Source: Nitrospirota bacterium
GTDB lineage: Bacteria > Nitrospirota > UBA9217
Direction: 5' to 3'
DNA length: 64,000 nt
Assembly (NCBI GenBank): GCA_963741205.1
Contig: CAVUHW010000013.1
Location: 111,104-175,103, forward strand
In this document: piece by piece, positions 1-64,000 of the stretch
Layout: each line of letters opens with the position of its first letter
How positions within the stretch are numbered: the first letter of the stretch is position 1
Notes under the pieces: model-generated
Told to the model about the DNA's origin: nothing
Database searches by the model: none
What the model saw: the letters and a program-made list of their open reading frames with translations, nothing else
Program-made: the position numbers and the translations under genes

Positions 1-1131
1 GCGGCCGTATCCATCGTGGACCGCGAGGATCGCACGCTCAAATACGTCGGTGTGTACGGCACAAGAGCGGAATGGATCACCGGGATGGAACTGCCGTTTG
101 AAGCGGGCGGCATCTACAACTGGCTTGCGAGCTATGGAACGCCGCTCCTTATTGCCGACGCTCAAGAGGATTTCAGGCTCGACGGCGCCCTGATGAAGTC
201 CCTGGGTATCAGGAGCGTTTTGACGGTTCCCCTGTGGTCAACGAACACGATGATCGGCCTGCTGACCGCGATTAATAAGAAGGGAGGCGCCAGTTTCGAC
301 AAACACGACCTCCGGCTGTTTACGGTTTTCGCCAACATGGCATCGGTGGCGCTGCAGAATGCCTCCCTGTACGGAGACTTGGCGGCGAACATGAATGAAT
401 TGAAAACCGCCCAGGAGCAGCTCATCCATTCAACAAAGATGGCGGCGATTGGCGAGTTATCAGCCAACATCGCGCACGAAATCAACAACCCCTTGACGAG
501 CGTGCTCGGTTATACCACGCACCTCCTGAAGACGCTCGATCTCCCCGAAGCGCCGCGGAAGATGCTGGGGGTGATGGAGCAGGAGACCCTGAGGGTGCGA
601 AAGATCATCCGCAATCTCCTCGATTTTACAAGGCAGCGGCCTACGTGGCTGCAGCCGGAAGATATCCTGCTGCCGATGCGCGAAACGGTGGCGCTCATTC
701 AAGGACTTGCCGAAGCATCCTCCGTGCGAATCAACGAAGTGTACCCTTCTGAGTCGTTTCTCGTGAATATGGACCATGACGAGATCAAGCAGGTTTTTGT
801 CAATATTGTGAATAATGCACTCCAGGCCATGCCGCGGGGCGGGGAGATCCGGATACGGGTGGAAGCGGCGGGCGAGAACGAAATCCTCATAGAGCTGTCC
901 GATACCGGCATCGGTATCGCGCCCGAGCACACGAACCGGATCTTTGAACCTTTTTTCTCCACGAAGGGCAACGGCCACGGAACAGGTCTTGGGCTGTCGA
1001 TCAGTTACCGGATCATACAGAACCATGGCGGCAGGATCGAGATGGAGAGCATTGTCGGAAGTGGAACGACCTTCCGGATATTCTTGCCACGGTACCGACA
1101 AGCCCAGCTCGTGCATAATGCCGGGCGATAA
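1..1131 (+). CDS. GAF-domain sensor histidine kinase (HisKA + HATPase), 5' end outside window
   Basis: GAF segment (SVLTVPL...IGLLTAINK), H-box ANIAHEINNPL, N-box NIVNNA, G1 DTGIGI, F FEPFF, G2 GTGLGL. Confidence 0.93.
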   Translation, partial: AAVSIVDREDRTLKYVGVYGTRAEWITGMELPFEAGGIYNWLASYGTPLLIADAQEDFRLDGALMKSLGIRSVLTVPLWSTNTMIGLLTAINKKGGASFDKHDLRLFTVFANMASVALQNASLYGDLAANMNELKTAQEQLIHSTKMAAIGELSANIAHEINNPLTSVLGYTTHLLKTLDLPEAPRKMLGVMEQETLRVRKIIRNLLDFTRQRPTWLQPEDILLPMRETVALIQGLAEASSVRINEVYPSESFLVNMDHDEIKQVFVNIVNNALQAMPRGGEIRIRVEAAGENEILIELSDTGIGIAPEHTNRIFEPFFSTKGNGHGTGLGLSISYRIIQNHGGRIEMESIVGSGTTFRIFLPRYRQAQLVHNAGR

Positions 1132-1260
1132 GGTGAGGGCGATACGGCGCACTAGGGAGACGCCCCGAACGGTGAATTCGAACAGGTCGTCATGCTGTCG
1201 ACCGAGGTCGGATTCAATCTGAAAACGTATCGGTTCGCCGATAATCAAGCGAAATCTTTC

Positions 1261-2699
1261 ATGAAAAAGAGAATACTCACGGGCTTCGGCCTGCTGCTCG
1301 CAATTTTTCTCAGCGGATGCATCATTGCCGCCCTGTACATTACCAGGACGGCGCAGCGCATGGACAAATTGATCATGCTCCATCAGGTTGAAATTCTGCG
1401 TGAAGATCTGATCATTCACATACATCAGCTCCAGTCGCATATTTCTCGAAGCAAGATCCGGAGCAAGGGAGATGTGGATGTGCTCATCGCGCAGGAGCAG
1501 GATATGGACCGCTTAATGAACTCCTGCATGGGCTGTCACCATTCACCCGAATTGACGCAAGGACTTACGGGCATGCGTGACCTGGCCGATGATTACAAAA
1601 ACGCGATCACACGCCTCGTCACCGCCCCGGCGAACGCGCAGCAAATCGCGGCGCTCGAGCGCCGGGCACAGGACCTCGGGCAGGAACTCATCACCATGAC
1701 GCAGGGCATGGCCTTCACAGCCAACGTGCGGCTGCAGCAGAAGACCCAGGAAACGATGACAACAATCCGAGAAATCAGAAGCGTGCTGTACGGCACGCTG
1801 CTGATCGGCTTCATCCTCGCGGTCGTTACAGCCTATCTCCTGACCACGAGCCTCGATGGGCAGCTGCAAAAATTACTCGAGGCGACACGGCGCATCGCCC
1901 GGGGAGAGCTCCAGCATCGAGTTGACATCAACGATGCCAAAGGAAGTGAATTCAAGGAACTGGGAGAGGCCTTTAATACCATGACGCAGAACCTGCATCA
2001 GTCACAGCGTCAACTGGTCCAGAGCGCGAAGCTGGCCGCCATCGGAGAACTGGCAACCAATATTGCCTATGAGGTCAACAATCCTTTGACCGGTGTCCTG
2101 GGTTATACAGGCCTGCTGTTGAAGGCCGATGATATTCCCGCCGACAAAAAGGAGCAGTTGAGAACCATTGAGCGGGAAACGATCCGCGCCAGGGAAGTGT
2201 TGAAGAACCTGCTGGACTTCTCGAGGCGGAAGCCCCCGCAGCTCGTCAAGACGGACATCGCGGACCTCATCGAGGACACGATACTCTTGGTGAAAGGGCA
2301 GGCGAAATTGGGAAACGTGGAGATAGTCCGGGACTGCACCCCCGGTCTTCCGCCGATTTCACTGGACGCCGATGAAATGAAGCAGGTCTTCGTGAACCTG
2401 ATCAATAACGCATTTGTTGCCATGTCCAAGGGAGGGACCCTGACGATCCGATGCAGACAGGCCAGGGATCGATCGGGAAACGAGGTTGTCATGGTGGAAC
2501 TCGCCGATACGGGACAGGGTATTCCCGAGGAGCACGTGGACAAGATCTTCGATCCTTTTTTTACTACAGACCTGACGGCGAGGGAACGGGACTGGGGCTC
2601 TCCATCAGCTACTTGATCGTCCAGAACCATGGGGGACGAATCGAGGTGGAAAGTAAAGCCGGGGAAGGCTCAACCTTCCGGGTCAGTCTGCCGGTGTAG
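1261..2699 (+). CDS. Membrane sensor kinase with periplasmic CxxCH, HAMP and HisKA-like/HATPase domains; H-box His replaced by Tyr; frameshift near 2570
   Basis: Two TM helices, CMGCH at 1525-1539, [30 protein letters not shown]; G2 GEGTGLGL continues in ORF 2451..2699. Confidence 0.88.
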
Positions 2700-2803
2700 A
2701 CATTGAGGCTTGCGGATCTCTTTGACGGCATTCCGGCATGCTTGAAGCCCGGGTGAATCACAAAAAAGCGGCACTGCAGTGATTGGGAAAGAGGAGCATA
2801 CAT

Positions 2804-4338
2804 ATGGCTGGAGAGAAAATTCTCGTTGTCGACGACGAGGACATGATCAGAGACCTTTGTTATCATATTCTGTCCGCCGAGGGGTATCAGGTGTCCATGG
2901 TTTCGAACGGCACAGCTGCGCTGGAAGAGCTGGGACGGACGCCGGTTGACCTGTTGATCACGGACATCAAGATGCCCGGCATCGACGGGCTGGAGCTTTT
3001 CGAGCGGGTCAAGGGCCGGAATCTCGACCTCGTGACGATCTTCATTACGGGTCACGGCACGCTTGATACGGCCATCGAGTCCCTCATGCGCGGCGTTGAC
3101 GGTTTCGTCCTCAAGCCCTTCACCCAGGAGGAACTGCTCGGCGCGGTCGCGCGCGCCATCAACAGCAGCCGGCTGAAAAAGGAGAACATCAGGCTCAAGG
3201 CGCTGATCCCCCTGTTCGAGATCAGCAAATTGCTCGTGACCGAGATCGACCTCGCCCATCTTTTCAAGATCATCACCGAGGTGCTCGTGCAGGAATTTGC
3301 CGTGGACCGCGTGTCGCTGATGCTGATGGACGATGCCAGCGGGACCCTCCTGATCCGGGCCTCGCACGGGCTGCCGCCGGACATTGCGCTCAAGGCCCGC
3401 CGAGGGCAGGGAGAAGGCGTCGCTGGACTGGTGCTCAAGCACCGGAAACCCTTGATTATCTCGGCGGGAAAGCACCCGGACCAGGAAGTGATGAACGCAA
3501 TCAACCGGGAGGACATGCCCGCATCGTCCATGTCGGTGCCGCTCATCGGAAAGAACAAGATGTTCGGCGTGCTCAATGTGAGCAAGTTTTCCGGGCCGCC
3601 CTTCACGACCAGCGACCTCCAGGTCGTCCTGATCCTGTCGAGCCAGGTGGTGACGGCCATGGAGAACGCGTCGTTGTATGAAAACCTGCGGGAGAATTAT
3701 TTCCGTACGATCCAGGCCCTCGTGGCCGCCGTAGAGGCAAAGGATCCTTACACCCGCTGGCACTCCACCAATGTCGCGAAATACGCCGTGGCTATCGCGC
3801 GCGACTTGGGGATGAGTCCGTCGCACCTTGAGGAGATGCACATCGCCGCCATTCTCCATGATGTCGGCAAGATCGGCATCAGCGAACTCATTATCAGTAA
3901 GCCCGACCGTCTGAGCCGCGAGGAGTTCGACTATCATGAAAGACCATCCAGCGCACGGGCTCAGGATTCTCGATCCGATCGGCTTCTCGTCGTCCATCAC
4001 AACCGCGATCTATCAGCACCATGAACGGTACGACGGCAAGGGCTATCCCCAGGGGCTGGCCGGAGAACAGATCGCGTTCTCAGCGCGGATACTGAATGTC
4101 GCGGACACGATCGATGCCATGGTGTCCGAACGTCCTTACCGGGGCACGATTTCCAGCCAGGACGTTCTTCTTGAGCTGGAGCGGGAGGCCGGGGCGGCAA
4201 TTCGACCCCGGGGTTTCCTCATCCGCCAGGCGGCTCATCGAAAAGGGCCTGCTGAAGCTCGGCATACATTCGTATTTCCAGCATTCGGGCGGTCCTGACC
4301 AGGCAGAGCGGGAAGGCAAAGAAGCGGGCCACGGGTAG
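2804..4338 (+). CDS. REC-GAF-HD-GYP c-di-GMP phosphodiesterase (frameshifts near 3935 and 4200)
   Basis: KILVVDDE...LITDIKMPG, GAF, AKDPYT..HS, LHDVGKI, HHERYDGKGYP. Confidence 0.92.
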
Positions 4339-4433
4339 AACAGGGTGGGATTACAACCCGAGTATGACCTTCCTGATCCAGGGCGTCCAGGAAGAATCTT
4401 AACCCTGCACCTTGTTGGCAAACCAAAAACCTC

Positions 4434-4462
4434 TTGACTTAAATAAGTTACTTTGTTATAGT
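4434..4462 (+). promoter_or_regulatory. Sigma70-type promoter upstream of the porin gene
   Basis: TTGACT-17 bp-TATAGT. Confidence 0.6.
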
Positions 4463-4915
4463 CTGCCTTAAGTTTTGGCTGATTTTAATAAGCAGCAGCC
4501 CTTGCGCCGCATCTCGAAGCACTCGTCACATTGTAGCAGTTTGTAATAGTGGCAGATTCAAACGATTTACACGAGCTATGATTACCACTAGCAGACCTAC
4601 ATATTTCACGCACATCTGCGTCCGTGATGAGAAACCTGTCGGCGGACCATGCAGGGCCTTTTCAGCGCCCCCCGCACCTCGTCAATCTCCAAAGGCAAAA
4701 TCTGAAGTTTACACAATCTCTCGATTTAAACTTGAGGCTTTCAGTTTTAGAACCGAGCAGAGATTCTATTTCATTTTTCATGGAAAGGGGGGGTGGACCG
4801 AAATCATACCATAGATGAACACAGACTCATCGCAGCAACGAAGCATTCATTTCACTCTAAGGTTACCAGGTGTTTGGTTAAGACAAAGGCAAATCTATTT
4901 TAGGGAGGATAAACG

Positions 4916-6195
4916 ATGAAGAAGTTTCTAGCAGTATTTGCAGTGCTGGCAATGGTAGGTTTGAGTTCGATCGCATTTGCCGCAGCGGAAGTGACCGTTG
5001 GCGGCAGCGTGCAGATCCGGAGCAGGGATTTCAAGATCTGAACTTTGACAAGAACGAATGCCCGCAAACACGGTCGACACGCAGGAACGTATCATGATCG
5101 ACGTGAACGCCAAGGCTGGCGACAACGTCAAGGGCAAGATCACGCTCTGGAACGATTTTGAAGACTGGGGCAGACTTGAAAGCAACCAGGGCAACGGCTT
5201 CGGAAGCGCAACCGGCACTGACGTGCTCGCAGGGCACCGACCACCACCGGTGGCAGGGTAATGGACATTTCGGTTTCCGTGAGGCATGGCTCAGTTTCAA
5301 TCTTCCCGGCATTCCGGTGAACGTGACGGCGGGCCACCAGCTCCTGGCTCTGGGCAATGAGTGGTTCCTCCGAAACAAGCATTTCGGTTCCGATGCGTGG
5401 GTAATCGCAAATGTGACCGGCGCTAACACGGCCGCCTTTGTCGATATCAAGGTTGCCGAGGGTCTGGTAGGGAGAAGCGATGATGTTGACGCCTATGCCT
5501 TGCTCGACGTATTCAAGCTCAACGATGACAACATGATCGGCATCAACCTGACCAACGTGCGCCTTGGGACGAGCGACAATGCGCTCCAGAACATCGAGCT
5601 CCATTATGCCGGAAAGCTCGCCATGATCAATTTGAAGGCGCAGGGGGACATGCAAATGGGCACGGCCAAGGCCTCGGCAACGGGTGCTGCAGCCGATCAG
5701 AAATACAAGGGCGCGCAGGCCATTATCCAGGGCAACGTGGCGCTTGATCCTGTTACGATCAACTTCTTGCTTGGCTGGGGTACGGGTCCCAAGCCTAATC
5801 AGACCGATATAAATCAGTATATCAACTTCCTGGACATCGACCCCCACTATACCTTCCTGTATGAGTATAAGATTGCCGGCGCATGCGGCGCGAGAAACCA
5901 GGGCTTCTGTAACACGACGGCCGCCAGCGTGGGCGCCGCGTTTGCTGCTACCAAGAGCCTGACGATAGGCGCTGATTACTATTTCCTGCAGGCGACTGAG
6001 AAGGTGTCAAACAAGAAATCCGGCATTGCCGGTGAGACGACCAACGACCTCGGACAAGAAGTCGATGTGATCGTGAACTGGAAGCTCTATGACAACCTGA
6101 CCTGGAACTGGACCTTAGGCTACCTTACGCCCGGCGATGGATTGGGCAAAGATGCCGCGATGGGCGTCCAGGGTATCCTGGCCTTCAAGTTCTAA
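4916..6195 (+). CDS. Outer-membrane beta-barrel porin (alginate-export-like), frameshifted in the 5' part
   Basis: RBS GGAGG, signal peptide MKKFLAVFAVLAMVGLSSIAFA, amphipathic strands, DLGQEVD motif, C-terminal Phe (LAFKF). Confidence 0.82.
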
Positions 6196-6236
6196 CATAC
6201 TCGCACCACACGTTTACTCAACAGGTAACGGAAACG

Positions 6237-6272
6237 AAAACCCCGGGGGATCAATCCTCCGGGGTTTTTTTT
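6237..6272 (+). terminator. Rho-independent terminator
   Basis: AAAACCCCGGGGGA-tcaa-TCCTCCGGGG followed by a T run. Confidence 0.85.
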
Positions 6273-6288
6273 GCCCATACCACAGACC

Positions 6289-6371
6289 GTCATCCCCGAA
6301 GGTTCTATCAGGGATCCGATTTCTTTAAAGACGAAGAGTGGATTCCCGCTCAGAACCACTGCGGGAATGAC
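6289..6371. repeat. GTCATTCC-type composite palindromic repeat
   Basis: GTCATCCCCGAA..GGGATCC...TGGATTCCCGC..GCGGGAATGAC; related copies at 8129, 11274, 19784, 22922, 32935, 43622. Confidence 0.85.
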
Positions 6372-6591
6372 AATTATGTTGTTTTTTGTCAATGTCGATT
6401 CCCTCGAAAGATGGTGTATCTGTATATTATGTTTCTTAGATTAATAGCCTTGAGAAGCAAAATATAATGTGCTAAAATGTGTTGCCTTGCGATTTAATAA
6501 GCACAACGGTTTTATCCAGGCAAGATGCGGGCTCTCCAAGCAGAGTTGTACCAGTTGAGCTAGACTGTGCAGGAATGGAGACGCGGGGAGC

Positions 6592-6981
6592 ATGAAGACT
6601 CAAGTTGGTTCCGGAACAATCCTGATCGTGGAGGATGAACAGCTTGTGGCGAATCTCGCCCGAGACGTCCTTCTGCGTTTCGGCTATAGGGTGCTGGTCG
6701 TAAATTGCGGCGCGCACGCGATTGACCTGTATCAGCAGCAGTCCCGAGACATCGTGGCAGTCGTCCTGGACATGGTTATGCCGGAGATGGACGGCAGCGA
6801 GGTCTTTCGGAGGCTGCGCGCCATTAACCCCCAAGTGAAAGTGATCGTAACAACCGGTTACGACCGCGCTTCGGACATCGACGAGATGCTTAAGCAAGGT
6901 GCGGCGGGATTCATTCAGAAGCCTTACCGGATTGCAGAACTCGTCAAAGCGGTGGGCGAGGCGGTGGAGGGGGGAACCTAA
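6592..6981 (+). CDS. Stand-alone response regulator receiver protein
   Basis: TILIVEDE, VVLDMVMPEMDG, TTGY, FIQKPY. Confidence 0.9.
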   Translation: MKTQVGSGTILIVEDEQLVANLARDVLLRFGYRVLVVNCGAHAIDLYQQQSRDIVAVVLDMVMPEMDGSEVFRRLRAINPQVKVIVTTGYDRASDIDEMLKQGAAGFIQKPYRIAELVKAVGEAVEGGT

Positions 6982-7127
6982 ATTGCGGATTACCCTGCAC
7001 TCGCGCGACGCGCTTGAAGGCGGGCATAAACGGAATTAAAACGAAAACGCTCCTAAAATATCAGGAGCGTTTTCCTATCTGAGACAGGCGGTTTTACGCA
7101 AGAGGATTGAGAAATCCGGAACCCGCA

Positions 7128-7215
7128 CACCCCTGAACTCACGCGTGCGCACACCCTGCATTCGCGCTACGCACTCATAAACGCTGGCCGCAGGCTCATA
7201 ACCGCTGGGTGCAGG
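7128..7215. mobile_element. ~43-bp mini-element nested inside a copy of itself
   Basis: Inner copy 7152-7194 interrupts an outer copy; a third copy lies at 19844-19887; ends CACCCTGCAC...GTGCAGG. Confidence 0.65.
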
Positions 7216-7236
7216 CTCCGGATTCCGAAATTGCTC

Positions 7237-8092
7237 TTACGGATTTTGCAGTTTCGCCGCCTTGACCACATGCTTCAGCAGCACGCGTGTCGTCACGGTG
7301 CCGACGCCGCCCGGCACCGGCGTGATCGCTCCGGCCACATCCTTCGCGGGCTCGGTGTCCACATCTCCGAAGAGCTTATCTCCCTCCACATTGATGCCGA
7401 CATCCATGACCGTCGCGCCGTTCTTGATGTAGTCCTTCGTGATCATCTCTCGCCTTGCCGATGGCCGCAACCAGGATATCGGCCCGCCTGCATACACCCG
7501 GGGAGGTCCTGCGTCTTTGAATGACAGACCGTTACGGTGGCGTTCTCGCCCAGGAGCAGCATGGACATGGGTTTGCCGACCACCATGGAGCGGCCGACGA
7601 CCACCGCCTCCTTGCCGCTCATCGGGATCTGATAGAAGCGGAGGATCTCCATGACCGCCTGAGGCGTTGCCGGCGGGAAGCCGGTCATGTCTCCGGCCAT
7701 GATCTTTCCCGCGTTCACCGGGTTAAAGCAGTCCACGTCCTTTTCCGGCGAAAGGATGTATTTCACCACGTCTTCCCTGATCTGCTTCGGGAACGGACGC
7801 ATCACGATGATCCCGTGGATGCTTCTTGTCCGCGTTCCGCTCTTTCAGGATATTCACGAACTCGTCCTGGCTCGTTGAGCCGGGCAGCTGTTCGATGCTC
7901 GCAGGCAATGCCGTTCTTTTCCGCCATCTTTTTTGCGCTGTTCGCGTAGGAGACGGAGTCCGCCGCGTCTCCTACGATCATGATCCTGAGCGCGGGATTG
8001 ACGCCCTTGGCCTTGAGCTCCTGCACGTCCTTCTGGATGTCCAGGTCCATCTTCTGAGCCACTTCTTTTCCTGTTAATAGTTTTGCCGGCAT
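7237..8092 (-). CDS. folD: Methylenetetrahydrofolate dehydrogenase/cyclohydrolase (frameshifted)
   Basis: [45 protein letters not shown] across three ORFs. Confidence 0.93.
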
Positions 8093-8128
8093 GATTGCTC
8101 CTTGAAAAAAGTTAGTTGTGAGACACAC

Positions 8129-8154
8129 TGGATTCCTGCTTTCGCAGGAATGAC
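8129..8154. repeat. GTCATTCC-type repeat, single arm
   Basis: TGGATTCCTGCTTTCGCAGGAATGAC. Confidence 0.8.
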
Positions 8155-8205
8155 AAGATTTTATTCTGTTCCGCATTCCGCACTATCCGCAATCCGCATT
8201 CGAAT

Positions 8206-8833
8206 CTATCCCATCTTCTTATACGTCGTTGCCATCACGGATTTTTCAAGGGCCGCGACCTTTGTCAGAACGTCCTGCATGCGCGTCCAGGTCTCCTTGT
8301 TGTACGCCTCGTCCTTGATGCTGTTCACGTTGATCTTGACGTTCAGCGCCGCGCTCTGGGCGCAGGCCTGGGCGAGGAGCACGGCAACCCCGGCATCGCT
8401 CACGGCGCGACATTGCCGATATCGGCGGCGCGTTCCGCGAGCTTTGGCGACTTCAAGCGACTTGAGCCCGATTTCGAACGGGACCTGGCAGGCCTTTTTG
8501 AGCGCTTCCTGCATCTTTGCGGTACGGGCCGCCTTTTCCGCATCGGTGTTCTTCGGCATCTTGTAGACCTGGGACAGCGCCCCATAGGCCTCGGTATCTT
8601 TCTGGATGAGGTCCTGCATGTCCGACCGGAGTTTCTCCGATTCTTTGAGCAGCGCTTCGACCTGCGGCTGAACGTCCTTGTATTTTTCCTTGCCCAGCGT
8701 GAGATTGGCCACCATGCTCACGAGCGCCGCGCCGAGCGCACCCGGTAAGGGCAGCCACGCTGCCGCCTCCCGGCTCGGGGGATTTGCTTGCCAGTTTGTC
8801 CATAAAGTGCCGCAACGGCTGATCGATATACAT
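8206..8833 (-). CDS. Formiminotetrahydrofolate cyclodeaminase family protein (frameshifted)
   Basis: LASKSPEPGGGSVAAL, ALVSMVANLT, VSDAGVA, LNVKIN; adjacent to folD. Confidence 0.9.
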
Positions 8834-9179
8834 GGTTTCCTCCTGTATCCGTGATTAAGAGTCTGGGATACAAAGAATAATGAAAGCGACATTTTTTGTC
8901 AATAAAAAAATCTATCCATGCCAGGTTGTCAGGTTCACGGTTCCTGATTGGCAGCCGCACCTTTCAGGGTGCGTTACTTGCCTCCAGGCGAGTCGAAGCA
9001 TCGGTCTTTATGATCTTTCCAACCTTAACCCCGAACCGTGAACTTCGAATCTGCGCATCGATCATATAAACCCGTAATTTTAGAACACATCAAGCGGAAA
9101 ATAGCAAAAGTTTTACTTGACTCTTTTTCATGAGCTTTGGTATTATGTAGAATTCTGATCTCGGGAGGATGCGCCGCTC

Positions 9180-9900
9180 ATGGATGTTTCACACGGATTA
9201 ACCCTGTCTGTTCTTTTCTTTTCGCTCCTCATGGGACTCGTCTCCTTTGCGTCTCCCATGCATTCTTCCCGCTCATTCCCTCGTATGTCTCCTATATCAC
9301 CGGGATAAGCTATGATGAACTCGTAAGCCCCGAGTCGCGCAGGAAGTAACATGAACGTTACCGTTCTTCACTCCCTCGCGTTTGTCGCGGGTTTTTCGCT
9401 TATTTTTGTGTTACTGGGGGCTACGGCAAGCTTTGCCGGAAGCGTCCTTTCGCGGCACCTCGATGCCATCCGGATCGCGGGGGGGCATTCTCATCATCAT
9501 CATGGGTGTCTTCGTCATGGACGTGGTGAACATCCCCTTTCTTCAGCGCGAGGCCAAACTGCAGCTCAAGACGCGGCCTGCAGGGTATGTCGGCACCATG
9601 CTCGTCGGCATGATTTTCGGCGCCGGCTGGACCCCCTGCACCGGCCCCTTTCTGGGATCCGTGCTCACCCTGGCCATGGGAACCGAGACCCTTGGCCGGG
9701 GCATGGCGCTCCTTGCATTCTATTCGCTCGGCCTCGGGATCCCGTTTATCCTGTCGGCCATTGCTATCAGCGCATTCCTGTCGTCCTTCAACAGGCTGAA
9801 AAAACATTTCAAGATCATCAAGATAACAAGCGGCGCCATCCTGATCATCATGGGCGTGCTGCTTATCATGGACAAGATGACCATCCTTATAATCCGATAG
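9180..9900 (+). CDS. ccdA: Cytochrome c biogenesis / thiol-disulfide transporter CcdA (frameshifted)
   Basis: SFASPCILPLIPSY and GWTPCTGP redox-Cys motifs, YSLGLGIPF. Confidence 0.9.
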
Positions 9901-9924
9901 ACAATCGGCGGGAGAATAACGCAT

Positions 9925-10344
9925 ATGTCAGTTGACGGTTTGGATATATTGAAAGACAAGGATGCGCCGCTCTATACCATGGGGGTTGCCGCAAAACTGG
10001 TCGGCACCACGGCGCAGACGCTGCGCCTCTACGAGAAGCACGGATTGATCCTGCCGACGCGTGAGCGCAGGAACAGGCTGTATACGGAAAATGACATCAA
10101 GTGGCTGCGCTGCATCCGCGAGCTGATCCACTCCAAAAAGATCAGCATCGAGGGGATCAAGAAACTTCTCGACTATGCGCCGTGCTGGGAGATCAAGGAT
10201 TGTCCCGACGATCGGCGGGCTGTTTGCACGGCTTTCACGGACAAGGGCAAGCCATGCTGGGAGACCACCCGGTGCCGCATGGAAAACGACTGCTCGACCT
10301 GCGTGGTGTTCCTGAGGAACGGGAAAAAAGCGGCGAAGAAATAG
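9925..10344 (+). CDS. MerR/HspR-like transcriptional regulator with a Cys-rich C-terminal domain containing two CW motifs
   Basis: TLRLYEKHGLILP..RLYTENDI HTH; PCWEIKDC..C..PCWETTRC..CSTC. Confidence 0.85.
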   Translation: MSVDGLDILKDKDAPLYTMGVAAKLVGTTAQTLRLYEKHGLILPTRERRNRLYTENDIKWLRCIRELIHSKKISIEGIKKLLDYAPCWEIKDCPDDRRAVCTAFTDKGKPCWETTRCRMENDCSTCVVFLRNGKKAAKK

Positions 10345-10460
10345 CAGATAGAGCGACGAAGTCAGAATAGAAGATCAGACGAATCAGGAAGGTTCAATAT
10401 GTACGCTCACGTGTTCTAGTCTGATCTCCGTCGTATTCTCTGTACATTCTGGCATCTTCC

Positions 10461-11147
10461 TCACGGATGTTCCTCCACCCAGACCTCTCCCTCCGGCGTT
10501 GTTTCCTTCTTCCAGATCGGCGTGATCCGTTTTAACTCATCGATGCAGAAACGGCAGGCCTTGAACGCCTCGTCACGGTGGCCTGCGGCTACCGCGATCA
10601 GCACGATGTTTTCTCCTACCGGCAGCGTGCCCACGCGGTGAATGATCAGTCACGTCGATCACTCCGTATTCTTTGATCGCCCGCTCCCTGATCTCCTCAA
10701 GTTTCTTTTCCGCCATGCCCGGATAGTATTCAAACTCGAGCTTGGCGACCTGCTTGCCTTTTGAGAAGTCCCGCGTCGTCCCGAGGAACGTGACGATCGC
10801 GCCGATGGATGCGGACGCTCGCTTGAGGTCCGCGATCTCCCGGTCAAGAGAGAAGGGCTCTCGCTGGATACGTACACATCGCGGTGGGTTCGTCCCCGCC
10901 TGAAAACGGCGGCATAAGCGCCACCTCGTCTCCGTCTTTAACCCGCGATTCCGGCCTCACGAACTCCTGGTTCACGGAGACCAGTATCCCCCCGGCAGGC
11001 AAGGATGTCTGTGAGAGCAGGATGCTCCCTGGAGACCTGCTCCAGCAGGTCCGCTACCGTTTCTCCGGTGAAAGCGATGGATAATTCGCTCCGGCCGGCC
11101 TTGTCCTTTACGAGTGCGAAGAGCTTGATGGTGATCATAAATAGCAT
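10461..11147 (-). CDS. Molybdopterin synthase, probable MoaD-MoaE fusion (frameshifted)
   Basis: ITIKLFA...DGDEVALMPPFSGG runs on without a stop into VRIQREPFS...GAIVTFLGTTRD...LEFEYYPGMA...HRVG...PIWKKE. Confidence 0.85.
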
Positions 11148-11273
11148 GGCCTCCAGCGGCAGCCAGCAAGATGGTTATCCCCGAATGAATTTATCGGGGA
11201 GTCGGTTTTTTTGGATCAAGGCAACCATGTTGCCGTGATGACGCTTACACGGTCGGTTCGCGCCATAAACACC

Positions 11274-11303
11274 AGATTCCCGATTAAGGCATTCGGGAAT
11301 GAC
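11274..11303. repeat. GTCATTCC-type repeat, single arm
   Basis: AGATTCCCGATTAAGGCATTCGGGAATGAC. Confidence 0.75.
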
Positions 11304-11319
11304 GGTTTTTCCCCCTGAG

Positions 11320-12162
11320 TTATTCTCCGGCCAAAAGCGCTTTGTCGGAGTGCGGAAACACGCCGCGCGCCTCCGCCTCATCGAACAACCGGCGTACGGC
11401 GGCGAGGCCTTCCTGCCCCAGGTCCAGCGAAAAATCATTCACGTACAGGTCAATATGGCTTTTCATCACTCTTTCGTCCATCTCCTGGCTGTGCTGTTTG
11501 CAGTATCCCAGGACCTCGGCCGGGTGTGCATGGGCGTAGCGGAGACTCTCCCGGATGCCTGATTCAACGTCGAGCAGCGTTTCCCGCCCCAGAGAGCGTT
11601 TACCGAGAATGCCGCCCAGAGGGATCGGGAGACCCGAGTACTTCTCCCACCACTCCCCGAGGTCGAGCAGTTTTTCAAGCTTATAGAGCGGATAGGTAAA
11701 ACGGCTTTCGTGGATGATGAGACCGGCTGTCGCTTCTCCCCGGGAAACGGCATCCATGATGCGGTCGAAGGGCATGACCATGACGTGCGTGAGCGAAGGA
11801 TCGAAGAGGCGAAGAAGAAGATGGGCGGTCGTGAGCTTTCCCGGGGATCGCGATAGCGCCGTGTTTCAGGTCCGCAAGCGAAACGCCCGGCTTGGCGACG
11901 ATGAGCGGGCCCACAGCCCCGTCCGAGCGCGCCCCCGGAGCGGAGCAATGCATAGCTGTTCACGCAGATGTCCAAGGGCGTGGTACGAGATCTTGGTAAA
12001 GTCCAGCCTGCCTTCGAGCGCCATTTGATTCAGCGTCTCCACGTCTTCGAGCTGTTCGCGAAACTCGATGCCCGGGACCCGCACTTTCCCGTGGATGAGT
12101 GCATAGAAAATAAACGTATCGTTCGGGCAGGGAGAGTAGCCGATGGTGAGTGTTTTATCCAT
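11320..12162 (-). CDS. mqnD: 1,4-dihydroxy-6-naphthoate synthase (frameshifted)
   Basis: GYSPCPNDTFIF, DVETLN, GGALGRGCGP, IIHESRFTY, DLGEWW, HIDLYVN. Confidence 0.93.
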
Positions 12163-12282
12163 AAAATTCAAATCCTGGAAATGCTCAGGCTGCCTCCAAT
12201 GCCACAGCACATGCTTTAAGACTGTTTCAATGTCCGCAATCCATGCGATTTACCTGCAAGCCATGATTCGCTTCATCACTGC

Positions 12283-13012
12283 TCATGCCCTCCAGCAATG
12301 CTGGATCTGAACCGCCCGCTGAGCTGCCTGCGCTGCCCGGGGAATGTCCCATTTCCGAAGATCGCGGTCCTCGACGATGTTCGATATCCCGCGAACCTCA
12401 AGCCAGGGGACGTTGTGCAGCGCCGCCACCTGAGCCACCGCGGCCCCCTCCATGTTTTCGCACAGGCCGTGATAGCGTGTTTCCAATTCCTTTGCGCGCT
12501 CGGTGGTCCCGGTGCAGGTTGAGAGGGTGACGAAGGTGCCGGCGTGTATCCTTTGCACCTGCGGTCCCTGAAGAGACTTGAGCAGTTGCAGTGACCGCAT
12601 TACCAATGGCTCCGGAGCGGGATAGGTGGAATAAATACTCAGACGTAGCCGTCTTGACAAGAGGTATCCCGATGTATTCCGTATCCTTGAAACCTTCGGC
12701 GTCAGCACGCCTTCGTCGCCGGCGATTTCTTCCTTCGCGAGCGCGACATCGCCCACGATTGCGCCCCCGAGAGGGATAAGCGCCGCCCACGCCAAAGACG
12801 AGAAGGACCTCGGGGTTAAAGCGAGTCAGCAGGAGCGTTGCAGCGTGGGAGGCATTGACCTTGCCCATGCCGCCGACGCACAAAAGAACACGCTGATTAT
12901 AAAGCGTACCCTCGATCACCGATTTGGACCCAAGTTTCACCGTGCTCGAAGCGGCGATTTCTTCGAGGAGGCGGTCGGCTTCGGCCTCGACGGCACAGAT
13001 GAGGGCAATCAT
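12283..13012 (-). CDS. mqnB: Futalosine hydrolase (frameshifted)
   Basis: GGMGKVNA, GVGGAY, TCTGT, ENMEGAAVAQ, EVRGISN.VEDRD; directly upstream of mqnD. Confidence 0.9.
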
Positions 13013-13159
13013 AGAGTCCTTTTATTAAAGCAGTGTTTGAACATCTTATTGAAAAATAAGGAATTTACGGCACCAAGCACCCTCATTCAACCTTGTTCAG
13101 ATGATTGCCCGGGCAAGCCGAATACCCTGAAAATCCCCATGAATATACCATACTTTTAA

Positions 13160-13188
13160 TTGCACTTCTACGGCAAATTTGCTATGAT
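13160..13188 (+). promoter_or_regulatory. Sigma70-type promoter for aroC-aroK-aroB
   Basis: TTGCAC-17 bp-TATGAT with extended -10 TG. Confidence 0.5.
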
Positions 13189-13281
13189 AAGCGCGATTTT
13201 ACAGGTGTTTTTTCGTCCGAAACGACTTTCGCCCAGGGGTTGAAGCCGAGGGGCAGCATAATTCGGTCTTGACGGGGAGGG

Positions 13282-14476
13282 ATGATGTTGCGATTTTTAA
13301 CCGCCGGGGAGTCTCACGGTGAGCTGCTCATGGGAATCATCGAGGGCATGCCTGCAGGCCTCTTGATCAGGGTAACGGACATAGACCGCGATCTTGCCAG
13401 GCGGCAGGCCGGATACGGACGCGGCGGCCGTATGAAGATCGAGAAGGACTCGGTCAAGATCTACACCGGCGTGCGCTGGGGCCGGACGCTCGGCAGCCCC
13501 ATCGGGCTCATGATCCGGAACAAGGACTGGGAGAACTGGCGGGACAAGATGTCGCCGGACCCCATGTTCCTGAATTCCGCGGAGCCGGTCACGCGGCCCC
13601 GTCCGGGCCATGCCGACCTGGCGGGCGCCCTGAAGTACGGGATGACCGACATCCGGAACATCCTCGAGCGCTCGAGCGCGCGCGAGACGGCCATGCGTGT
13701 TGCCGTGGGTGCGGTGGCGAAGAGGCTGCTCGAAGAGTTCGGCATCGAGGTCGTGAGCCATGTGCTTTCCATCGGCGGGGTCTACGCCAAGGTGCCGAAG
13801 GTGTCCCCTGCGGAATCAAAAAAAGGGCGGAGGCCTCGGAACTGCGCTGCACCGACCATGAAGCGGAAAGACGGATGATGCACAAGATCGACGAGGCCAG
13901 GGCGGCAGGCGATTCCCTGGGCGGTGTTTTCGAGTTGATCATAACCGGCGTTCCGACAGGGCTCGGCAGTCATGCGCACTGGGACCGGAAGCTCGACGGC
14001 AAACTCGCCGCGGCGCTCATGAGCGTCCAGGCGATCAAGGGCGTCGAGATCGGCGCGGGATTCGGCGTGGCGAACCGTCCCGGCTCCCTGGTGCATGACG
14101 AGATCTTCTGGAGCAGGAAGGAAGGGTTCTTCCGCAAGACGAACATGGCCGGCGGCATCGAGGGCGGGATGAGCAACGGCGGGCCCATCGTCGCTTCGCG
14201 CCGCCATGAAGCCGATCCCCACGCTCATGAAGCCGCTTCGCTCCGTCGACATCGTGAGCAAGAAGCCCTTCAAGGCGGGCGTCGAGCGTTCCGACGTCTG
14301 CGCCGTGCCAGCTGCCGGCGTGGTGGCCGAGGCCGCTGGTGGCCTTCGAGATCGCGTCGGCCATGATCGAGAAATTCGGCGGCGACAGCATCGACGAGAT
14401 GAAGCGGAACTACATCGCGTATGAAAAGCATCTGAAGGCGCGAATGGAAGTGGAAGAAGAACAGGAGAAGAAGTAG
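13282..14476 (+). CDS. aroC: Chorismate synthase (frameshifted)
   Basis: [44 protein letters not shown]. Confidence 0.96.
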
Positions 14477-14573
14477 GAAGTCAGAGTCAGAGAGTCAGAG
14501 ACTCATGGCACGTCAGAGGAAGTCAGATCTTCCTCAGTGCATCTACGGTTTGCTCATGCAGCTGGAAAGACTC

Positions 14574-16182
<1,609 letters not shown>

Positions 16183-16270
16183 CGTAGCAGTGAGTACAGT
16201 AGCAAGGTTTTGATCACCTTGCCCCTTGCTACTTGACCCTGACTCCTGACTCCTGACCCACGGAGGGAAC

Positions 16271-16964
16271 ATGAGCGAATATCTCTGGCATTGCCCGTTC
16301 TGCAACAGGGAGCAGACCGTTACCGAGAAGGACAGGCAGACGGCCTTCGCCGATCTCACCATTGATAATGCGGATGGCCCGCGTCGTCTCGTGACCAAGT
16401 TCGTGGTCTGTCCCAATCCCGAGTGCCGGAAGTTCTCGCTCTCCGCATCCCTGCACGGCACTGAAGCAGAGCGGAGGCCGTTCCTACACAGGGCAGCTTC
16501 AGAAGACCTGGGACCTCGTCCCGCCGTCCCGCGCCCGTTCCTTTCCCGTCGCCATCCCCCAGAACGTCCTTGAAGACTACCAGGAAGCCTGCATCACCCT
16601 GGAACTAAGCCCCAAGGTCGCAGCAGCCCTGTCGCGTCGCTGCCTTTCGAAGATGCTGAGGGACTTCTGGCAGGTGCAGCCCGGCAGGCTCATCGATGAG
16701 TTCCGCCAGATCAAGGGCGCGGCAGACCCCCTGACCTGGGAGGCGATCGAGTCCGTGCGAAACAGCGGGATGATCGGCGCCCGGTTCGAGAGCGAGGGTG
16801 CCGAGATCTTCGACATCGACCCCGGCGAGGCAAAGCTCCTGATCGGCCTGATCGAGACGCTCATCGAGGACTGGTACATCGGCCGGGAGGAGCGCAGGAA
16901 GCGTTTGAAGGGTATCAGGCAGATCACCGGAGAGCCGGCCTCGGAGAAGGCGCCGGAAGAGTGA
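16271..16964 (+). CDS. Zn-ribbon + DUF4145 (HEPN-fold) protein (frameshifted)
   Basis: CPFC...CPNPEC; DYQEACITLELSPKVAAALSRRCL; EAKLLIGLIETLIEDWY. Confidence 0.75.
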
Positions 16965-16982
16965 GGGACGCCTGAAATCAGC

Positions 16983-17010
16983 TTGACAAAAAAGTGATGT
17001 GTACTATAAT
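16983..17010 (+). promoter_or_regulatory. Consensus sigma70 promoter
   Basis: TTGACA-16 bp (contains an A run)-TATAAT. Confidence 0.65.
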
Positions 17011-17249
17011 TGGTCAGAGTTACCGTAAATTCGTTCCAACATCTGCCCACCATGACTAAGCTTGCTGCCTAAAATGAGGAATGGGAAATGCGGAGCGCGG
17101 AATTGAAATCAGAAGAACAGAAACTTAACCCGAAGCTGCATTGGAGCCGTTCAGAGAAATTGCGGCTGATTTAGTCTCCCGCCCCGATGGAATCGGGTTA
17201 AACTTAACTCCGGTACGGAGAAAGCGGAGAGAAAACCTTAGGAGCTGCC

Positions 17250-17588
17250 ATGGCCGAGTTTTTCAAAAGACGAAAAGTCAAAGTGGTTCTTGCCGCTATC
17301 GCAGTTTGTATCCTGACGGTGTTATACAGTTACTTTGTCGCGGACACCATAACGACAAGAATAACCGACGCCCAGATGATGAAGGTGGATGGGAAGTTCA
17401 TGATCGCCACAGAGGACCGGCCTTTTGTCAATTTTGACGCCAAATGGCGGTTCAAGTTCAATTCCGGCACCGTTCAGAACGACGCGATAAAGTTGCGGGG
17501 AAAGCTGGTAAAGATCAAAAAATACGGATGGCGGATACCAATTCTCTCTCAGTATGAGAATGTGGTGAAGATCGAAGAGGTTAAGTAG
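17250..17588 (+). CDS. Membrane-anchored DUF1523-like protein
   Basis: N-terminal TM, FKFNSG.VQ, YGWRIPILSQYEN. Confidence 0.6.
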   Translation: MAEFFKRRKVKVVLAAIAVCILTVLYSYFVADTITTRITDAQMMKVDGKFMIATEDRPFVNFDAKWRFKFNSGTVQNDAIKLRGKLVKIKKYGWRIPILSQYENVVKIEEVK

Positions 17589-17682
17589 AGGAAATTACGG
17601 CCACACCTGCTTTACCGCTCCTCTCTCAAGTTCCCCGTCACATAAGCTTTTCTGCCAACCTGTCTTTTCAGGAACGCACAGC

Positions 17683-17877
17683 CTAATGCATCCGGCAGGT
17701 TATATCGACTATGCTGTGCGCTTCTTCCTTACTCATGCCGTCCGTCTGGTAATAGATATAGTCATCGACCATATCACAAAGCTCTTTGCGGGTAATGTCC
17801 GGAGCTATTGCGCGGACTTCACCTTGAAAAATCCTCGAAGCATCAGGAGCTGTTTCTTTTCTTTCTATCCTGTTCAT
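17683..17877 (-). CDS. Small hypothetical protein (64 aa)
   Basis: RBS GGGAGG before ATG, plausible composition. Confidence 0.5.
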   Translation of the reverse strand: MNRIERKETAPDASRIFQGEVRAIAPDITRKELCDMVDDYIYYQTDGMSKEEAHSIVDITCRMH

Positions 17878-18010
17878 CAGCCCTCCCTTCGACAGCAGAA
17901 CCCCACTGAAAAACCACCTCTTGTGCAGCATGTGGTGCGTTCCCTGAAGGAAAAAAATCTGTCCCTATTTTTATTATATCAGTATTTTCCGTGAGGAGAC
18001 ACGCGGTGGA

Positions 18011-18778
18011 CTACTCCTTCCTCCTGAACGACAGCGCCGCGAGCGTAAGCATGACCGCAGAGATGGTCGCGACAACAACGAGGTCCAGCGCGAGCGAGAA
18101 CTCCGGGCCGAGGGGAGGAGTGCCGTTCCGCAGCAGGACGTGCTTGAACGCGTCGATGCCGTAGGTGAGGGGGTTGAACATGGTCAGGTGGCGGAGCAGG
18201 GCGGGCATGGCCGTGACCGGGTACATGGCCCCGGAGAGGAACAGCATGGGCATGACGAGGAAGTTCATGATGATGTTGAACCCGTCAAAGGACGTGAGGC
18301 GCGCGGCAATCAGGATTCCCAGTGACGTGATGCAGAACGAGACCAGCACGGACACGGCCACGACTTCAACGAACTGCATCAGCGTAAGGTGTATGCCGAG
18401 GAAAGGGATGAGGACGAGGATGATGACGGCCTGCGCGACGGATATGAATGTGCCTGAGATGGCCTTCCCCACGACGATGGAAAGGCGCGAGATGGGGGCC
18501 ACGAGCATTTCCTTCATGAACCCGAATTCCCGGTCCCAGACAATCGAGATGGACGAAAAGATCGACGAGAAAAGGATCGTCATGCCGATCATGCCGGGGA
18601 AGATGAATTGCAGGTACGAAAAGCCCGCCTGCGGCTTGATGAGAGAGCTCATGCCGTTGCCGACCACGAAGAGCCAGAGGACCGGCCGGGCAAGCGTGCC
18701 CAGGAGCCGGCTCTTTTCGCGGAAGAATTTTATGAACTCCCGGAGGCAGATGACGTAGATAGGCCGGAGCAGGATCAC
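18011..18778 (-). CDS. ABC-2 type exporter permease
   Basis: Six TM helices, DREFGFMKEMLVAP, FLSGAMYP, NPLTY. Confidence 0.93.
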   Translation of the reverse strand: MILLRPIYVICLREFIKFFREKSRLLGTLARPVLWLFVVGNGMSSLIKPQAGFSYLQFIFPGMIGMTILFSSIFSSISIVWDREFGFMKEMLVAPISRLSIVVGKAISGTFISVAQAVIILVLIPFLGIHLTLMQFVEVVAVSVLVSFCITSLGILIAARLTSFDGFNIIMNFLVMPMLFLSGAMYPVTAMPALLRHLTMFNPLTYGIDAFKHVLLRNGTPPLGPEFSLALDLVVVATISAVMLTLAALSFRRKE

Positions 18779-19758
18779 CGCTGCGCCCTCCGGTGGCTCC
18801 GCACAAACTCGCGCGTCGCTTCCTTATCGTCCGGGAGAACTTCGTCCCTGATGGTCCTGCCGGTGAGTTTCAGGAACACGTCGTTCAGCGTGGGCTTCTT
18901 GAGGCTTACGGAGACGGTCCGGACCGGAAGCGAATGGATCATCTTCGGGATGAATTCATCGCCTTTTTCCGTTTCAAGGACCAACCCGCCGTTTTCCTCA
19001 CGTGCACTGATGTTAAAACTCTTTTGGAGCTCCTCGATCGCGCGTTTATTGTCGGCAGTCACGAGATGAATAACATCGCCCTGCACCATCTGTTTGAGAC
19101 GCGCGGGCGTGTCCAGCGCAATGATCCTGCCGTGGTCGATGATGGCGATGCGGTCGCAGTTCTCAGCCTCCTCCATGTAATGGGTCGTCATGAAGACGGT
19201 GATCTTCTCTTTTTTTCTGAGCGTATTGATGAAATCCCAGATCGTGTTCCGTGTCTGCGGGTCGAGGCCCAGGGTCGGCTCGTCCAGGAACAGCACGCGA
19301 GGATAATGGAGGAGCCCCCGGGCGATCTCGAGCCGCCGCTTCATGCCGCCGGAGAAGTTCTTGATCAGGTCGTGCTTGCGTCCCTGGAGCTCGACCACCC
19401 CGAGCATCTCGTCGATCCGTTTTTCCGTCAGCCTGCGGTCGAGGTTGTAGAGGTAGGCGTGAAACTTGAGGTTCTCATAGGCGGTCAGGCCGGAGTCCAG
19501 GGTCGTGTCCTGGAAGATGATGCCGATGGCCGCACGCACACGGTCGGGGTCCTTCGCGCAATCGAACCCGCCGATCGCCGCCGCTCCCGATGAGGGAGAG
19601 AGCAGCGTGCAGAGGATGCTGATGGTCGTGGTCTTGCCCGCGCCGTTAGGCCCGAGGAACCCGAAGACCTCGCCTTCCTCCACGTCGAACGAAATGCCGT
19701 CGACGGCCTTGAGCGCTTTGAACTGCTTGGAGAGATTTTGAACGGTGATGATGGACAT
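18775..19758 (-). CDS. ABC exporter ATP-binding protein (DrrA-like)
   Basis: GPNGAGKTT, FSGGMKRR, LFLDEPT, TTHY. Confidence 0.95.
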   Translation of the reverse strand: MSIITVQNLSKQFKALKAVDGISFDVEEGEVFGFLGPNGAGKTTTISILCTLLSPSSGAAAIGGFDCAKDPDRVRAAIGIIFQDTTLDSGLTAYENLKFHAYLYNLDRRLTEKRIDEMLGVVELQGRKHDLIKNFSGGMKRRLEIARGLLHYPRVLFLDEPTLGLDPQTRNTIWDFINTLRKKEKITVFMTTHYMEEAENCDRIAIIDHGRIIALDTPARLKQMVQGDVIHLVTADNKRAIEELQKSFNISAREENGGLVLETEKGDEFIPKMIHSLPVRTVSVSLKKPTLNDVFLKLTGRTIRDEVLPDDKEATREFVRSHRRAQR

Positions 19759-19783
19759 GATTATTATAGATCGATACTTTTCC

Positions 19784-19919
19784 GTCATTCCCGAATGCCT
19801 CTATCGGGAATCCAGGTTATTCAAGCGAATGAATTCAAAGACACACCCTGCACTCGCGCTGCCGCACTCGTAAACGCTGGGTGCAGGCTGGATTCCGGCT
19901 AGAACCATGCCGGAATGAC
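19784..19919. repeat. GTCATTCC-type composite repeat carrying a mini-element at 19844-19887
   Basis: GTCATTCCCGA..TCGGGAATCCAG...CTGGATTCCGGC..GCCGGAATGAC. Confidence 0.85.
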
Positions 19920-19938
19920 GGCTGATGTGAACTCGGTC

Positions 19939-21639
19939 TTACCATTCCGTCCTGTTCTTCGGCACATACCACTCCCGGAAGTTGTAGAATATCCCGAGCG
20001 GCGCGACCTTGATGCCTTTGAACCGCTTGTGCACGATCGGCGTGGCGTCGGGCACATAGAGGAAAGCGTAGGGCTGCTCCTCGGCCAGGATCGCGTGGAT
20101 GCGGTAGTAGATTTTTTTCCGTTTTTCTATGTTGAAGGTCCGGCGGCCCTCGACGAGCAGGCGGTCGACCACGGGGTTGCTGTAGCCGATGAAATTGTAT
20201 TCGCCCTTCCTGGTCTTGCTCGAATGCCAGATATCGTAGAGGTCCGGGTCGCGGCTCATGCTCCAGCCCAGGATGATCGCGTCGAAGGACCGCTTGTCGA
20301 TCTGTTCGAGGAAGGCCTGCCACTCCATGACCCTGATGTTCACGACGACGCCCACGGCTTTCAGGTTCTGCTGGATGATCTCCGCGGTGCGGATGCGCTC
20401 GTTGTTCCCCTGGTTCGTCATGATCGTGAACCTGAAAAGGCGGCCGTTCTTCTCCCGGATGCCGCCGGATTTTTCCTTCCAGCCCGCTTGCTCGAGCATG
20501 CGGCGGGCACGCTCAGGGTCGTAGTTGTAGCTCTTCGCGTTGGGGTTGTAAGCCCAGGATACGGTGGAAAAGGGGCCTGTGCAGGGCCGTCCGATGCCGA
20601 GGAGAATGCCGTCGATAATGCCCTGACGGTCAATGGCATACGAGAGCGCCTGACGGACCCTCATGTCCTTGAAGAGGGGACTCCGCAGGTTATACCCCAT
20701 GTAGGTAAAGGCGTTCGCGGGATAGCGGAACTTGCGGTAATTATCCTTGATGCGGGGCGTTTCGCTTTTCCTGAGGTACTGGAGGGGATTCAGCCCCATC
20801 ATGTCCACGCCGCCGGAGAGCAGTTCCTGGAACATGGTGGAACTGTCGGGGATGACCCGGTAGATGAACTGGTCGATGTTCGGCCTGCCTTCGAAGTACT
20901 CGTCGTTCGCGTCGAGCACGATTTTCTGGCCGGAGATCCATTCCTTGAACCTGTACGGCCCCGTGCCGACGGGGTGCCGGTTGAAATCGGCGGTATTGAT
21001 GTCCTTGCCTTCCAGGAGGTGCCTGGGGATGATTCCCATGGCCCAGCTTTCGAGGGCGGGGGAAAACGGCTCTTTGTATGTCACGCGGAAAACGTATTTG
21101 CTCACGACTTCGGCCTTCTTGATGTCCATGTAGGAGCTGCTGTAGGGCGTGGCCACGTTGGGGTCGATGAGTTTCTTGTAGGTAAAGAGGCAGTCCTCGG
21201 CCGTGAATGCCACACCGTCATGCCACTTTACTCCCTTGCGGAGATAGAAGGTGACGGTCTTGCCTCCGTTTTCGACGGTCCACCGTTCGGCCAGATCGCC
21301 GATGAGCTTGATGTCCTTGTCGTACTTCACGAGCCCATTGAATACTTGGTCGTTGATCTCACCCGATGAGGCGTCGTTCGCGATGACCGGATTCAGCCGT
21401 CTGGCGTCCCCGATGGAACTCTCGACGAAGGTATTCGGGTTCCGCTCGACCTTCCGACCGCAGGCGGAGAGAAGGACAGAGGAGAAACGAGAACAAAGAA
21501 CATAGAGCGGATAACTCGCAGAAGACGCAGAGGAAAGCGAGATTCCTGCTCTTAAGACGAAATCATGAATCCCTCTGCGTTCTCCGCGACCTCGGCGGTA
21601 AAAGTCTATTTCCTTACGGTGCTTTGTATACGTCATCAT
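19939..21639 (-). CDS. Peptide/oligopeptide ABC substrate-binding lipoprotein (family 5); start uncertain
   Basis: Lipobox LSAC, GDLAERW, LRKGVKWHDG, PVGTGPY, VRQALSYAIDR. Confidence 0.92.
   Translation of the reverse strand: MMTYTKHRKEIDFYRRGRGERRGIHDFVLRAGISLSSASSASYPLYVLCSRFSSVLLSACGRKVERNPNTFVESSIGDARRLNPVIANDASSGEINDQVFNGLVKYDKDIKLIGDLAERWTVENGGKTVTFYLRKGVKWHDGVAFTAEDCLFTYKKLIDPNVATPYSSSYMDIKKAEVVSKYVFRVTYKEPFSPALESWAMGIIPRHLLEGKDINTADFNRHPVGTGPYRFKEWISGQKIVLDANDEYFEGRPNIDQFIYRVIPDSSTMFQELLSGGVDMMGLNPLQYLRKSETPRIKDNYRKFRYPANAFTYMGYNLRSPLFKDMRVRQALSYAIDRQGIIDGILLGIGRPCTGPFSTVSWAYNPNAKSYNYDPERARRMLEQAGWKEKSGGIREKNGRLFRFTIMTNQGNNERIRTAEIIQQNLKAVGVVVNIRVMEWQAFLEQIDKRSFDAIILGWSMSRDPDLYDIWHSSKTRKGEYNFIGYSNPVVDRLLVEGRRTFNIEKRKKIYYRIHAILAEEQPYAFLYVPDATPIVHKRFKGIKVAPLGIFYNFREWYVPKNRTEW
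21517..21603. repeat. 9-bp-periodic inverted repeat (CGCAGAG type)
   Basis: CGCAGAAGACGCAGAG ... CTCTGCGTTCTCCGCGACCTCGGCGGTAAA; relatives at 22064, 24238, 28303. Confidence 0.7.
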
Positions 21640-21706
21640 GAAAAAACAAAAGGGTAGGCAAAGCCTACCCGTGCATGCAGCGTTACATCAAACATTCATC
21701 AGCAAC

Positions 21707-22039
21707 CTATTTTGCCGGCGCCGGGACCGGCGCTGATTGAGAGGGCGGGGCCATCGGAACAGCCGGGGCCGTCTGGGTCTGCGGCGGCGTCATGTCCTGC
21801 ATGACCGAGCTCTTTTTCGCCGTCGTCAGCGCAAGGCCGAGCGACGTGAACATGAAAACGATCGCCGCGCCGGTTGTCAGCTTTGCCATGAAGCTTGCCG
21901 CCCCCCGGGGGCCGAAAACGGTTTGCGATGCTCCGCCAAAGGCAGCGCCGATGTCCGCACCCTTGCCTTTTTGCAACAGAACCATCCCGATCAGGATGGC
22001 CGAGACGATGACATGAAGTGATACCAGAAAAATGCGCAT
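21707..22039 (-). CDS. secG: Preprotein translocase subunit SecG
   Basis: VLLQKGKGADIGAAFGGASQTVFG; downstream of tpiA. Confidence 0.96.
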   Translation of the reverse strand: MRIFLVSLHVIVSAILIGMVLLQKGKGADIGAAFGGASQTVFGPRGAASFMAKLTTGAAIVFMFTSLGLALTTAKKSSVMQDMTPPQTQTAPAVPMAPPSQSAPVPAPAK

Positions 22040-22063
22040 TGTTACCTCCGTGAAGATATATTC

Positions 22064-22124
22064 TTACCGCAGAGTACACCGAGAAAAATTCAGTATTTAA
22101 ATCTACTGCGCTCTCTGCGGTGAA
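22064..22124. repeat. 9-bp-periodic inverted repeat
   Basis: TTACCGCAGAGTACACCGAG ... CTGCGCTCTCTGCGGTGAA. Confidence 0.7.
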
Positions 22125-22132
22125 AAATCATT

Positions 22133-22894
22133 TTATTTGAAGTTAACCAGCGCCGCGAACGATTCCGGTTTCAGGCTCGCCCCGCCTACGAGGGCGCCGT
22201 CGATGTCGGGCTTGGCCATGAGCGCGGACACGTTATCCGGCGTTACGCTCCCGCCGTATTGGATGCGAAGGCCTTCCGCGATCTCCGCGTTGTACAGGTC
22301 CTTCACCTTCTGCCGGATCAGGGCATGGACTTCCTCGGCCTGTTCGGGGGTCGCCGTCTTGCCCGTGCCGATGGCCCAGACCGGTTCGTAGGCGATGACC
22401 GCTTTTTTCATGTCCTCGGCGCTGATGTCTTTCAGCCCGCCGGTCACCTGCCTGCTGATGATGTCGTTCAGCTTGCCGGCCTCGCGCTCCGCCAAGGTCT
22501 CGCCGATGCACATGATCGGGAGCAATCCCTTCTTAAGCGCCTGCTTCACTTTCCTGTTCACGCCCTCGTCAGTCTCTCCGAAGTACTGCCTGCGTTCGCT
22601 GTGGCCAATAATAACATATTTACAGCCCAAATCCAATAGCATTTCCGCGGAAATCTCTCCGGTAAAGGCGCCTTTGTCTTCCCAATGGAGGTTCTGGGCC
22701 GCAAGGCTCATGTTCGTTCCCTTGATGGCCCCGGCCACGGTCTGGAGGGCCGTAAAGGTGGGCGCGAGCACGATCTCCCGGTCGTGAACGCCTGAGACAA
22801 GCGGCGCAAGCTTGGTCGCAAGGTCCCGTGCCTCGGCTGTTGTCTTGTTCATCTTCCAGTTGCCTGCAATGATCGGTTTACGTTTAGGATTCAT
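22133..22894 (-). CDS. tpiA: Triosephosphate isomerase
   Basis: AGNWKMN, GHSERR, AYEPVWAIGTG, YGGSV, LVGGASL. Confidence 0.98.
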   Translation of the reverse strand: MNPKRKPIIAGNWKMNKTTAEARDLATKLAPLVSGVHDREIVLAPTFTALQTVAGAIKGTNMSLAAQNLHWEDKGAFTGEISAEMLLDLGCKYVIIGHSERRQYFGETDEGVNRKVKQALKKGLLPIMCIGETLAEREAGKLNDIISRQVTGGLKDISAEDMKKAVIAYEPVWAIGTGKTATPEQAEEVHALIRQKVKDLYNAEIAEGLRIQYGGSVTPDNVSALMAKPDIDGALVGGASLKPESFAALVNFK

Positions 22895-22921
22895 AAGAAT
22901 GACCTCTTTTCAATTTCATCG

Positions 22922-23003
22922 GTAATACCTGCGAGGAAGCAGGTATCCATATGGCTTCTATCAAATAAACTTCAAAATGGATTCCGGCTTTCGCGGAAAT
23001 GAC
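22922..23003. repeat. GTCATTCC-type composite repeat (degenerate)
   Basis: GTAATACCTGCG..GCAGGTATCCA ... TGGATTCCGGCTTTCGCGGAAATGAC. Confidence 0.7.
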
Positions 23004-23031
23004 AAAAGATTAGCCGTAGGGTTTTTATCCT

Positions 23032-24225
23032 TTAATCCTTATCGTCTGTCAGGGCCGCAAGGCCCGGCAGTTCCTTGCCTTCGAGAAGTTCGAGCGATGC
23101 GCCGCCGCCCGTCGAGATGAAAGTGATGCTGTCTGAAACGCCTGCCTTGTGCACGGCAACGTCGGTGTCGCCGCCGCCCACGATAGTGGTCGCGTATGCA
23201 TCGGCCACTGCCCGGGCTATCGCAAAGGTGCCCCGGGAGTAGGCGTCCTTTTCGAACATGCCCATGGGCCCGTTCCAGATAATGGTTTTCGCGTCCTGTA
23301 TCGCCTCGGTGAAGAGCCGGACGGTTGCAGGCCCGATGTCCAGGCCCACCCACCCCTTGGGTATCTCCTGAGACGTGACGATTTTTGTCTCGGCCCCGTC
23401 ATTCATGTTCTCGGCGACCACGAAGTCCACTGGAAGATAGAATTTGACGCCCTTCTCGCGTGCATTATTTCTAATGCTCATGGCGGTATTGAGCATGTCA
23501 TGCTCAACGAGGGAGTTGCCTACTTCATCGCCCCAGGCTTTGTTGAAGGTAAAGGCCATGGCGCCGCCCACGATCACCTTGTCTACCTTGTCTTTCAGGT
23601 TCTCGATCACCCCGATCTTGCCCGAGACCTTGGCGCCGCCGAGGATCGCCACAAAAGGCCGCACGGGATTTGCGACGGCCTTCTGGAGGTATTCGATTTC
23701 CTTTTTCATGAGGAAACCCGCGACGGACTGATTCACGTACCGGGTGATGCCGAAGGTGGAAGCATGGGCGCGGTGCGCCGTACCGAAGGCATCGTTTACG
23801 AAGATATCGGCGAAGGCCGCGAGGGCCTTGGAGAAACCCTCGTCGTTTTTTTCCTCTTCCGCATGGAACCTGAGGTTCTCCAGGAGCAGCACATCGCCGG
23901 GACGCATTCCCGCGACCAGATGCTCCACGTCAGGGCCTATGCAGTCCTTGGCGAACTTGACCTCTTTGTTGAGGAGACGGTTCAGCCGCAGGGCTACCGG
24001 AGCTAAACTGTACTTCGGAGAGGGCTTGCCCTTAGGCCGGCCCAGGTGAGACGCGAGGATGACCTTGGCGCCGGCATCGAGCGCATAGTTGATCGTCGGG
24101 AGCGTGGAGCGGATCCTTCCGTCGTCGGTGATGTTGCCGTTCTCGTCGAGCGGCACGTTGAAATCCGCGCGGATAAAGACCCGCTTGCCCTTCAGGTCGA
24201 CTTTTTCGATGGTCTTTTTATCCAT
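23032..24225 (-). CDS. pgk: Phosphoglycerate kinase
   Basis: [37 protein letters not shown]. Confidence 0.98.
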
Positions 24226-24336
24226 TATGTCTCCTACAACCACAGGCGACTTCGTCGCACACGGTTTAAGAAAAACGCTTTCTGTTCTTTTATCCGTGTT
24301 TATCGGTGTGTTCTGCGGAGCAGAACCCGTGGTTGC

Positions 24337-25371
<1,035 letters not shown>

Positions 25372-25454
25372 TCAAGTAGCAGAGTGCAAAGTTCAGAAGT
25401 AGGTAACGGTCATGAGTCTTCCGGTACCTTTGCACTCTGACCTTTGCACCTGTA

Positions 25455-26781
25455 TTAATCGATCTTATGCATCACCAGCCCGGTCAGGAGCTTGGGGTAG
25501 AAGTACGTCGCCTTCTGCGGCATGCGCTCGCCCGCGGCCGCCACTTCCTTCACCTCCTGCACCTTCGTCGGGTTCATGAAGAAGACGATATCGGCGGCGC
25601 CGTCATGGACCCGCTTGTCCGCCTCCTCCGCCTCCTTGATATATTCGATGTTGAGGCCGAGCTTGTGGGTCTCCATCTTGACGCCCAGGAGCCGGTCGAT
25701 GATCAGATGGTGCAGGATCGAAACATCCAGCCTCCGGTACGCCGGCGATTTGTCCGGGAGCAGCGCGTCCATGTCCGCCTCGTTCCGAAGCGTCAGGAGA
25801 TAATAGCTGTGCTCGCCCCTGACCCGCATTCCGAAGACATGGGCATGGTCCGCCCGGTGCGCCAAGGTGTCCAGGATCGTGCGCCGGTCCTTGGTCTCCG
25901 ACTTTTTATCGAAATCGATGCGCTCGATGTTGAAATAGCGGTTCAGATCGTCCTCGAAGCGCCGCGGATCGAAGTCCGCGAGGTTGAAGAGCGCGCGGTG
26001 CGCCGGGAGGATCGTGAGCCCCGGGTCCTCGATCCGGGCCAGGAACATGGCCGTGTAATTGTAGCCTTCCTCTCCGGTGAACGAGCCTGCGGCCTTGCGC
26101 CGCTCGTTGCGGTAATTGAGCGCCGTATCATAGCGGTGATGGCCGTCGGCGATAAAAATGGGTTGGTCCGTCATTGCGCGGGCCACCGTCTCGATGTCAT
26201 CCTTGTCGGTCAGGGACCAGATACGGTGATGGACTCCGTCGCTGTTTCTCACTTCCATCTCGGGCTTGCCCGCGGTCTTGCCGAGGACGGCGGAGACCGT
26301 TCCCTGCGGGTCCGAAAAGAGCGAAAAGATCTGGCTGAAGCTCGCCCTGCAGGCGCGCAGGAGATTGAGCCGGTCGGTCTTGGGACCCGAGAGCGTGGTC
26401 TCGTGGGGCTTGACGATCCCCGAGTCGTAGTCCTCGATCCTGACGAGACAGACAAAACCGCGGAGCCTTTTTTTCGACTCGCCGGTCTTGTACTCCATTT
26501 CGTAAATATAGAAGGCCGGGTCCTGCCCCTGGCGCAGGATGTCTTTTTCGAACCACTCGTCCAGAAGGGCGGCCAGCGCGGGTATAGCGGTTGTCTTCCT
26601 CCGTATCGCCGGGACTCTCGAGGCCGTACTCAAGCCGAACTACATTATACGGGCTTCTCCGGTATAGTTCCTGCTGGGTCTCGTGCGAAATGATATCGTA
26701 CGGCGGACAGACAAGATCGGCGATAGTGCCCGCTTTTGCCTGGTTGTACGCCATACCCCGGAAGGGGATGATTTTCGCCAT
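25455..26781 (-). CDS. DUF1015 family protein (one frameshift near 26580)
   Basis: PPYDII, PHETT, IADGHHRY, MPQKATYFYPK. Confidence 0.9.
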
Positions 26782-26922
26782 TGATTGCGTCCTTGCCGCC
26801 CGATTGAGGCCGGGAAAGGCCTCCCAAAAGACTTCTTTTATAGCACAGCCTTCATTTTATTGTCAATATATTATATTTTGGTGCCAGGTACTCTATCGGG
26901 ACTATCGGACGCGGGTTTGATG

Positions 26923-27519
26923 TTATAAATTCGATTGATACCGCTTCAGAATCATCGCATAGTCTTTTCGCGTATCCATGTCGAGGAGCACTCCTTCATC
27001 CCTGACCGGTGCGAGCCGCACCCGGTCGGGGTCCTTCTTGACGATATCGCGGAGGGTGGCGCCGGAAAAAATATCATCGAGAGCGCTTCTCGGGAAGAGA
27101 CTCGGATGGCCCCGTTTCCCCTCATATTCCGGGATGATGATGGCGTCGGGAAACGCCCGGTGCTCGCGAAGGATGAGCCTGACTGTTTCCGGCGACACAA
27201 GCGGCTGGTCGGATAAACAGACGAGGACGGGAGAGGTATAGTGGCGAAGCTGTTTTAACCCGGTCCTGACCGATTCCGCCATATCGCTGTAAGGCGTTTC
27301 ATTCACGGCGATTGACACGGGAAGTCCGCGCAGGTGCGGCGCAAGTTTATTCCCGCATGCGCCGACGACGACCAGGATTTCGTTCACCCCCCCATCGACA
27401 AGCGAGTCGATGCAGTGCCTGATGACCGTCTTGTCACCGAGCTTGAGAAGCTGCTTGGTCTGCCCCATCCTGCTGGACGATCCCGCCGCAAGCAGCAGGG
27501 CCGAGACGGGCTGCTCCAT
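26923..27519 (-). CDS. mocA: Molybdenum cofactor cytidylyltransferase (MocA-like)
   Basis: LLAAGSSSRMG, DQPL, GHP, DMDT; in an xdh-family operon. Confidence 0.85.
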   Translation of the reverse strand: MEQPVSALLLAAGSSSRMGQTKQLLKLGDKTVIRHCIDSLVDGGVNEILVVVGACGNKLAPHLRGLPVSIAVNETPYSDMAESVRTGLKQLRHYTSPVLVCLSDQPLVSPETVRLILREHRAFPDAIIIPEYEGKRGHPSLFPRSALDDIFSGATLRDIVKKDPDRVRLAPVRDEGVLLDMDTRKDYAMILKRYQSNL

Positions 27520-28276
27520 GCTGTCTCCTTTTTTCGATGATCTGCGCCATGATGCTCACGGCTATCTCCTCCGGCGTCACCGAGCCGATGGGGGCCCCCA
27601 CGGGGATGATGACCCTTTCGATGTCCTGCCGGGAAAACCCGCTGTCGGCCAGAGCACCATACAACAGGCCTTTCTTGCGCCTGCTCCCGAGCAGGCCGAG
27701 GTACTGCGAGTCGGTCCTGAGCGCGGCCTTCACCGCGTCCAGGTCGTGATTATGCCCCCGCGTCGCCACGACGATGAAGGTCTTTTTGTCGACCGGCACC
27801 TGCTCAAAGGCGCGATCGAATGCATTCACCACAATATCGTTTGCATCGGGGATATTCTCCCGGTTCGCGAATTCCGCACGGTCGTCCACCACGGTAACCC
27901 GGAACCCGGAAAACCTTGCGAGCTTGGAGAGGGTCTTTCCCACGTGGCCGGCCCCGAGGATCACGAGGTGGGGCTCGAGCATGACCGGTTCAATGTAAAC
28001 GAGCACCGCTCCGCCGCAAACGAGCCCGCCCTCGCGCTCCGTAAGCTCGAAGGGCAGGGTCATGGGGTTGCCGTCCTTCATGGCCATGAGCGCCGCCTGC
28101 ACAACGTCCGCCTCAAGACAGCCGCCGCCCAGGGTCCCCAGGAGGGAGCCGTCGTCCCTGACGAGCATCTTAGCGCCCTGCTTCTGGGGCGCCGAGCCGC
28201 GGCACTCGACGATGGTGGCGATGGCGGAGATCCTGCCCAGGCGCTTGAGCCGGATCACTTCTTCGTAGATATGCAT
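27434..28276 (-). CDS. XdhC/CoxI family Moco insertion chaperone
   Basis: GSAP..GAKM, GTLGGGCLE, CGG, GAGHV, YLGLLGS, TPEEIAVSI. Confidence 0.92.
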   Translation of the reverse strand: MHIYEEVIRLKRLGRISAIATIVECRGSAPQKQGAKMLVRDDGSLLGTLGGGCLEADVVQAALMAMKDGNPMTLPFELTEREGGLVCGGAVLVYIEPVMLEPHLVILGAGHVGKTLSKLARFSGFRVTVVDDRAEFANRENIPDANDIVVNAFDRAFEQVPVDKKTFIVVATRGHNHDLDAVKAALRTDSQYLGLLGSRRKKGLLYGALADSGFSRQDIERVIIPVGAPIGSVTPEEIAVSIMAQIIEKRRQHGAARLGPAACGGIVQQDGADQAASQAR

Positions 28277-28302
28277 GAACACCTCGAAAAATACAAAATA
28301 TG

Positions 28303-28396
28303 TTGGACGCAGATTTGCGCAGAAGGAGCGGATTTAACTTCGCAGGAATGACGGTAAAAGCCTTAATCCGCATTTTCCGCGTTCATCTGCGTCCTG
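28303..28396. repeat. 9-bp-periodic inverted repeat containing a GTCATTCC-type fragment
   Basis: GGACGCAGAT..GCGCAGA..GCGGATT ... AATCCGC..TCCGCG..ATCTGCGTCC; CTTCGCAGGAATGAC at 28338-28352. Confidence 0.7.
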
Positions 28397-28403
28397 AAAA
28401 TTG

Positions 28404-30565
<2,162 letters not shown>

Positions 30566-30569
<4 letters not shown>

Positions 30570-31018
30570 TTTTTACCTCCTGCCGAGGCGAGGCGTATGG
30601 CGCTCTTGATCTTCGGATAAGTGCCGCAGCGGCAGAGGTTGCCGTTCATGTGCTCGACGATCTTTTCCTCCGAGGGGTGGGGATTCTCGGAAAGGAGCGC
30701 CGCGGCCTGCATGATCTGGCCGGGCTGGCAGTAACCGCACTGGGGGACCTGCTCCTTGATCCACGCCTGCTTGACGGGATGGTTTTCCGGGAGCCCTTCG
30801 ATGGTCGTGATCTTCTTCCCTTGCGCGCTTCCCGCGGGCGTCTGGCAGGAACGCTCCGCCTTGCCGTCGATGTGCACCGTGCAGGAGCCGCACATGCCGA
30901 TGCCGCAGCCGAACTTGGTGCCGGTAAGCTTGAGCCGCTCCCTGATGACCCACAACAGCGGCACATCCGGCGCAACATCCACCTGGTACGCTTTGCCGTT
31001 GATATCGAGACTGATCAT
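30566..31018 (-). CDS. (2Fe-2S)-binding subunit (IorA-like)
   Basis: [27 protein letters not shown]. Confidence 0.96.
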
Positions 31019-31220
31019 ACAAACACCTCCTGTTCACGATGGGACTGTAGTTTGAATGCCTTCATACTTATTAATTGTGGGGGAAGAAAAAGCGGCGCGC
31101 GAGGTTCGGCCGCATGATGAAAGCTTATCATTGATGGGGATATTGTCAAGGATAGGAAGCGAGAGACTTATACGGACTAAAGTATCAGTAATGAAGCTTT
31201 CATGCGAAGCCCATTCGTTT

Positions 31221-31246
31221 GTAGCCGCAGGCTTATCGAGCCTGCG
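31221..31246 (+). repeat. GTAG-type REP-like palindrome
   Basis: GTAGC-CGCAGGCT-tatcg-AGCCTGCG; relatives at 50819-50841 (-) and 8951-8973. Confidence 0.7.
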
Positions 31247-31324
31247 TGTATAGCCTTATTAACAGAGGATGCGGCGCAGAACTGAAGGGTTTGACGGCTA
31301 ACAAGCATGGCCCGACGTTGGATC

Positions 31325-32356
31325 CTAAAAATCATTAATCGCATCGATCAGGCTTTTCAGCCTGCCGAAGTCATGTCGGTTGAAGTCGACCTGGAGACGC
31401 GGCATGTCGACGACATCGTTGTCTTCGGCTTCAACGGGAAGGGGGCCGGACGGTACGATCTCACCTTGAGGGACAAGGATGTCGCGAAAGCCTCTGTCAG
31501 CTTCGAGATGTTCGCCGCGCTGAGCTGCGACGTGAGCCGGAACACGAGCTTGCCGTCCACATAGCGCATGCTGTGGTAGCGGCTGTAAAAGCGGTTGATC
31601 CTCGCGACCGCGGCCTCCACGGAATCGAAGCGCTCGAAGAGTGCAAGGTCGGTCTTGCTGATCAGGTTGCGCGTCAGGAGCTCCTCTTCGACGAACTTGA
31701 TGAGCTCGGTCCAGTACGAGCAGACGGGGTCGTCCACGAGCACGAGCGGAAGGGGATTTCGCTTGCCGGTCTGGACCAGCGTGAGCGTCTCCATGGCCTC
31801 ATCGAGCGTGCCGAAGCCCGCCGGGAAAGAGCGCCACGGCATCGGCCTCCTTCAGGAAGGCCACTTTGCGGTTGAAGAAATACTTGTACGTGATGAGCCG
31901 CGGGTTGCCCTCGAGCACGGGATTGGCCTTCTGCTCAAAGGGCAGCCGGATGTTGACGCCGAAGGAATGTTCGGGTCCGGCGCCTTCGTTGGCGGCCTGC
32001 ATGATCCCGCCTCCTCCGCCGGTAATGACCATGTAACCCGCCTCGGCGAGTTTCCGCCCGAACATCTGCGCCATCCCGTATATCGGTTCGTCGGGCTGCG
32101 TCCTCGCCGAGCCGAAGACCGTGACCTTGCGCTTGTCGCGGTAGGGGCCGAACACCTTGGAGGTGAACCGCATCTCCTTGAGCGTCGTGTTCATGAGCTT
32201 GAGGTCCGCGCTCTCGTCGTCTTCCTGTCCCGCCTTGAGCGCCGCGAGGATCATTTCGCGCACGTATTCGGGCCGGCGGATGCCTTCCGCGGTCTGCATC
32301 AATCTATCGATGGCCTCGTCAATGGGGCCGTTCGTTTTGGTGAAGTGAAGTTTCAT
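31325..32356 (-). CDS. LOG family (Rossmann-fold nucleotide-binding) protein, long form (frameshifted)
   Basis: VTVFGSAR, TGGGGGIM, LPFEQ, YFFNRK, PGGFGTLDE. Confidence 0.9.
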
Positions 32357-32515
32357 GGTTTGCTGTTCGCTCCTTCGAAAGAGGGGATGCTGCAAGAAGA
32401 AATAATAAGACTTTCCGCGCCGTTTGTCGAGGGGAAAGAGGCCGGAATCTCCATGCGGTATGATTCTGCTATACTGATATACTGAATGATACCAATTGCG
32501 AAGGAGGAATCCGTC

Positions 32516-32906
32516 ATGAAATACATCGTTGTCCTCGGCAGGTTATTGTACGTAGCGATATTTATCATGGCAGCGCCCGGGCATTTCACGTCAGGCACCA
32601 TCGCCTACTCGGCGAGCAAGGGCGTGCCCATGGCATCGATCACTCGTTCCCCTGTCCGGAGTGATCGCGCTCCTCGGGGGCCTCAGCATCCTGCTGGGCT
32701 ACCAGGCGAAGCTCGGCGGCTGGATGCTCGTGCTCTTCCTGGTTCCGGTTACGCTGATCATGCACAACTTCTGGACCGACATCGATCCCATGCAGGCAGG
32801 CATGCAGCAGATCATGTTCATGAAGAACGTCTCCATGCTGGGGGCCGCCCTTCTGATCGCCCACTTCGGGTCGGGGCCTCTGAGCCTGGACAACAGAAAC
32901 AAGTAA
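32516..32906 (+). CDS. DoxX family membrane protein (frameshifted)
   Basis: LGRLLY, GGLSILLG, MHNFW, FMKNVSMLG, GSGPLSLD. Confidence 0.9.
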
Positions 32907-32934
32907 TAGCCGCTTACTTTGCATATCCCAATCC

Positions 32935-33016
32935 GTCATTCCCGCAGTGGTTCTGAGCGGGAATCCATTTTATATCACATCACAATGGATCCCCGATGCA
33001 AACATCGGCGGATGAC
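32935..33016. repeat. GTCATTCC-type composite repeat
   Basis: First arm is the exact reverse complement of the second arm of the 6289-6371 copy. Confidence 0.85.
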
Positions 33017-33084
33017 AATTTGTTTGCGCGTTCTGCAGGTTTGAGGCAATGCCTCGCTAATATATATTTGACGGGAGGTTCACC

Positions 33085-33480
33085 ATGAAGCGAATACTAT
33101 TCCTGCTGACGGCTCTTTTTCTTATCGTTATAAGCCCGATGATTTCACGTGCCGCTGAAATGGCTCAACAGTCAAAAGCGGCTGACCCGGCGCAGCAGAA
33201 GGAAGAGTACGAGAAGAGCATGGAAGAGCGGCTGAGAATTCTCGGTAAACAGCTCGACGAGCTGAAGGTGAAGGCCGCTGCAAGGACGGAAGAGGCGCGA
33301 AAAGATCTGAACCAGTACATGAAAGACGCCGATAAAAAGCAGGAGGCCGCGTCCAGGAAACTCGAGGAGACGAGAAAGGCGTCAGTCAAAAAGTGGAAGA
33401 AATTTGTCTCCGATATGGACAATGCCGCCGATGAGTTCGAAACGGCCTATAAAAGGGCCGAGCAGCACTTCAAGGAGTAG
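33085..33480 (+). CDS. Exported coiled-coil hypothetical protein
   Basis: RBS GGAGG, signal peptide, K/E-rich heptads. Confidence 0.75.
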   Translation: MKRILFLLTALFLIVISPMISRAAEMAQQSKAADPAQQKEEYEKSMEERLRILGKQLDELKVKAAARTEEARKDLNQYMKDADKKQEAASRKLEETRKASVKKWKKFVSDMDNAADEFETAYKRAEQHFKE

Positions 33481-33500
33481 CCGTACCGCAGCCTCGCTCT

Positions 33501-34190
33501 TCATGCTTTCCGCCGTTCCCACGCAACCGCCCTCTCATAATCTTTGAAGAGCCTTTCTCTTTTTCTGAATTCCCTCGAATGGACGCTCCTTCTTTTTCCC
33601 TGGAGGAGCAAGCCTATGGCGGCATGGAGCATTTCGTGGTAGACGACGAAGGCGACATAATACCGGGGGACCGTCTTCCTGTCGAGCACCGGGTTGATCC
33701 TGATCGTGTTCGACCGTTCGCTGTAGCTCCCGAGGGTCCTCTTCCTGACGGCCCAGCGCGGACTCTTCGCGCCCCAGGTGATGGCCGCGTTAATCATGCC
33801 GCCGAAATATTCCTCGTTGATTTCCCGGTACAGTTCGCGAAGGTCAAAGAATTTACCCGAGGGTCTTTTCTGATATCCTGTTCGGCGGCCTTTTGCGGAG
33901 CTGCTCCCCGTGATCGCGAACGAACCTCTGGAAATGGGTCATCTTGCTTTTTCTGTTTTTCAGAAACGAGATGATTTCGTCGATCACCTGACGTCCGAGT
34001 TGAGAAATATCCGGTGCAGGCGCACGTGCAAAACGCCGTCCCGCACCCGCGCCGAGAGCATGCTCGTCGAATTATCGGTGAGGACGAGGGAAACAGGCCT
34101 TCCGAGGTGTACTTCGAGATGACGGCCGAGAGAGGTCTCCGTATGGCCGAAGAGTAAATTTAGTTGGAAGTCCGTTGTAATAGGCGACAT
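33501..34190 (-). CDS. SprT/M48-like zinc metallopeptidase (frameshifted)
   Basis: LGSY..IRINPVLD..YHEMLH..HSREF. Confidence 0.8.
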
Positions 34191-34346
34191 GGATTTTGAA
34201 GGATGCCCTTGGGAAAGTGTATTGAAATTCGCCAGATACGTCAAGTCATTTTATTATTGACCGAACATAAAACCGCATGATACTCTCTTATTAACGGCAT
34301 CAGCCTCGCCGATTACATGATGGACCATAAAACAAGGAGGAAGACT

Positions 34347-35720
34347 ATGAAACCCAACTCAAGCTTCGCTTTGGCGTGTGCTGTCACCCTGTTGGCGGCG
34401 CTCTGCGTATTCGCCGGCGGCTGCGCCCACTGGCCCGCCACACCGCGGCTGGAGCACGCCGGCGCGCCCGGCTACCGGCTCGCCGAGGTGACCCGCCCCG
34501 GCCAGTCCGACGACCTGCTGGTGGTCCTCGCCATCTCCGGCGGCGGCACGCGCGCCGCGGCGCTGGGCTACGGCGTCCTGGAAGAGCTGCGCCGCACCGA
34601 GGTGATGGTGAACGGCGTGAAACGCCGACTCCTCGACGAGGTGGACGTGATCTCGGCAGTGTCGGGAGGCACGCTGCCCGCCACCTATTACAGCCCTGCG
34701 CGGCGAGAAGACGTTCGAGGAGTTCGAGGCGAAGGTGCTGTCGCGCAATCTCGAGCGCGAGCTGGCGCTGCGCATCTTTACCCCGACCAACTGGTTCCGG
34801 CTTCCCTCCGGGACCTTCGGAAAGTCGGATCTCTTCGCCGAGCTCTACGACGAGACGGTGTTCGACCATGCCACCTTCGGCGACCTGAAGCGGGCCAACG
34901 GGCCCTTCGTGATCATAAACGGCACCGATGTCACCACCGGCGCCCGGTTCAGCTTTACGCAGGACTACTTCGACGCTATCTGCGGCGATCTCTCGCGGGT
35001 GACGCTGGGACGGGCCATTGCCACCTCGACGGCGCTGCCGCCGCTGCTCACGCCCATCACCCTGGAGAACCGCGGCGGGACCTGCGGCAGGAAGGCGCCG
35101 GCCTGGCAGGCCGCTGCCGAGGCCGCTATCGGCGAGTCCGAGACGCCAGGCCGCGCCCTGCTCCGCGCCCGCGCGCTCCAGTCCTACGAGGACCCGGCCC
35201 GCCCTTACATTCACCTCTTCGACGGCGGTCTCTCCGAAAATCTCGGCCTGACCGAGGTGCTCAGGGCCTTCGAGCTCCTGAAGGTCGACCCGGACGAGAC
35301 GGTGCTGCCGGCGCTCCGCCGGGCCCGCAAGGTGGTGGTCATCATTGTGAACGCGCTGCGCTTCCCCGAGGTGGACTGGGACCGCTCCCCCGAGCCGCCG
35401 AACACCGATACGCTGCGGACCAGATGTGGTCGATCCCGGTCGACCGGATATCCCTCGACGCGGTGGAGCAGGTGCGCGAGAAACTGGCCGCCTGGCAGGC
35501 TGACGCTCGCGTGGGCGGCCCGGAGCGGCGCGGGTACCTGGCGCAGGTCACCTTCGACGCCCTGAAGGACCCGTCGGAGCGCCTCTATTTCAAGCGGGTG
35601 AAGACCAGCTTGACGCTGCCCAAGGAGCAGGTGGACCGGCTGCGCGAGGTCGCCGGCCGGCTCCTGCGCGAGGCGCCCGCCTACCAGAGACTGCTCGTTG
35701 ACCTGGAATCGGGACGCTAG
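34347..35720 (+). CDS. Patatin-like phospholipase lipoprotein (frameshifted)
   Basis: Lipobox AGGC, SGGGTRAA, SAVSGG, FDGG. Confidence 0.88.
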   Translation: MKPNSSFALACAVTLLAALCVFAGGCAHWPATPRLEHAGAPGYRLAEVTRPGQSDDLLVVLAISGGGTRAAALGYGVLEELRRTEVMVNGVKRRLLDEVDVISAVSGGTLPATYYSPARREDVRGVRGEGAVAQSRARAGAAHLYPDQLVPASLRDLRKVGSLRRALRRDGVRPCHLRRPEAGQRALRDHKRHRCHHRRPVQLYAGLLRRYLRRSLAGDAGTGHCHLDGAAAAAHAHHPGEPRRDLRQEGAGLAGRCRGRYRRVRDARPRPAPRPRAPVLRGPGPPLHSPLRRRSLRKSRPDRGAQGLRAPEGRPGRDGAAGAPPGPQGGGHHCERAALPRGGLGPLPRAAEHRYAADQMWSIPVDRISLDAVEQVREKLAAWQADARVGGPERRGYLAQVTFDALKDPSERLYFKRVKTSLTLPKEQVDRLREVAGRLLREAPAYQRLLVDLESGR

Positions 35721-35912
35721 AATCTGTTTTCAAAAAGACCAAGCGCTTTGCCTTTTATGTCGGCAAGCGATGCAGCAGCTCGACGATCGGGGATGTCGCC
35801 AAGGAGTTCCGGCCAACTTCGTAGAAAAAGCAACACGGCTGCAACGTCCATGATTATTTAGGCTTGCAAACAGCCCCATAATCGGATAAATTTGTCATCA
35901 GAGGAGATTAAC

Positions 35913-36113
35913 GTGAAGATAGATATCGAGAAAGAAGAAGACGGACGTTGGATTGCCGAAGTATCCGATCTTCCCGGCGTCTTGGCCTATGGAACAACGC
36001 GCGAAGATGCCATTGCCAAAGTTGAAGCACTTGCTCTCCGAGTGATTGCGGATCGAATCGATCATGGTGAGACCATCCCGGAGCTCGATGAACTTTTTGC
36101 GGTCACTGCATGA
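35913..36113 (+). CDS. hicB: HicB-like antitoxin (short form)
   Basis: EEDGRWIAEVSDLPGVLAYGTTREDA. Confidence 0.88.
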   Translation: MKIDIEKEEDGRWIAEVSDLPGVLAYGTTREDAIAKVEALALRVIADRIDHGETIPELDELFAVTA

Positions 36114-36325
36114 GCCAATGGCCTTCTACGAAAACCCACACGGTTCTTGCCGCACTCCTTCATATCGGCTGGTCCATTAAACGAGAAACTGCCGGTTCCC
36201 ACCGCATTCTTTCACGGCCTGGGTGGCCTGATTTTGTCTTCGCCTTTCATGATGGTACTGAAATCGGTCCCCGCATGCTTGCTCGCATCGCGAAGAAGAC
36301 GGGTCTCCATCCTGTCGATTTATAG
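36110..36325 (+). CDS. hicA: HicA-like toxin
   Basis: GWSIKR..GSH, FHDG.EIGP.ML..I; ATGA overlap with hicB. Confidence 0.88.
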   Translation: MSQWPSTKTHTVLAALLHIGWSIKRETAGSHRILSRPGWPDFVFAFHDGTEIGPRMLARIAKKTGLHPVDL

Positions 36326-36432
36326 AATAACCGAATTATTATCCAGCTTGTCGTTCCACGCCGACCGCTTCGCGGCTCGTCGTTAACAATTTATTGCCCT
36401 CACTTGACTTCGTCGTTGCGCTGCATCGACCT

Positions 36433-37353
36433 ATGGTTACACTGACATCAGCCATCGCGCCGGTTCTTGTTCTTATCCTGCTTGGTTTCGGCCTGAGGAA
36501 GACCCATTTCCTTACGGACGATGCGTGGACGGGTCTGGAGAAGCTGACCTATTTCATATTGTTCCCCGCATTGCTCGTCCGCGAGCTGGCAAATCAAAGG
36601 CTGACCGGTGTGCCGTGGCCCCCTATCCTGCTGGTTGTACTGGGAACGCTCCTGACAGCGGCAATCGTGCTCGTCCTTTGGCAAAGGGTCCGGAAGTCGT
36701 CATCCGGTCCCGTCTTTACTTCCATATTCCAGGGAGGAGTCCGTTTCAACACCTACATTGCACTTGCCGTTGCCCAGGCAGTGTACGGCGCCGAGGGGCT
36801 CGCACTGGCTGCGGTTGCCGCCGGGTTCATGATCGTCGTGATCAACATTCTCTGTATCTCGGTGTTCGCGGTATGGGGAGAGGGCCGGGAGAGTGGGGCA
36901 AGACCGGTCATCCGGGAGGTCGTCGGCAATCCGCTGATCATCAGCTGCGCGCTCGGATGGTTGCTGAGCATGAGCCAGATAGGCCTGCCGGGAATATCGA
37001 AGGATGTCGTAGATATCGCGGCCCGGGCTGCCCTGCCGCTCGGGCTCCTGGCCGTAGGGGGTGCGCTCCGGCCCGAAGCGGTGAGAGGTCATCTCGGTCC
37101 GATCGCCGTGTCGTCGATCGTCCAGTTCGTCATCAAACCGCTTACCGCCGCGTTCATGATCTCTCTGACCGGCGTGACCGGCGTTGCCGCGGGAGCGCTG
37201 CTCATCGCGATGACGACGCCCACCGCGCCCTCGGCCGTTATCCTTGCCCGGCAGCTCGGCGGCGACACGGAAACGATGGCCTCGATCATTACGATTCAGA
37301 CCGGCATGGCGTTCCTTCTCATGCCGATCCTTGGCACTCAGCTTCCGCGATGA
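36433..37353 (+). CDS. AEC (auxin efflux carrier) family transporter
   Basis: About 10 TM helices, YFILFPALL, VRFNTYI, NPLI, LARQLGGD. Confidence 0.9.
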   Translation: MVTLTSAIAPVLVLILLGFGLRKTHFLTDDAWTGLEKLTYFILFPALLVRELANQRLTGVPWPPILLVVLGTLLTAAIVLVLWQRVRKSSSGPVFTSIFQGGVRFNTYIALAVAQAVYGAEGLALAAVAAGFMIVVINILCISVFAVWGEGRESGARPVIREVVGNPLIISCALGWLLSMSQIGLPGISKDVVDIAARAALPLGLLAVGGALRPEAVRGHLGPIAVSSIVQFVIKPLTAAFMISLTGVTGVAAGALLIAMTTPTAPSAVILARQLGGDTETMASIITIQTGMAFLLMPILGTQLPR

Positions 37354-37379
37354 ATGCAGGGATGAGGGGATGAGGCTTC

Positions 37380-37809
37380 ATGACACCAAAAAGATCAAAG
37401 ACAAATGCGATCCGAACGACGCTGATCGCCCCCTGTGGAATGAACTGTCGTCTCTGTTGCGCATATACAAGAGACAAGAAGGCATGCCCCGGTTGCCGAG
37501 GCGACGACAGCGTCAAACCAAAAACCCGCGTCACCTGCCGAATCAAGAACTGTGAGAAGATAGCGGCAAGGTAAAGTCAGGTACTGCTTCAGCTGTGACA
37601 GGTTTCCTTGCGACAGGCTGAACCACCTGGATGAGCGGTATAGAGCCAAGTATGGAATGAGTATGATTGACAATCTCGTGCACATAAAGAAGTTCGGCAT
37701 AAGACATTTCATTCGAAACGAAAAGGAACGTTGGACCTGTCCCGAGTGCGGTCAGCTGATCTGTGTTCATAAACCGCAATGCCTTATATGCGGCCGCACG
37801 TGGCGCTAG
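37380..37809 (+). CDS. DUF3795 Cys-rich protein (frameshifted)
   Basis: APCGMNCRLC, CPGCRG, CRIKNC, YCFSCDRFPC, WTCPECG. Confidence 0.8.
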
Positions 37810-37886
37810 AAATATTCCCATGGACGTACCCGTATTGAGCGATATAACTGCAAAAAAAATCTACGATCCTATTTGGAAACAACATC

Positions 37887-38412
37887 ATGGCTGACAAACG
37901 ATCCAACATCATACTGATCGGAATGCCCGGCTCGGGCAAGAGCACCGTGGGGGTGATCCTGGCAAAGCTTCTGTCGATGGGCTTCATCGATACCGATGTC
38001 CTTATCCAGACCGGGCAGGGCCGCACGCTGCAGGACATCGTCGATCATGAAGGCTACATGGTCTTGCGCAAGATCGAGGAGGACGTGCTCATAAAACTCG
38101 ATTGCCGCAATCACGTTATCGCCACCGGCGGCAGCGCGGTGTACAGCCAAGAAGCCATGGGGCATCTGAAATCGAACGGGACCGCCGTCTTTCTGAACGT
38201 GGACCTGGCTACGCTCAAATCGAGAGTTCATGATTACGATACGAGGGGTCTTGCGAAACGGCCGGACCAGAGCGTAGACGACCTCTTCGCGGAGCGGTTC
38301 GCCCTGTACCGGCGAGCATGCGGACATCACCATCGATTGCGTGGGCCTCACGCATGAGGAGGTCTGCGCACGGATCATGCAAGAGCTGGAAGCGGGAAGG
38401 GGAGTCAAGTGA
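37887..38412 (+). CDS. Second shikimate kinase family protein
   Basis: GMPGSGKST, DTD, IATGGSAVY. Confidence 0.85.
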
Positions 38413-38598
38413 GAAAAAGCGCTGAGCTTTCGGATCGGAAGCTATAGATATTTTTTACGCGGTTTAGTATAATTATATCTATCCGCGCCCGGAAAGAAGC
38501 GGTGTCAAGCCCCGGCTCACGAACAGTCAAAAAGCGGACAGCATAACGGAACGCGGGCCTTGAGGAGCATTGAAAATTCCGGATCAGGAGGTGCTGAT

Positions 38599-40797
38599 AT
38601 GATGAAAGCGATGCGTTTTCCGGGATTTCCCGCCCTGCTTCTCGCTCTTGCCGCTCTCATTACCGCGGCCGCCTGCCACAGCGGCGGCAGCGCCGCCGAT
38701 ACCGCAGACGCCCCCCTTTTCAGCCAAGCTCGTCAAGGCCTTTGACCCCGGCTGATCTGGAGAAGCGCCTCAAGGCGGAATTGATCCGCCGCTACAGCGG
38801 GAGTATGATCCGTTACAGCTATGGCGGGTCGCTTCCCGGTGGGTGGCGGCTGCGGTCATGCCCCCGACAACGTCCCAACCCGATAGCAGCACCCCCACCG
38901 CGGCCGGAGGCAATGCCGATACCAGCCACTCCAGACGAATGTGCAGGAAAAGGGAGTTGATGAAGGCGACCTGGTCAAGACGGACGGGGCCTTCATTTAC
39001 CTGGCCCGCGGCAGCGCACTTTTTCGTGTTACAGGCAAAGCCTGCCGAGCAGACCGCCCTCGTCAGCGACATAGACCTCAAGGAGTCTATCATCGAACTC
39101 CACCTTTCCGGTTCCAGGGTAACAGTCATGACAGACTCTCTATGATCATTCCCGATGATCGTATCGGGCGGGACTGCGACCGTCGTCTCCCTTGGTCTGT
39201 TCGAACGAGACGACGACGGTCGTTTCTCCTCCGCCCGGCTCGGGCGGGACGCACACACCACGGTGATTTCTCCCACTGTTGCCGGCGCTGCCCACTCATG
39301 CGCGTCCCCAGATATCAGCCGGTCACCAAAGTCTATTCCTACGACGTGACCAATCCTGTCTACGCCGGTCCTGTCGGCCAGCATCGAATTTCCCGGCAGC
39401 CTGGAGGGAAGCCGCCGCATCAACAACACCATCTATCTCGTACTCAATCATACGATCGATATTCCGAATCCGGTCAGTCCCTGGGACTATTTAACTGCCG
39501 GGATGCTCCTATGACCAGTCCGGGTATGAAATGGCAAGCAAACTGGCCCTTGAAGAAAACACCAGGAGGATCAACGAGCTGACGCTTGACGATCTCCTGT
39601 CCACCTACACTACCACCCTTTACAGCGGCGGCACCGGAACAGCCATCACGAACCCTGCCGTTTCCGCGGGCGATGTCTACATTCCTGAATTCGGCAACGG
39701 AACCGACCTTTCCCTCGTCATGAGCCTCGACCTCGGCAGCCCGGTCCCTGCAGTAGCCTCCTCGGCGGTGCTCAGTTCCTGGTGCCGCGTCTACATGAAC
39801 CAGGACAGCCTCTACCTCTCCTCGGACAACAACTGGTTGTGGATCGAGCCGATGGTCAATGCCGCCATGCCTCAAGGCAATCCCGAACCACGGACCGCAG
39901 TCCATAAATTCGCCATAGACCCCACAACGGGCAAACCTTTCTATCGCGGCAGCGGGATCGTGGACGGCTGGCTCAATGACCGGTTCAGCATGAGCGACTA
40001 CCAGGGCTATCTGCGCATCGGCACCACCCGCGGCGGGTGGTGGGGCGAGGGGATCAGCAACCAGCTGACCATCCTGGGTGAGGCAGAACGACAACCTCGT
40101 ATCAACGGGCACCGTCACGGGAATCGCCCCCGGCGAGCGCATCTATTCCATGCGCTTCGACCGGGACCGGGGCTACATGGTAACGTTCCGCCGGACCGAT
40201 CCGCTCTTTACCTTCGACCTGAGCGACCCCGCGAACCCGCGGCTCGCGGGCGAAATAACGGTAAACGGCTTTGCGACGTACATCCATCTTCTGGGCGCGA
40301 GACGAGACTTCTGACCATCGGCCAGTCCGCTGATTCAACCGGCAGGGTGAACGGCAACAAGCTCCAGCTCTTCGACGTGAGCGATTTGTCGGCGCCGACG
40401 CTGCTCTGCCGACTATGAACTGGGGCCAGGCTGGTCGGACGCCCTCTACGATCCGCATGCATTCCTCTACTACGAGCCCCTGGGCGTCCCTCCGGGATCC
40501 TCACTATCCCGTATTATAGCTATGGGGACTACATTCGACTCATACAGCACCGGCCTGGACGTCTTCGATATCGATCCTGCAGGCAGCATCACCAAGCGGG
40601 GGGTCATTTCCGCCCCGACCGTTACGACGAACTACGGCAGCTACCTCGACACGGTGGACCGCTCCGTGATCATCGGCAGCACCATCTTTTCCGTGGCCCA
40701 CCGTTCCGTTACCGCTGCTGGCGCGGACCTCCTTGATGTAAAAAAGTGGCGATCCTTCCGGAAAGCTATTCCTACGGCGGCACTATCGGCGGAATAG
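38599..40797 (+). CDS. Secreted beta-propeller domain lipoprotein (several frameshifts)
   Basis: SQTNVQEKGVDEGDLVKTDG, FSMSDY.GYLRIGTT, ERIYSMRF, VTFRRTDPLF, DRSVIIG. Confidence 0.85.
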
Positions 40798-40909
40798 TCC
40801 CGATCGGAATTCCGACCCCTTTGCGCGCCTCGACAAGGAAATGATGCGCGTGCATCCTGCTTGGACGAATGTGCTTGCATCTCTATCCCTGCATCCGGCA
40901 TAATGCCTG

Positions 40910-42467
40910 ATGCTCCTCATCTTCCCTCCTGTTGCAAAACCCTGCGAACCGCCGGCAGGCATCGCGAAGCTTGCCGGCGCGCTTAAAGCCCACGGAATAT
41001 CCTGCGAACTCCTTGACGCGAATATCGAAGGGCTGCTCCATCTTCTCGGACAAACGCAAACAGCCTCCGATACCTGGACCCGCAGGGCGGTCAAAAACAT
41101 TTCAGCGAACATCGCCGCGCTCAGAGATCCGAGGACCTATCAATCTCCCGACCGATACGACCGGGCGGTCCGGGACGTGAACCGCGTCCTCTCGGTTTCG
41201 GGCGGACACGGCGCGCTCGTCGGCCTGGCGGATTATCAGCACCGAAGTCTCTCGCCCCTGCAGAGCGCTGACCTGCTTTTTTCCGCAGCACATCCCGAAC
41301 AAAATCCCTTCTATCCGTACTTCAGCAAGCGGCTGCCGGAAATGCTCGATCGCGCGACAACCGGGATGGTCGGTCTTTCCCTGAACTTTCTGAGCCAGGC
41401 GCTCACAGCCTTCGCCATGATCGGGTTTATCAGGAAGGAATTCCCGGGAGTGAAGATCATCCTCGGCGGCGGACTGGTCGAGTTCATGGATGAAAAGGCC
41501 TGGCTTTCAGAATCCCTTCGGCGATCTCGTGGATCACTTGATCGCCGGCCCGGGAGAGGGGCCCCTGCTCGATTTGCTCGGCGTCAAAAAAGTCACGAGT
41601 CATCACTATACGCCGGATTACGCCTCACTCCCGGTCAACGATTATCTTTCACCCGGCTTCATCCTTCCCTACAGCGGGTCGAGCGGGTGCTACTGGAATA
41701 AATGCTCCTTCTGCCCCGAGACAGCAGAGGACAATCCCTATGTTTCGGTCCCCGTTCCGCAGGCAATGGCTGATCTAAGGGCACTGGCCGCGAATACGAA
41801 GCCGGTCATCATCCATCTCCTGGACAATTCGGTGAGTCCCGCGCTCATGCAGGCGCTCGCGGCCGACCCTGTCGGGGTCCCCTGGTACGGGTTCGCGAGG
41901 ATCGGCAAGGACCTGTGCGATCTCGATTACTGCATGGCCCTCAGGCGTTCTGGGTGCGTGATGCTCAAGCTCGGACTGGAATCTGGGGACCAGGGAGTTC
42001 TCGACCGGTTGAACAAGGGCATCGACCTCGAAACGGCGTCGAAGGTCTTAACGAATCTCTCGAAGGCGGGGATAGCCGCGTACGTCTATCTTCTCTTCGG
42101 CACGCCCGCTGAAACAGTGGTCGAAGCGCGGAAGACACTCGAATATGTGGCCGCTCACGCGGAGGCGATCACGTTCCTCAATCTGGCCATCTTCAATTTG
42201 CCCGTGTGCGGCGCTGAGGCCGCTCTCTATGAGACCGGTCAGTTCTATGAAGGAGACCTCTCGCTCTACAGCGGTTTCAAGCACCCGCGCGGATGGGACC
42301 GGAAGGAGGTGCGCAGATTTCTGGACGCCGAGTTCAAACGCCATCCTGCTGTAGCAGCCATCCTCAAGAACGACCCGCCGTTTTCACCTCCAATCACGCC
42401 GCTTTTTTCGCGCCCGCCTCGAGGCCGATGCCTTGAAATTTGTCTTTTTTCAGCTATAGTAAAATGA
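40910..42467 (+). CDS. B12-binding radical SAM protein (frameshifted)
   Basis: LLIFPP..PPAGIA.L, IILGGG, CYWNKCSFC, GLESG. Confidence 0.9.
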
Positions 42468-42529
42468 GTGGCATTACAAAGATCCCTCGTAACAAATCCA
42501 GCCGATGCTTCATGACAAGGAGGACAACA

Positions 42530-43598
42530 ATGAATAGCGCAAGAGGCATTACCTCACGGTTTTTTCTTAGGTTCCCGTTGATCTTCGCCGCATTGTGCAT
42601 CACTCTATTCGTCGCGAGGTCCCTGTTTGCCGCGAGCGCGGATGGAGATCTCATGGACAAGGCCAAGTCGGTCTTCGGGCCGCTCCCCGCCTCCATGCCG
42701 TCTCCGGACAATCCCATAACCCCCGCGAAGGTGAAACTGGGGAGGGTGCTTTTCTATGAATCGCGGATTTCCATCGACGGGACCGTGAGCTGCGCCAAAT
42801 GCCACCCCATGGGCCTGTACGCGGCGGACGGGCTCAAAAAGGCCGATCGGCAACAACTGCAAGGTCCTCCCGCGAAACTCGCCGACCCTCTTCAACGCGG
42901 CGGCCCAGATTTCGCAGCACTGGATCGGCAACCGGACGAGCGTCGAAGACCAGGCCAGGCAAGCGGTGACCGGGCCCCCGGCATTCGGCATGCCGTCCAA
43001 TGAATCCGTTGAGAATATCCTCAAGGGGATGAAGGGGTATGTTGCTCTGTTCAAGGAGGCCTTTCCCGGAGACAAGGACCCCGTAACCATGGAAAATTTC
43101 GCAAAGGCGGTCGGGGCGTTTGAGCGGACGCTCGTGACGCCGGCGCCCTTTGACGATTACGCCCGGGGCGATGCCGGCGCGCTGACGGCAGAGCAGAAGC
43201 GGGGATTTAAGACTTTTCTGGACACGGGGTGCATGATGTGTCATGCCGGTCCTTACTTCGGCGGCCAGATGTATCAGAAGTTCGGCATGCTGGAGCCGTA
43301 CGAGAAATACACGAAGAGCCAGCCGGTGGACGAGGGACGGTTCGCGGTCACGAAAGACCCGACCGACAAGTATGTGTTCAAAGTCCCGGTGCTCCGTAAC
43401 GTTGCCGAAACGCCGCCGTATTTTCACGACGGGTCCGTGGAAAAGCTTGAAGACGCGGTCGTAATCATGGCGAGGATCCAGCTCGGGAAGAACCTGACAA
43501 AAGAGCAGGCGGGTGACATTGTCGCTTTTCTTAAGTCATTGACCGGCAAGATTCCCGATGCGGCGCTGACCGTGCCTGTGCTGCCGTCGGAGGAATGA
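42530..43598 (+). CDS. Di-heme cytochrome c peroxidase (frameshifted)
   Basis: SCAKCH, CMMCH, RNSPT, FKVPVLRNV, PYFHDG. Confidence 0.93.
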
Positions 43599-43621
43599 GA
43601 CGGAGGCTGTCAGAAAAGGCC

Positions 43622-43701
43622 GTCATTCCCGCAACGTTTCAGAGCGGGAATCCATTTTTATCTCAGAACAATGGATCCCGATAGAGGCATTCGGGGATGA
43701 C
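43622..43701. repeat. GTCATTCC-type composite repeat
   Basis: GTCATTCCCGC..GCGGGAATCCAT...ATGGATCCCGA..TCGGGGATGAC. Confidence 0.85.
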
Positions 43702-43754
43702 AACTCTGATCGACTTAATGAAAACGTTTTACGAAAATCCGAAGGAGGTCCGGC

Positions 43755-44276
43755 ATGGGCAATCTGATCCAGGGAGACCTGGTGCGGCACGAGCGGTTCG
43801 GCATCGGACGCATCGAAGAAATATCGGGTGCGGGGGTAAGCCGGGATTGCGTTGTCTATTTCTCCCGCATGGACAAAAGAACCTCCGTATCGGAAGATGA
43901 CCTCGTCGTGCTGTCCGAAGCGGAGACAACGGCCTACGAAATGATGAAGCTCGCGGTGTATGAAGTAAATCGCGAGGACCTCCCCAAGATGGAATTGGGT
44001 GCGCGCTGGCAGGACGGGGAAATGATTTTGAAGCCCGGCGATCCGAAGCTGGCGGCAAAGAGCGTGCCCATCGAGACCTTTTTCCATAAGATCGTGATGG
44101 TCCGCGATCGCCTGCGGGTCATGGAGGCGCAGATCAATTCACACAAGCTCCTTTCGGACGGCGAGAAAGTCGATTTTCAGCAATACATCACGCGCATCTA
44201 CGGTTCGCTTACCACATTCAATGTCCTGTTCAAGGACAAGGAAGATCACTTCATCGGCCAGAAGGGAGATGTTTGA
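43755..44276 (+). CDS. Conserved hypothetical protein (N-terminal HxxFGxG beta domain plus helical C-terminus)
   Basis: RBS GGAGG; VRHERFGIG; FFHKIVMVRDRLRV..YITRIYGSLTTFN. Confidence 0.75.
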   Translation: MGNLIQGDLVRHERFGIGRIEEISGAGVSRDCVVYFSRMDKRTSVSEDDLVVLSEAETTAYEMMKLAVYEVNREDLPKMELGARWQDGEMILKPGDPKLAAKSVPIETFFHKIVMVRDRLRVMEAQINSHKLLSDGEKVDFQQYITRIYGSLTTFNVLFKDKEDHFIGQKGDV

Positions 44277-44429
44277 AGAGCGCGATATTTAGCGGCGTGA
44301 TACTTTATGATTAGCCGCTTACTCATCCCCTCCGTAACGATCGTCATTATGGTAATTTGCAGTTCTTCGGAATTGTCTTGAAAAGAGCGGTGGAAGAGGG
44401 ATAAAATCCCATACCTTGGGGGATTAACT

Positions 44430-44978
44430 ATGAAGCGGGTTCTCATACCAGGATTCCTGATCATACTGATCGGATTGGTTACGATCTCCGGTTGCGGGGG
44501 TAGCAGCGGCGGAGGATCCGCCCCGCCCCCCGCAGCCGCGTCCGTGCCCTCATCAGCGTCGGCGGCGAAGGCGATAATAACGCTTTCGACCCAGGGCACG
44601 CTTACTGCGCCCGCCCTGATCGGCAGTATTGACGGCGTCGTTAACCTGCCGGCGAACGTGACGGTCAAGGCAAGCGCTCAAGACAGTTTGATAACCGACA
44701 CCAGCGTGGTTTCCGCCGTTGGCGCAGCCGCTGGAGCGGAAAAGGCGCAATATATCTACGGGACATCGGCGACGGGGACTACACACAGCGTCCACGTCTT
44801 CATCGCAAAAACCGCCGGTTTTACGACCGGCGACTTTGCGACGGTGATCTGCGATATTGCCCCAGGGAGCAGCCCTCCAACAGCCGACTTCAGCCTTGCC
44901 GGTTTCACGGTTGTTGATTCGCTGAGCGGCCTGGCCCTCTCCGGCCTGACGGTAAATTTTAACGTCGTTCTCCAGTAA
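44430..44978 (+). CDS. Lipoprotein with a possible cohesin-like beta-sandwich
   Basis: Lipobox ISGC, GGSSGGGS linker, beta-strand-rich body. Confidence 0.7.
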   Translation: MKRVLIPGFLIILIGLVTISGCGGSSGGGSAPPPAAASVPSSASAAKAIITLSTQGTLTAPALIGSIDGVVNLPANVTVKASAQDSLITDTSVVSAVGAAAGAEKAQYIYGTSATGTTHSVHVFIAKTAGFTTGDFATVICDIAPGSSPPTADFSLAGFTVVDSLSGLALSGLTVNFNVVLQ

Positions 44979-45179
44979 CTCGCCGGGCAAGACTGAAGCG
45001 ATCATCCTGGTTTCCATAACACGGCATCTTTATACAAGGGATCTGAACGGCGACGGCAAGCAAGACTCCCTCGATTACATCTTCACGGCGAACTTTATCG
45101 CCGCGCGACAGAAAAAGTAAAAGTGTCTCCGGCACTATGCAGGTAATGAAGTCGTCCGATTGCGGCGGGAGGCCGCGCT

Positions 45180-45782
45180 ATGAATATCGAGCCCATCAAC
45201 GTGTTGCTGATAGAAGACAGCCCCGATGACGCCCTTCTTATCAGCAAGTCCCTGGCCGGCGCTATGAAGACGCCCTACGGGTTCAAACATGTCGGGAAAC
45301 TGACTGACGGCATGGAATGCCTGGCGGGAGGGGGCATCGATATCGTGCTTTTGGACCTTGGGCTGCCGGACGGCCGCGGCATCAGCACCTTTGCCGTGCT
45401 GCATAAACACTCGCCCGATGTCCCGGTAATCGTTCTGACCGGCCACGATGATGAAGAACTCGCCATCGAGGCCGTTCAAAAAGGCGCACAGGACTATCTC
45501 GTGAAGGGGAAGGTCGACGGTGGGCTCCTGCGGCGCTCCATCCGCTATGCGATCGAACGGCAGAAACTGCGCACCCAACTGAAGCAGTCGATGAAGGAGA
45601 TCAACACACTGCGGGGCTTCCTGCCCATCTGCGCGAATTGTAAAAAGATCCGTGACGACCACGGCTATTGGACCCAGATCGAAACGTATATCAGCATGCA
45701 CTCGGAAGCGGAATTCAGCCACGGCCTCTGTCCCGAATGTGTTGTCAAGCTCTACGGAAATGAAATCGGGAAAAAAGAATGA
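45180..45782 (+). CDS. Response regulator with a C-terminal Cys/His (Zn-finger-like) domain
   Basis: LLIEDS, LLDLGLPD, DYLVK; LPICANCKKIRD...SHGLCPEC. Confidence 0.9.
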   Translation: MNIEPINVLLIEDSPDDALLISKSLAGAMKTPYGFKHVGKLTDGMECLAGGGIDIVLLDLGLPDGRGISTFAVLHKHSPDVPVIVLTGHDDEELAIEAVQKGAQDYLVKGKVDGGLLRRSIRYAIERQKLRTQLKQSMKEINTLRGFLPICANCKKIRDDHGYWTQIETYISMHSEAEFSHGLCPECVVKLYGNEIGKKE

Positions 45783-45971
45783 CAAAGGCTGTCGGGCACC
45801 CGTCTCTCAAATCGACGCCTTTCGAGCGCCCTGCCTCTGGAACACCGTATCATCCAGCCTCCCTCATCGCCGTTCGCTGTCCACGGCGCATGCCCGAAGC
45901 GGAAGCGTCACGCCGGCGTCATGATATTTTCTGTTGTATTAGCAAGCCATTTGGAATAAATTACTTTGTCC

Positions 45972-47006
45972 ATGTCTGAATCCTCTGTCCCTTATAAAAT
46001 TCGTGGCCTGGTGTTGACGGCCCTCTTGATCGTGCTCTGGCTCGTCCTGGGCATGGTCTTCCTGGAACGGTTCATCCCGCCCTTTGACCGGCTCGAGCCG
46101 TGGCTCATGCCGTGGAAGGGCCTGATCCCTCAGGAGGCCACTCTCGACCGGCGTCTTTATCTCATGCAGAGCCAGCTCGATGCGTCCAGCAGGGTCGCCC
46201 ATTACGCGCTGGTCATCATGATCGCGTCCTTTGCCGCGCTCAGCATGTACTTGTCCGTCGTCTACCAGCAAAAGCAGAGGAGGGCGCGCGAGAACATGCT
46301 GCTCATGCTGAAAAATCAGGAAATAGCCCGGCGCAACGAATTTATCCGCTATATCTCGGCGACCATCGGGCATGAATTCAAGAACAACCTGGGGAGGATC
46401 AAACGGAGGATCGATCTGCTCCCCGATCTTCCGCCGGAGGCGCAGGAGCGCATCGACGACAACCTGGACAAGCTCTTTGCCGATATCGATATCTTCAAAA
46501 AGATCTCCGATAAACGCGAAGAGGGCCTCGTGGAGTTCAAGAATATCGACATCCAGGCCATGCTCGGCGATCTGACGCCTCATTACGGCGACCTCGCCGA
46601 TATCACGACCGTCGAAGGGGCGACCGTGCCCATGATCTATGCCGCCCCGCCGCTCTTAAAGACGGTCTTTGAAAATCTGATCGACAACTCCATCAAGTAT
46701 AAAAAACCGGACCAGGCCCGCGCGCGCGTGCGCGTCGCGTGCGAGATCGACCGGGACGGAACCAGGCGCTATGTGACGATTTCGTTCCGGGACGAGGGGA
46801 TCGGCATGGACGAACAGCAGGCGGACCAGTGTTTTTACAAGGGGAGGACCACCGGCGAGGGATGGGGCCAGGGGCTTTACTATGTCAAATACGTCATAGG
46901 CCTCCATGCCGGGAAAATCAGGATCGGGAAGGAATATACCGCCCCGGGGGTCGGCACGGAGATAATCATCAAACTCCCCTTCGTAGAGGAGGCGCCGGAT
47001 GTTTAG
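45972..47006 (+). CDS. Two-TM sensor histidine kinase
   Basis: IGHEFKNNL, ENLIDNSIKY, DEGIGM, GWGQGL. Confidence 0.9.
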   Translation: MSESSVPYKIRGLVLTALLIVLWLVLGMVFLERFIPPFDRLEPWLMPWKGLIPQEATLDRRLYLMQSQLDASSRVAHYALVIMIASFAALSMYLSVVYQQKQRRARENMLLMLKNQEIARRNEFIRYISATIGHEFKNNLGRIKRRIDLLPDLPPEAQERIDDNLDKLFADIDIFKKISDKREEGLVEFKNIDIQAMLGDLTPHYGDLADITTVEGATVPMIYAAPPLLKTVFENLIDNSIKYKKPDQARARVRVACEIDRDGTRRYVTISFRDEGIGMDEQQADQCFYKGRTTGEGWGQGLYYVKYVIGLHAGKIRIGKEYTAPGVGTEIIIKLPFVEEAPDV

Positions 47007-47891
47007 GGTGCTGATCGCCGACGACGACTTCGAGGACCGGGAGCTGCTGAAACTCGAAATACAGAAAGCGCTTCAGCGAAGAGGAGCCCGACCTCCGGTT
47101 TCAGGAGGCGCCCAGCGTCCGGCAAGCCCTCAAGGTCCTGACGGCGCAGATCGTCGACCTGCTGACGCTCGATATCGAGTTTGACCGGCTGAACGAAGGC
47201 ATCGACGCCCTGCCCGAGCTTTTCGAAACCTATCCGACGCTGAACATCATCGTCATCAGCGGCAAACTCGATAAAAGCGAGGTGTCGGAACGGCTCTTCC
47301 GCTTTACGAAGGACAACGTCCTGAAGGGCAAACGCTGGGCCCGGCATTTCGACGTCCTCGACAAGAAGGACGACAAAACCGAGGCCTTGCGCCGCGCCTA
47401 TGCCTTTGCCGTCAAGCAGCGGGAGGGCGCGGACAGCATCCGGGAACTGTTTCTCCTTGCCGAATCCTATCTCGAGAAGAACATGCTCGACAAGTGCCTG
47501 GAGGTCTATCAGAAAATACAGCGCCTGGCCCCCGGCGAAGTAGAGTCGGGGGAGAACATCCGCATCGTCAAGGGGGACGTATCCGCACAGCAGGCGCTGG
47601 ACTATTTCCGGGCAGGAGAGAAGGTCGTGGCCGCCCTACTGCTGGGCTATCATCTTGAAAACCGTCTGAGGGCGTTCACCGCAGCGGCGCTCGGCACGGA
47701 CGCTTCCGACGCTCATTGAAGGGTTGAAGGAGATGGACCAGGGCCGCCGCATCAGCCACTTCAAGAAGGAACTGTTCAGCGACCTGGTAGGCCTGCGAAA
47801 CAAGGCCATCCACCAGCCGACCAACGTCACTGAGGCGGATTTCCAGGCGGCGGTGAAAAAACTTGCCCTGCTGGAGGAAACAGCGCCATGA
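46999..47891 (+). CDS. Response regulator with REC + TPR-like + HEPN/DUF4145-like domain (frameshifts near 47075 and 47705)
   Basis: VLIADDD..LLTLDIEF..IIVISG..LDK; LAESYLEKNMLDKCLEVYQKIQRLAP; AALLLGYHLENRLR..LRNKAIH. Confidence 0.75.
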
Positions 47892-48535
47892 ACGTCAAGG
47901 CCCCATGGAAATACGTTCCGCCGCCGGGCCCGGTCCTCAGCCTCCTGCTGATCGGTTTGGTACTCTTGAGTTCTCTCCTCTATTACCGGTCGGTCAAGAT
48001 CCAGCGGTTTCTGGAGCCCGCCCTTGCCCTGTCCCAGCCCCGGAACGAGTTCACCAAGAACATCAAGCAAATCATCCAGAAAGAGTTCGGGGCGGGCAAG
48101 ATCGAGGGCCTCAATGTTAAGACGAGCTCGATTGTCATGGAAACGTCTCTGTTGTTTTCCCCCGACGGCCGCCTCAAGGCCTCGGCGCAGACCGATCTCC
48201 AGAAGCTTGCCCGTGTTTTTTTGGCGCTCATGAAGGATGACCACCTGAGGTCTGAGATCAGTCTCGTCCTGATCATCGGCCACTTTCCCGCATCCGGGGC
48301 AAGAGAGGCAAGCGTTGCGGAGAGGATGATGGTGGCGCGCATGGTCGCGTTCATACAGGACGCCCTGTTTAAGTTGGAGCCCGGTCTCGGAAAAGGATAC
48401 TCGACCTATTTTGCGGCCGCTGTCCGGCCGATGGATCCGCGCGAGGGAAACATAGGCGTCGTGGAGTTCCGCATCGTTCCGTCGGAATATCTGCACATCG
48501 AGGTGCTGGAGAAATTGGAGAAGTATTCCCGTTGA
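47888..48535 (+). CDS. Single-TM protein with a degenerate OmpA/MotB(ZorB)-like domain
   Basis: TM helix, SLLFSPDGRLK..LQKLARVF..EISLVLIIGH, terminal VEFRI; ATGA overlap with upstream gene. Confidence 0.6.
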   Translation: MNVKAPWKYVPPPGPVLSLLLIGLVLLSSLLYYRSVKIQRFLEPALALSQPRNEFTKNIKQIIQKEFGAGKIEGLNVKTSSIVMETSLLFSPDGRLKASAQTDLQKLARVFLALMKDDHLRSEISLVLIIGHFPASGAREASVAERMMVARMVAFIQDALFKLEPGLGKGYSTYFAAAVRPMDPREGNIGVVEFRIVPSEYLHIEVLEKLEKYSR

Positions 48536-48591
48536 GCGTCTCATACAGGTCAGCCGGCTTCACTGGAGAAGTAAGATAACCGCACCTAAGC

Positions 48592-48620
48592 TTGACAAGG
48601 GGGGGCGGATTTGTTAGAGT
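48592..48620 (+). promoter_or_regulatory. Sigma70-type promoter
   Basis: TTGACA-17 bp-TAGAGT. Confidence 0.55.
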
Positions 48621-48659
48621 TGCGAAACTATTCCAATGGGGAAAGGAGGTGAAATCAAA

Positions 48660-49010
48660 ATGAAGAAGATCCTTACGTTCATCATTGCTGTTGTGTTCGC
48701 CATGACGTTCGGCGTTGCTTTCGCGGAAGACAAGCCGGGCGGCGAGGTCCATAAGGCCGAGAAGACGGAGAAGACCGAGAAGGTCGAGAAGACTGAAAAG
48801 GCCGGTGAGACCCATACAAACGCCAAAGGCGAGAAGGCCGAAACGCACAAACACAAGCAAAAGGGCAAGAAGAAGAAGACCGAGGCAGAGACGGCTGGCC
48901 ATCCGGCTGCAACTCCGGCGACCCCGGCGACACCGGCGAAACCGGCAACCCCGGCAACTCCGGCAACCCCGGCGACTCCGGCAACTCCGGCAGCTCCGGC
49001 AGGGAAGTAG
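48660..49010 (+). CDS. Exported low-complexity protein with KxE and PAT repeats
   Basis: Strong RBS AAGGAGGTG, signal peptide ending AFA, (KTE)n and (PAT)n tracts. Confidence 0.85.
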   Translation: MKKILTFIIAVVFAMTFGVAFAEDKPGGEVHKAEKTEKTEKVEKTEKAGETHTNAKGEKAETHKHKQKGKKKKTEAETAGHPAATPATPATPAKPATPATPATPATPATPAAPAGK

Positions 49011-49070
49011 TCTCATACCGCAAATTTATTATCCGTCGCGGGAAAATGCATTCGTCACTGTAATGAGGTC

Positions 49071-49162
49071 CCGCCCCTTCAAGGGGCGGGGCTTTTTTTA
49101 TTGTATTTGGCAGCCTTTCTCTCTCAAGGCAAAAAAAGGGCGGCCCGAACGGCCGCCCCCGA
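49071..49162. terminator. Pair of terminators between convergent genes
   Basis: CCGCCCCTT-c-AAGGGGCGG followed by a T run (+); A run then GGGCGGCC..GGCCGCCC (-). Confidence 0.75.
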
Positions 49163-49176
49163 TTTGATACCAGCGT

Positions 49177-50589
49177 TTATTCTTCCTCGATTTCGATCTT
49201 GTTCGCGGCAAGGACGCCGCCGCTGAACGAACCCCGCGCCTTGACGATGGTCCTGTCCAGCACGATCGAGCCGAAGAGGTCGCCAGGCGAGGCTGCATGG
49301 TCTTCGATCTCCATTTGGCCTCCCTGCACGCCGGAGATCGTCACGGTGATCCCCGCGATAACGAGCTTCTCCGCGCCGGACGTTGAGTCAAAGGAGCTTA
49401 CCGGTCCCTGGAGGAGGATCTTGTCCGCATCGATAGGATGCTCTTGTCTCTTCACCCGGGTTGCCGTGATCGTGGACTTGTCCTGGCTCAGAAATCCGCG
49501 GATCTTCAGGCCGTCACCGGCCGCGATTCCCGCTATGTCACCGGACAGGTCGATCAGCCTGGTAGCGGAGGTAAGGGCCACGTTCAGGCCCAGGACGTCA
49601 GCTGAACCCGCTTTGTCGGCGTTCGCCTCGATCCGGATGGTGTCTTTGAACCTGATTTTATCGGCCAGCAGGACGCCGCCGGTTACATGGCCTTCCGCTT
49701 CAACCATCACGTTATTGCCGAGGTCCGTTGCGTCCCCGCCCCGGAACACGACGCTTCCCGCCAGATGCACCGGCTGGTCGCCGACCTTAAAGTCGCCGGC
49801 CGCGTCGGTAAATCCGCTGATGAACCCCTCGACCTCAAACTCCTGGCCTTCGGCTGGAATGAACGCCGCATCCTCAGCGCGCTCGACCACGATTCTGACG
49901 GCCGCTGTACCGTTCAGATGAACTTCGACGATGTCGCCGTTGCCGAACGTGGCGCCTGGAGGCTCGATCATGGTGTCGGCGGAGAACGTGATGGTCAGGC
50001 CGCCGATGTCAAAGGAAGTCGCCGTCATATTGCTCACGATGCCCCTCACTTCATCGGGCGCCAATTCCTTGGGGCCGAGCAGTTCGACGCGGGTGGCCAT
50101 GATGTTGCCGGCCTCATCCCGTATACCATGGACTTCGACCCGGTCGCCCGTCTTGAGGGCTGCCAGGTCCGCCACGTCAGCAAATGCGGTCATGCCGTTC
50201 ACCAGGATGGTCTGTCCGAGGACTGAAAACGAATCGGCGCCTACTGCCGTGATCTCGCCCCTCACCTCGGCGATGACCTTGATCATGTCTGCAACGCCGC
50301 TTAGCCCGTCGTCGTTGATCCGGCCCCTCAGTTTTACAATCATCCCGTTATCGAGAAAGCCGGGGTCTTTGGCTGTGTTATCGGCCGTGATGCTGGCTCC
50401 ACTGGTATCGAATGCGACGCCGTTCACTGTTACGCCGCTGTCCTTGAGTACTGCACCCATCATCGTAACAGGCGTTGCCGGCGTAGTGGCGGACGAGGAC
50501 ATCCCGCTGCCGCCGCAACTCGTAAGAACAAGGGCTGCGACTGCCAGTACGAGCAGTCCGCTCACCCTGAATGTGCTTTTGGTTTTCAT
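49177..50589 (-). CDS. DUF5666 repeat lipoprotein
   Basis: Lipobox LTSC; repeated VRGxI..F.V.G..V..T.F..GDxVEVxG..AxRI units. Confidence 0.85.
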   Translation of the reverse strand: MKTKSTFRVSGLLVLAVAALVLTSCGGSGMSSSATTPATPVTMMGAVLKDSGVTVNGVAFDTSGASITADNTAKDPGFLDNGMIVKLRGRINDDGLSGVADMIKVIAEVRGEITAVGADSFSVLGQTILVNGMTAFADVADLAALKTGDRVEVHGIRDEAGNIMATRVELLGPKELAPDEVRGIVSNMTATSFDIGGLTITFSADTMIEPPGATFGNGDIVEVHLNGTAAVRIVVERAEDAAFIPAEGQEFEVEGFISGFTDAAGDFKVGDQPVHLAGSVVFRGGDATDLGNNVMVEAEGHVTGGVLLADKIRFKDTIRIEANADKAGSADVLGLNVALTSATRLIDLSGDIAGIAAGDGLKIRGFLSQDKSTITATRVKRQEHPIDADKILLQGPVSSFDSTSGAEKLVIAGITVTISGVQGGQMEIEDHAASPGDLFGSIVLDRTIVKARGSFSGGVLAANKIEIEEE

Positions 50590-50818
50590 CTCGCTCACTT
50601 CCTTCCTCATCAAATTATTCCTTCTTGCTGTTTGACCATAAGACGGTTACACAGACCGGAAGGTTACAATCGAGGAAATTGCGAATACGACAAAAGGCGT
50701 ATTTTGCCCGGGCAAGATTGAAACAAAATTGACACTACAGAATTCCTATAAAAATCTCCTTTCTTGGCACCCGCCCGCTTTAGGTGCACACCGGAATATC
50801 GCGAAGAAAGAAAGGGCT

Positions 50819-50841
50819 CGCAAGCTGAAGCTTGCGGCTAC
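50819..50841 (-). repeat. GTAG-type REP-like palindrome
   Basis: Reverse complement GTAGCCGCAAGCTTCAGCTTGCG. Confidence 0.7.
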
Positions 50842-50890
50842 CTGATTGTATTGAGATTTTTGCAAGCCTCTCTTCGGAAAACCTTTTCCT

Positions 50891-52587
50891 TTAGTTCCGC
50901 TTCATCGGGAAATAGAGGCTGAATGTCGTACCGACCCCCACTCCGCTGTTGACACGAATGAACCCGCCATGATCCTCGATGACCTTTTTGGTGATGGAGA
51001 GACCCAAACCGGTCCCTTTCATCAACAATTTCGTAGTGAAAAAAGGTTCGAAAATCCTGTCGATGTTTTCCTCTGGTATCCCCTGGCCGTTGTCTTTTAT
51101 TTTCAGCGCTATGTAAGCCTGGTCTCCCACCTGCTCCTTTTCCGTACTGACGGTAAGGACCCCGCCCCGGGGCATCGCGTCGATCGCGTTGGACATCAGA
51201 TTTTCCAGGGCCTGAAGCACCTGTTCCTTGTTCGCAAGTACAGGAGGCGTCACTCCCGGGCGTCTCTCGATTTCGATCGATTTGTCCCTGCAGATGTCTT
51301 CATACATTGTGAGCGCGCTTTCTATCATATCGGAAAGGTTCAGTTCTTCGCGCTGGTGGGCGTCGCGCCGTGAGAACAGGAGGACATTCTGAAGGACGTT
51401 TTCCAACCTGATGGCCTCCGAGAAGATCAAGCTTGCATACTTCTTTTCTTTCGTCCCCTCAGGCAATTTATCCATGAGCCTGTTGGCGAACCCTCCGATC
51501 GCGGTAAGCGGGTTTTTATCGTATGCGATACATTTGCCGTGATCCGTCCGAGGGCCGCGAGTTTTTCGGTTTCGACGAGCTGCTCCCTGAGCCGTTCCTT
51601 TTCCGATTCCGCCTGGCGGCGCTCGATGAGACCGGCAAGTGAATTCGCTATCGCAGAGAGGAACTCCTCTTCTTCCGGAATGCGCTGGTGCTCGTCAGTC
51701 ACCGCCACATTGATCAATCCCAACGCGCGATTGGCGAACACGATAGGGGCGCAATACTGCCCTGCAGTCCCCCGAGACGGAATATTGGATTTCGTGGTGT
51801 TCGTCCAGGCAGTCGGAAGACATGATCTGGCACGCGGACGGGGGAAGAAGCGACGGACCTGTCCGCGCCTACGGGGACGGCGGCGCAGGTCGCGACCTGG
51901 GACACGGAGAAACCGTGCATTGCCCTGAGGACGAGCCTTTCCGGTTCGTGCTCGACAAGATAAATGCTGCCCCGCGTGCGCAGCGCAAAGCTCGGCAGGG
52001 TGACGATCAGGTCGAGGACGCGGCTGAGCTGTTCGTCGAGCGAAATGGGTTCCAGCGATATTTTCAGGACAGAACTGATGGCCTTTTGTATCTGGTAATT
52101 AAGCTCGATCTTGTGCTCGACGTGTTTGCGCTCCGTGATGTCCCTGATCGCCGCTATTGCCACGATCGCGCCTTCGGTCGTCAAGTAGCTTAGACTGATG
52201 TCGATCGGAAACTCCGTGCCGTCCTTTTTCAAACCGAACAAATCAAGCCCCGTCCCCATGGGACGCACGCGGGGGTTGGCCATGAACCCCGACGACATTT
52301 CTGCGATGGCGGGCGCGAAACCGCTCCGGCATCAGAATTTCGAGGTTTTTCCCCAGCAAGTCCTCTCTTGCGTACCCGAATAGCTCCACCAGTTGGGTGT
52401 TGATTTCCACGATCTTTCCCGCTCTGCCGGCTATAACCATCGCATCGGGAAGTGCATCAAGGAGCTTGCCGTACTGCCTTATCGAAAGTTGCAGCACATG
52501 TCCCGTGTTTGCCGGTGCTCCCTTCTCTTCATTCAGTTCTTCGGTCTTTGTCGTCACACAGCCCGGTAATGTGCATTGTTCTCTCAT
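50891..52587 (-). CDS. PAS-GAF sensor histidine kinase (several frameshifts)
   Basis: [59 protein letters not shown]. Confidence 0.88.
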
Positions 52588-52951
52588 ACGATTCTCCTTC
52601 CCGGGGTAATTATCATTCTAGTCATAATTTACCACCTTTTTTGTCCTGTTTCATCATGGCTTCTTCGCCGGCAGAGGCACGCCGTATGCATGTCCGCGAA
52701 ATGCGGGGAAGCCGGCCGGACAAAGGCGAAAAATAACCGGGAAAGGGCAGGAGGAGAAGGATCGGAAGAGCCAAAAGAATTAAGCAGGAGTGAAAAGACG
52801 GGATAAGGGAGGAGGAGATCTGAAAGGCCTGTCGCGAGGCGTTGATGACTCGGCAGTTGTCTGCGCCTCTCTTGCGCTAAAAAAACGGAGCCGGGAATAC
52901 ACCCGGCTCCGGTCATAGTTATCCGACTGTTATTATCAACAGCCCGAAGCG

Positions 52952-53425
52952 TTATTTGATTTGACCGCGGACTTCTCCGTTCGGATTTTTCTCCGTGTGG
53001 ATGTTGACATAGGCGCCCCCGTCCTTGATTATCTTGACGAGGTCCTTGACCGTCTTTCCGGCCAACGGGCCCTTCAGGTCCTTGTCCGTGATCATGCCTT
53101 TGGCAAGTTCGCCGCTGAACATTCCCTCTTTCTTCGGTCCCGCAAAGAGACCCGCGAGGGGCCCGCCATTTTCACCCTTCTTCCCTGCGTGGATGTGCGC
53201 AGCCGTGGCGTTTTCAATGTCCTTCACGGTCAGGGTGTAGGCGAGTTCCTTGCCGTCTTTGCTCAGCGTGAATGTCGCCTCGCCGGTAGCTTTCGTCTCA
53301 ACGGCCGGGACGATATCCTTGCCGCTTAACATGGCCTTATAACCGTGTTGAGAGGCCGCCATTCCCAGAGATGCGGTCAAAAAGATAGCGAATACACTGT
53401 ACAGAACTATTCTTCCGGTCTTCAT
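52952..53425 (-). CDS. Exported CHRD-domain protein
   Basis: LSG..VPAVETKATG, AAHIH, YVNIHTEKNPNGEVRGQI. Confidence 0.93.
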   Translation of the reverse strand: MKTGRIVLYSVFAIFLTASLGMAASQHGYKAMLSGKDIVPAVETKATGEATFTLSKDGKELAYTLTVKDIENATAAHIHAGKKGENGGPLAGLFAGPKKEGMFSGELAKGMITDKDLKGPLAGKTVKDLVKIIKDGGAYVNIHTEKNPNGEVRGQIK

Positions 53426-53647
53426 GTTTTACCCTCCTCGTTGTTTGGCACTCAAAGTAGAAGCCTATTTAAATACTATAGCGCGTGAGAAGGGCATGTC
53501 AAGTTGAGGGCCGCTTTTTTAGCTTGCCATTTTTCTAAATTTATACTACGGTATTAAGCACTTTAAGGATCCCCTTACCTTGGCTAATACTTTGATCCGC
53601 CTCGACACAGATCGAGGCTGATCATCATTTGAACGGAGGAGAAAAAA

Positions 53648-54212
53648 ATGAAAAAGCTTGCTGCAGTTGTACTGATACTTGTCCTGGCCGCGGTCCTCTG
53701 GCCGGGGAACGCATCGGCTGCGAATAGTTTGAAAGCAGGTACGGTTGGGCTCAATGTTGACGTCAATAATAATTTCTTCGGGATGAACGGCGACACCAAT
53801 AATAATTTCGTCATTACGGGCAAATATTTTATCGCAACGGACCTCGCCGTGCTGGCCGGCTTCGGCTTGGGTTTAAAGGGCGCCGATGCGCACGGCACCG
53901 ACGTCGGATTATCTGCGGGAATAAGAAAATACCTGAAGGTGGACGACTTCGCCCCCTTCGTCGGGGGTACCGTCTTTTACAGCACTACGCAGGATGGGGA
54001 CGCGGTAGACTTCAGCCTGCTGGGGGAATTCGGCGCTGAATATTTTCTGCACAAGCAGTTCAGCATTGAGGGAAAAGTCGGCTTCGGTTTCACATCGCAG
54101 GAAAGGACAACGACCACTACTATAGCCGGCGGTTTTCTGCAGAACAACCACGGAGAGGCGCAACACGTTCGGCACGGAGAGGCTCGGCATAAGCTTCAAT
54201 TTCTATTTCTAA
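53648..54212 (+). CDS. Small outer-membrane beta-barrel protein (frameshift near the C-terminus)
   Basis: Signal peptide, APFVGG, FGAEYF, corrected C-terminus ISFNFYF. Confidence 0.82.
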
Positions 54213-54246
54213 GTACTGTTGCCAAGACAGCCTGTTTTCAAGATGG

Positions 54247-54283
54247 AAATCCCCCGGTGTGCGTCTGCCGGGGGATTTTTTTT
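54247..54283 (+). terminator. Rho-independent terminator
   Basis: AAATCCCCCGG..CCGGGGGATTTTTTT. Confidence 0.8.
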
Positions 54284-54367
54284 CGGGCTCACTTGAGCAT
54301 ACAGAGGCGCTGAAGGGCGTGGGTGGCTGCCCCGCAACTGCACGACTCCCGGGCCTTGCCCGGCGCA

Positions 54368-55917
54368 TTACATCGGCATGTCCATGATGTCCCATACACC
54401 CATCATGCCGATGTCTTCATGTTCGATGATATGACAGTGGAACATGGTCATGCCCGGATAATCCATGACCGGGACGAGCATCCGGACGCTGCCCCCCTTC
54501 GGGACGATGACCACGTCCTTCCATGCCGGCGTCTTCGTCAGGAACGCGGCGTACGACGCGTCGCCTCCGGTGATCGAGAGCACCTGACAGGCGTTCACGT
54601 GCTGGTGGAAGGGGTGGTCCATGTTGCTCTGGTTTACGATCTCCCAAATCTCATACGTCCCAAGTTGCGAGTGAATGGAAAAATAATTTTCCATGGTGAA
54701 GGAAATGCCGTTGATGTAGCCCTTGCCCTGTCCCATGGACAAGACGATCCGCTCCGTCTTGGCGGGTGTTGCCGAGATTCGCCCGGCCGCCGGGTTGACG
54801 ATCGCGGGAATGGCGTCGTTCATCTTCGTGCCCTTGTACGCAAGGGTCATGAGCGTTACTTGCTGGCTGCTCATGTTGCCCTGACGGCTGTAGGGAAGCG
54901 ACGAGCAGCCGGTAGTTCTTCGATGTCTGGTTTGCCTTTACGAGGATGTCGAGCCGCTCGCCCGGCGAGAGAGCAGGATCGAAGTGACGGCATAGGGCTT
55001 GTCAATGAAGTCCGCCTTCGGTACCCGACAATGTACATCGTATGGCCTTCAAGGCTCAGTTTCAGGAACCGGGCGTTGCAGGCGTTCACGACCCTCCAGC
55101 GCTGGACCTGTCCAGGTTTTATGCTCAGCACCGGGTTCACCTGTCCGTTCACCATCACGGTATTGCCTTCCTTGCCGTGCATGTAATCCATTTGCGAGGT
55201 GTAGGGCTCGGGTGCTGACCCGCTCAGGGTGATGTCCTTGATGACCATAAGGTGCGTCTCGAAGGAGGACAGCGTGCTGATGTCGTCCTCCACGACGAGC
55301 GCGCCTGCCATGCCGCCCCAATACTGCTCGGCCACAGTGCCGTGGCTGTGGGGATGGTAGAAGTTGAGAGTGCCGGGATACATCTTGGACAGGTCGTACT
55401 CATAATCAAAGGTGTCTCCGGACATTAGCATGAGCATGGCGTTGTCCGATTTTCCCGAAGGCGATACGTGCAACCCGTGTGTGTGCAGGTTCGTCATCTG
55501 GCGTTCGTGTCCCAGGATGTTCTTTCCCATCATGTCAAGCGAGTTCTTGAAATGGACCTTCAGGATATCTCCCTTCTTCACGCGGATAGTGGGTGCGGGG
55601 TAGGCGCCGTTATAGGTGAGGAGATTCGCCAGCGTACCATTGACGTTCACCCACGACGGTTTCGCCTCCAAGTCCACCTCGACGATGCCGGGAATAGTGC
55701 TGAAGTTGTGCATCTCCACAGGGTCGGCGAATGCGTGCCCGGCGGTGGATCGATGACGCTTGTCCCGCCGCCCATGCCTCCGCCTCCCCCACACCATCCC
55801 GCCACTACCTCCGCCCATCATCTGGGCGAGGGATGGGGCGGCAGCAAGTCCGATTGTTGCGCCTGCCAGGCCGAGGGAGGCGGTTTTCAGAAACTCTCTC
55901 CGGGTAAGCTTTTTCAT
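54368..55917 (-). CDS. Tat-exported multicopper oxidase (frameshifted)
   Basis: TRREFLK, NLHTHG, YHPHSH, HPFHQH, HCHIIEHEDIGMM. Confidence 0.95.
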
Positions 55918-56007
55918 GGTTGTGTCTCCTCATGGAAATATCCGGAAAAAGAAAGGGGGCTGCGGCCCCTCGATCGTCTGCGATTTTACATGATGTTGGC
56001 GTTGCCG

Positions 56008-56368
56008 CTATGGCTTGCACCCGCCGCCGACGCAGTAGGGCCGCATCATCTCGTTGTCTTCATGCGAGAGGATGTGGCAGTGCCATACGAAAAGGCCGGG
56101 GATGTCGAAGTGCGCCTTGACTCTGGTCACCTTGCTCGGGTACACGAGGACCGTGTCCTTGGTCCGGTTTCCCCTGCCTCGGGGCCAGTGATTGTGGTCT
56201 GGCCCCAAGCGTCGCAGTCCCGGTGGTCTCATCAATAATGATGTCCTGCCGGTTGATCACCTCGAACTGCACCTGGTGGATGTGGATCGGATGGGCATCT
56301 TCCGTGAAGTCGTAGATCTCCCATATCTCTGTGCTGTTGTTATCGACGTTCTCCGTAATAGGCTCCAT
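56008..56368 (-). CDS. C-terminal fragment of a second multicopper oxidase (CotA/bilirubin oxidase-like), cut at the junction
   Basis: HPIHIHQVQF, KDTV, VWHCHILSHEDNEMMRP. Confidence 0.9.
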
Positions 56369-56369
56369 T

Positions 56370-57752
56370 ACGGCTGTTCATCGGCGAGGAAGGCTACGAG
56401 CGGCAGGACAGCTCGACCGCGATCGTGGAGGGGCGGCTCTGGGACGTGGACGGCCAGTCGCGCTACGGCGACTCGCACCTCCGCAGCCTGTTCGGCGACG
56501 CGGCGCAGAGCCTGGCGCGCTCGGATGCCGTGGTGCACGCGGTCGACGTGACCGGCTTTGGCGAAGACGAGATGATCTCGCGCGCGACGCCCAAGACCGA
56601 CCCCGGCTCCGGGGCCACCATGAGCGTGCGAGAGTCGGTGTCCGGCCGCGAGTCGCTCAACTTCATCTCCGCGGAGACCGGCGGCCGCTTCTACAAGGAC
56701 GCGAACGACCTCAAGCCCGTGCTCGACGAGATGCTGGAGATGACCAGCCGCGACTACGTGCTCGGTTTCCAGCCCAGGGACGAGAAGGGGCCGGGCACGT
56801 TTCACAAGGTCAAGGTCCGGCTCGCGCGCAAGGGCGTCAAGCTGTCGCACCGCCCCGGCTACTTCGAGCGCGAGACAGGCCCCGGCGTGCCCATGCTCCA
56901 GCGCAAGTTCGACGCGGCGCAGCTCGTCGTCACGGGCCTGGGCCAGAACGACCTCGCCTTCGACGCCCTGTGCCTGCCGTTCCCGCGTCCCGGGGGGCGC
57001 CAGGCGCTGAGCGTCGTGCTGCAGGTCCCGAAGGCCTCGCTGGCCTGGCAGGCCGGGAAGGAGCTGGCGGTCGAGGTCTACGGCTACGTCGTGGACGAGA
57101 AGGACTCCGTGGTGGACCACCTGGCCCAGCTCGCTCGATCGATCCCGCCAGGGTGGATCCCGAGGCCAGCCGTGAGGGGCTGTCGTTCCAGGGCACGTTC
57201 AACGTGCCCCCCGGTCGCTACACGATCCGGCTGCTGCTGCACGACCGCAATAGCGGGGCCCCGGCGTGAAGTTCCTGGACGTGACGTGCCGCCCTACGAC
57301 GCGAACATCGCGTTCGTCCTGCCGCCGGTCGTGGCCGACGACCCGGACCGCTGGATCGCCCTCGACATGGGAGCGGGCAAGGCCGAGGCGAGCCGGCAGC
57401 CCCTTCCGTTCGAGATCGACGGCAAGCCGTTCCTGCCCCGGGCCAGCTTCGCGTACGGCCCGGCGAGCCGGAGCGGCTCGTGCTGATGTCGTTCGAGCCG
57501 CGCATCCTCGGCGATCCGGCCGCCGACGTGGAGATCCGCTCGTCGCTCACGGGCAAGGACGGCCGTGTCGAGCCGCCCGGGCGGCTGCGCGTCGAGCGCG
57601 TGCAGAGGGACGCCCTGGGCCGGCGGACCTACGTCTTCTCGTACACGCCCGATTCGCTCGAGGCGGGCGACTACACGCTGCGGATCGGCCTGGGCGAGAG
57701 CGGCGCGCTCGCCCAGTCCTACGCGCTGCTCCGCGTGCGCACCGGCTCCTGA
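56370..57752 (+). CDS. C-terminal part of a VWA-domain protein of the acidobacterial type (frameshifted, 5'-truncated)
   Basis: VVHAVDV.G, SLNFISAETGGRF, YVLGFQP, FHKVKVRL..HRPGY. Confidence 0.8.
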
Positions 57753-57790
57753 GCCAGGCTGTCATCCTGAGCCAACCTCTATAATGAAGT

Positions 57791-58215
57791 GTGTCTGTGT
57801 CTGTCGCCGACCTCGAGGCTCGCCTGCATCGTTCCTCGAGGCTGACCCGCGGGGCGCCATCGCGGTCTATCTCTTCGGCAGCGTCGCACGCGGTGAAGCA
57901 CGGGCCGGAAGCGACATCGACCTGGGCGTCCTGTTGGGCCGCCGCCGGCGAAGCTCGACGCGCCGCAGTTCGCACTGGAGGCGGGACTGGAGCGGCTGCT
58001 GCGCGTGCCCGTCAGGTGGTCGTCCTAACCGCGCTCGGCCGACCTCGTGCACAGGGTCCTGCGTGACGGGCGCCTGCTGCTCGACCGTGACCGCGCCGCC
58101 CGCATCCGTTTCGAGGTGCAGTCGCGCAACGAGTACTTCGACATGGCGCCGATCCGGGCGCGCTACCGTCGCTACCCGGCACCCACCCGGCCCGGGATCG
58201 ACCGCGTGGCGGAGC
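57791..58215 (+). CDS. Minimal nucleotidyltransferase antitoxin (MntA-like), frameshifted; end approximate
   Basis: VYLFGSVARGEARAGSDIDLGV (GSx10DxD), VLRDGRLL, FEV..RNEYFD. Confidence 0.85.
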
Positions 58216-58222
58216 CTCGCGG

Positions 58223-58623
58223 GTGACCGACTCCAGCTCGTCGCCAAGAAGCTGGCGTTCGTCGAAACCTGTGTTCAGCAGCTTCGCACCCTGGCCCGTC
58301 CGGAGCTGCTGGGGAGGATGTCCGCGAGCAGCGCTTCGTCGAGCACACGCTCCAGCTCGCGATTCAGGCGGCGGTCGACGTGGCCTCGCACCTCGTGTCC
58401 GACGAGCGCCTGGGGGAACCCGAAACGACCGCGAGGTGTTCCGGCTGCTGGAACGAGCCGGCATCGTTGCAGCGGATCTCGGCGGGCGTCTGGAACAGAT
58501 GGCGGGCTTCGGAACGTGGTTGTTCACCTCTATCAGGAAGTGGACCTCGGGATCGTCAGGACGCGGGAGAACCGCCTTGACGATCTCCTCGAGTTCGTGG
58601 CCGACATCCGCCGGCGCCTTTGA
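58223..58623 (+). CDS. HepT/DUF86 HEPN toxin, frameshifted
   Basis: EHTLQLAIQAAVDVASH, RNVVVHLY (Rx4HxY). Confidence 0.85.
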
Positions 58624-58728
58624 GTTGCTGGTCGCCACGAGCCATTCGATCGACATCCAGAGCAATGGGCCTGCGGCCGGTCTTGGGGGGGAATGGCGGT
58701 GTCGGTGGGGAGTAGGGGCTGGCGGCGC

Positions 58729-59125
58729 TCAGCCGTAGCTGACGAGCTTGAGCCGCGGAACGCGCGACAGGTGCCGCGAGTTACGGCTCACGACCGGGAT
58801 CGCGTACGCGATGCCCGCCGCGGCGATCCAGAGATCGTTGGCGCCGATCAGCAGGCCATTCGCCTGGAGGCAGCGGAAGGCGTTTCCGTACTCCCAGCAC
58901 ACGTCGCGGCTCAAGGCCAGCACGTGAAAGGGAGCCACGAACGTCTCCCAGCGTCCGCGCTCGGCCATGGAGGCGCCCGCCGCCAGCTCGCCGGCGATCG
59001 TGGGAGCGATGTACAGCCTGTCACCAGCGTGGCGCATGAGCACGTCGTGCGCCGCACCCTTGGCTGCCGCGTCTCGCGTCGCGCTCCAGGTCGATCAGGA
59101 ACGTGGTCTCGAGGATCAGCGCTCC
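58729..59125 (-). CDS. vapC: VapC PIN-domain toxin (start approximate)
   Basis: ILETTFLID, GEL, IGANDLWIAA, VSRN.RH. Confidence 0.85.
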
Positions 59126-59364
59126 TTCCACTTGTCCTCGGGCGGGCGATCGGCCGCGACGGCAGCCTCGACGGCCTCGAGCTGCTTGTCGGTGAACGAG
59201 GCGCCGTGCGTCTCATAGCGTCGCAAGAGCTCGGCGCCGGACAGGGTGTCCTCGGGCCATCGTGCGCGCAGGATGACCTCACTGAAGGACTCGCCGGGAA
59301 GCGCCGGGGCCGCCCTGAGGCGCTCATACGCCTCGACTTTCAGGGACACAGTCTTGACAGCCAT
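59116..59364 (-). CDS. VapB-type antitoxin
   Basis: MAVKTVSLKVEAYERL..GESFSEVILR; directly upstream of the PIN gene. Confidence 0.82.
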   Translation of the reverse strand: MAVKTVSLKVEAYERLRAAPALPGESFSEVILRARWPEDTLSGAELLRRYETHGASFTDKQLEAVEAAVAADRPPEDKWKER

Positions 59365-59464
59365 GTGCGGAGTGTACATCGCACAGAATACTTGTCAAGT
59401 AATTGCTGGCGATGAACTTATGTCGGCATGCGATTGTTTGGGCCGCGTGCCAGTGCGGCCGCCG

Positions 59465-59692
59465 CTACTCCTCCGGCTCGAAGCAGGCGCGGTCGGGCTG
59501 GCAGACCTCGGGCTGCAGCAACGTCGTCCGGGCCCAGGACCGTCGTCGGTGCGCGCGCACCAGTACTGCGCGGAGGGAGACGCCTCGCTCAGGTCCACGT
59601 GGTCACGGCCGACCACGTAGTACATCTTGGTCCGCAGGCGTCGGCAGACCGGGCGTCGTCGCTGTCGGCGTGTCGGGGTCCGTCGTTGCCAT
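59465..59692 (-). CDS. Small Cys-rich hypothetical protein (frameshifted)
   Basis: Reconstructed CRRLRTKMYY..QYWCART..LGPDD..C..C..RACFEPEE; RBS-like GGAG before ATG. Confidence 0.6.
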
Positions 59693-59701
59693 GGCAGCTC
59701 C

Positions 59702-60677
59702 TTACGCGAGAGAGGAGCGTCCGGCGCACGAGCGTCTGCACGAGGCCGACCTTGTAGCCGTTGTCCGAAGCGGCGGCCGCGCCCACCGATGGCGGCCTCG
59801 CCGCCGCCTCGGCGGTCGCCGCGTCAGGGCTTGCCGACGAGGGCCTGCTCGGCCCGCGTCGACCGCCACGGGATCGGGGCCACCGCGCCCAGCACGATGC
59901 GCGCGTCCCTCACGACGCCGCCGTCGGCTTGAGCGCCGCGGCCACGGCGACGAGCGGCCAGTCGAAGGCCTGCGCGTTCGCGCACCTCGTCGTAGGCCGA
60001 CCTCCCCGCCGCGGCCGCGGGCACGCGGATCTCGGTCAGCGAGCTCGCCCGGCTCGAGCACGTTCTCGCGCTCGGGTTCTTCGTCGGGCAGGCACGAAGA
60101 ACTCGGCCGCGGGCACGGTGCGCTCGCCCTTGGCGCCCGTCGAGGACGAAGGAGGCGCCGAAGGCCACGAGGCCACCGCCGCGTTCGACGGGTGAGCCGC
60201 GTACGAGGGGCCGCCGCCGAAGATCACGTGGTAGCGGTTCTCGCCCGCCCACCGCGAAGCAGACCTCGCCGCCCTTCTTCAGGCACTTGTAGGACTCGAG
60301 CCGGTAGTACCAGCAGCGCGGACGCTGCAGGACGTTGCCGCCGATGCGTGGCGACGTTGCGGATCTGGGGCGAGGCGGCCTCGCCGCAGGCGGGGGCGAG
60401 CGCGCGGGTGGGTCTGCCGGACGCCCGGCGTGCGCGGCGACTTCGCGAGCGTCGCGAGCGGCGCCGATCCGCAGCGCGCCGTCCGCCTCGACCGCGATGC
60501 TCGTCGAGGCCCGGCACGGACTTGAGGTCGACGACGCGCGGCGGCTCGACGAGGTGCTCCTTGAGGTGGTCGAGGAGGTCGATGCCGCCGGCCTTGAGCA
60601 CGCTGCCCGGCTTCTCGGCCAGGAGCTCGCGGGCCTGCGGCGAGGGTCGTGGGCCGGGCCAGCTCGAAGCGATTCAT
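59702..60677 (-). CDS. FAD-binding subunit of a xanthine dehydrogenase-family enzyme (YagS/PaoB-like)
   Basis: KAGGIDLLD, AASPQIRNVAT, RCWYYR..CLKKGG, GAVAPIPWR, NGYKV. Confidence 0.88.
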
Positions 60678-60678
60678 G

Positions 60679-63027
60679 TCAGGCCCTCCTCGTGCCTCGG
60701 CGAGCGCGGCCAGCACGCGGTCGGGGGTGATGGGGCAGAGTCGCGGACGCGCGCGCCGGTGGCGTTGAAGACGGCGTTGGCGACCGCGGCGAGGGTCGGG
60801 ACGATCGGCGGCTCGCCGATGCCGGCGGCCGACGTGTTGTTGCCGACGTTGGCCACGCGGGGTGAGGATCGACACCGCCTCGAACATGTCGTCGGGCGCA
60901 AGGACCTTGTACGACTCGAGGTTGGGGTTCACCATCGTGCCGACGTTGCGGTCGAGGATGCGGTTCTCGAAGAGCGCCCACGAGACGCCCTGGATCATCG
61001 CGCCGATGACCTGGCTCTCGGTGGTGAGCGGGTTCACGGGAAGCCCGCAGTCGTTGACGGAGACCATCTTGATCGACCCGCACGTCGCCCGTCTCGACGT
61101 CGACCTCGACCTCGGCGAACTGCGTGCCCGCGATGTCGCGGCGGTAGGTCTCGTACTGCTTCTTGCGCTCCGCGACGGCCGAGATCGATCTCGCCGGGCA
61201 TCTTCGCCGCGGCCTGCTTGAAGGCGAGGCCTTGCGCGGGCTGCGCGGCGACGAAGATCTTGCCGTCGCGCGGCGTCCAGCTCGTCCGGCTTGCGCCCGA
61301 GCAGCGGCGCCGCGAGCGCGAAGAGCTTCGCCCGGGCCTCGTGCGCCGCGAGCCGGACGACGGGCGCCACCGAGTTGGTCGTGTTGCTGCCGCCCGAGCC
61401 GGGGCCCTCGGGCCAGCGGGTGTCGCCGACGTGCATCGTGATGTCGCGCGGGCTGCAGGCCGAGCTCCTCGGCGGCGACGATCGCCATGGCGGTGCGGAA
61501 GCCGGTGCCGATGTCCTGGGCGCCGGAGAAGACCTCGACGCAGCCGTCGCGATGGATGCGCACCTCCGCGCCCGACGCCTGCGCCGCGCGCGATCACGTA
61601 CCAGTTGCCGTTCGCCATGCCGATCCCGCGCTTGCGCGCGTGGCCGTGGCCGCCGCGCCCGGCTCGTCGCCGCCCGCCTTCTTGTTGCGCCGCTCCCAGC
61701 CGATGGCCTTGGCGCCGATGTCGTACTGGCATGCGCGCACCGGGCTCGCCTCGTTCTTGCGGCGCAGCTCGAGCGGGTCCATGCCCGAGCTTCTCGGCCA
61801 GCTCGTCGACCGCCGACTCGAGGGCGAAGGCGCCCTGCGGATGGCCGGGCGCGCGGAGCGGCGCCGCCGGGCCCGGCGTTGGTGAAGACGTCGTGCTCCT
61901 CGATCTTGAGGTTCGGGTGTTGCGCGTAGAGCGTCGCCCGCCGGCCCGCCGGTGCCGGCGCCGCCGGCGATCCCGGCCGAGCCGAAGGAGCGATGGTGGA
62001 TCGCGGTGAACGTGCCGTCCTTCTTCGCGCCGATGCTTGCACGGTCATGAGCGCGCTCGGCGCGTTGCCGGTGCAGAGGTGCTCCTCTGCCGGTCGAGCA
62101 TGAGCTTGACCGGGGCGCCCGGCCTTCTTCGCGAGCCGGCAGGCGACGATCGCGAAGGCGCTGCCGAGTGGCCGAGGGCGCCGAGCTTGCTGCCGAAGCC
62201 GCCGCCCATGTGCTCGGTGAGCACGCGGACGTTCTTGCGGTCGATGCCGAGCGCCTCGGCGACGCCCGTCGCGCACCGTGAAGACGCCCTGGGTGGAGGC
62301 GTAGATCGTGAGCTGGTCGCCCTCCCACGTCGGCGACGACGCCGTGCGTCTCGAGGCGGCGCGTGGGTGTGGACCGGGACGTGGTACGTGGCCTCGATGC
62401 ACGACGTCGGCCTCGGCGAAGCCCTTGTCGACGTCGCCGCGGTTGGCCGCGGCGCGGGCGCGGGCCGACGACGTTGCCCGTTGCGCGGCCCTGTCGCGGC
62501 CGCCGGGCAGCCGCTCGGGGTCGAAGACGCGGCGGCGCGCCGGCCTTCATGGCCTCTTGAGGTCGGTGACTGAAGGGCTTCTCGTCGTAGGTCGACCTCG
62601 ACGAGGCGCGCCGCGTCCTCGGCGACTCGGGCGTGACGGCCGCGACCGCCGCGATGTCCTGGCCCGCGAAGCGCACCGTCGCGCGAGTCGGTGGTCCACA
62701 CGGCCTTCACCCCGGGAGCGCCTCGGCCTTCGAGGTGTCGATCTCGACGATCTCGCGCGCGGGAACGAGGCGCCGACCATCCGGCCCCAGAGCATGCCCG
62801 GGAGCTTGACGTCGTACGTGTACTTCGCGCGGCCCGGTGACCTTGAGCGGGCCTCGAGGCGCGGGCGCGGCCTTGCCGACGCGCTCGAAGCTTCGACTGT
62901 CGAGGTCCCAGGGCTTGAGATCGCCGTCGGCGGCGTGCACCTCGAGCGGCTTGCGGCGAGCCGGCAGTGGCCGGCCTTCACCGTGGACGGTCGGCGGTCG
63001 GCTCGCGGCTTCGGCTTCCTGCGGCAT
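60679..63027 (-). CDS. Molybdopterin-binding subunit (YagR/PaoC-like), heavily frameshifted
   Basis: KVTGRAKYTYD, STQG, MGGGFGSK, DIGTG, GSGGS, GIGEP. Confidence 0.9.
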
Positions 63028-63029
63028 GG

Positions 63030-63681
63030 CTAGCTCCTGCGCCGGCGCGGGCTTCGCCATGCGCCGCGGCCGCTGCACCGCCTCGAAGATGCGGCCGTAG
63101 GTGCCGCAGCGGCAGAGGTTGCCGGCGAGGCCGGCCTTGATCTCGTCGAGCGTCGGGCTGCGGGTTCTTGCGCCAGGAGCGCCGTGCACGGCGACGACGA
63201 AGCCCGGCGTGCAGAAGCCGCACTGCAGCGCGTCGCACTCCACGAAGGCGGCCTGGACCGGGCTCATCGTCTCCGGCGTGCCGAGGCCCTCGACGGTGGT
63301 GATCTCGTGGCCCACGGCGTCGGCGGCCAGCATCAGGCACGAGCACGACCGGCTTGCCGTCGAGCAGGACCGTGCAGGCGCCGCAGCCGCCGCGGTCGCA
63401 GACCCTTGGCGCCGGTCAGGTCGAGGTCGTTGCGCAGCGCCTCGAGCAGGGTGACGCGCGGCTCGACGCTCAGTGCGCGCCGCGCCGTTGACCTTGAGGG
63501 TGAGGGCCACGGCATCGGGGCCGAGGACCTCGGGGCGGCCTCGCCGCGCTGCCGCCGCGCCCACGAGCGTGGTCGCCGCGGCGCCGACGCCGGCGGTCTT
63601 GAGGAAGGTGCGTCGGGAGAAGGCGGGTGACACATCCCCCTCGTCGTCGGGGGGCGGGGGTCTGCGGGCTATTCGGCGCAC
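63030..63681 (-). CDS. (2Fe-2S) subunit with Tat signal (YagT/PaoA-like); start approximate
   Basis: [31 protein letters not shown]. Confidence 0.9.
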
Positions 63682-63867
63682 CTCGCTTCGTCTAGTGAGG
63701 CGATTCTGTTTCCGGCTGATTCCCCTCGTCAAGCTGGAATCGCGCAATCCGCTTGGGGCGCGGACACCACGTGCATGGTCCGTCGTGTTCAGGCGGCTGA
63801 ACTGCGCGCCCGACTGAGTGTCAACAGTTGTGACGGCGGGATCCACCGTGTGAGTCGAGGCGTCATA

Positions 63868-64000
63868 ATGGCCGACATGCCTCAAGCACAACCTGACGCC
63901 GGCCTCGTCGGCCGCACGCTCGGCGCCTACCGCGTGCTCGAGGCGCTCGGCTCGGGCGGCATGGGGCAGGTGTACCTCGCCGAGGACCCGCGGCTCGGCC
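63868..64000 (+). CDS. Ser/Thr protein kinase, N-terminal part
   Basis: LGAYRVLEALGSGGMGQVYLAEDPRLG. Confidence 0.88.
   Translation, partial: MADMPQAQPDAGLVGRTLGAYRVLEALGSGGMGQVYLAEDPRLG

Follow-up and report, generated by a model that had tools for sequence, protein, structure and literature searches.

A sensor histidine kinase, a response regulator and a membrane protein of an unannotated family, here called M3, lie together at 45966-48535 (+) of the window, the whole 64 kb stretch of DNA that was analysed. The best explanation, to which we give a probability of roughly 55%, is that the trio forms a chromosomal two-component operon, complete in itself and conserved in some members of the phylum Nitrospirota, in which a phosphorelay would lead from the kinase to Asp58 of the regulator and on to a putative RNase output of the HEPN type. 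The overall architecture, a kinase with a REC-TPR-like-HEPN regulator and a membrane protein, had been put forward in an original prediction from the DNA sequence, and it is upheld by intact homologues, motif, profile, structural model and co-occurrence. The three genes are translationally coupled in the ORF analysis just as that prediction described. The kinase ends with a TAG at 47004-47006 that overlaps the regulator, whose ATG is at 46999, and the ATGA at 47888-47891 holds both the regulator stop and the M3 start. A promoter and terminator scan of 45600-48800 gave nothing within the operon that exceeded the shuffled expectation, and the search of sequencing runs returned no RNA run with the locus.

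Is the arrangement kept in other genomes? The regulator has 663 database homologues at E<=1e-3, and 112 of the best 120 are 296 aa long. Of 30 loci, 28 keep the order of kinase, regulator and M3 together with the overlapping stops and starts, and the remaining two end at a contig edge, so the three genes do co-occur elsewhere. The kinase (346 aa; 45966-47006, +) was recognised from its ORF, hydropathy and a Pfam HATPase_c match (E 1.3e-16). It has two transmembrane helices, at about residues 14-33 and 80-100, which flank an outer loop of about 44 aa, and its H-box is GHEFKN. No PAS, HAMP or GAF domain was detected in it.

The regulator gene (46999-47891, +) encodes 296 aa in intact homologues. 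Its receiver domain (REC, residues 1 to about 125; 46999-47374, +) was found both by Pfam, with Response_reg (PF00072) at 38.2 bits on family member P0001 against a cut-off of 30.2, and by structure, with REC structures matching residues 1-145 of the model at Z 8-10. The phospho-acceptor Asp58 of the LTLD motif is encoded at 47171-47173. Over 29 sequences D8, D10, D58, S87 and K122 do not vary and D9 hardly does, and in the model the key residues sit where strands b1, b3, b4 and b5 end (E4-8, E54-58, E82-86 and E117-120). The receiver is complete, as had been claimed, and it carries an invariant insertion, TKDNVLKGKRWARH, between helix 4 and strand 5. With a receiver above the cut-off, its pocket residues in place and a kinase gene directly upstream, the protein is a response regulator. 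Then what is its output? Pfam matched no DNA-binding family in it, in agreement with the original prediction. The receiver is followed by a helical linker (47375-47614, +) with one TPR-like hairpin at residues 149-179 (47444-47536). The earlier claim of such a hairpin stands in part: TPR-repeat proteins match the linker at E 1e-8 to 1e-4 in the representatives search, but the Pfam TPR_2 model scores 19.6-21.6 bits on the hairpin (E 1e-3), below its cut-off of 27.

The C-terminal domain (residues about 206-296; 47615-47891, +) is HEPN-like, and more precisely DUF4145-like, by motif, profiles and model. Its catalytic-type motif, Arg266-Asn267-x3-His271 (RNKAIH), lies at 47796-47813, where an intact R-x4-H had been noted. 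All of the best 120 homologues (of 663) have RNxxxH, and in an alignment of 22 sequences, some of them fragments just 40-55% identical, the R, N and H never vary. Glu220 in helix 1 is likewise invariant, among 29 full-length sequences. Three families of the HEPN clan were matched by Pfam below their cut-offs, namely DUF4145 (E 0.022), HEPN_Swt1 (0.025) and HepT-like (0.085). DUF4145 (PF13643) reaches 15.3 bits on P0001 and 22.9 bits on member G054; since the gathering cut-off is 23.1, the domain is related to DUF4145 and is not a member by Pfam's rule. When the alignment of the C-terminal domain was compared by hhalign with one built independently from 25 genomic DUF4145 domains, a probability of 96.1% was obtained (E 3e-9, 88 columns), while the reversed control gave 0.6% and all 22 of the column-shuffled runs gave 0.4% or less. 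In this alignment RNKAIH falls on GN.A.H of DUF4145, and Glu220 on a conserved Glu.

The structural model of the C-terminal domain, about 90 residues in size, has a pLDDT of 96.4 and a pTM of 0.87, and places RNxxxH at the end of helix 253-271. Most top rows of the Foldseek search against PDB carry HEPN or HepT in their titles, the best being 2hsb at TM 0.61, and all have E >0.1. In the VIA wide search the HEPN protein 2hsb came first (Z 9.0, rmsd 2.8 over 97 residues), and HepT 5yep and LsoA followed at Z 8.1. Because unrelated helical bundles score at Z 7-8.7, near the HEPN rows, the fold alone is not decisive. A complex prediction for two copies of the domain scored 0.09 (mark 0.42) and gave no answer on a dimer. 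Searching the representatives with the C-terminal 177 aa gave no relative for the HEPN part beyond the regulator family, so the domain lacks any close relative that has been characterised; the long proteins listed there match the TPR-like stretch only. Taking together the invariant motif, the controlled DUF4145 match and the best structural neighbours, which are HEPN proteins, we assign the domain, on sequence and model, to the HEPN superfamily, as the original prediction did.

Does such an assignment imply a nuclease? The most serious alternative, which we consider unlikely, is that the HEPN-like domain has no catalytic activity and instead binds protein, RNA or nucleotide. The regulator would then use its TPR-like and HEPN surfaces for sequestration or for the exchange of partners, depending on phosphorylation. 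Several features speak for this: the domain is minimal and below the Pfam cut-offs, the hairpin that precedes it is of a type typical for protein binding, and non-nuclease HEPN members exist, MtlR being an example given in a paper on HEPN. Against it, the arginine, asparagine and histidine are kept without exception even in the divergent fragments, and Glu220 is invariant as well. Such strict conservation is what would be expected of an active site, and RNase activity is the function we infer for the domain.

Another question is whether the regulator is alive in this genome, as it is read in the window through three frames, by way of 46999 to about 47076, 47051-47719 and about 47700-47891. The cause of the split is two single-base insertions, and the ORFs of the window conceal the architecture for this reason, as the original prediction had pointed out. 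Compared with four relatives, both breaks are single added bases. The first (47074-47077, +) shifts frame 1 to frame 2, and a contig of run X2, 97% alike, is without one base at 47076; the second (47696-47699, +) shifts frame 2 to frame 0, and a contig of run X1 is without one base at 47698. The breaks are peculiar to this assembly: metagenome contigs 95-99% identical have neither extra base, and intact 296-aa homologues, the closest listed being 96% identical, follow the same frame path. The regulator is therefore whole once the two indels are corrected, and its HEPN-like frame is joined to the receiver frame, both as had been proposed. Judged from the sequences, the breaks are most likely assembly errors, since the same kind of split affects no fewer than four further genes of the window, among them those for chorismate synthase, CCP_MauG, a multicopper oxidase and a PAS kinase. 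That both frameshifts are real instead, making the gene a true pseudogene and the system dead here though alive in relatives, is quite improbable. In favour of decay, neither insertion lies within a long homopolymer. The best sequencing run contains only 0.17 of the sampled words. Yet insertions aside, the three frames are stop-free and 96% identical to an intact homologue, both extra bases are missing from the nearly identical contigs, and even chorismate synthase is broken in the same way within these 64 kb. Programmed frameshifting was rejected because the intact homologues and the near-identical contigs read straight through.

The third protein is harder to place. M3 (215 aa; 47888-48535, +) is a single-pass membrane protein by ORF analysis, hydropathy and profile searches, with a transmembrane helix at residues about 13-31 (47924-47980). 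Its juxtamembrane stretch, KIQRFLEP.LAL.QPRN, is invariant, and its C-terminal part is alpha/beta. Its flanks carry K+R of 2.2 on the N-side and 3.0 on the C-side of the helix, and its membrane topology is ambiguous. The original prediction likened it to MotB, ZorB and OmpA-like proteins, and it does share its general layout with them: the N-terminus is short, a single helix crosses the membrane, the stretch beside this helix is conserved and the C-terminal part is alpha/beta. The one PADLOC match behind the MotB/ZorB likeness is to ZorB (E 3.1e-6, residues 18-138), and the language-model neighbours of M3 include clusters of OmpA (0.89) and MotB (0.85-0.86). However, the likeness proved weak. 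Neither the OmpA nor the MotB_plug model of Pfam matched M3, and the genome-wide PF00691 search misses it. With hhalign no significant match was obtained between M3 and local alignments of MotB and OmpA (probability 0.7-4.4%; OmpA 2.8%), the short in-register alignment with MotB covering 56 columns at 4.4%. Stator subunits of the MotB/ZorB type are defined by a protonatable Asp in the transmembrane helix, whereas D or E occurs in the transmembrane window of M3 in none of 120 homologues. Nor was a MotA/ZorA/ExbB-type partner, also unlike the stators, present in the Pfam matches of 55 neighbour ORFs from six loci or of the 59 window ORFs. A match of the M3 profile to a designed protein among solved structures (E 0.038) was taken as chance. 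A link of M3 to MotB, ZorB or OmpA is thus remote at best.

Then in what context does the trio occur? The regulator family is found in 48 of 401 Nitrospirota genomes, and its spread is patchy: it is in 33 of 63 genomes of the taxonomic family and 7 of 14 of the genus, and a 99%-complete congener is without the trio. The flanks differ between loci, and the neighbour genes encode cytochromes, chaperones, glycosyltransferases and TPR proteins. A weak profile match in G028 (E 4.2e-5) falls within the coiled coil of an OmpA lipoprotein of 574 aa and was set aside as spurious. The patchiness and the variable flanks would fit an anti-phage, abortive-infection or toxin-like system, in which an insult to the envelope, for instance by an adsorbing or injecting phage, would be sensed by kinase and M3 and answered with cell arrest by the HEPN RNase. 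So would the ZorB match of M3 and the many HEPN families, including DUF4145/Abi-like ones, that act in defence systems according to the paper on HEPN. We regard this as very improbable. PADLOC gave generic matches only (UvrA-like, DinG-like, GlgB-like and methyltransferase) for 75 neighbour proteins from seven loci, and the neighbours are of the ordinary kinds named above. GC content is uniform and the window has no tRNA, the regulator has no antitoxin-like partner, and its mean identity of 76% over 21 loci is high for a defence effector. The original prediction had asked for proximity to defence islands to be checked, and no defence context was found around the trio.

If the operon is a phosphorelay with a HEPN output, how might it work? 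The membrane kinase, with its short outer loop, may sense a cue associated with the membrane or envelope, possibly via M3, and would phosphorylate Asp58 of the 296-aa regulator. The output would be the small DUF4145/Abi-like HEPN domain, joined to REC by the helical TPR-like linker. Phosphorylation of REC could cause dimerisation or rearrangement by which the R-N-x3-H site is assembled or unmasked, and the signal would therefore be answered by RNA cleavage, for post-transcriptional control or growth arrest.

Among known systems, the model of the whole regulator is closest to Csm6 (5fsh_B, Foldseek E 2.5e-4), and the HEPN part of Csm6' fits model residues 211-296 at Z 8.0 (rmsd 2.6 over 83 residues). 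Like Csm6/Csx1, the CARF-HEPN proteins of type III CRISPR, the regulator starts with a Rossmann-like sensor and ends with HEPN, a helical linker lying between them, with the signal received at the N-terminus and the output at HEPN. But no CARF domain was found in it; its N-terminal domain is REC by both Pfam and structure, so that the sensor is a phospho-accepting receiver with its own kinase instead of a CARF domain binding cyclic oligoadenylate. It also has no CRISPR context, is much smaller (296 aa), and gives whole-chain TM-scores of 0.2-0.3. Csm6 is therefore an architectural analogue only. The closest relative by sequence is DUF4145, which has the helix-1 Glu and (R/G)N-x3-H in common with the C-terminal domain, whereas the domain here is below the gathering cut-off and fused to REC, and the collected DUF4145 ORFs are 171-399 aa long. 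A likeness in logic may be seen in Ire1 and RNase L, where a membrane or ligand signal leads through phosphorylation and oligomerisation to a HEPN-type RNase; their KEN domains are counted among the HEPN families in the paper on HEPN. Those proteins are eukaryotic and have a Ser/Thr-kinase-like domain fused to the RNase, while here a His-Asp phosphorelay would be spread over two proteins.

The known targets of response regulators are DNA, second messengers and protein partners, to which ANTAR regulators add RNA, by binding it. The output of ANTAR regulators (AmiR, NasR, EutV) acts on RNA and not on DNA, which they would have in common with the regulator described here, but their fold is different, and ANTAR binds RNA and prevents termination without being a nuclease. 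Why was a HEPN output not noticed before? For the best 120 of the 663 homologues no precomputed Pfam domain is given besides REC (PF00072), which leaves the output domain unannotated, and those of the proteins that carry a name are called 'response regulator' or 'CheY-like chemotaxis protein'. A literature search returned no mention of 'REC-HEPN', and in their accessible text the papers on HEPN and receiver domains describe no such fusion with a cognate kinase, although their supplements may. It is conceivable, if somewhat short of an even chance, that this is the first two-component system with an RNase output, in which His-Asp phosphotransfer from a membrane kinase activates a HEPN nuclease, as a prokaryotic counterpart of the logic of Ire1 and RNase L. 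It would then couple an envelope signal to RNA decay in Nitrospirota, with M3 as co-sensor or as membrane tether of the nuclease. If true, two-component systems would gain direct RNA cleavage as a further output, through a HEPN-nuclease effector, and the trio would be a simple and genetically compact model for how a covalent signal switches on a HEPN RNase.

The kinase, regulator and membrane-protein genes of the original prediction are reproduced in the sequence, with their stop/start overlaps, all on the forward strand. The histidine kinase ORF (346 aa, 45966-47006) ends in a TAG stop at 47004-47006 that overlaps the regulator ATG at 46999, and the ORF of the third protein, M3 (215 aa, 47888-48535), shares an ATGA with the regulator stop. 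The regulator is spread over three frames: frame 1 runs from the ATG at 46999 to about 47076, the second piece, in the +1 frame, is open over 47051-47719, and the third, in the next +1 frame, goes from about 47700 to the TGA at 47889-47891. Is it a single gene? A database protein search with the middle 222-aa piece returned 663 proteins at E<=1e-3. Among the best 120 of them, 112 are 296 aa long (the top one 96% identical), the organism is Nitrospirota, PF00072 is the sole precomputed Pfam domain, and the source names, where given, are 'response regulator' or 'CheY-like chemotaxis protein'. Aligned to the window, these homologues traverse the three frames in order. In DNA alignments against four relatives each break is one extra base, and among public soil-metagenome contigs 95-99% alike, one from run X2 lacks exactly one base at 47076 and one from run X1 lacks exactly one at 47698. 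Relatives, homologues and contigs agree with the predicted pair of indels, and by these comparisons a single 296-codon gene encodes the regulator.

The same breaks might be read as those of a true pseudogene in the source genome, which we consider improbable. They point to assembly indel errors rather than decay of the regulator gene alone, because a housekeeping gene in the same 64 kb is broken likewise: by Pfam, chorismate synthase is split across adjacent frames (13282-13875 and 13875-14363), as are CCP_MauG, a di-haem cytochrome c peroxidase (42440-43000 and 42966-43595), and, on the reverse strand, a PAS histidine kinase (50894-52916) and a multicopper oxidase (54371-56368). The source genome, a MAG with 50 contigs, is 84% complete. 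Single-base indels seem to be numerous in its assembly, for which reason readings of the window from its ORFs call for caution. In the 218-aa database protein P0125, the HEPN end of a regulator homologue runs on, frame-shifted, into the M3 gene; like assembly errors are therefore present in other public assemblies.

With the gene taken as intact, its receiver domain is complete, as predicted. It scores 38.2 bits against a Pfam cut-off of 30.2; in an alignment of 29 regulator sequences D8, D10, D58, S87 and K122 (numbered on the 296-aa homologues) never vary and D9 hardly does, and an unusual stretch joining helix 4 to strand 5 is invariant too. In the structure model D8-D10, D58, S87 and K122 lie at predicted strand ends, and solved REC domains match at Z 8-10. 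The linker (residues ~126-205) is helical with one TPR-like hairpin; its Pfam TPR_2 match is below cut-off, and in a search of representatives TPR-repeat proteins match the regulator at this stretch only. Pfam and NCBIfam searches detected no DNA-binding family in the regulator, in line with the original prediction.

What then is the output domain? Several independent lines, from sequence profiles and models, argue that the last ~90 residues belong to the HEPN superfamily. The codons of R-N-K-A-I-H, the predicted R-x4-H, are intact at 47796-47813, and R-N-x3-H is found in all of the best 120 of the 663 homologues and stays invariant in an alignment including fragments just 40-55% identical. 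E-values to three HEPN-clan Pfam families are weak (DUF4145 0.022, HEPN_Swt1 0.025, HepT-like 0.085), and on DUF4145 one family member, from another Nitrospirota genome (G054), comes to 22.9 bits, short of the 23.1-bit cut-off. We compared the C-terminal alignment by hhalign with an independent DUF4145 alignment of 25 genomic matches from other Nitrospirota, none a regulator-family member. The probability was 96.1% (E 3e-9, 88 columns), with the regulator motif on the DUF4145 N-x3-H and Glu220 on the helix-1 Glu, while a reversed template gave 0.6% and column-shuffled controls at most 0.4% in 22/22 runs. Modelled by itself, the domain has pLDDT 96.4 and pTM 0.87. Its top Foldseek rows in the PDB are mostly HEPN or HepT/MntA, with 2hsb first (TM 0.61), all at E>0.1. 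A Foldseek-independent search also ranks 2hsb first (Z 9.0, rmsd 2.8 over 97 residues), with HepT 5yep and LsoA at Z 8.1 and RnlA at 6.5. The predicted fold is supportive but not decisive, because unrelated helical bundles reach Z 7-8.7 in the latter search. For the whole-regulator model (pLDDT 71.9) the closest Foldseek match is Csm6 (E 2.5e-4), and residues 211-296 align with the Csm6' HEPN part at Z 8.0.

In the kinase, HATPase_c is the only domain recognised by Pfam, and many NCBIfam sensor kinases match the DHp and catalytic part. Hydropathy gives two TM helices flanking a loop of ~44 residues, and no PAS, HAMP or GAF was found in Pfam/NCBIfam searches. This would fit sensing in or at the membrane, possibly via a partner.

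The third protein had been proposed to be MotB/ZorB-like, a likeness that is weak. M3 has a PADLOC ZorB match (E 3.1e-6, residues 18-138), and its language-model neighbours, leads only, are OmpA (0.89) and MotB (0.85-0.86) clusters. However, M3 matches neither the OmpA nor the MotB_plug model of Pfam, singly or in genome-wide scans, and comparison by hhalign with local alignments of MotB and OmpA gives no significant result; the best local alignment does cover the expected strand-helix-strand region. The family counts 556 database proteins; the best 120 are unnamed or hypothetical, all without a Pfam domain, and their TM helices contain no acidic residue. Nor did Pfam find a MotA/ZorA-type gene among neighbouring ORFs of other loci or the window ORFs. 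This evidence outweighs the PADLOC match, and judged on it M3 is not a stator subunit, though it may have a remotely OmpA-like fold. Its positive-inside count is ambiguous (K+R 2.2 vs 3.0 on the two TM flanks). The C-terminal part could thus even lie in the cytoplasm, and M3 might then hold the regulator at the membrane as a tether or restraint.

Is the trio a conserved unit? Among 401 sampled Nitrospirota genomes, a HEPN-domain profile search found strong matches to the regulator family in 48; by taxonomic family these are f1 33/63, f13 4/5, f25 3/4, f27 3/9, f24 2/14, f4 1/7 and f11 1/35. Two further weak matches proved unrelated. The same search found none in some nearly complete congeners, e.g. 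G001 (99% completeness), and three genomes hold a second copy (G009:C327, 71% identical to the query, G056:C147 and G246:C126). Regulator and M3 are adjacent in 30/30 loci, and the kinase lies upstream in 28, the other two ending at a contig end. Across 21 loci the kinases are on average 74% identical in pairwise comparison, the regulators 76% (REC 84%, linker 75%, HEPN 67%) and the M3 proteins 58%.

The trio flanks vary between genomes, with multihaem cytochromes, SurA/PPIase chaperones, TPR/PMT_2 proteins, spermine-synthase-MFS fusions and glycosyltransferases. Run on 75 proteins from the neighbourhoods of 7 loci, PADLOC gave generic matches only, GC content is even, and no tRNA lies in the window; no defence island was seen around the trio. 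At one locus (L041, in genome G019, 15671-18927), CpXC, DUF188, DUF2726 and Hypoth_Ymh proteins, the last from a HEPN-clan family as well, lie ~5-8 kb downstream of the trio and may form a small defence-like cluster, in that genome only. In the window, a 200-aa response regulator (45180-45782, forward), with REC and a C-terminal Cys-rich tail (C-x2-C ... C-x2-C) without a Pfam family, lies directly upstream; other genomes do not keep it next to the trio. Just after the trio comes a gene (48636-49010, forward) for a small protein that looks secreted, has KTEK and PATPAT repeats and belongs to no Pfam family. It is preceded by a sigma-70-like site at 48592-48620 and is apparently transcribed as a unit of its own. 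Farther on are a 478-aa lipoprotein-like protein with three DUF5666 domains (49177-50613, reverse) and, at 57565-62009 (forward), a protein that carries a Polbeta/NTP_transf_2 nucleotidyltransferase motif and gives weak PADLOC PDC-S09 matches; the 240-aa and 868-aa ORFs next to it have no Pfam family.

Overall, the predicted architecture was right: the locus is a cassette of kinase, REC-HEPN regulator and membrane protein with an intact catalytic-type motif. The prediction is weak in its MotB/ZorB and defence elements. The closest architectural analogue is Csm6, which takes its ligand at CARF and has its nuclease at HEPN; the closest in logic are Ire1 and RNase L, whose KEN domains are kinase-coupled. 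A paper on HEPN counts KEN domains among HEPN families; in the passages covered, it makes no mention of a kinase-linked REC-HEPN regulator, and it uses 'receiver' once, in another context. The term 'REC-HEPN' was not found in the searched literature, and the passages covered from papers pairing HEPN with receiver-domain or response-regulator terms do not describe the trio architecture. We rate the trio as a two-component system whose class of output is new, not as categorically new. Section 15 of the HEPN paper had already put forward that surface signals may become RNA degradation via membrane-linked HEPN proteins. A putative RNA-cleaving function of the trio is plausible. The kinase would phosphorylate D58, the phosphorylated REC would dimerise or re-orient the linker, and the R/H site, formed or exposed by two HEPN domains, would then cleave RNA, so that the outcome may be selective post-transcriptional control or growth arrest.
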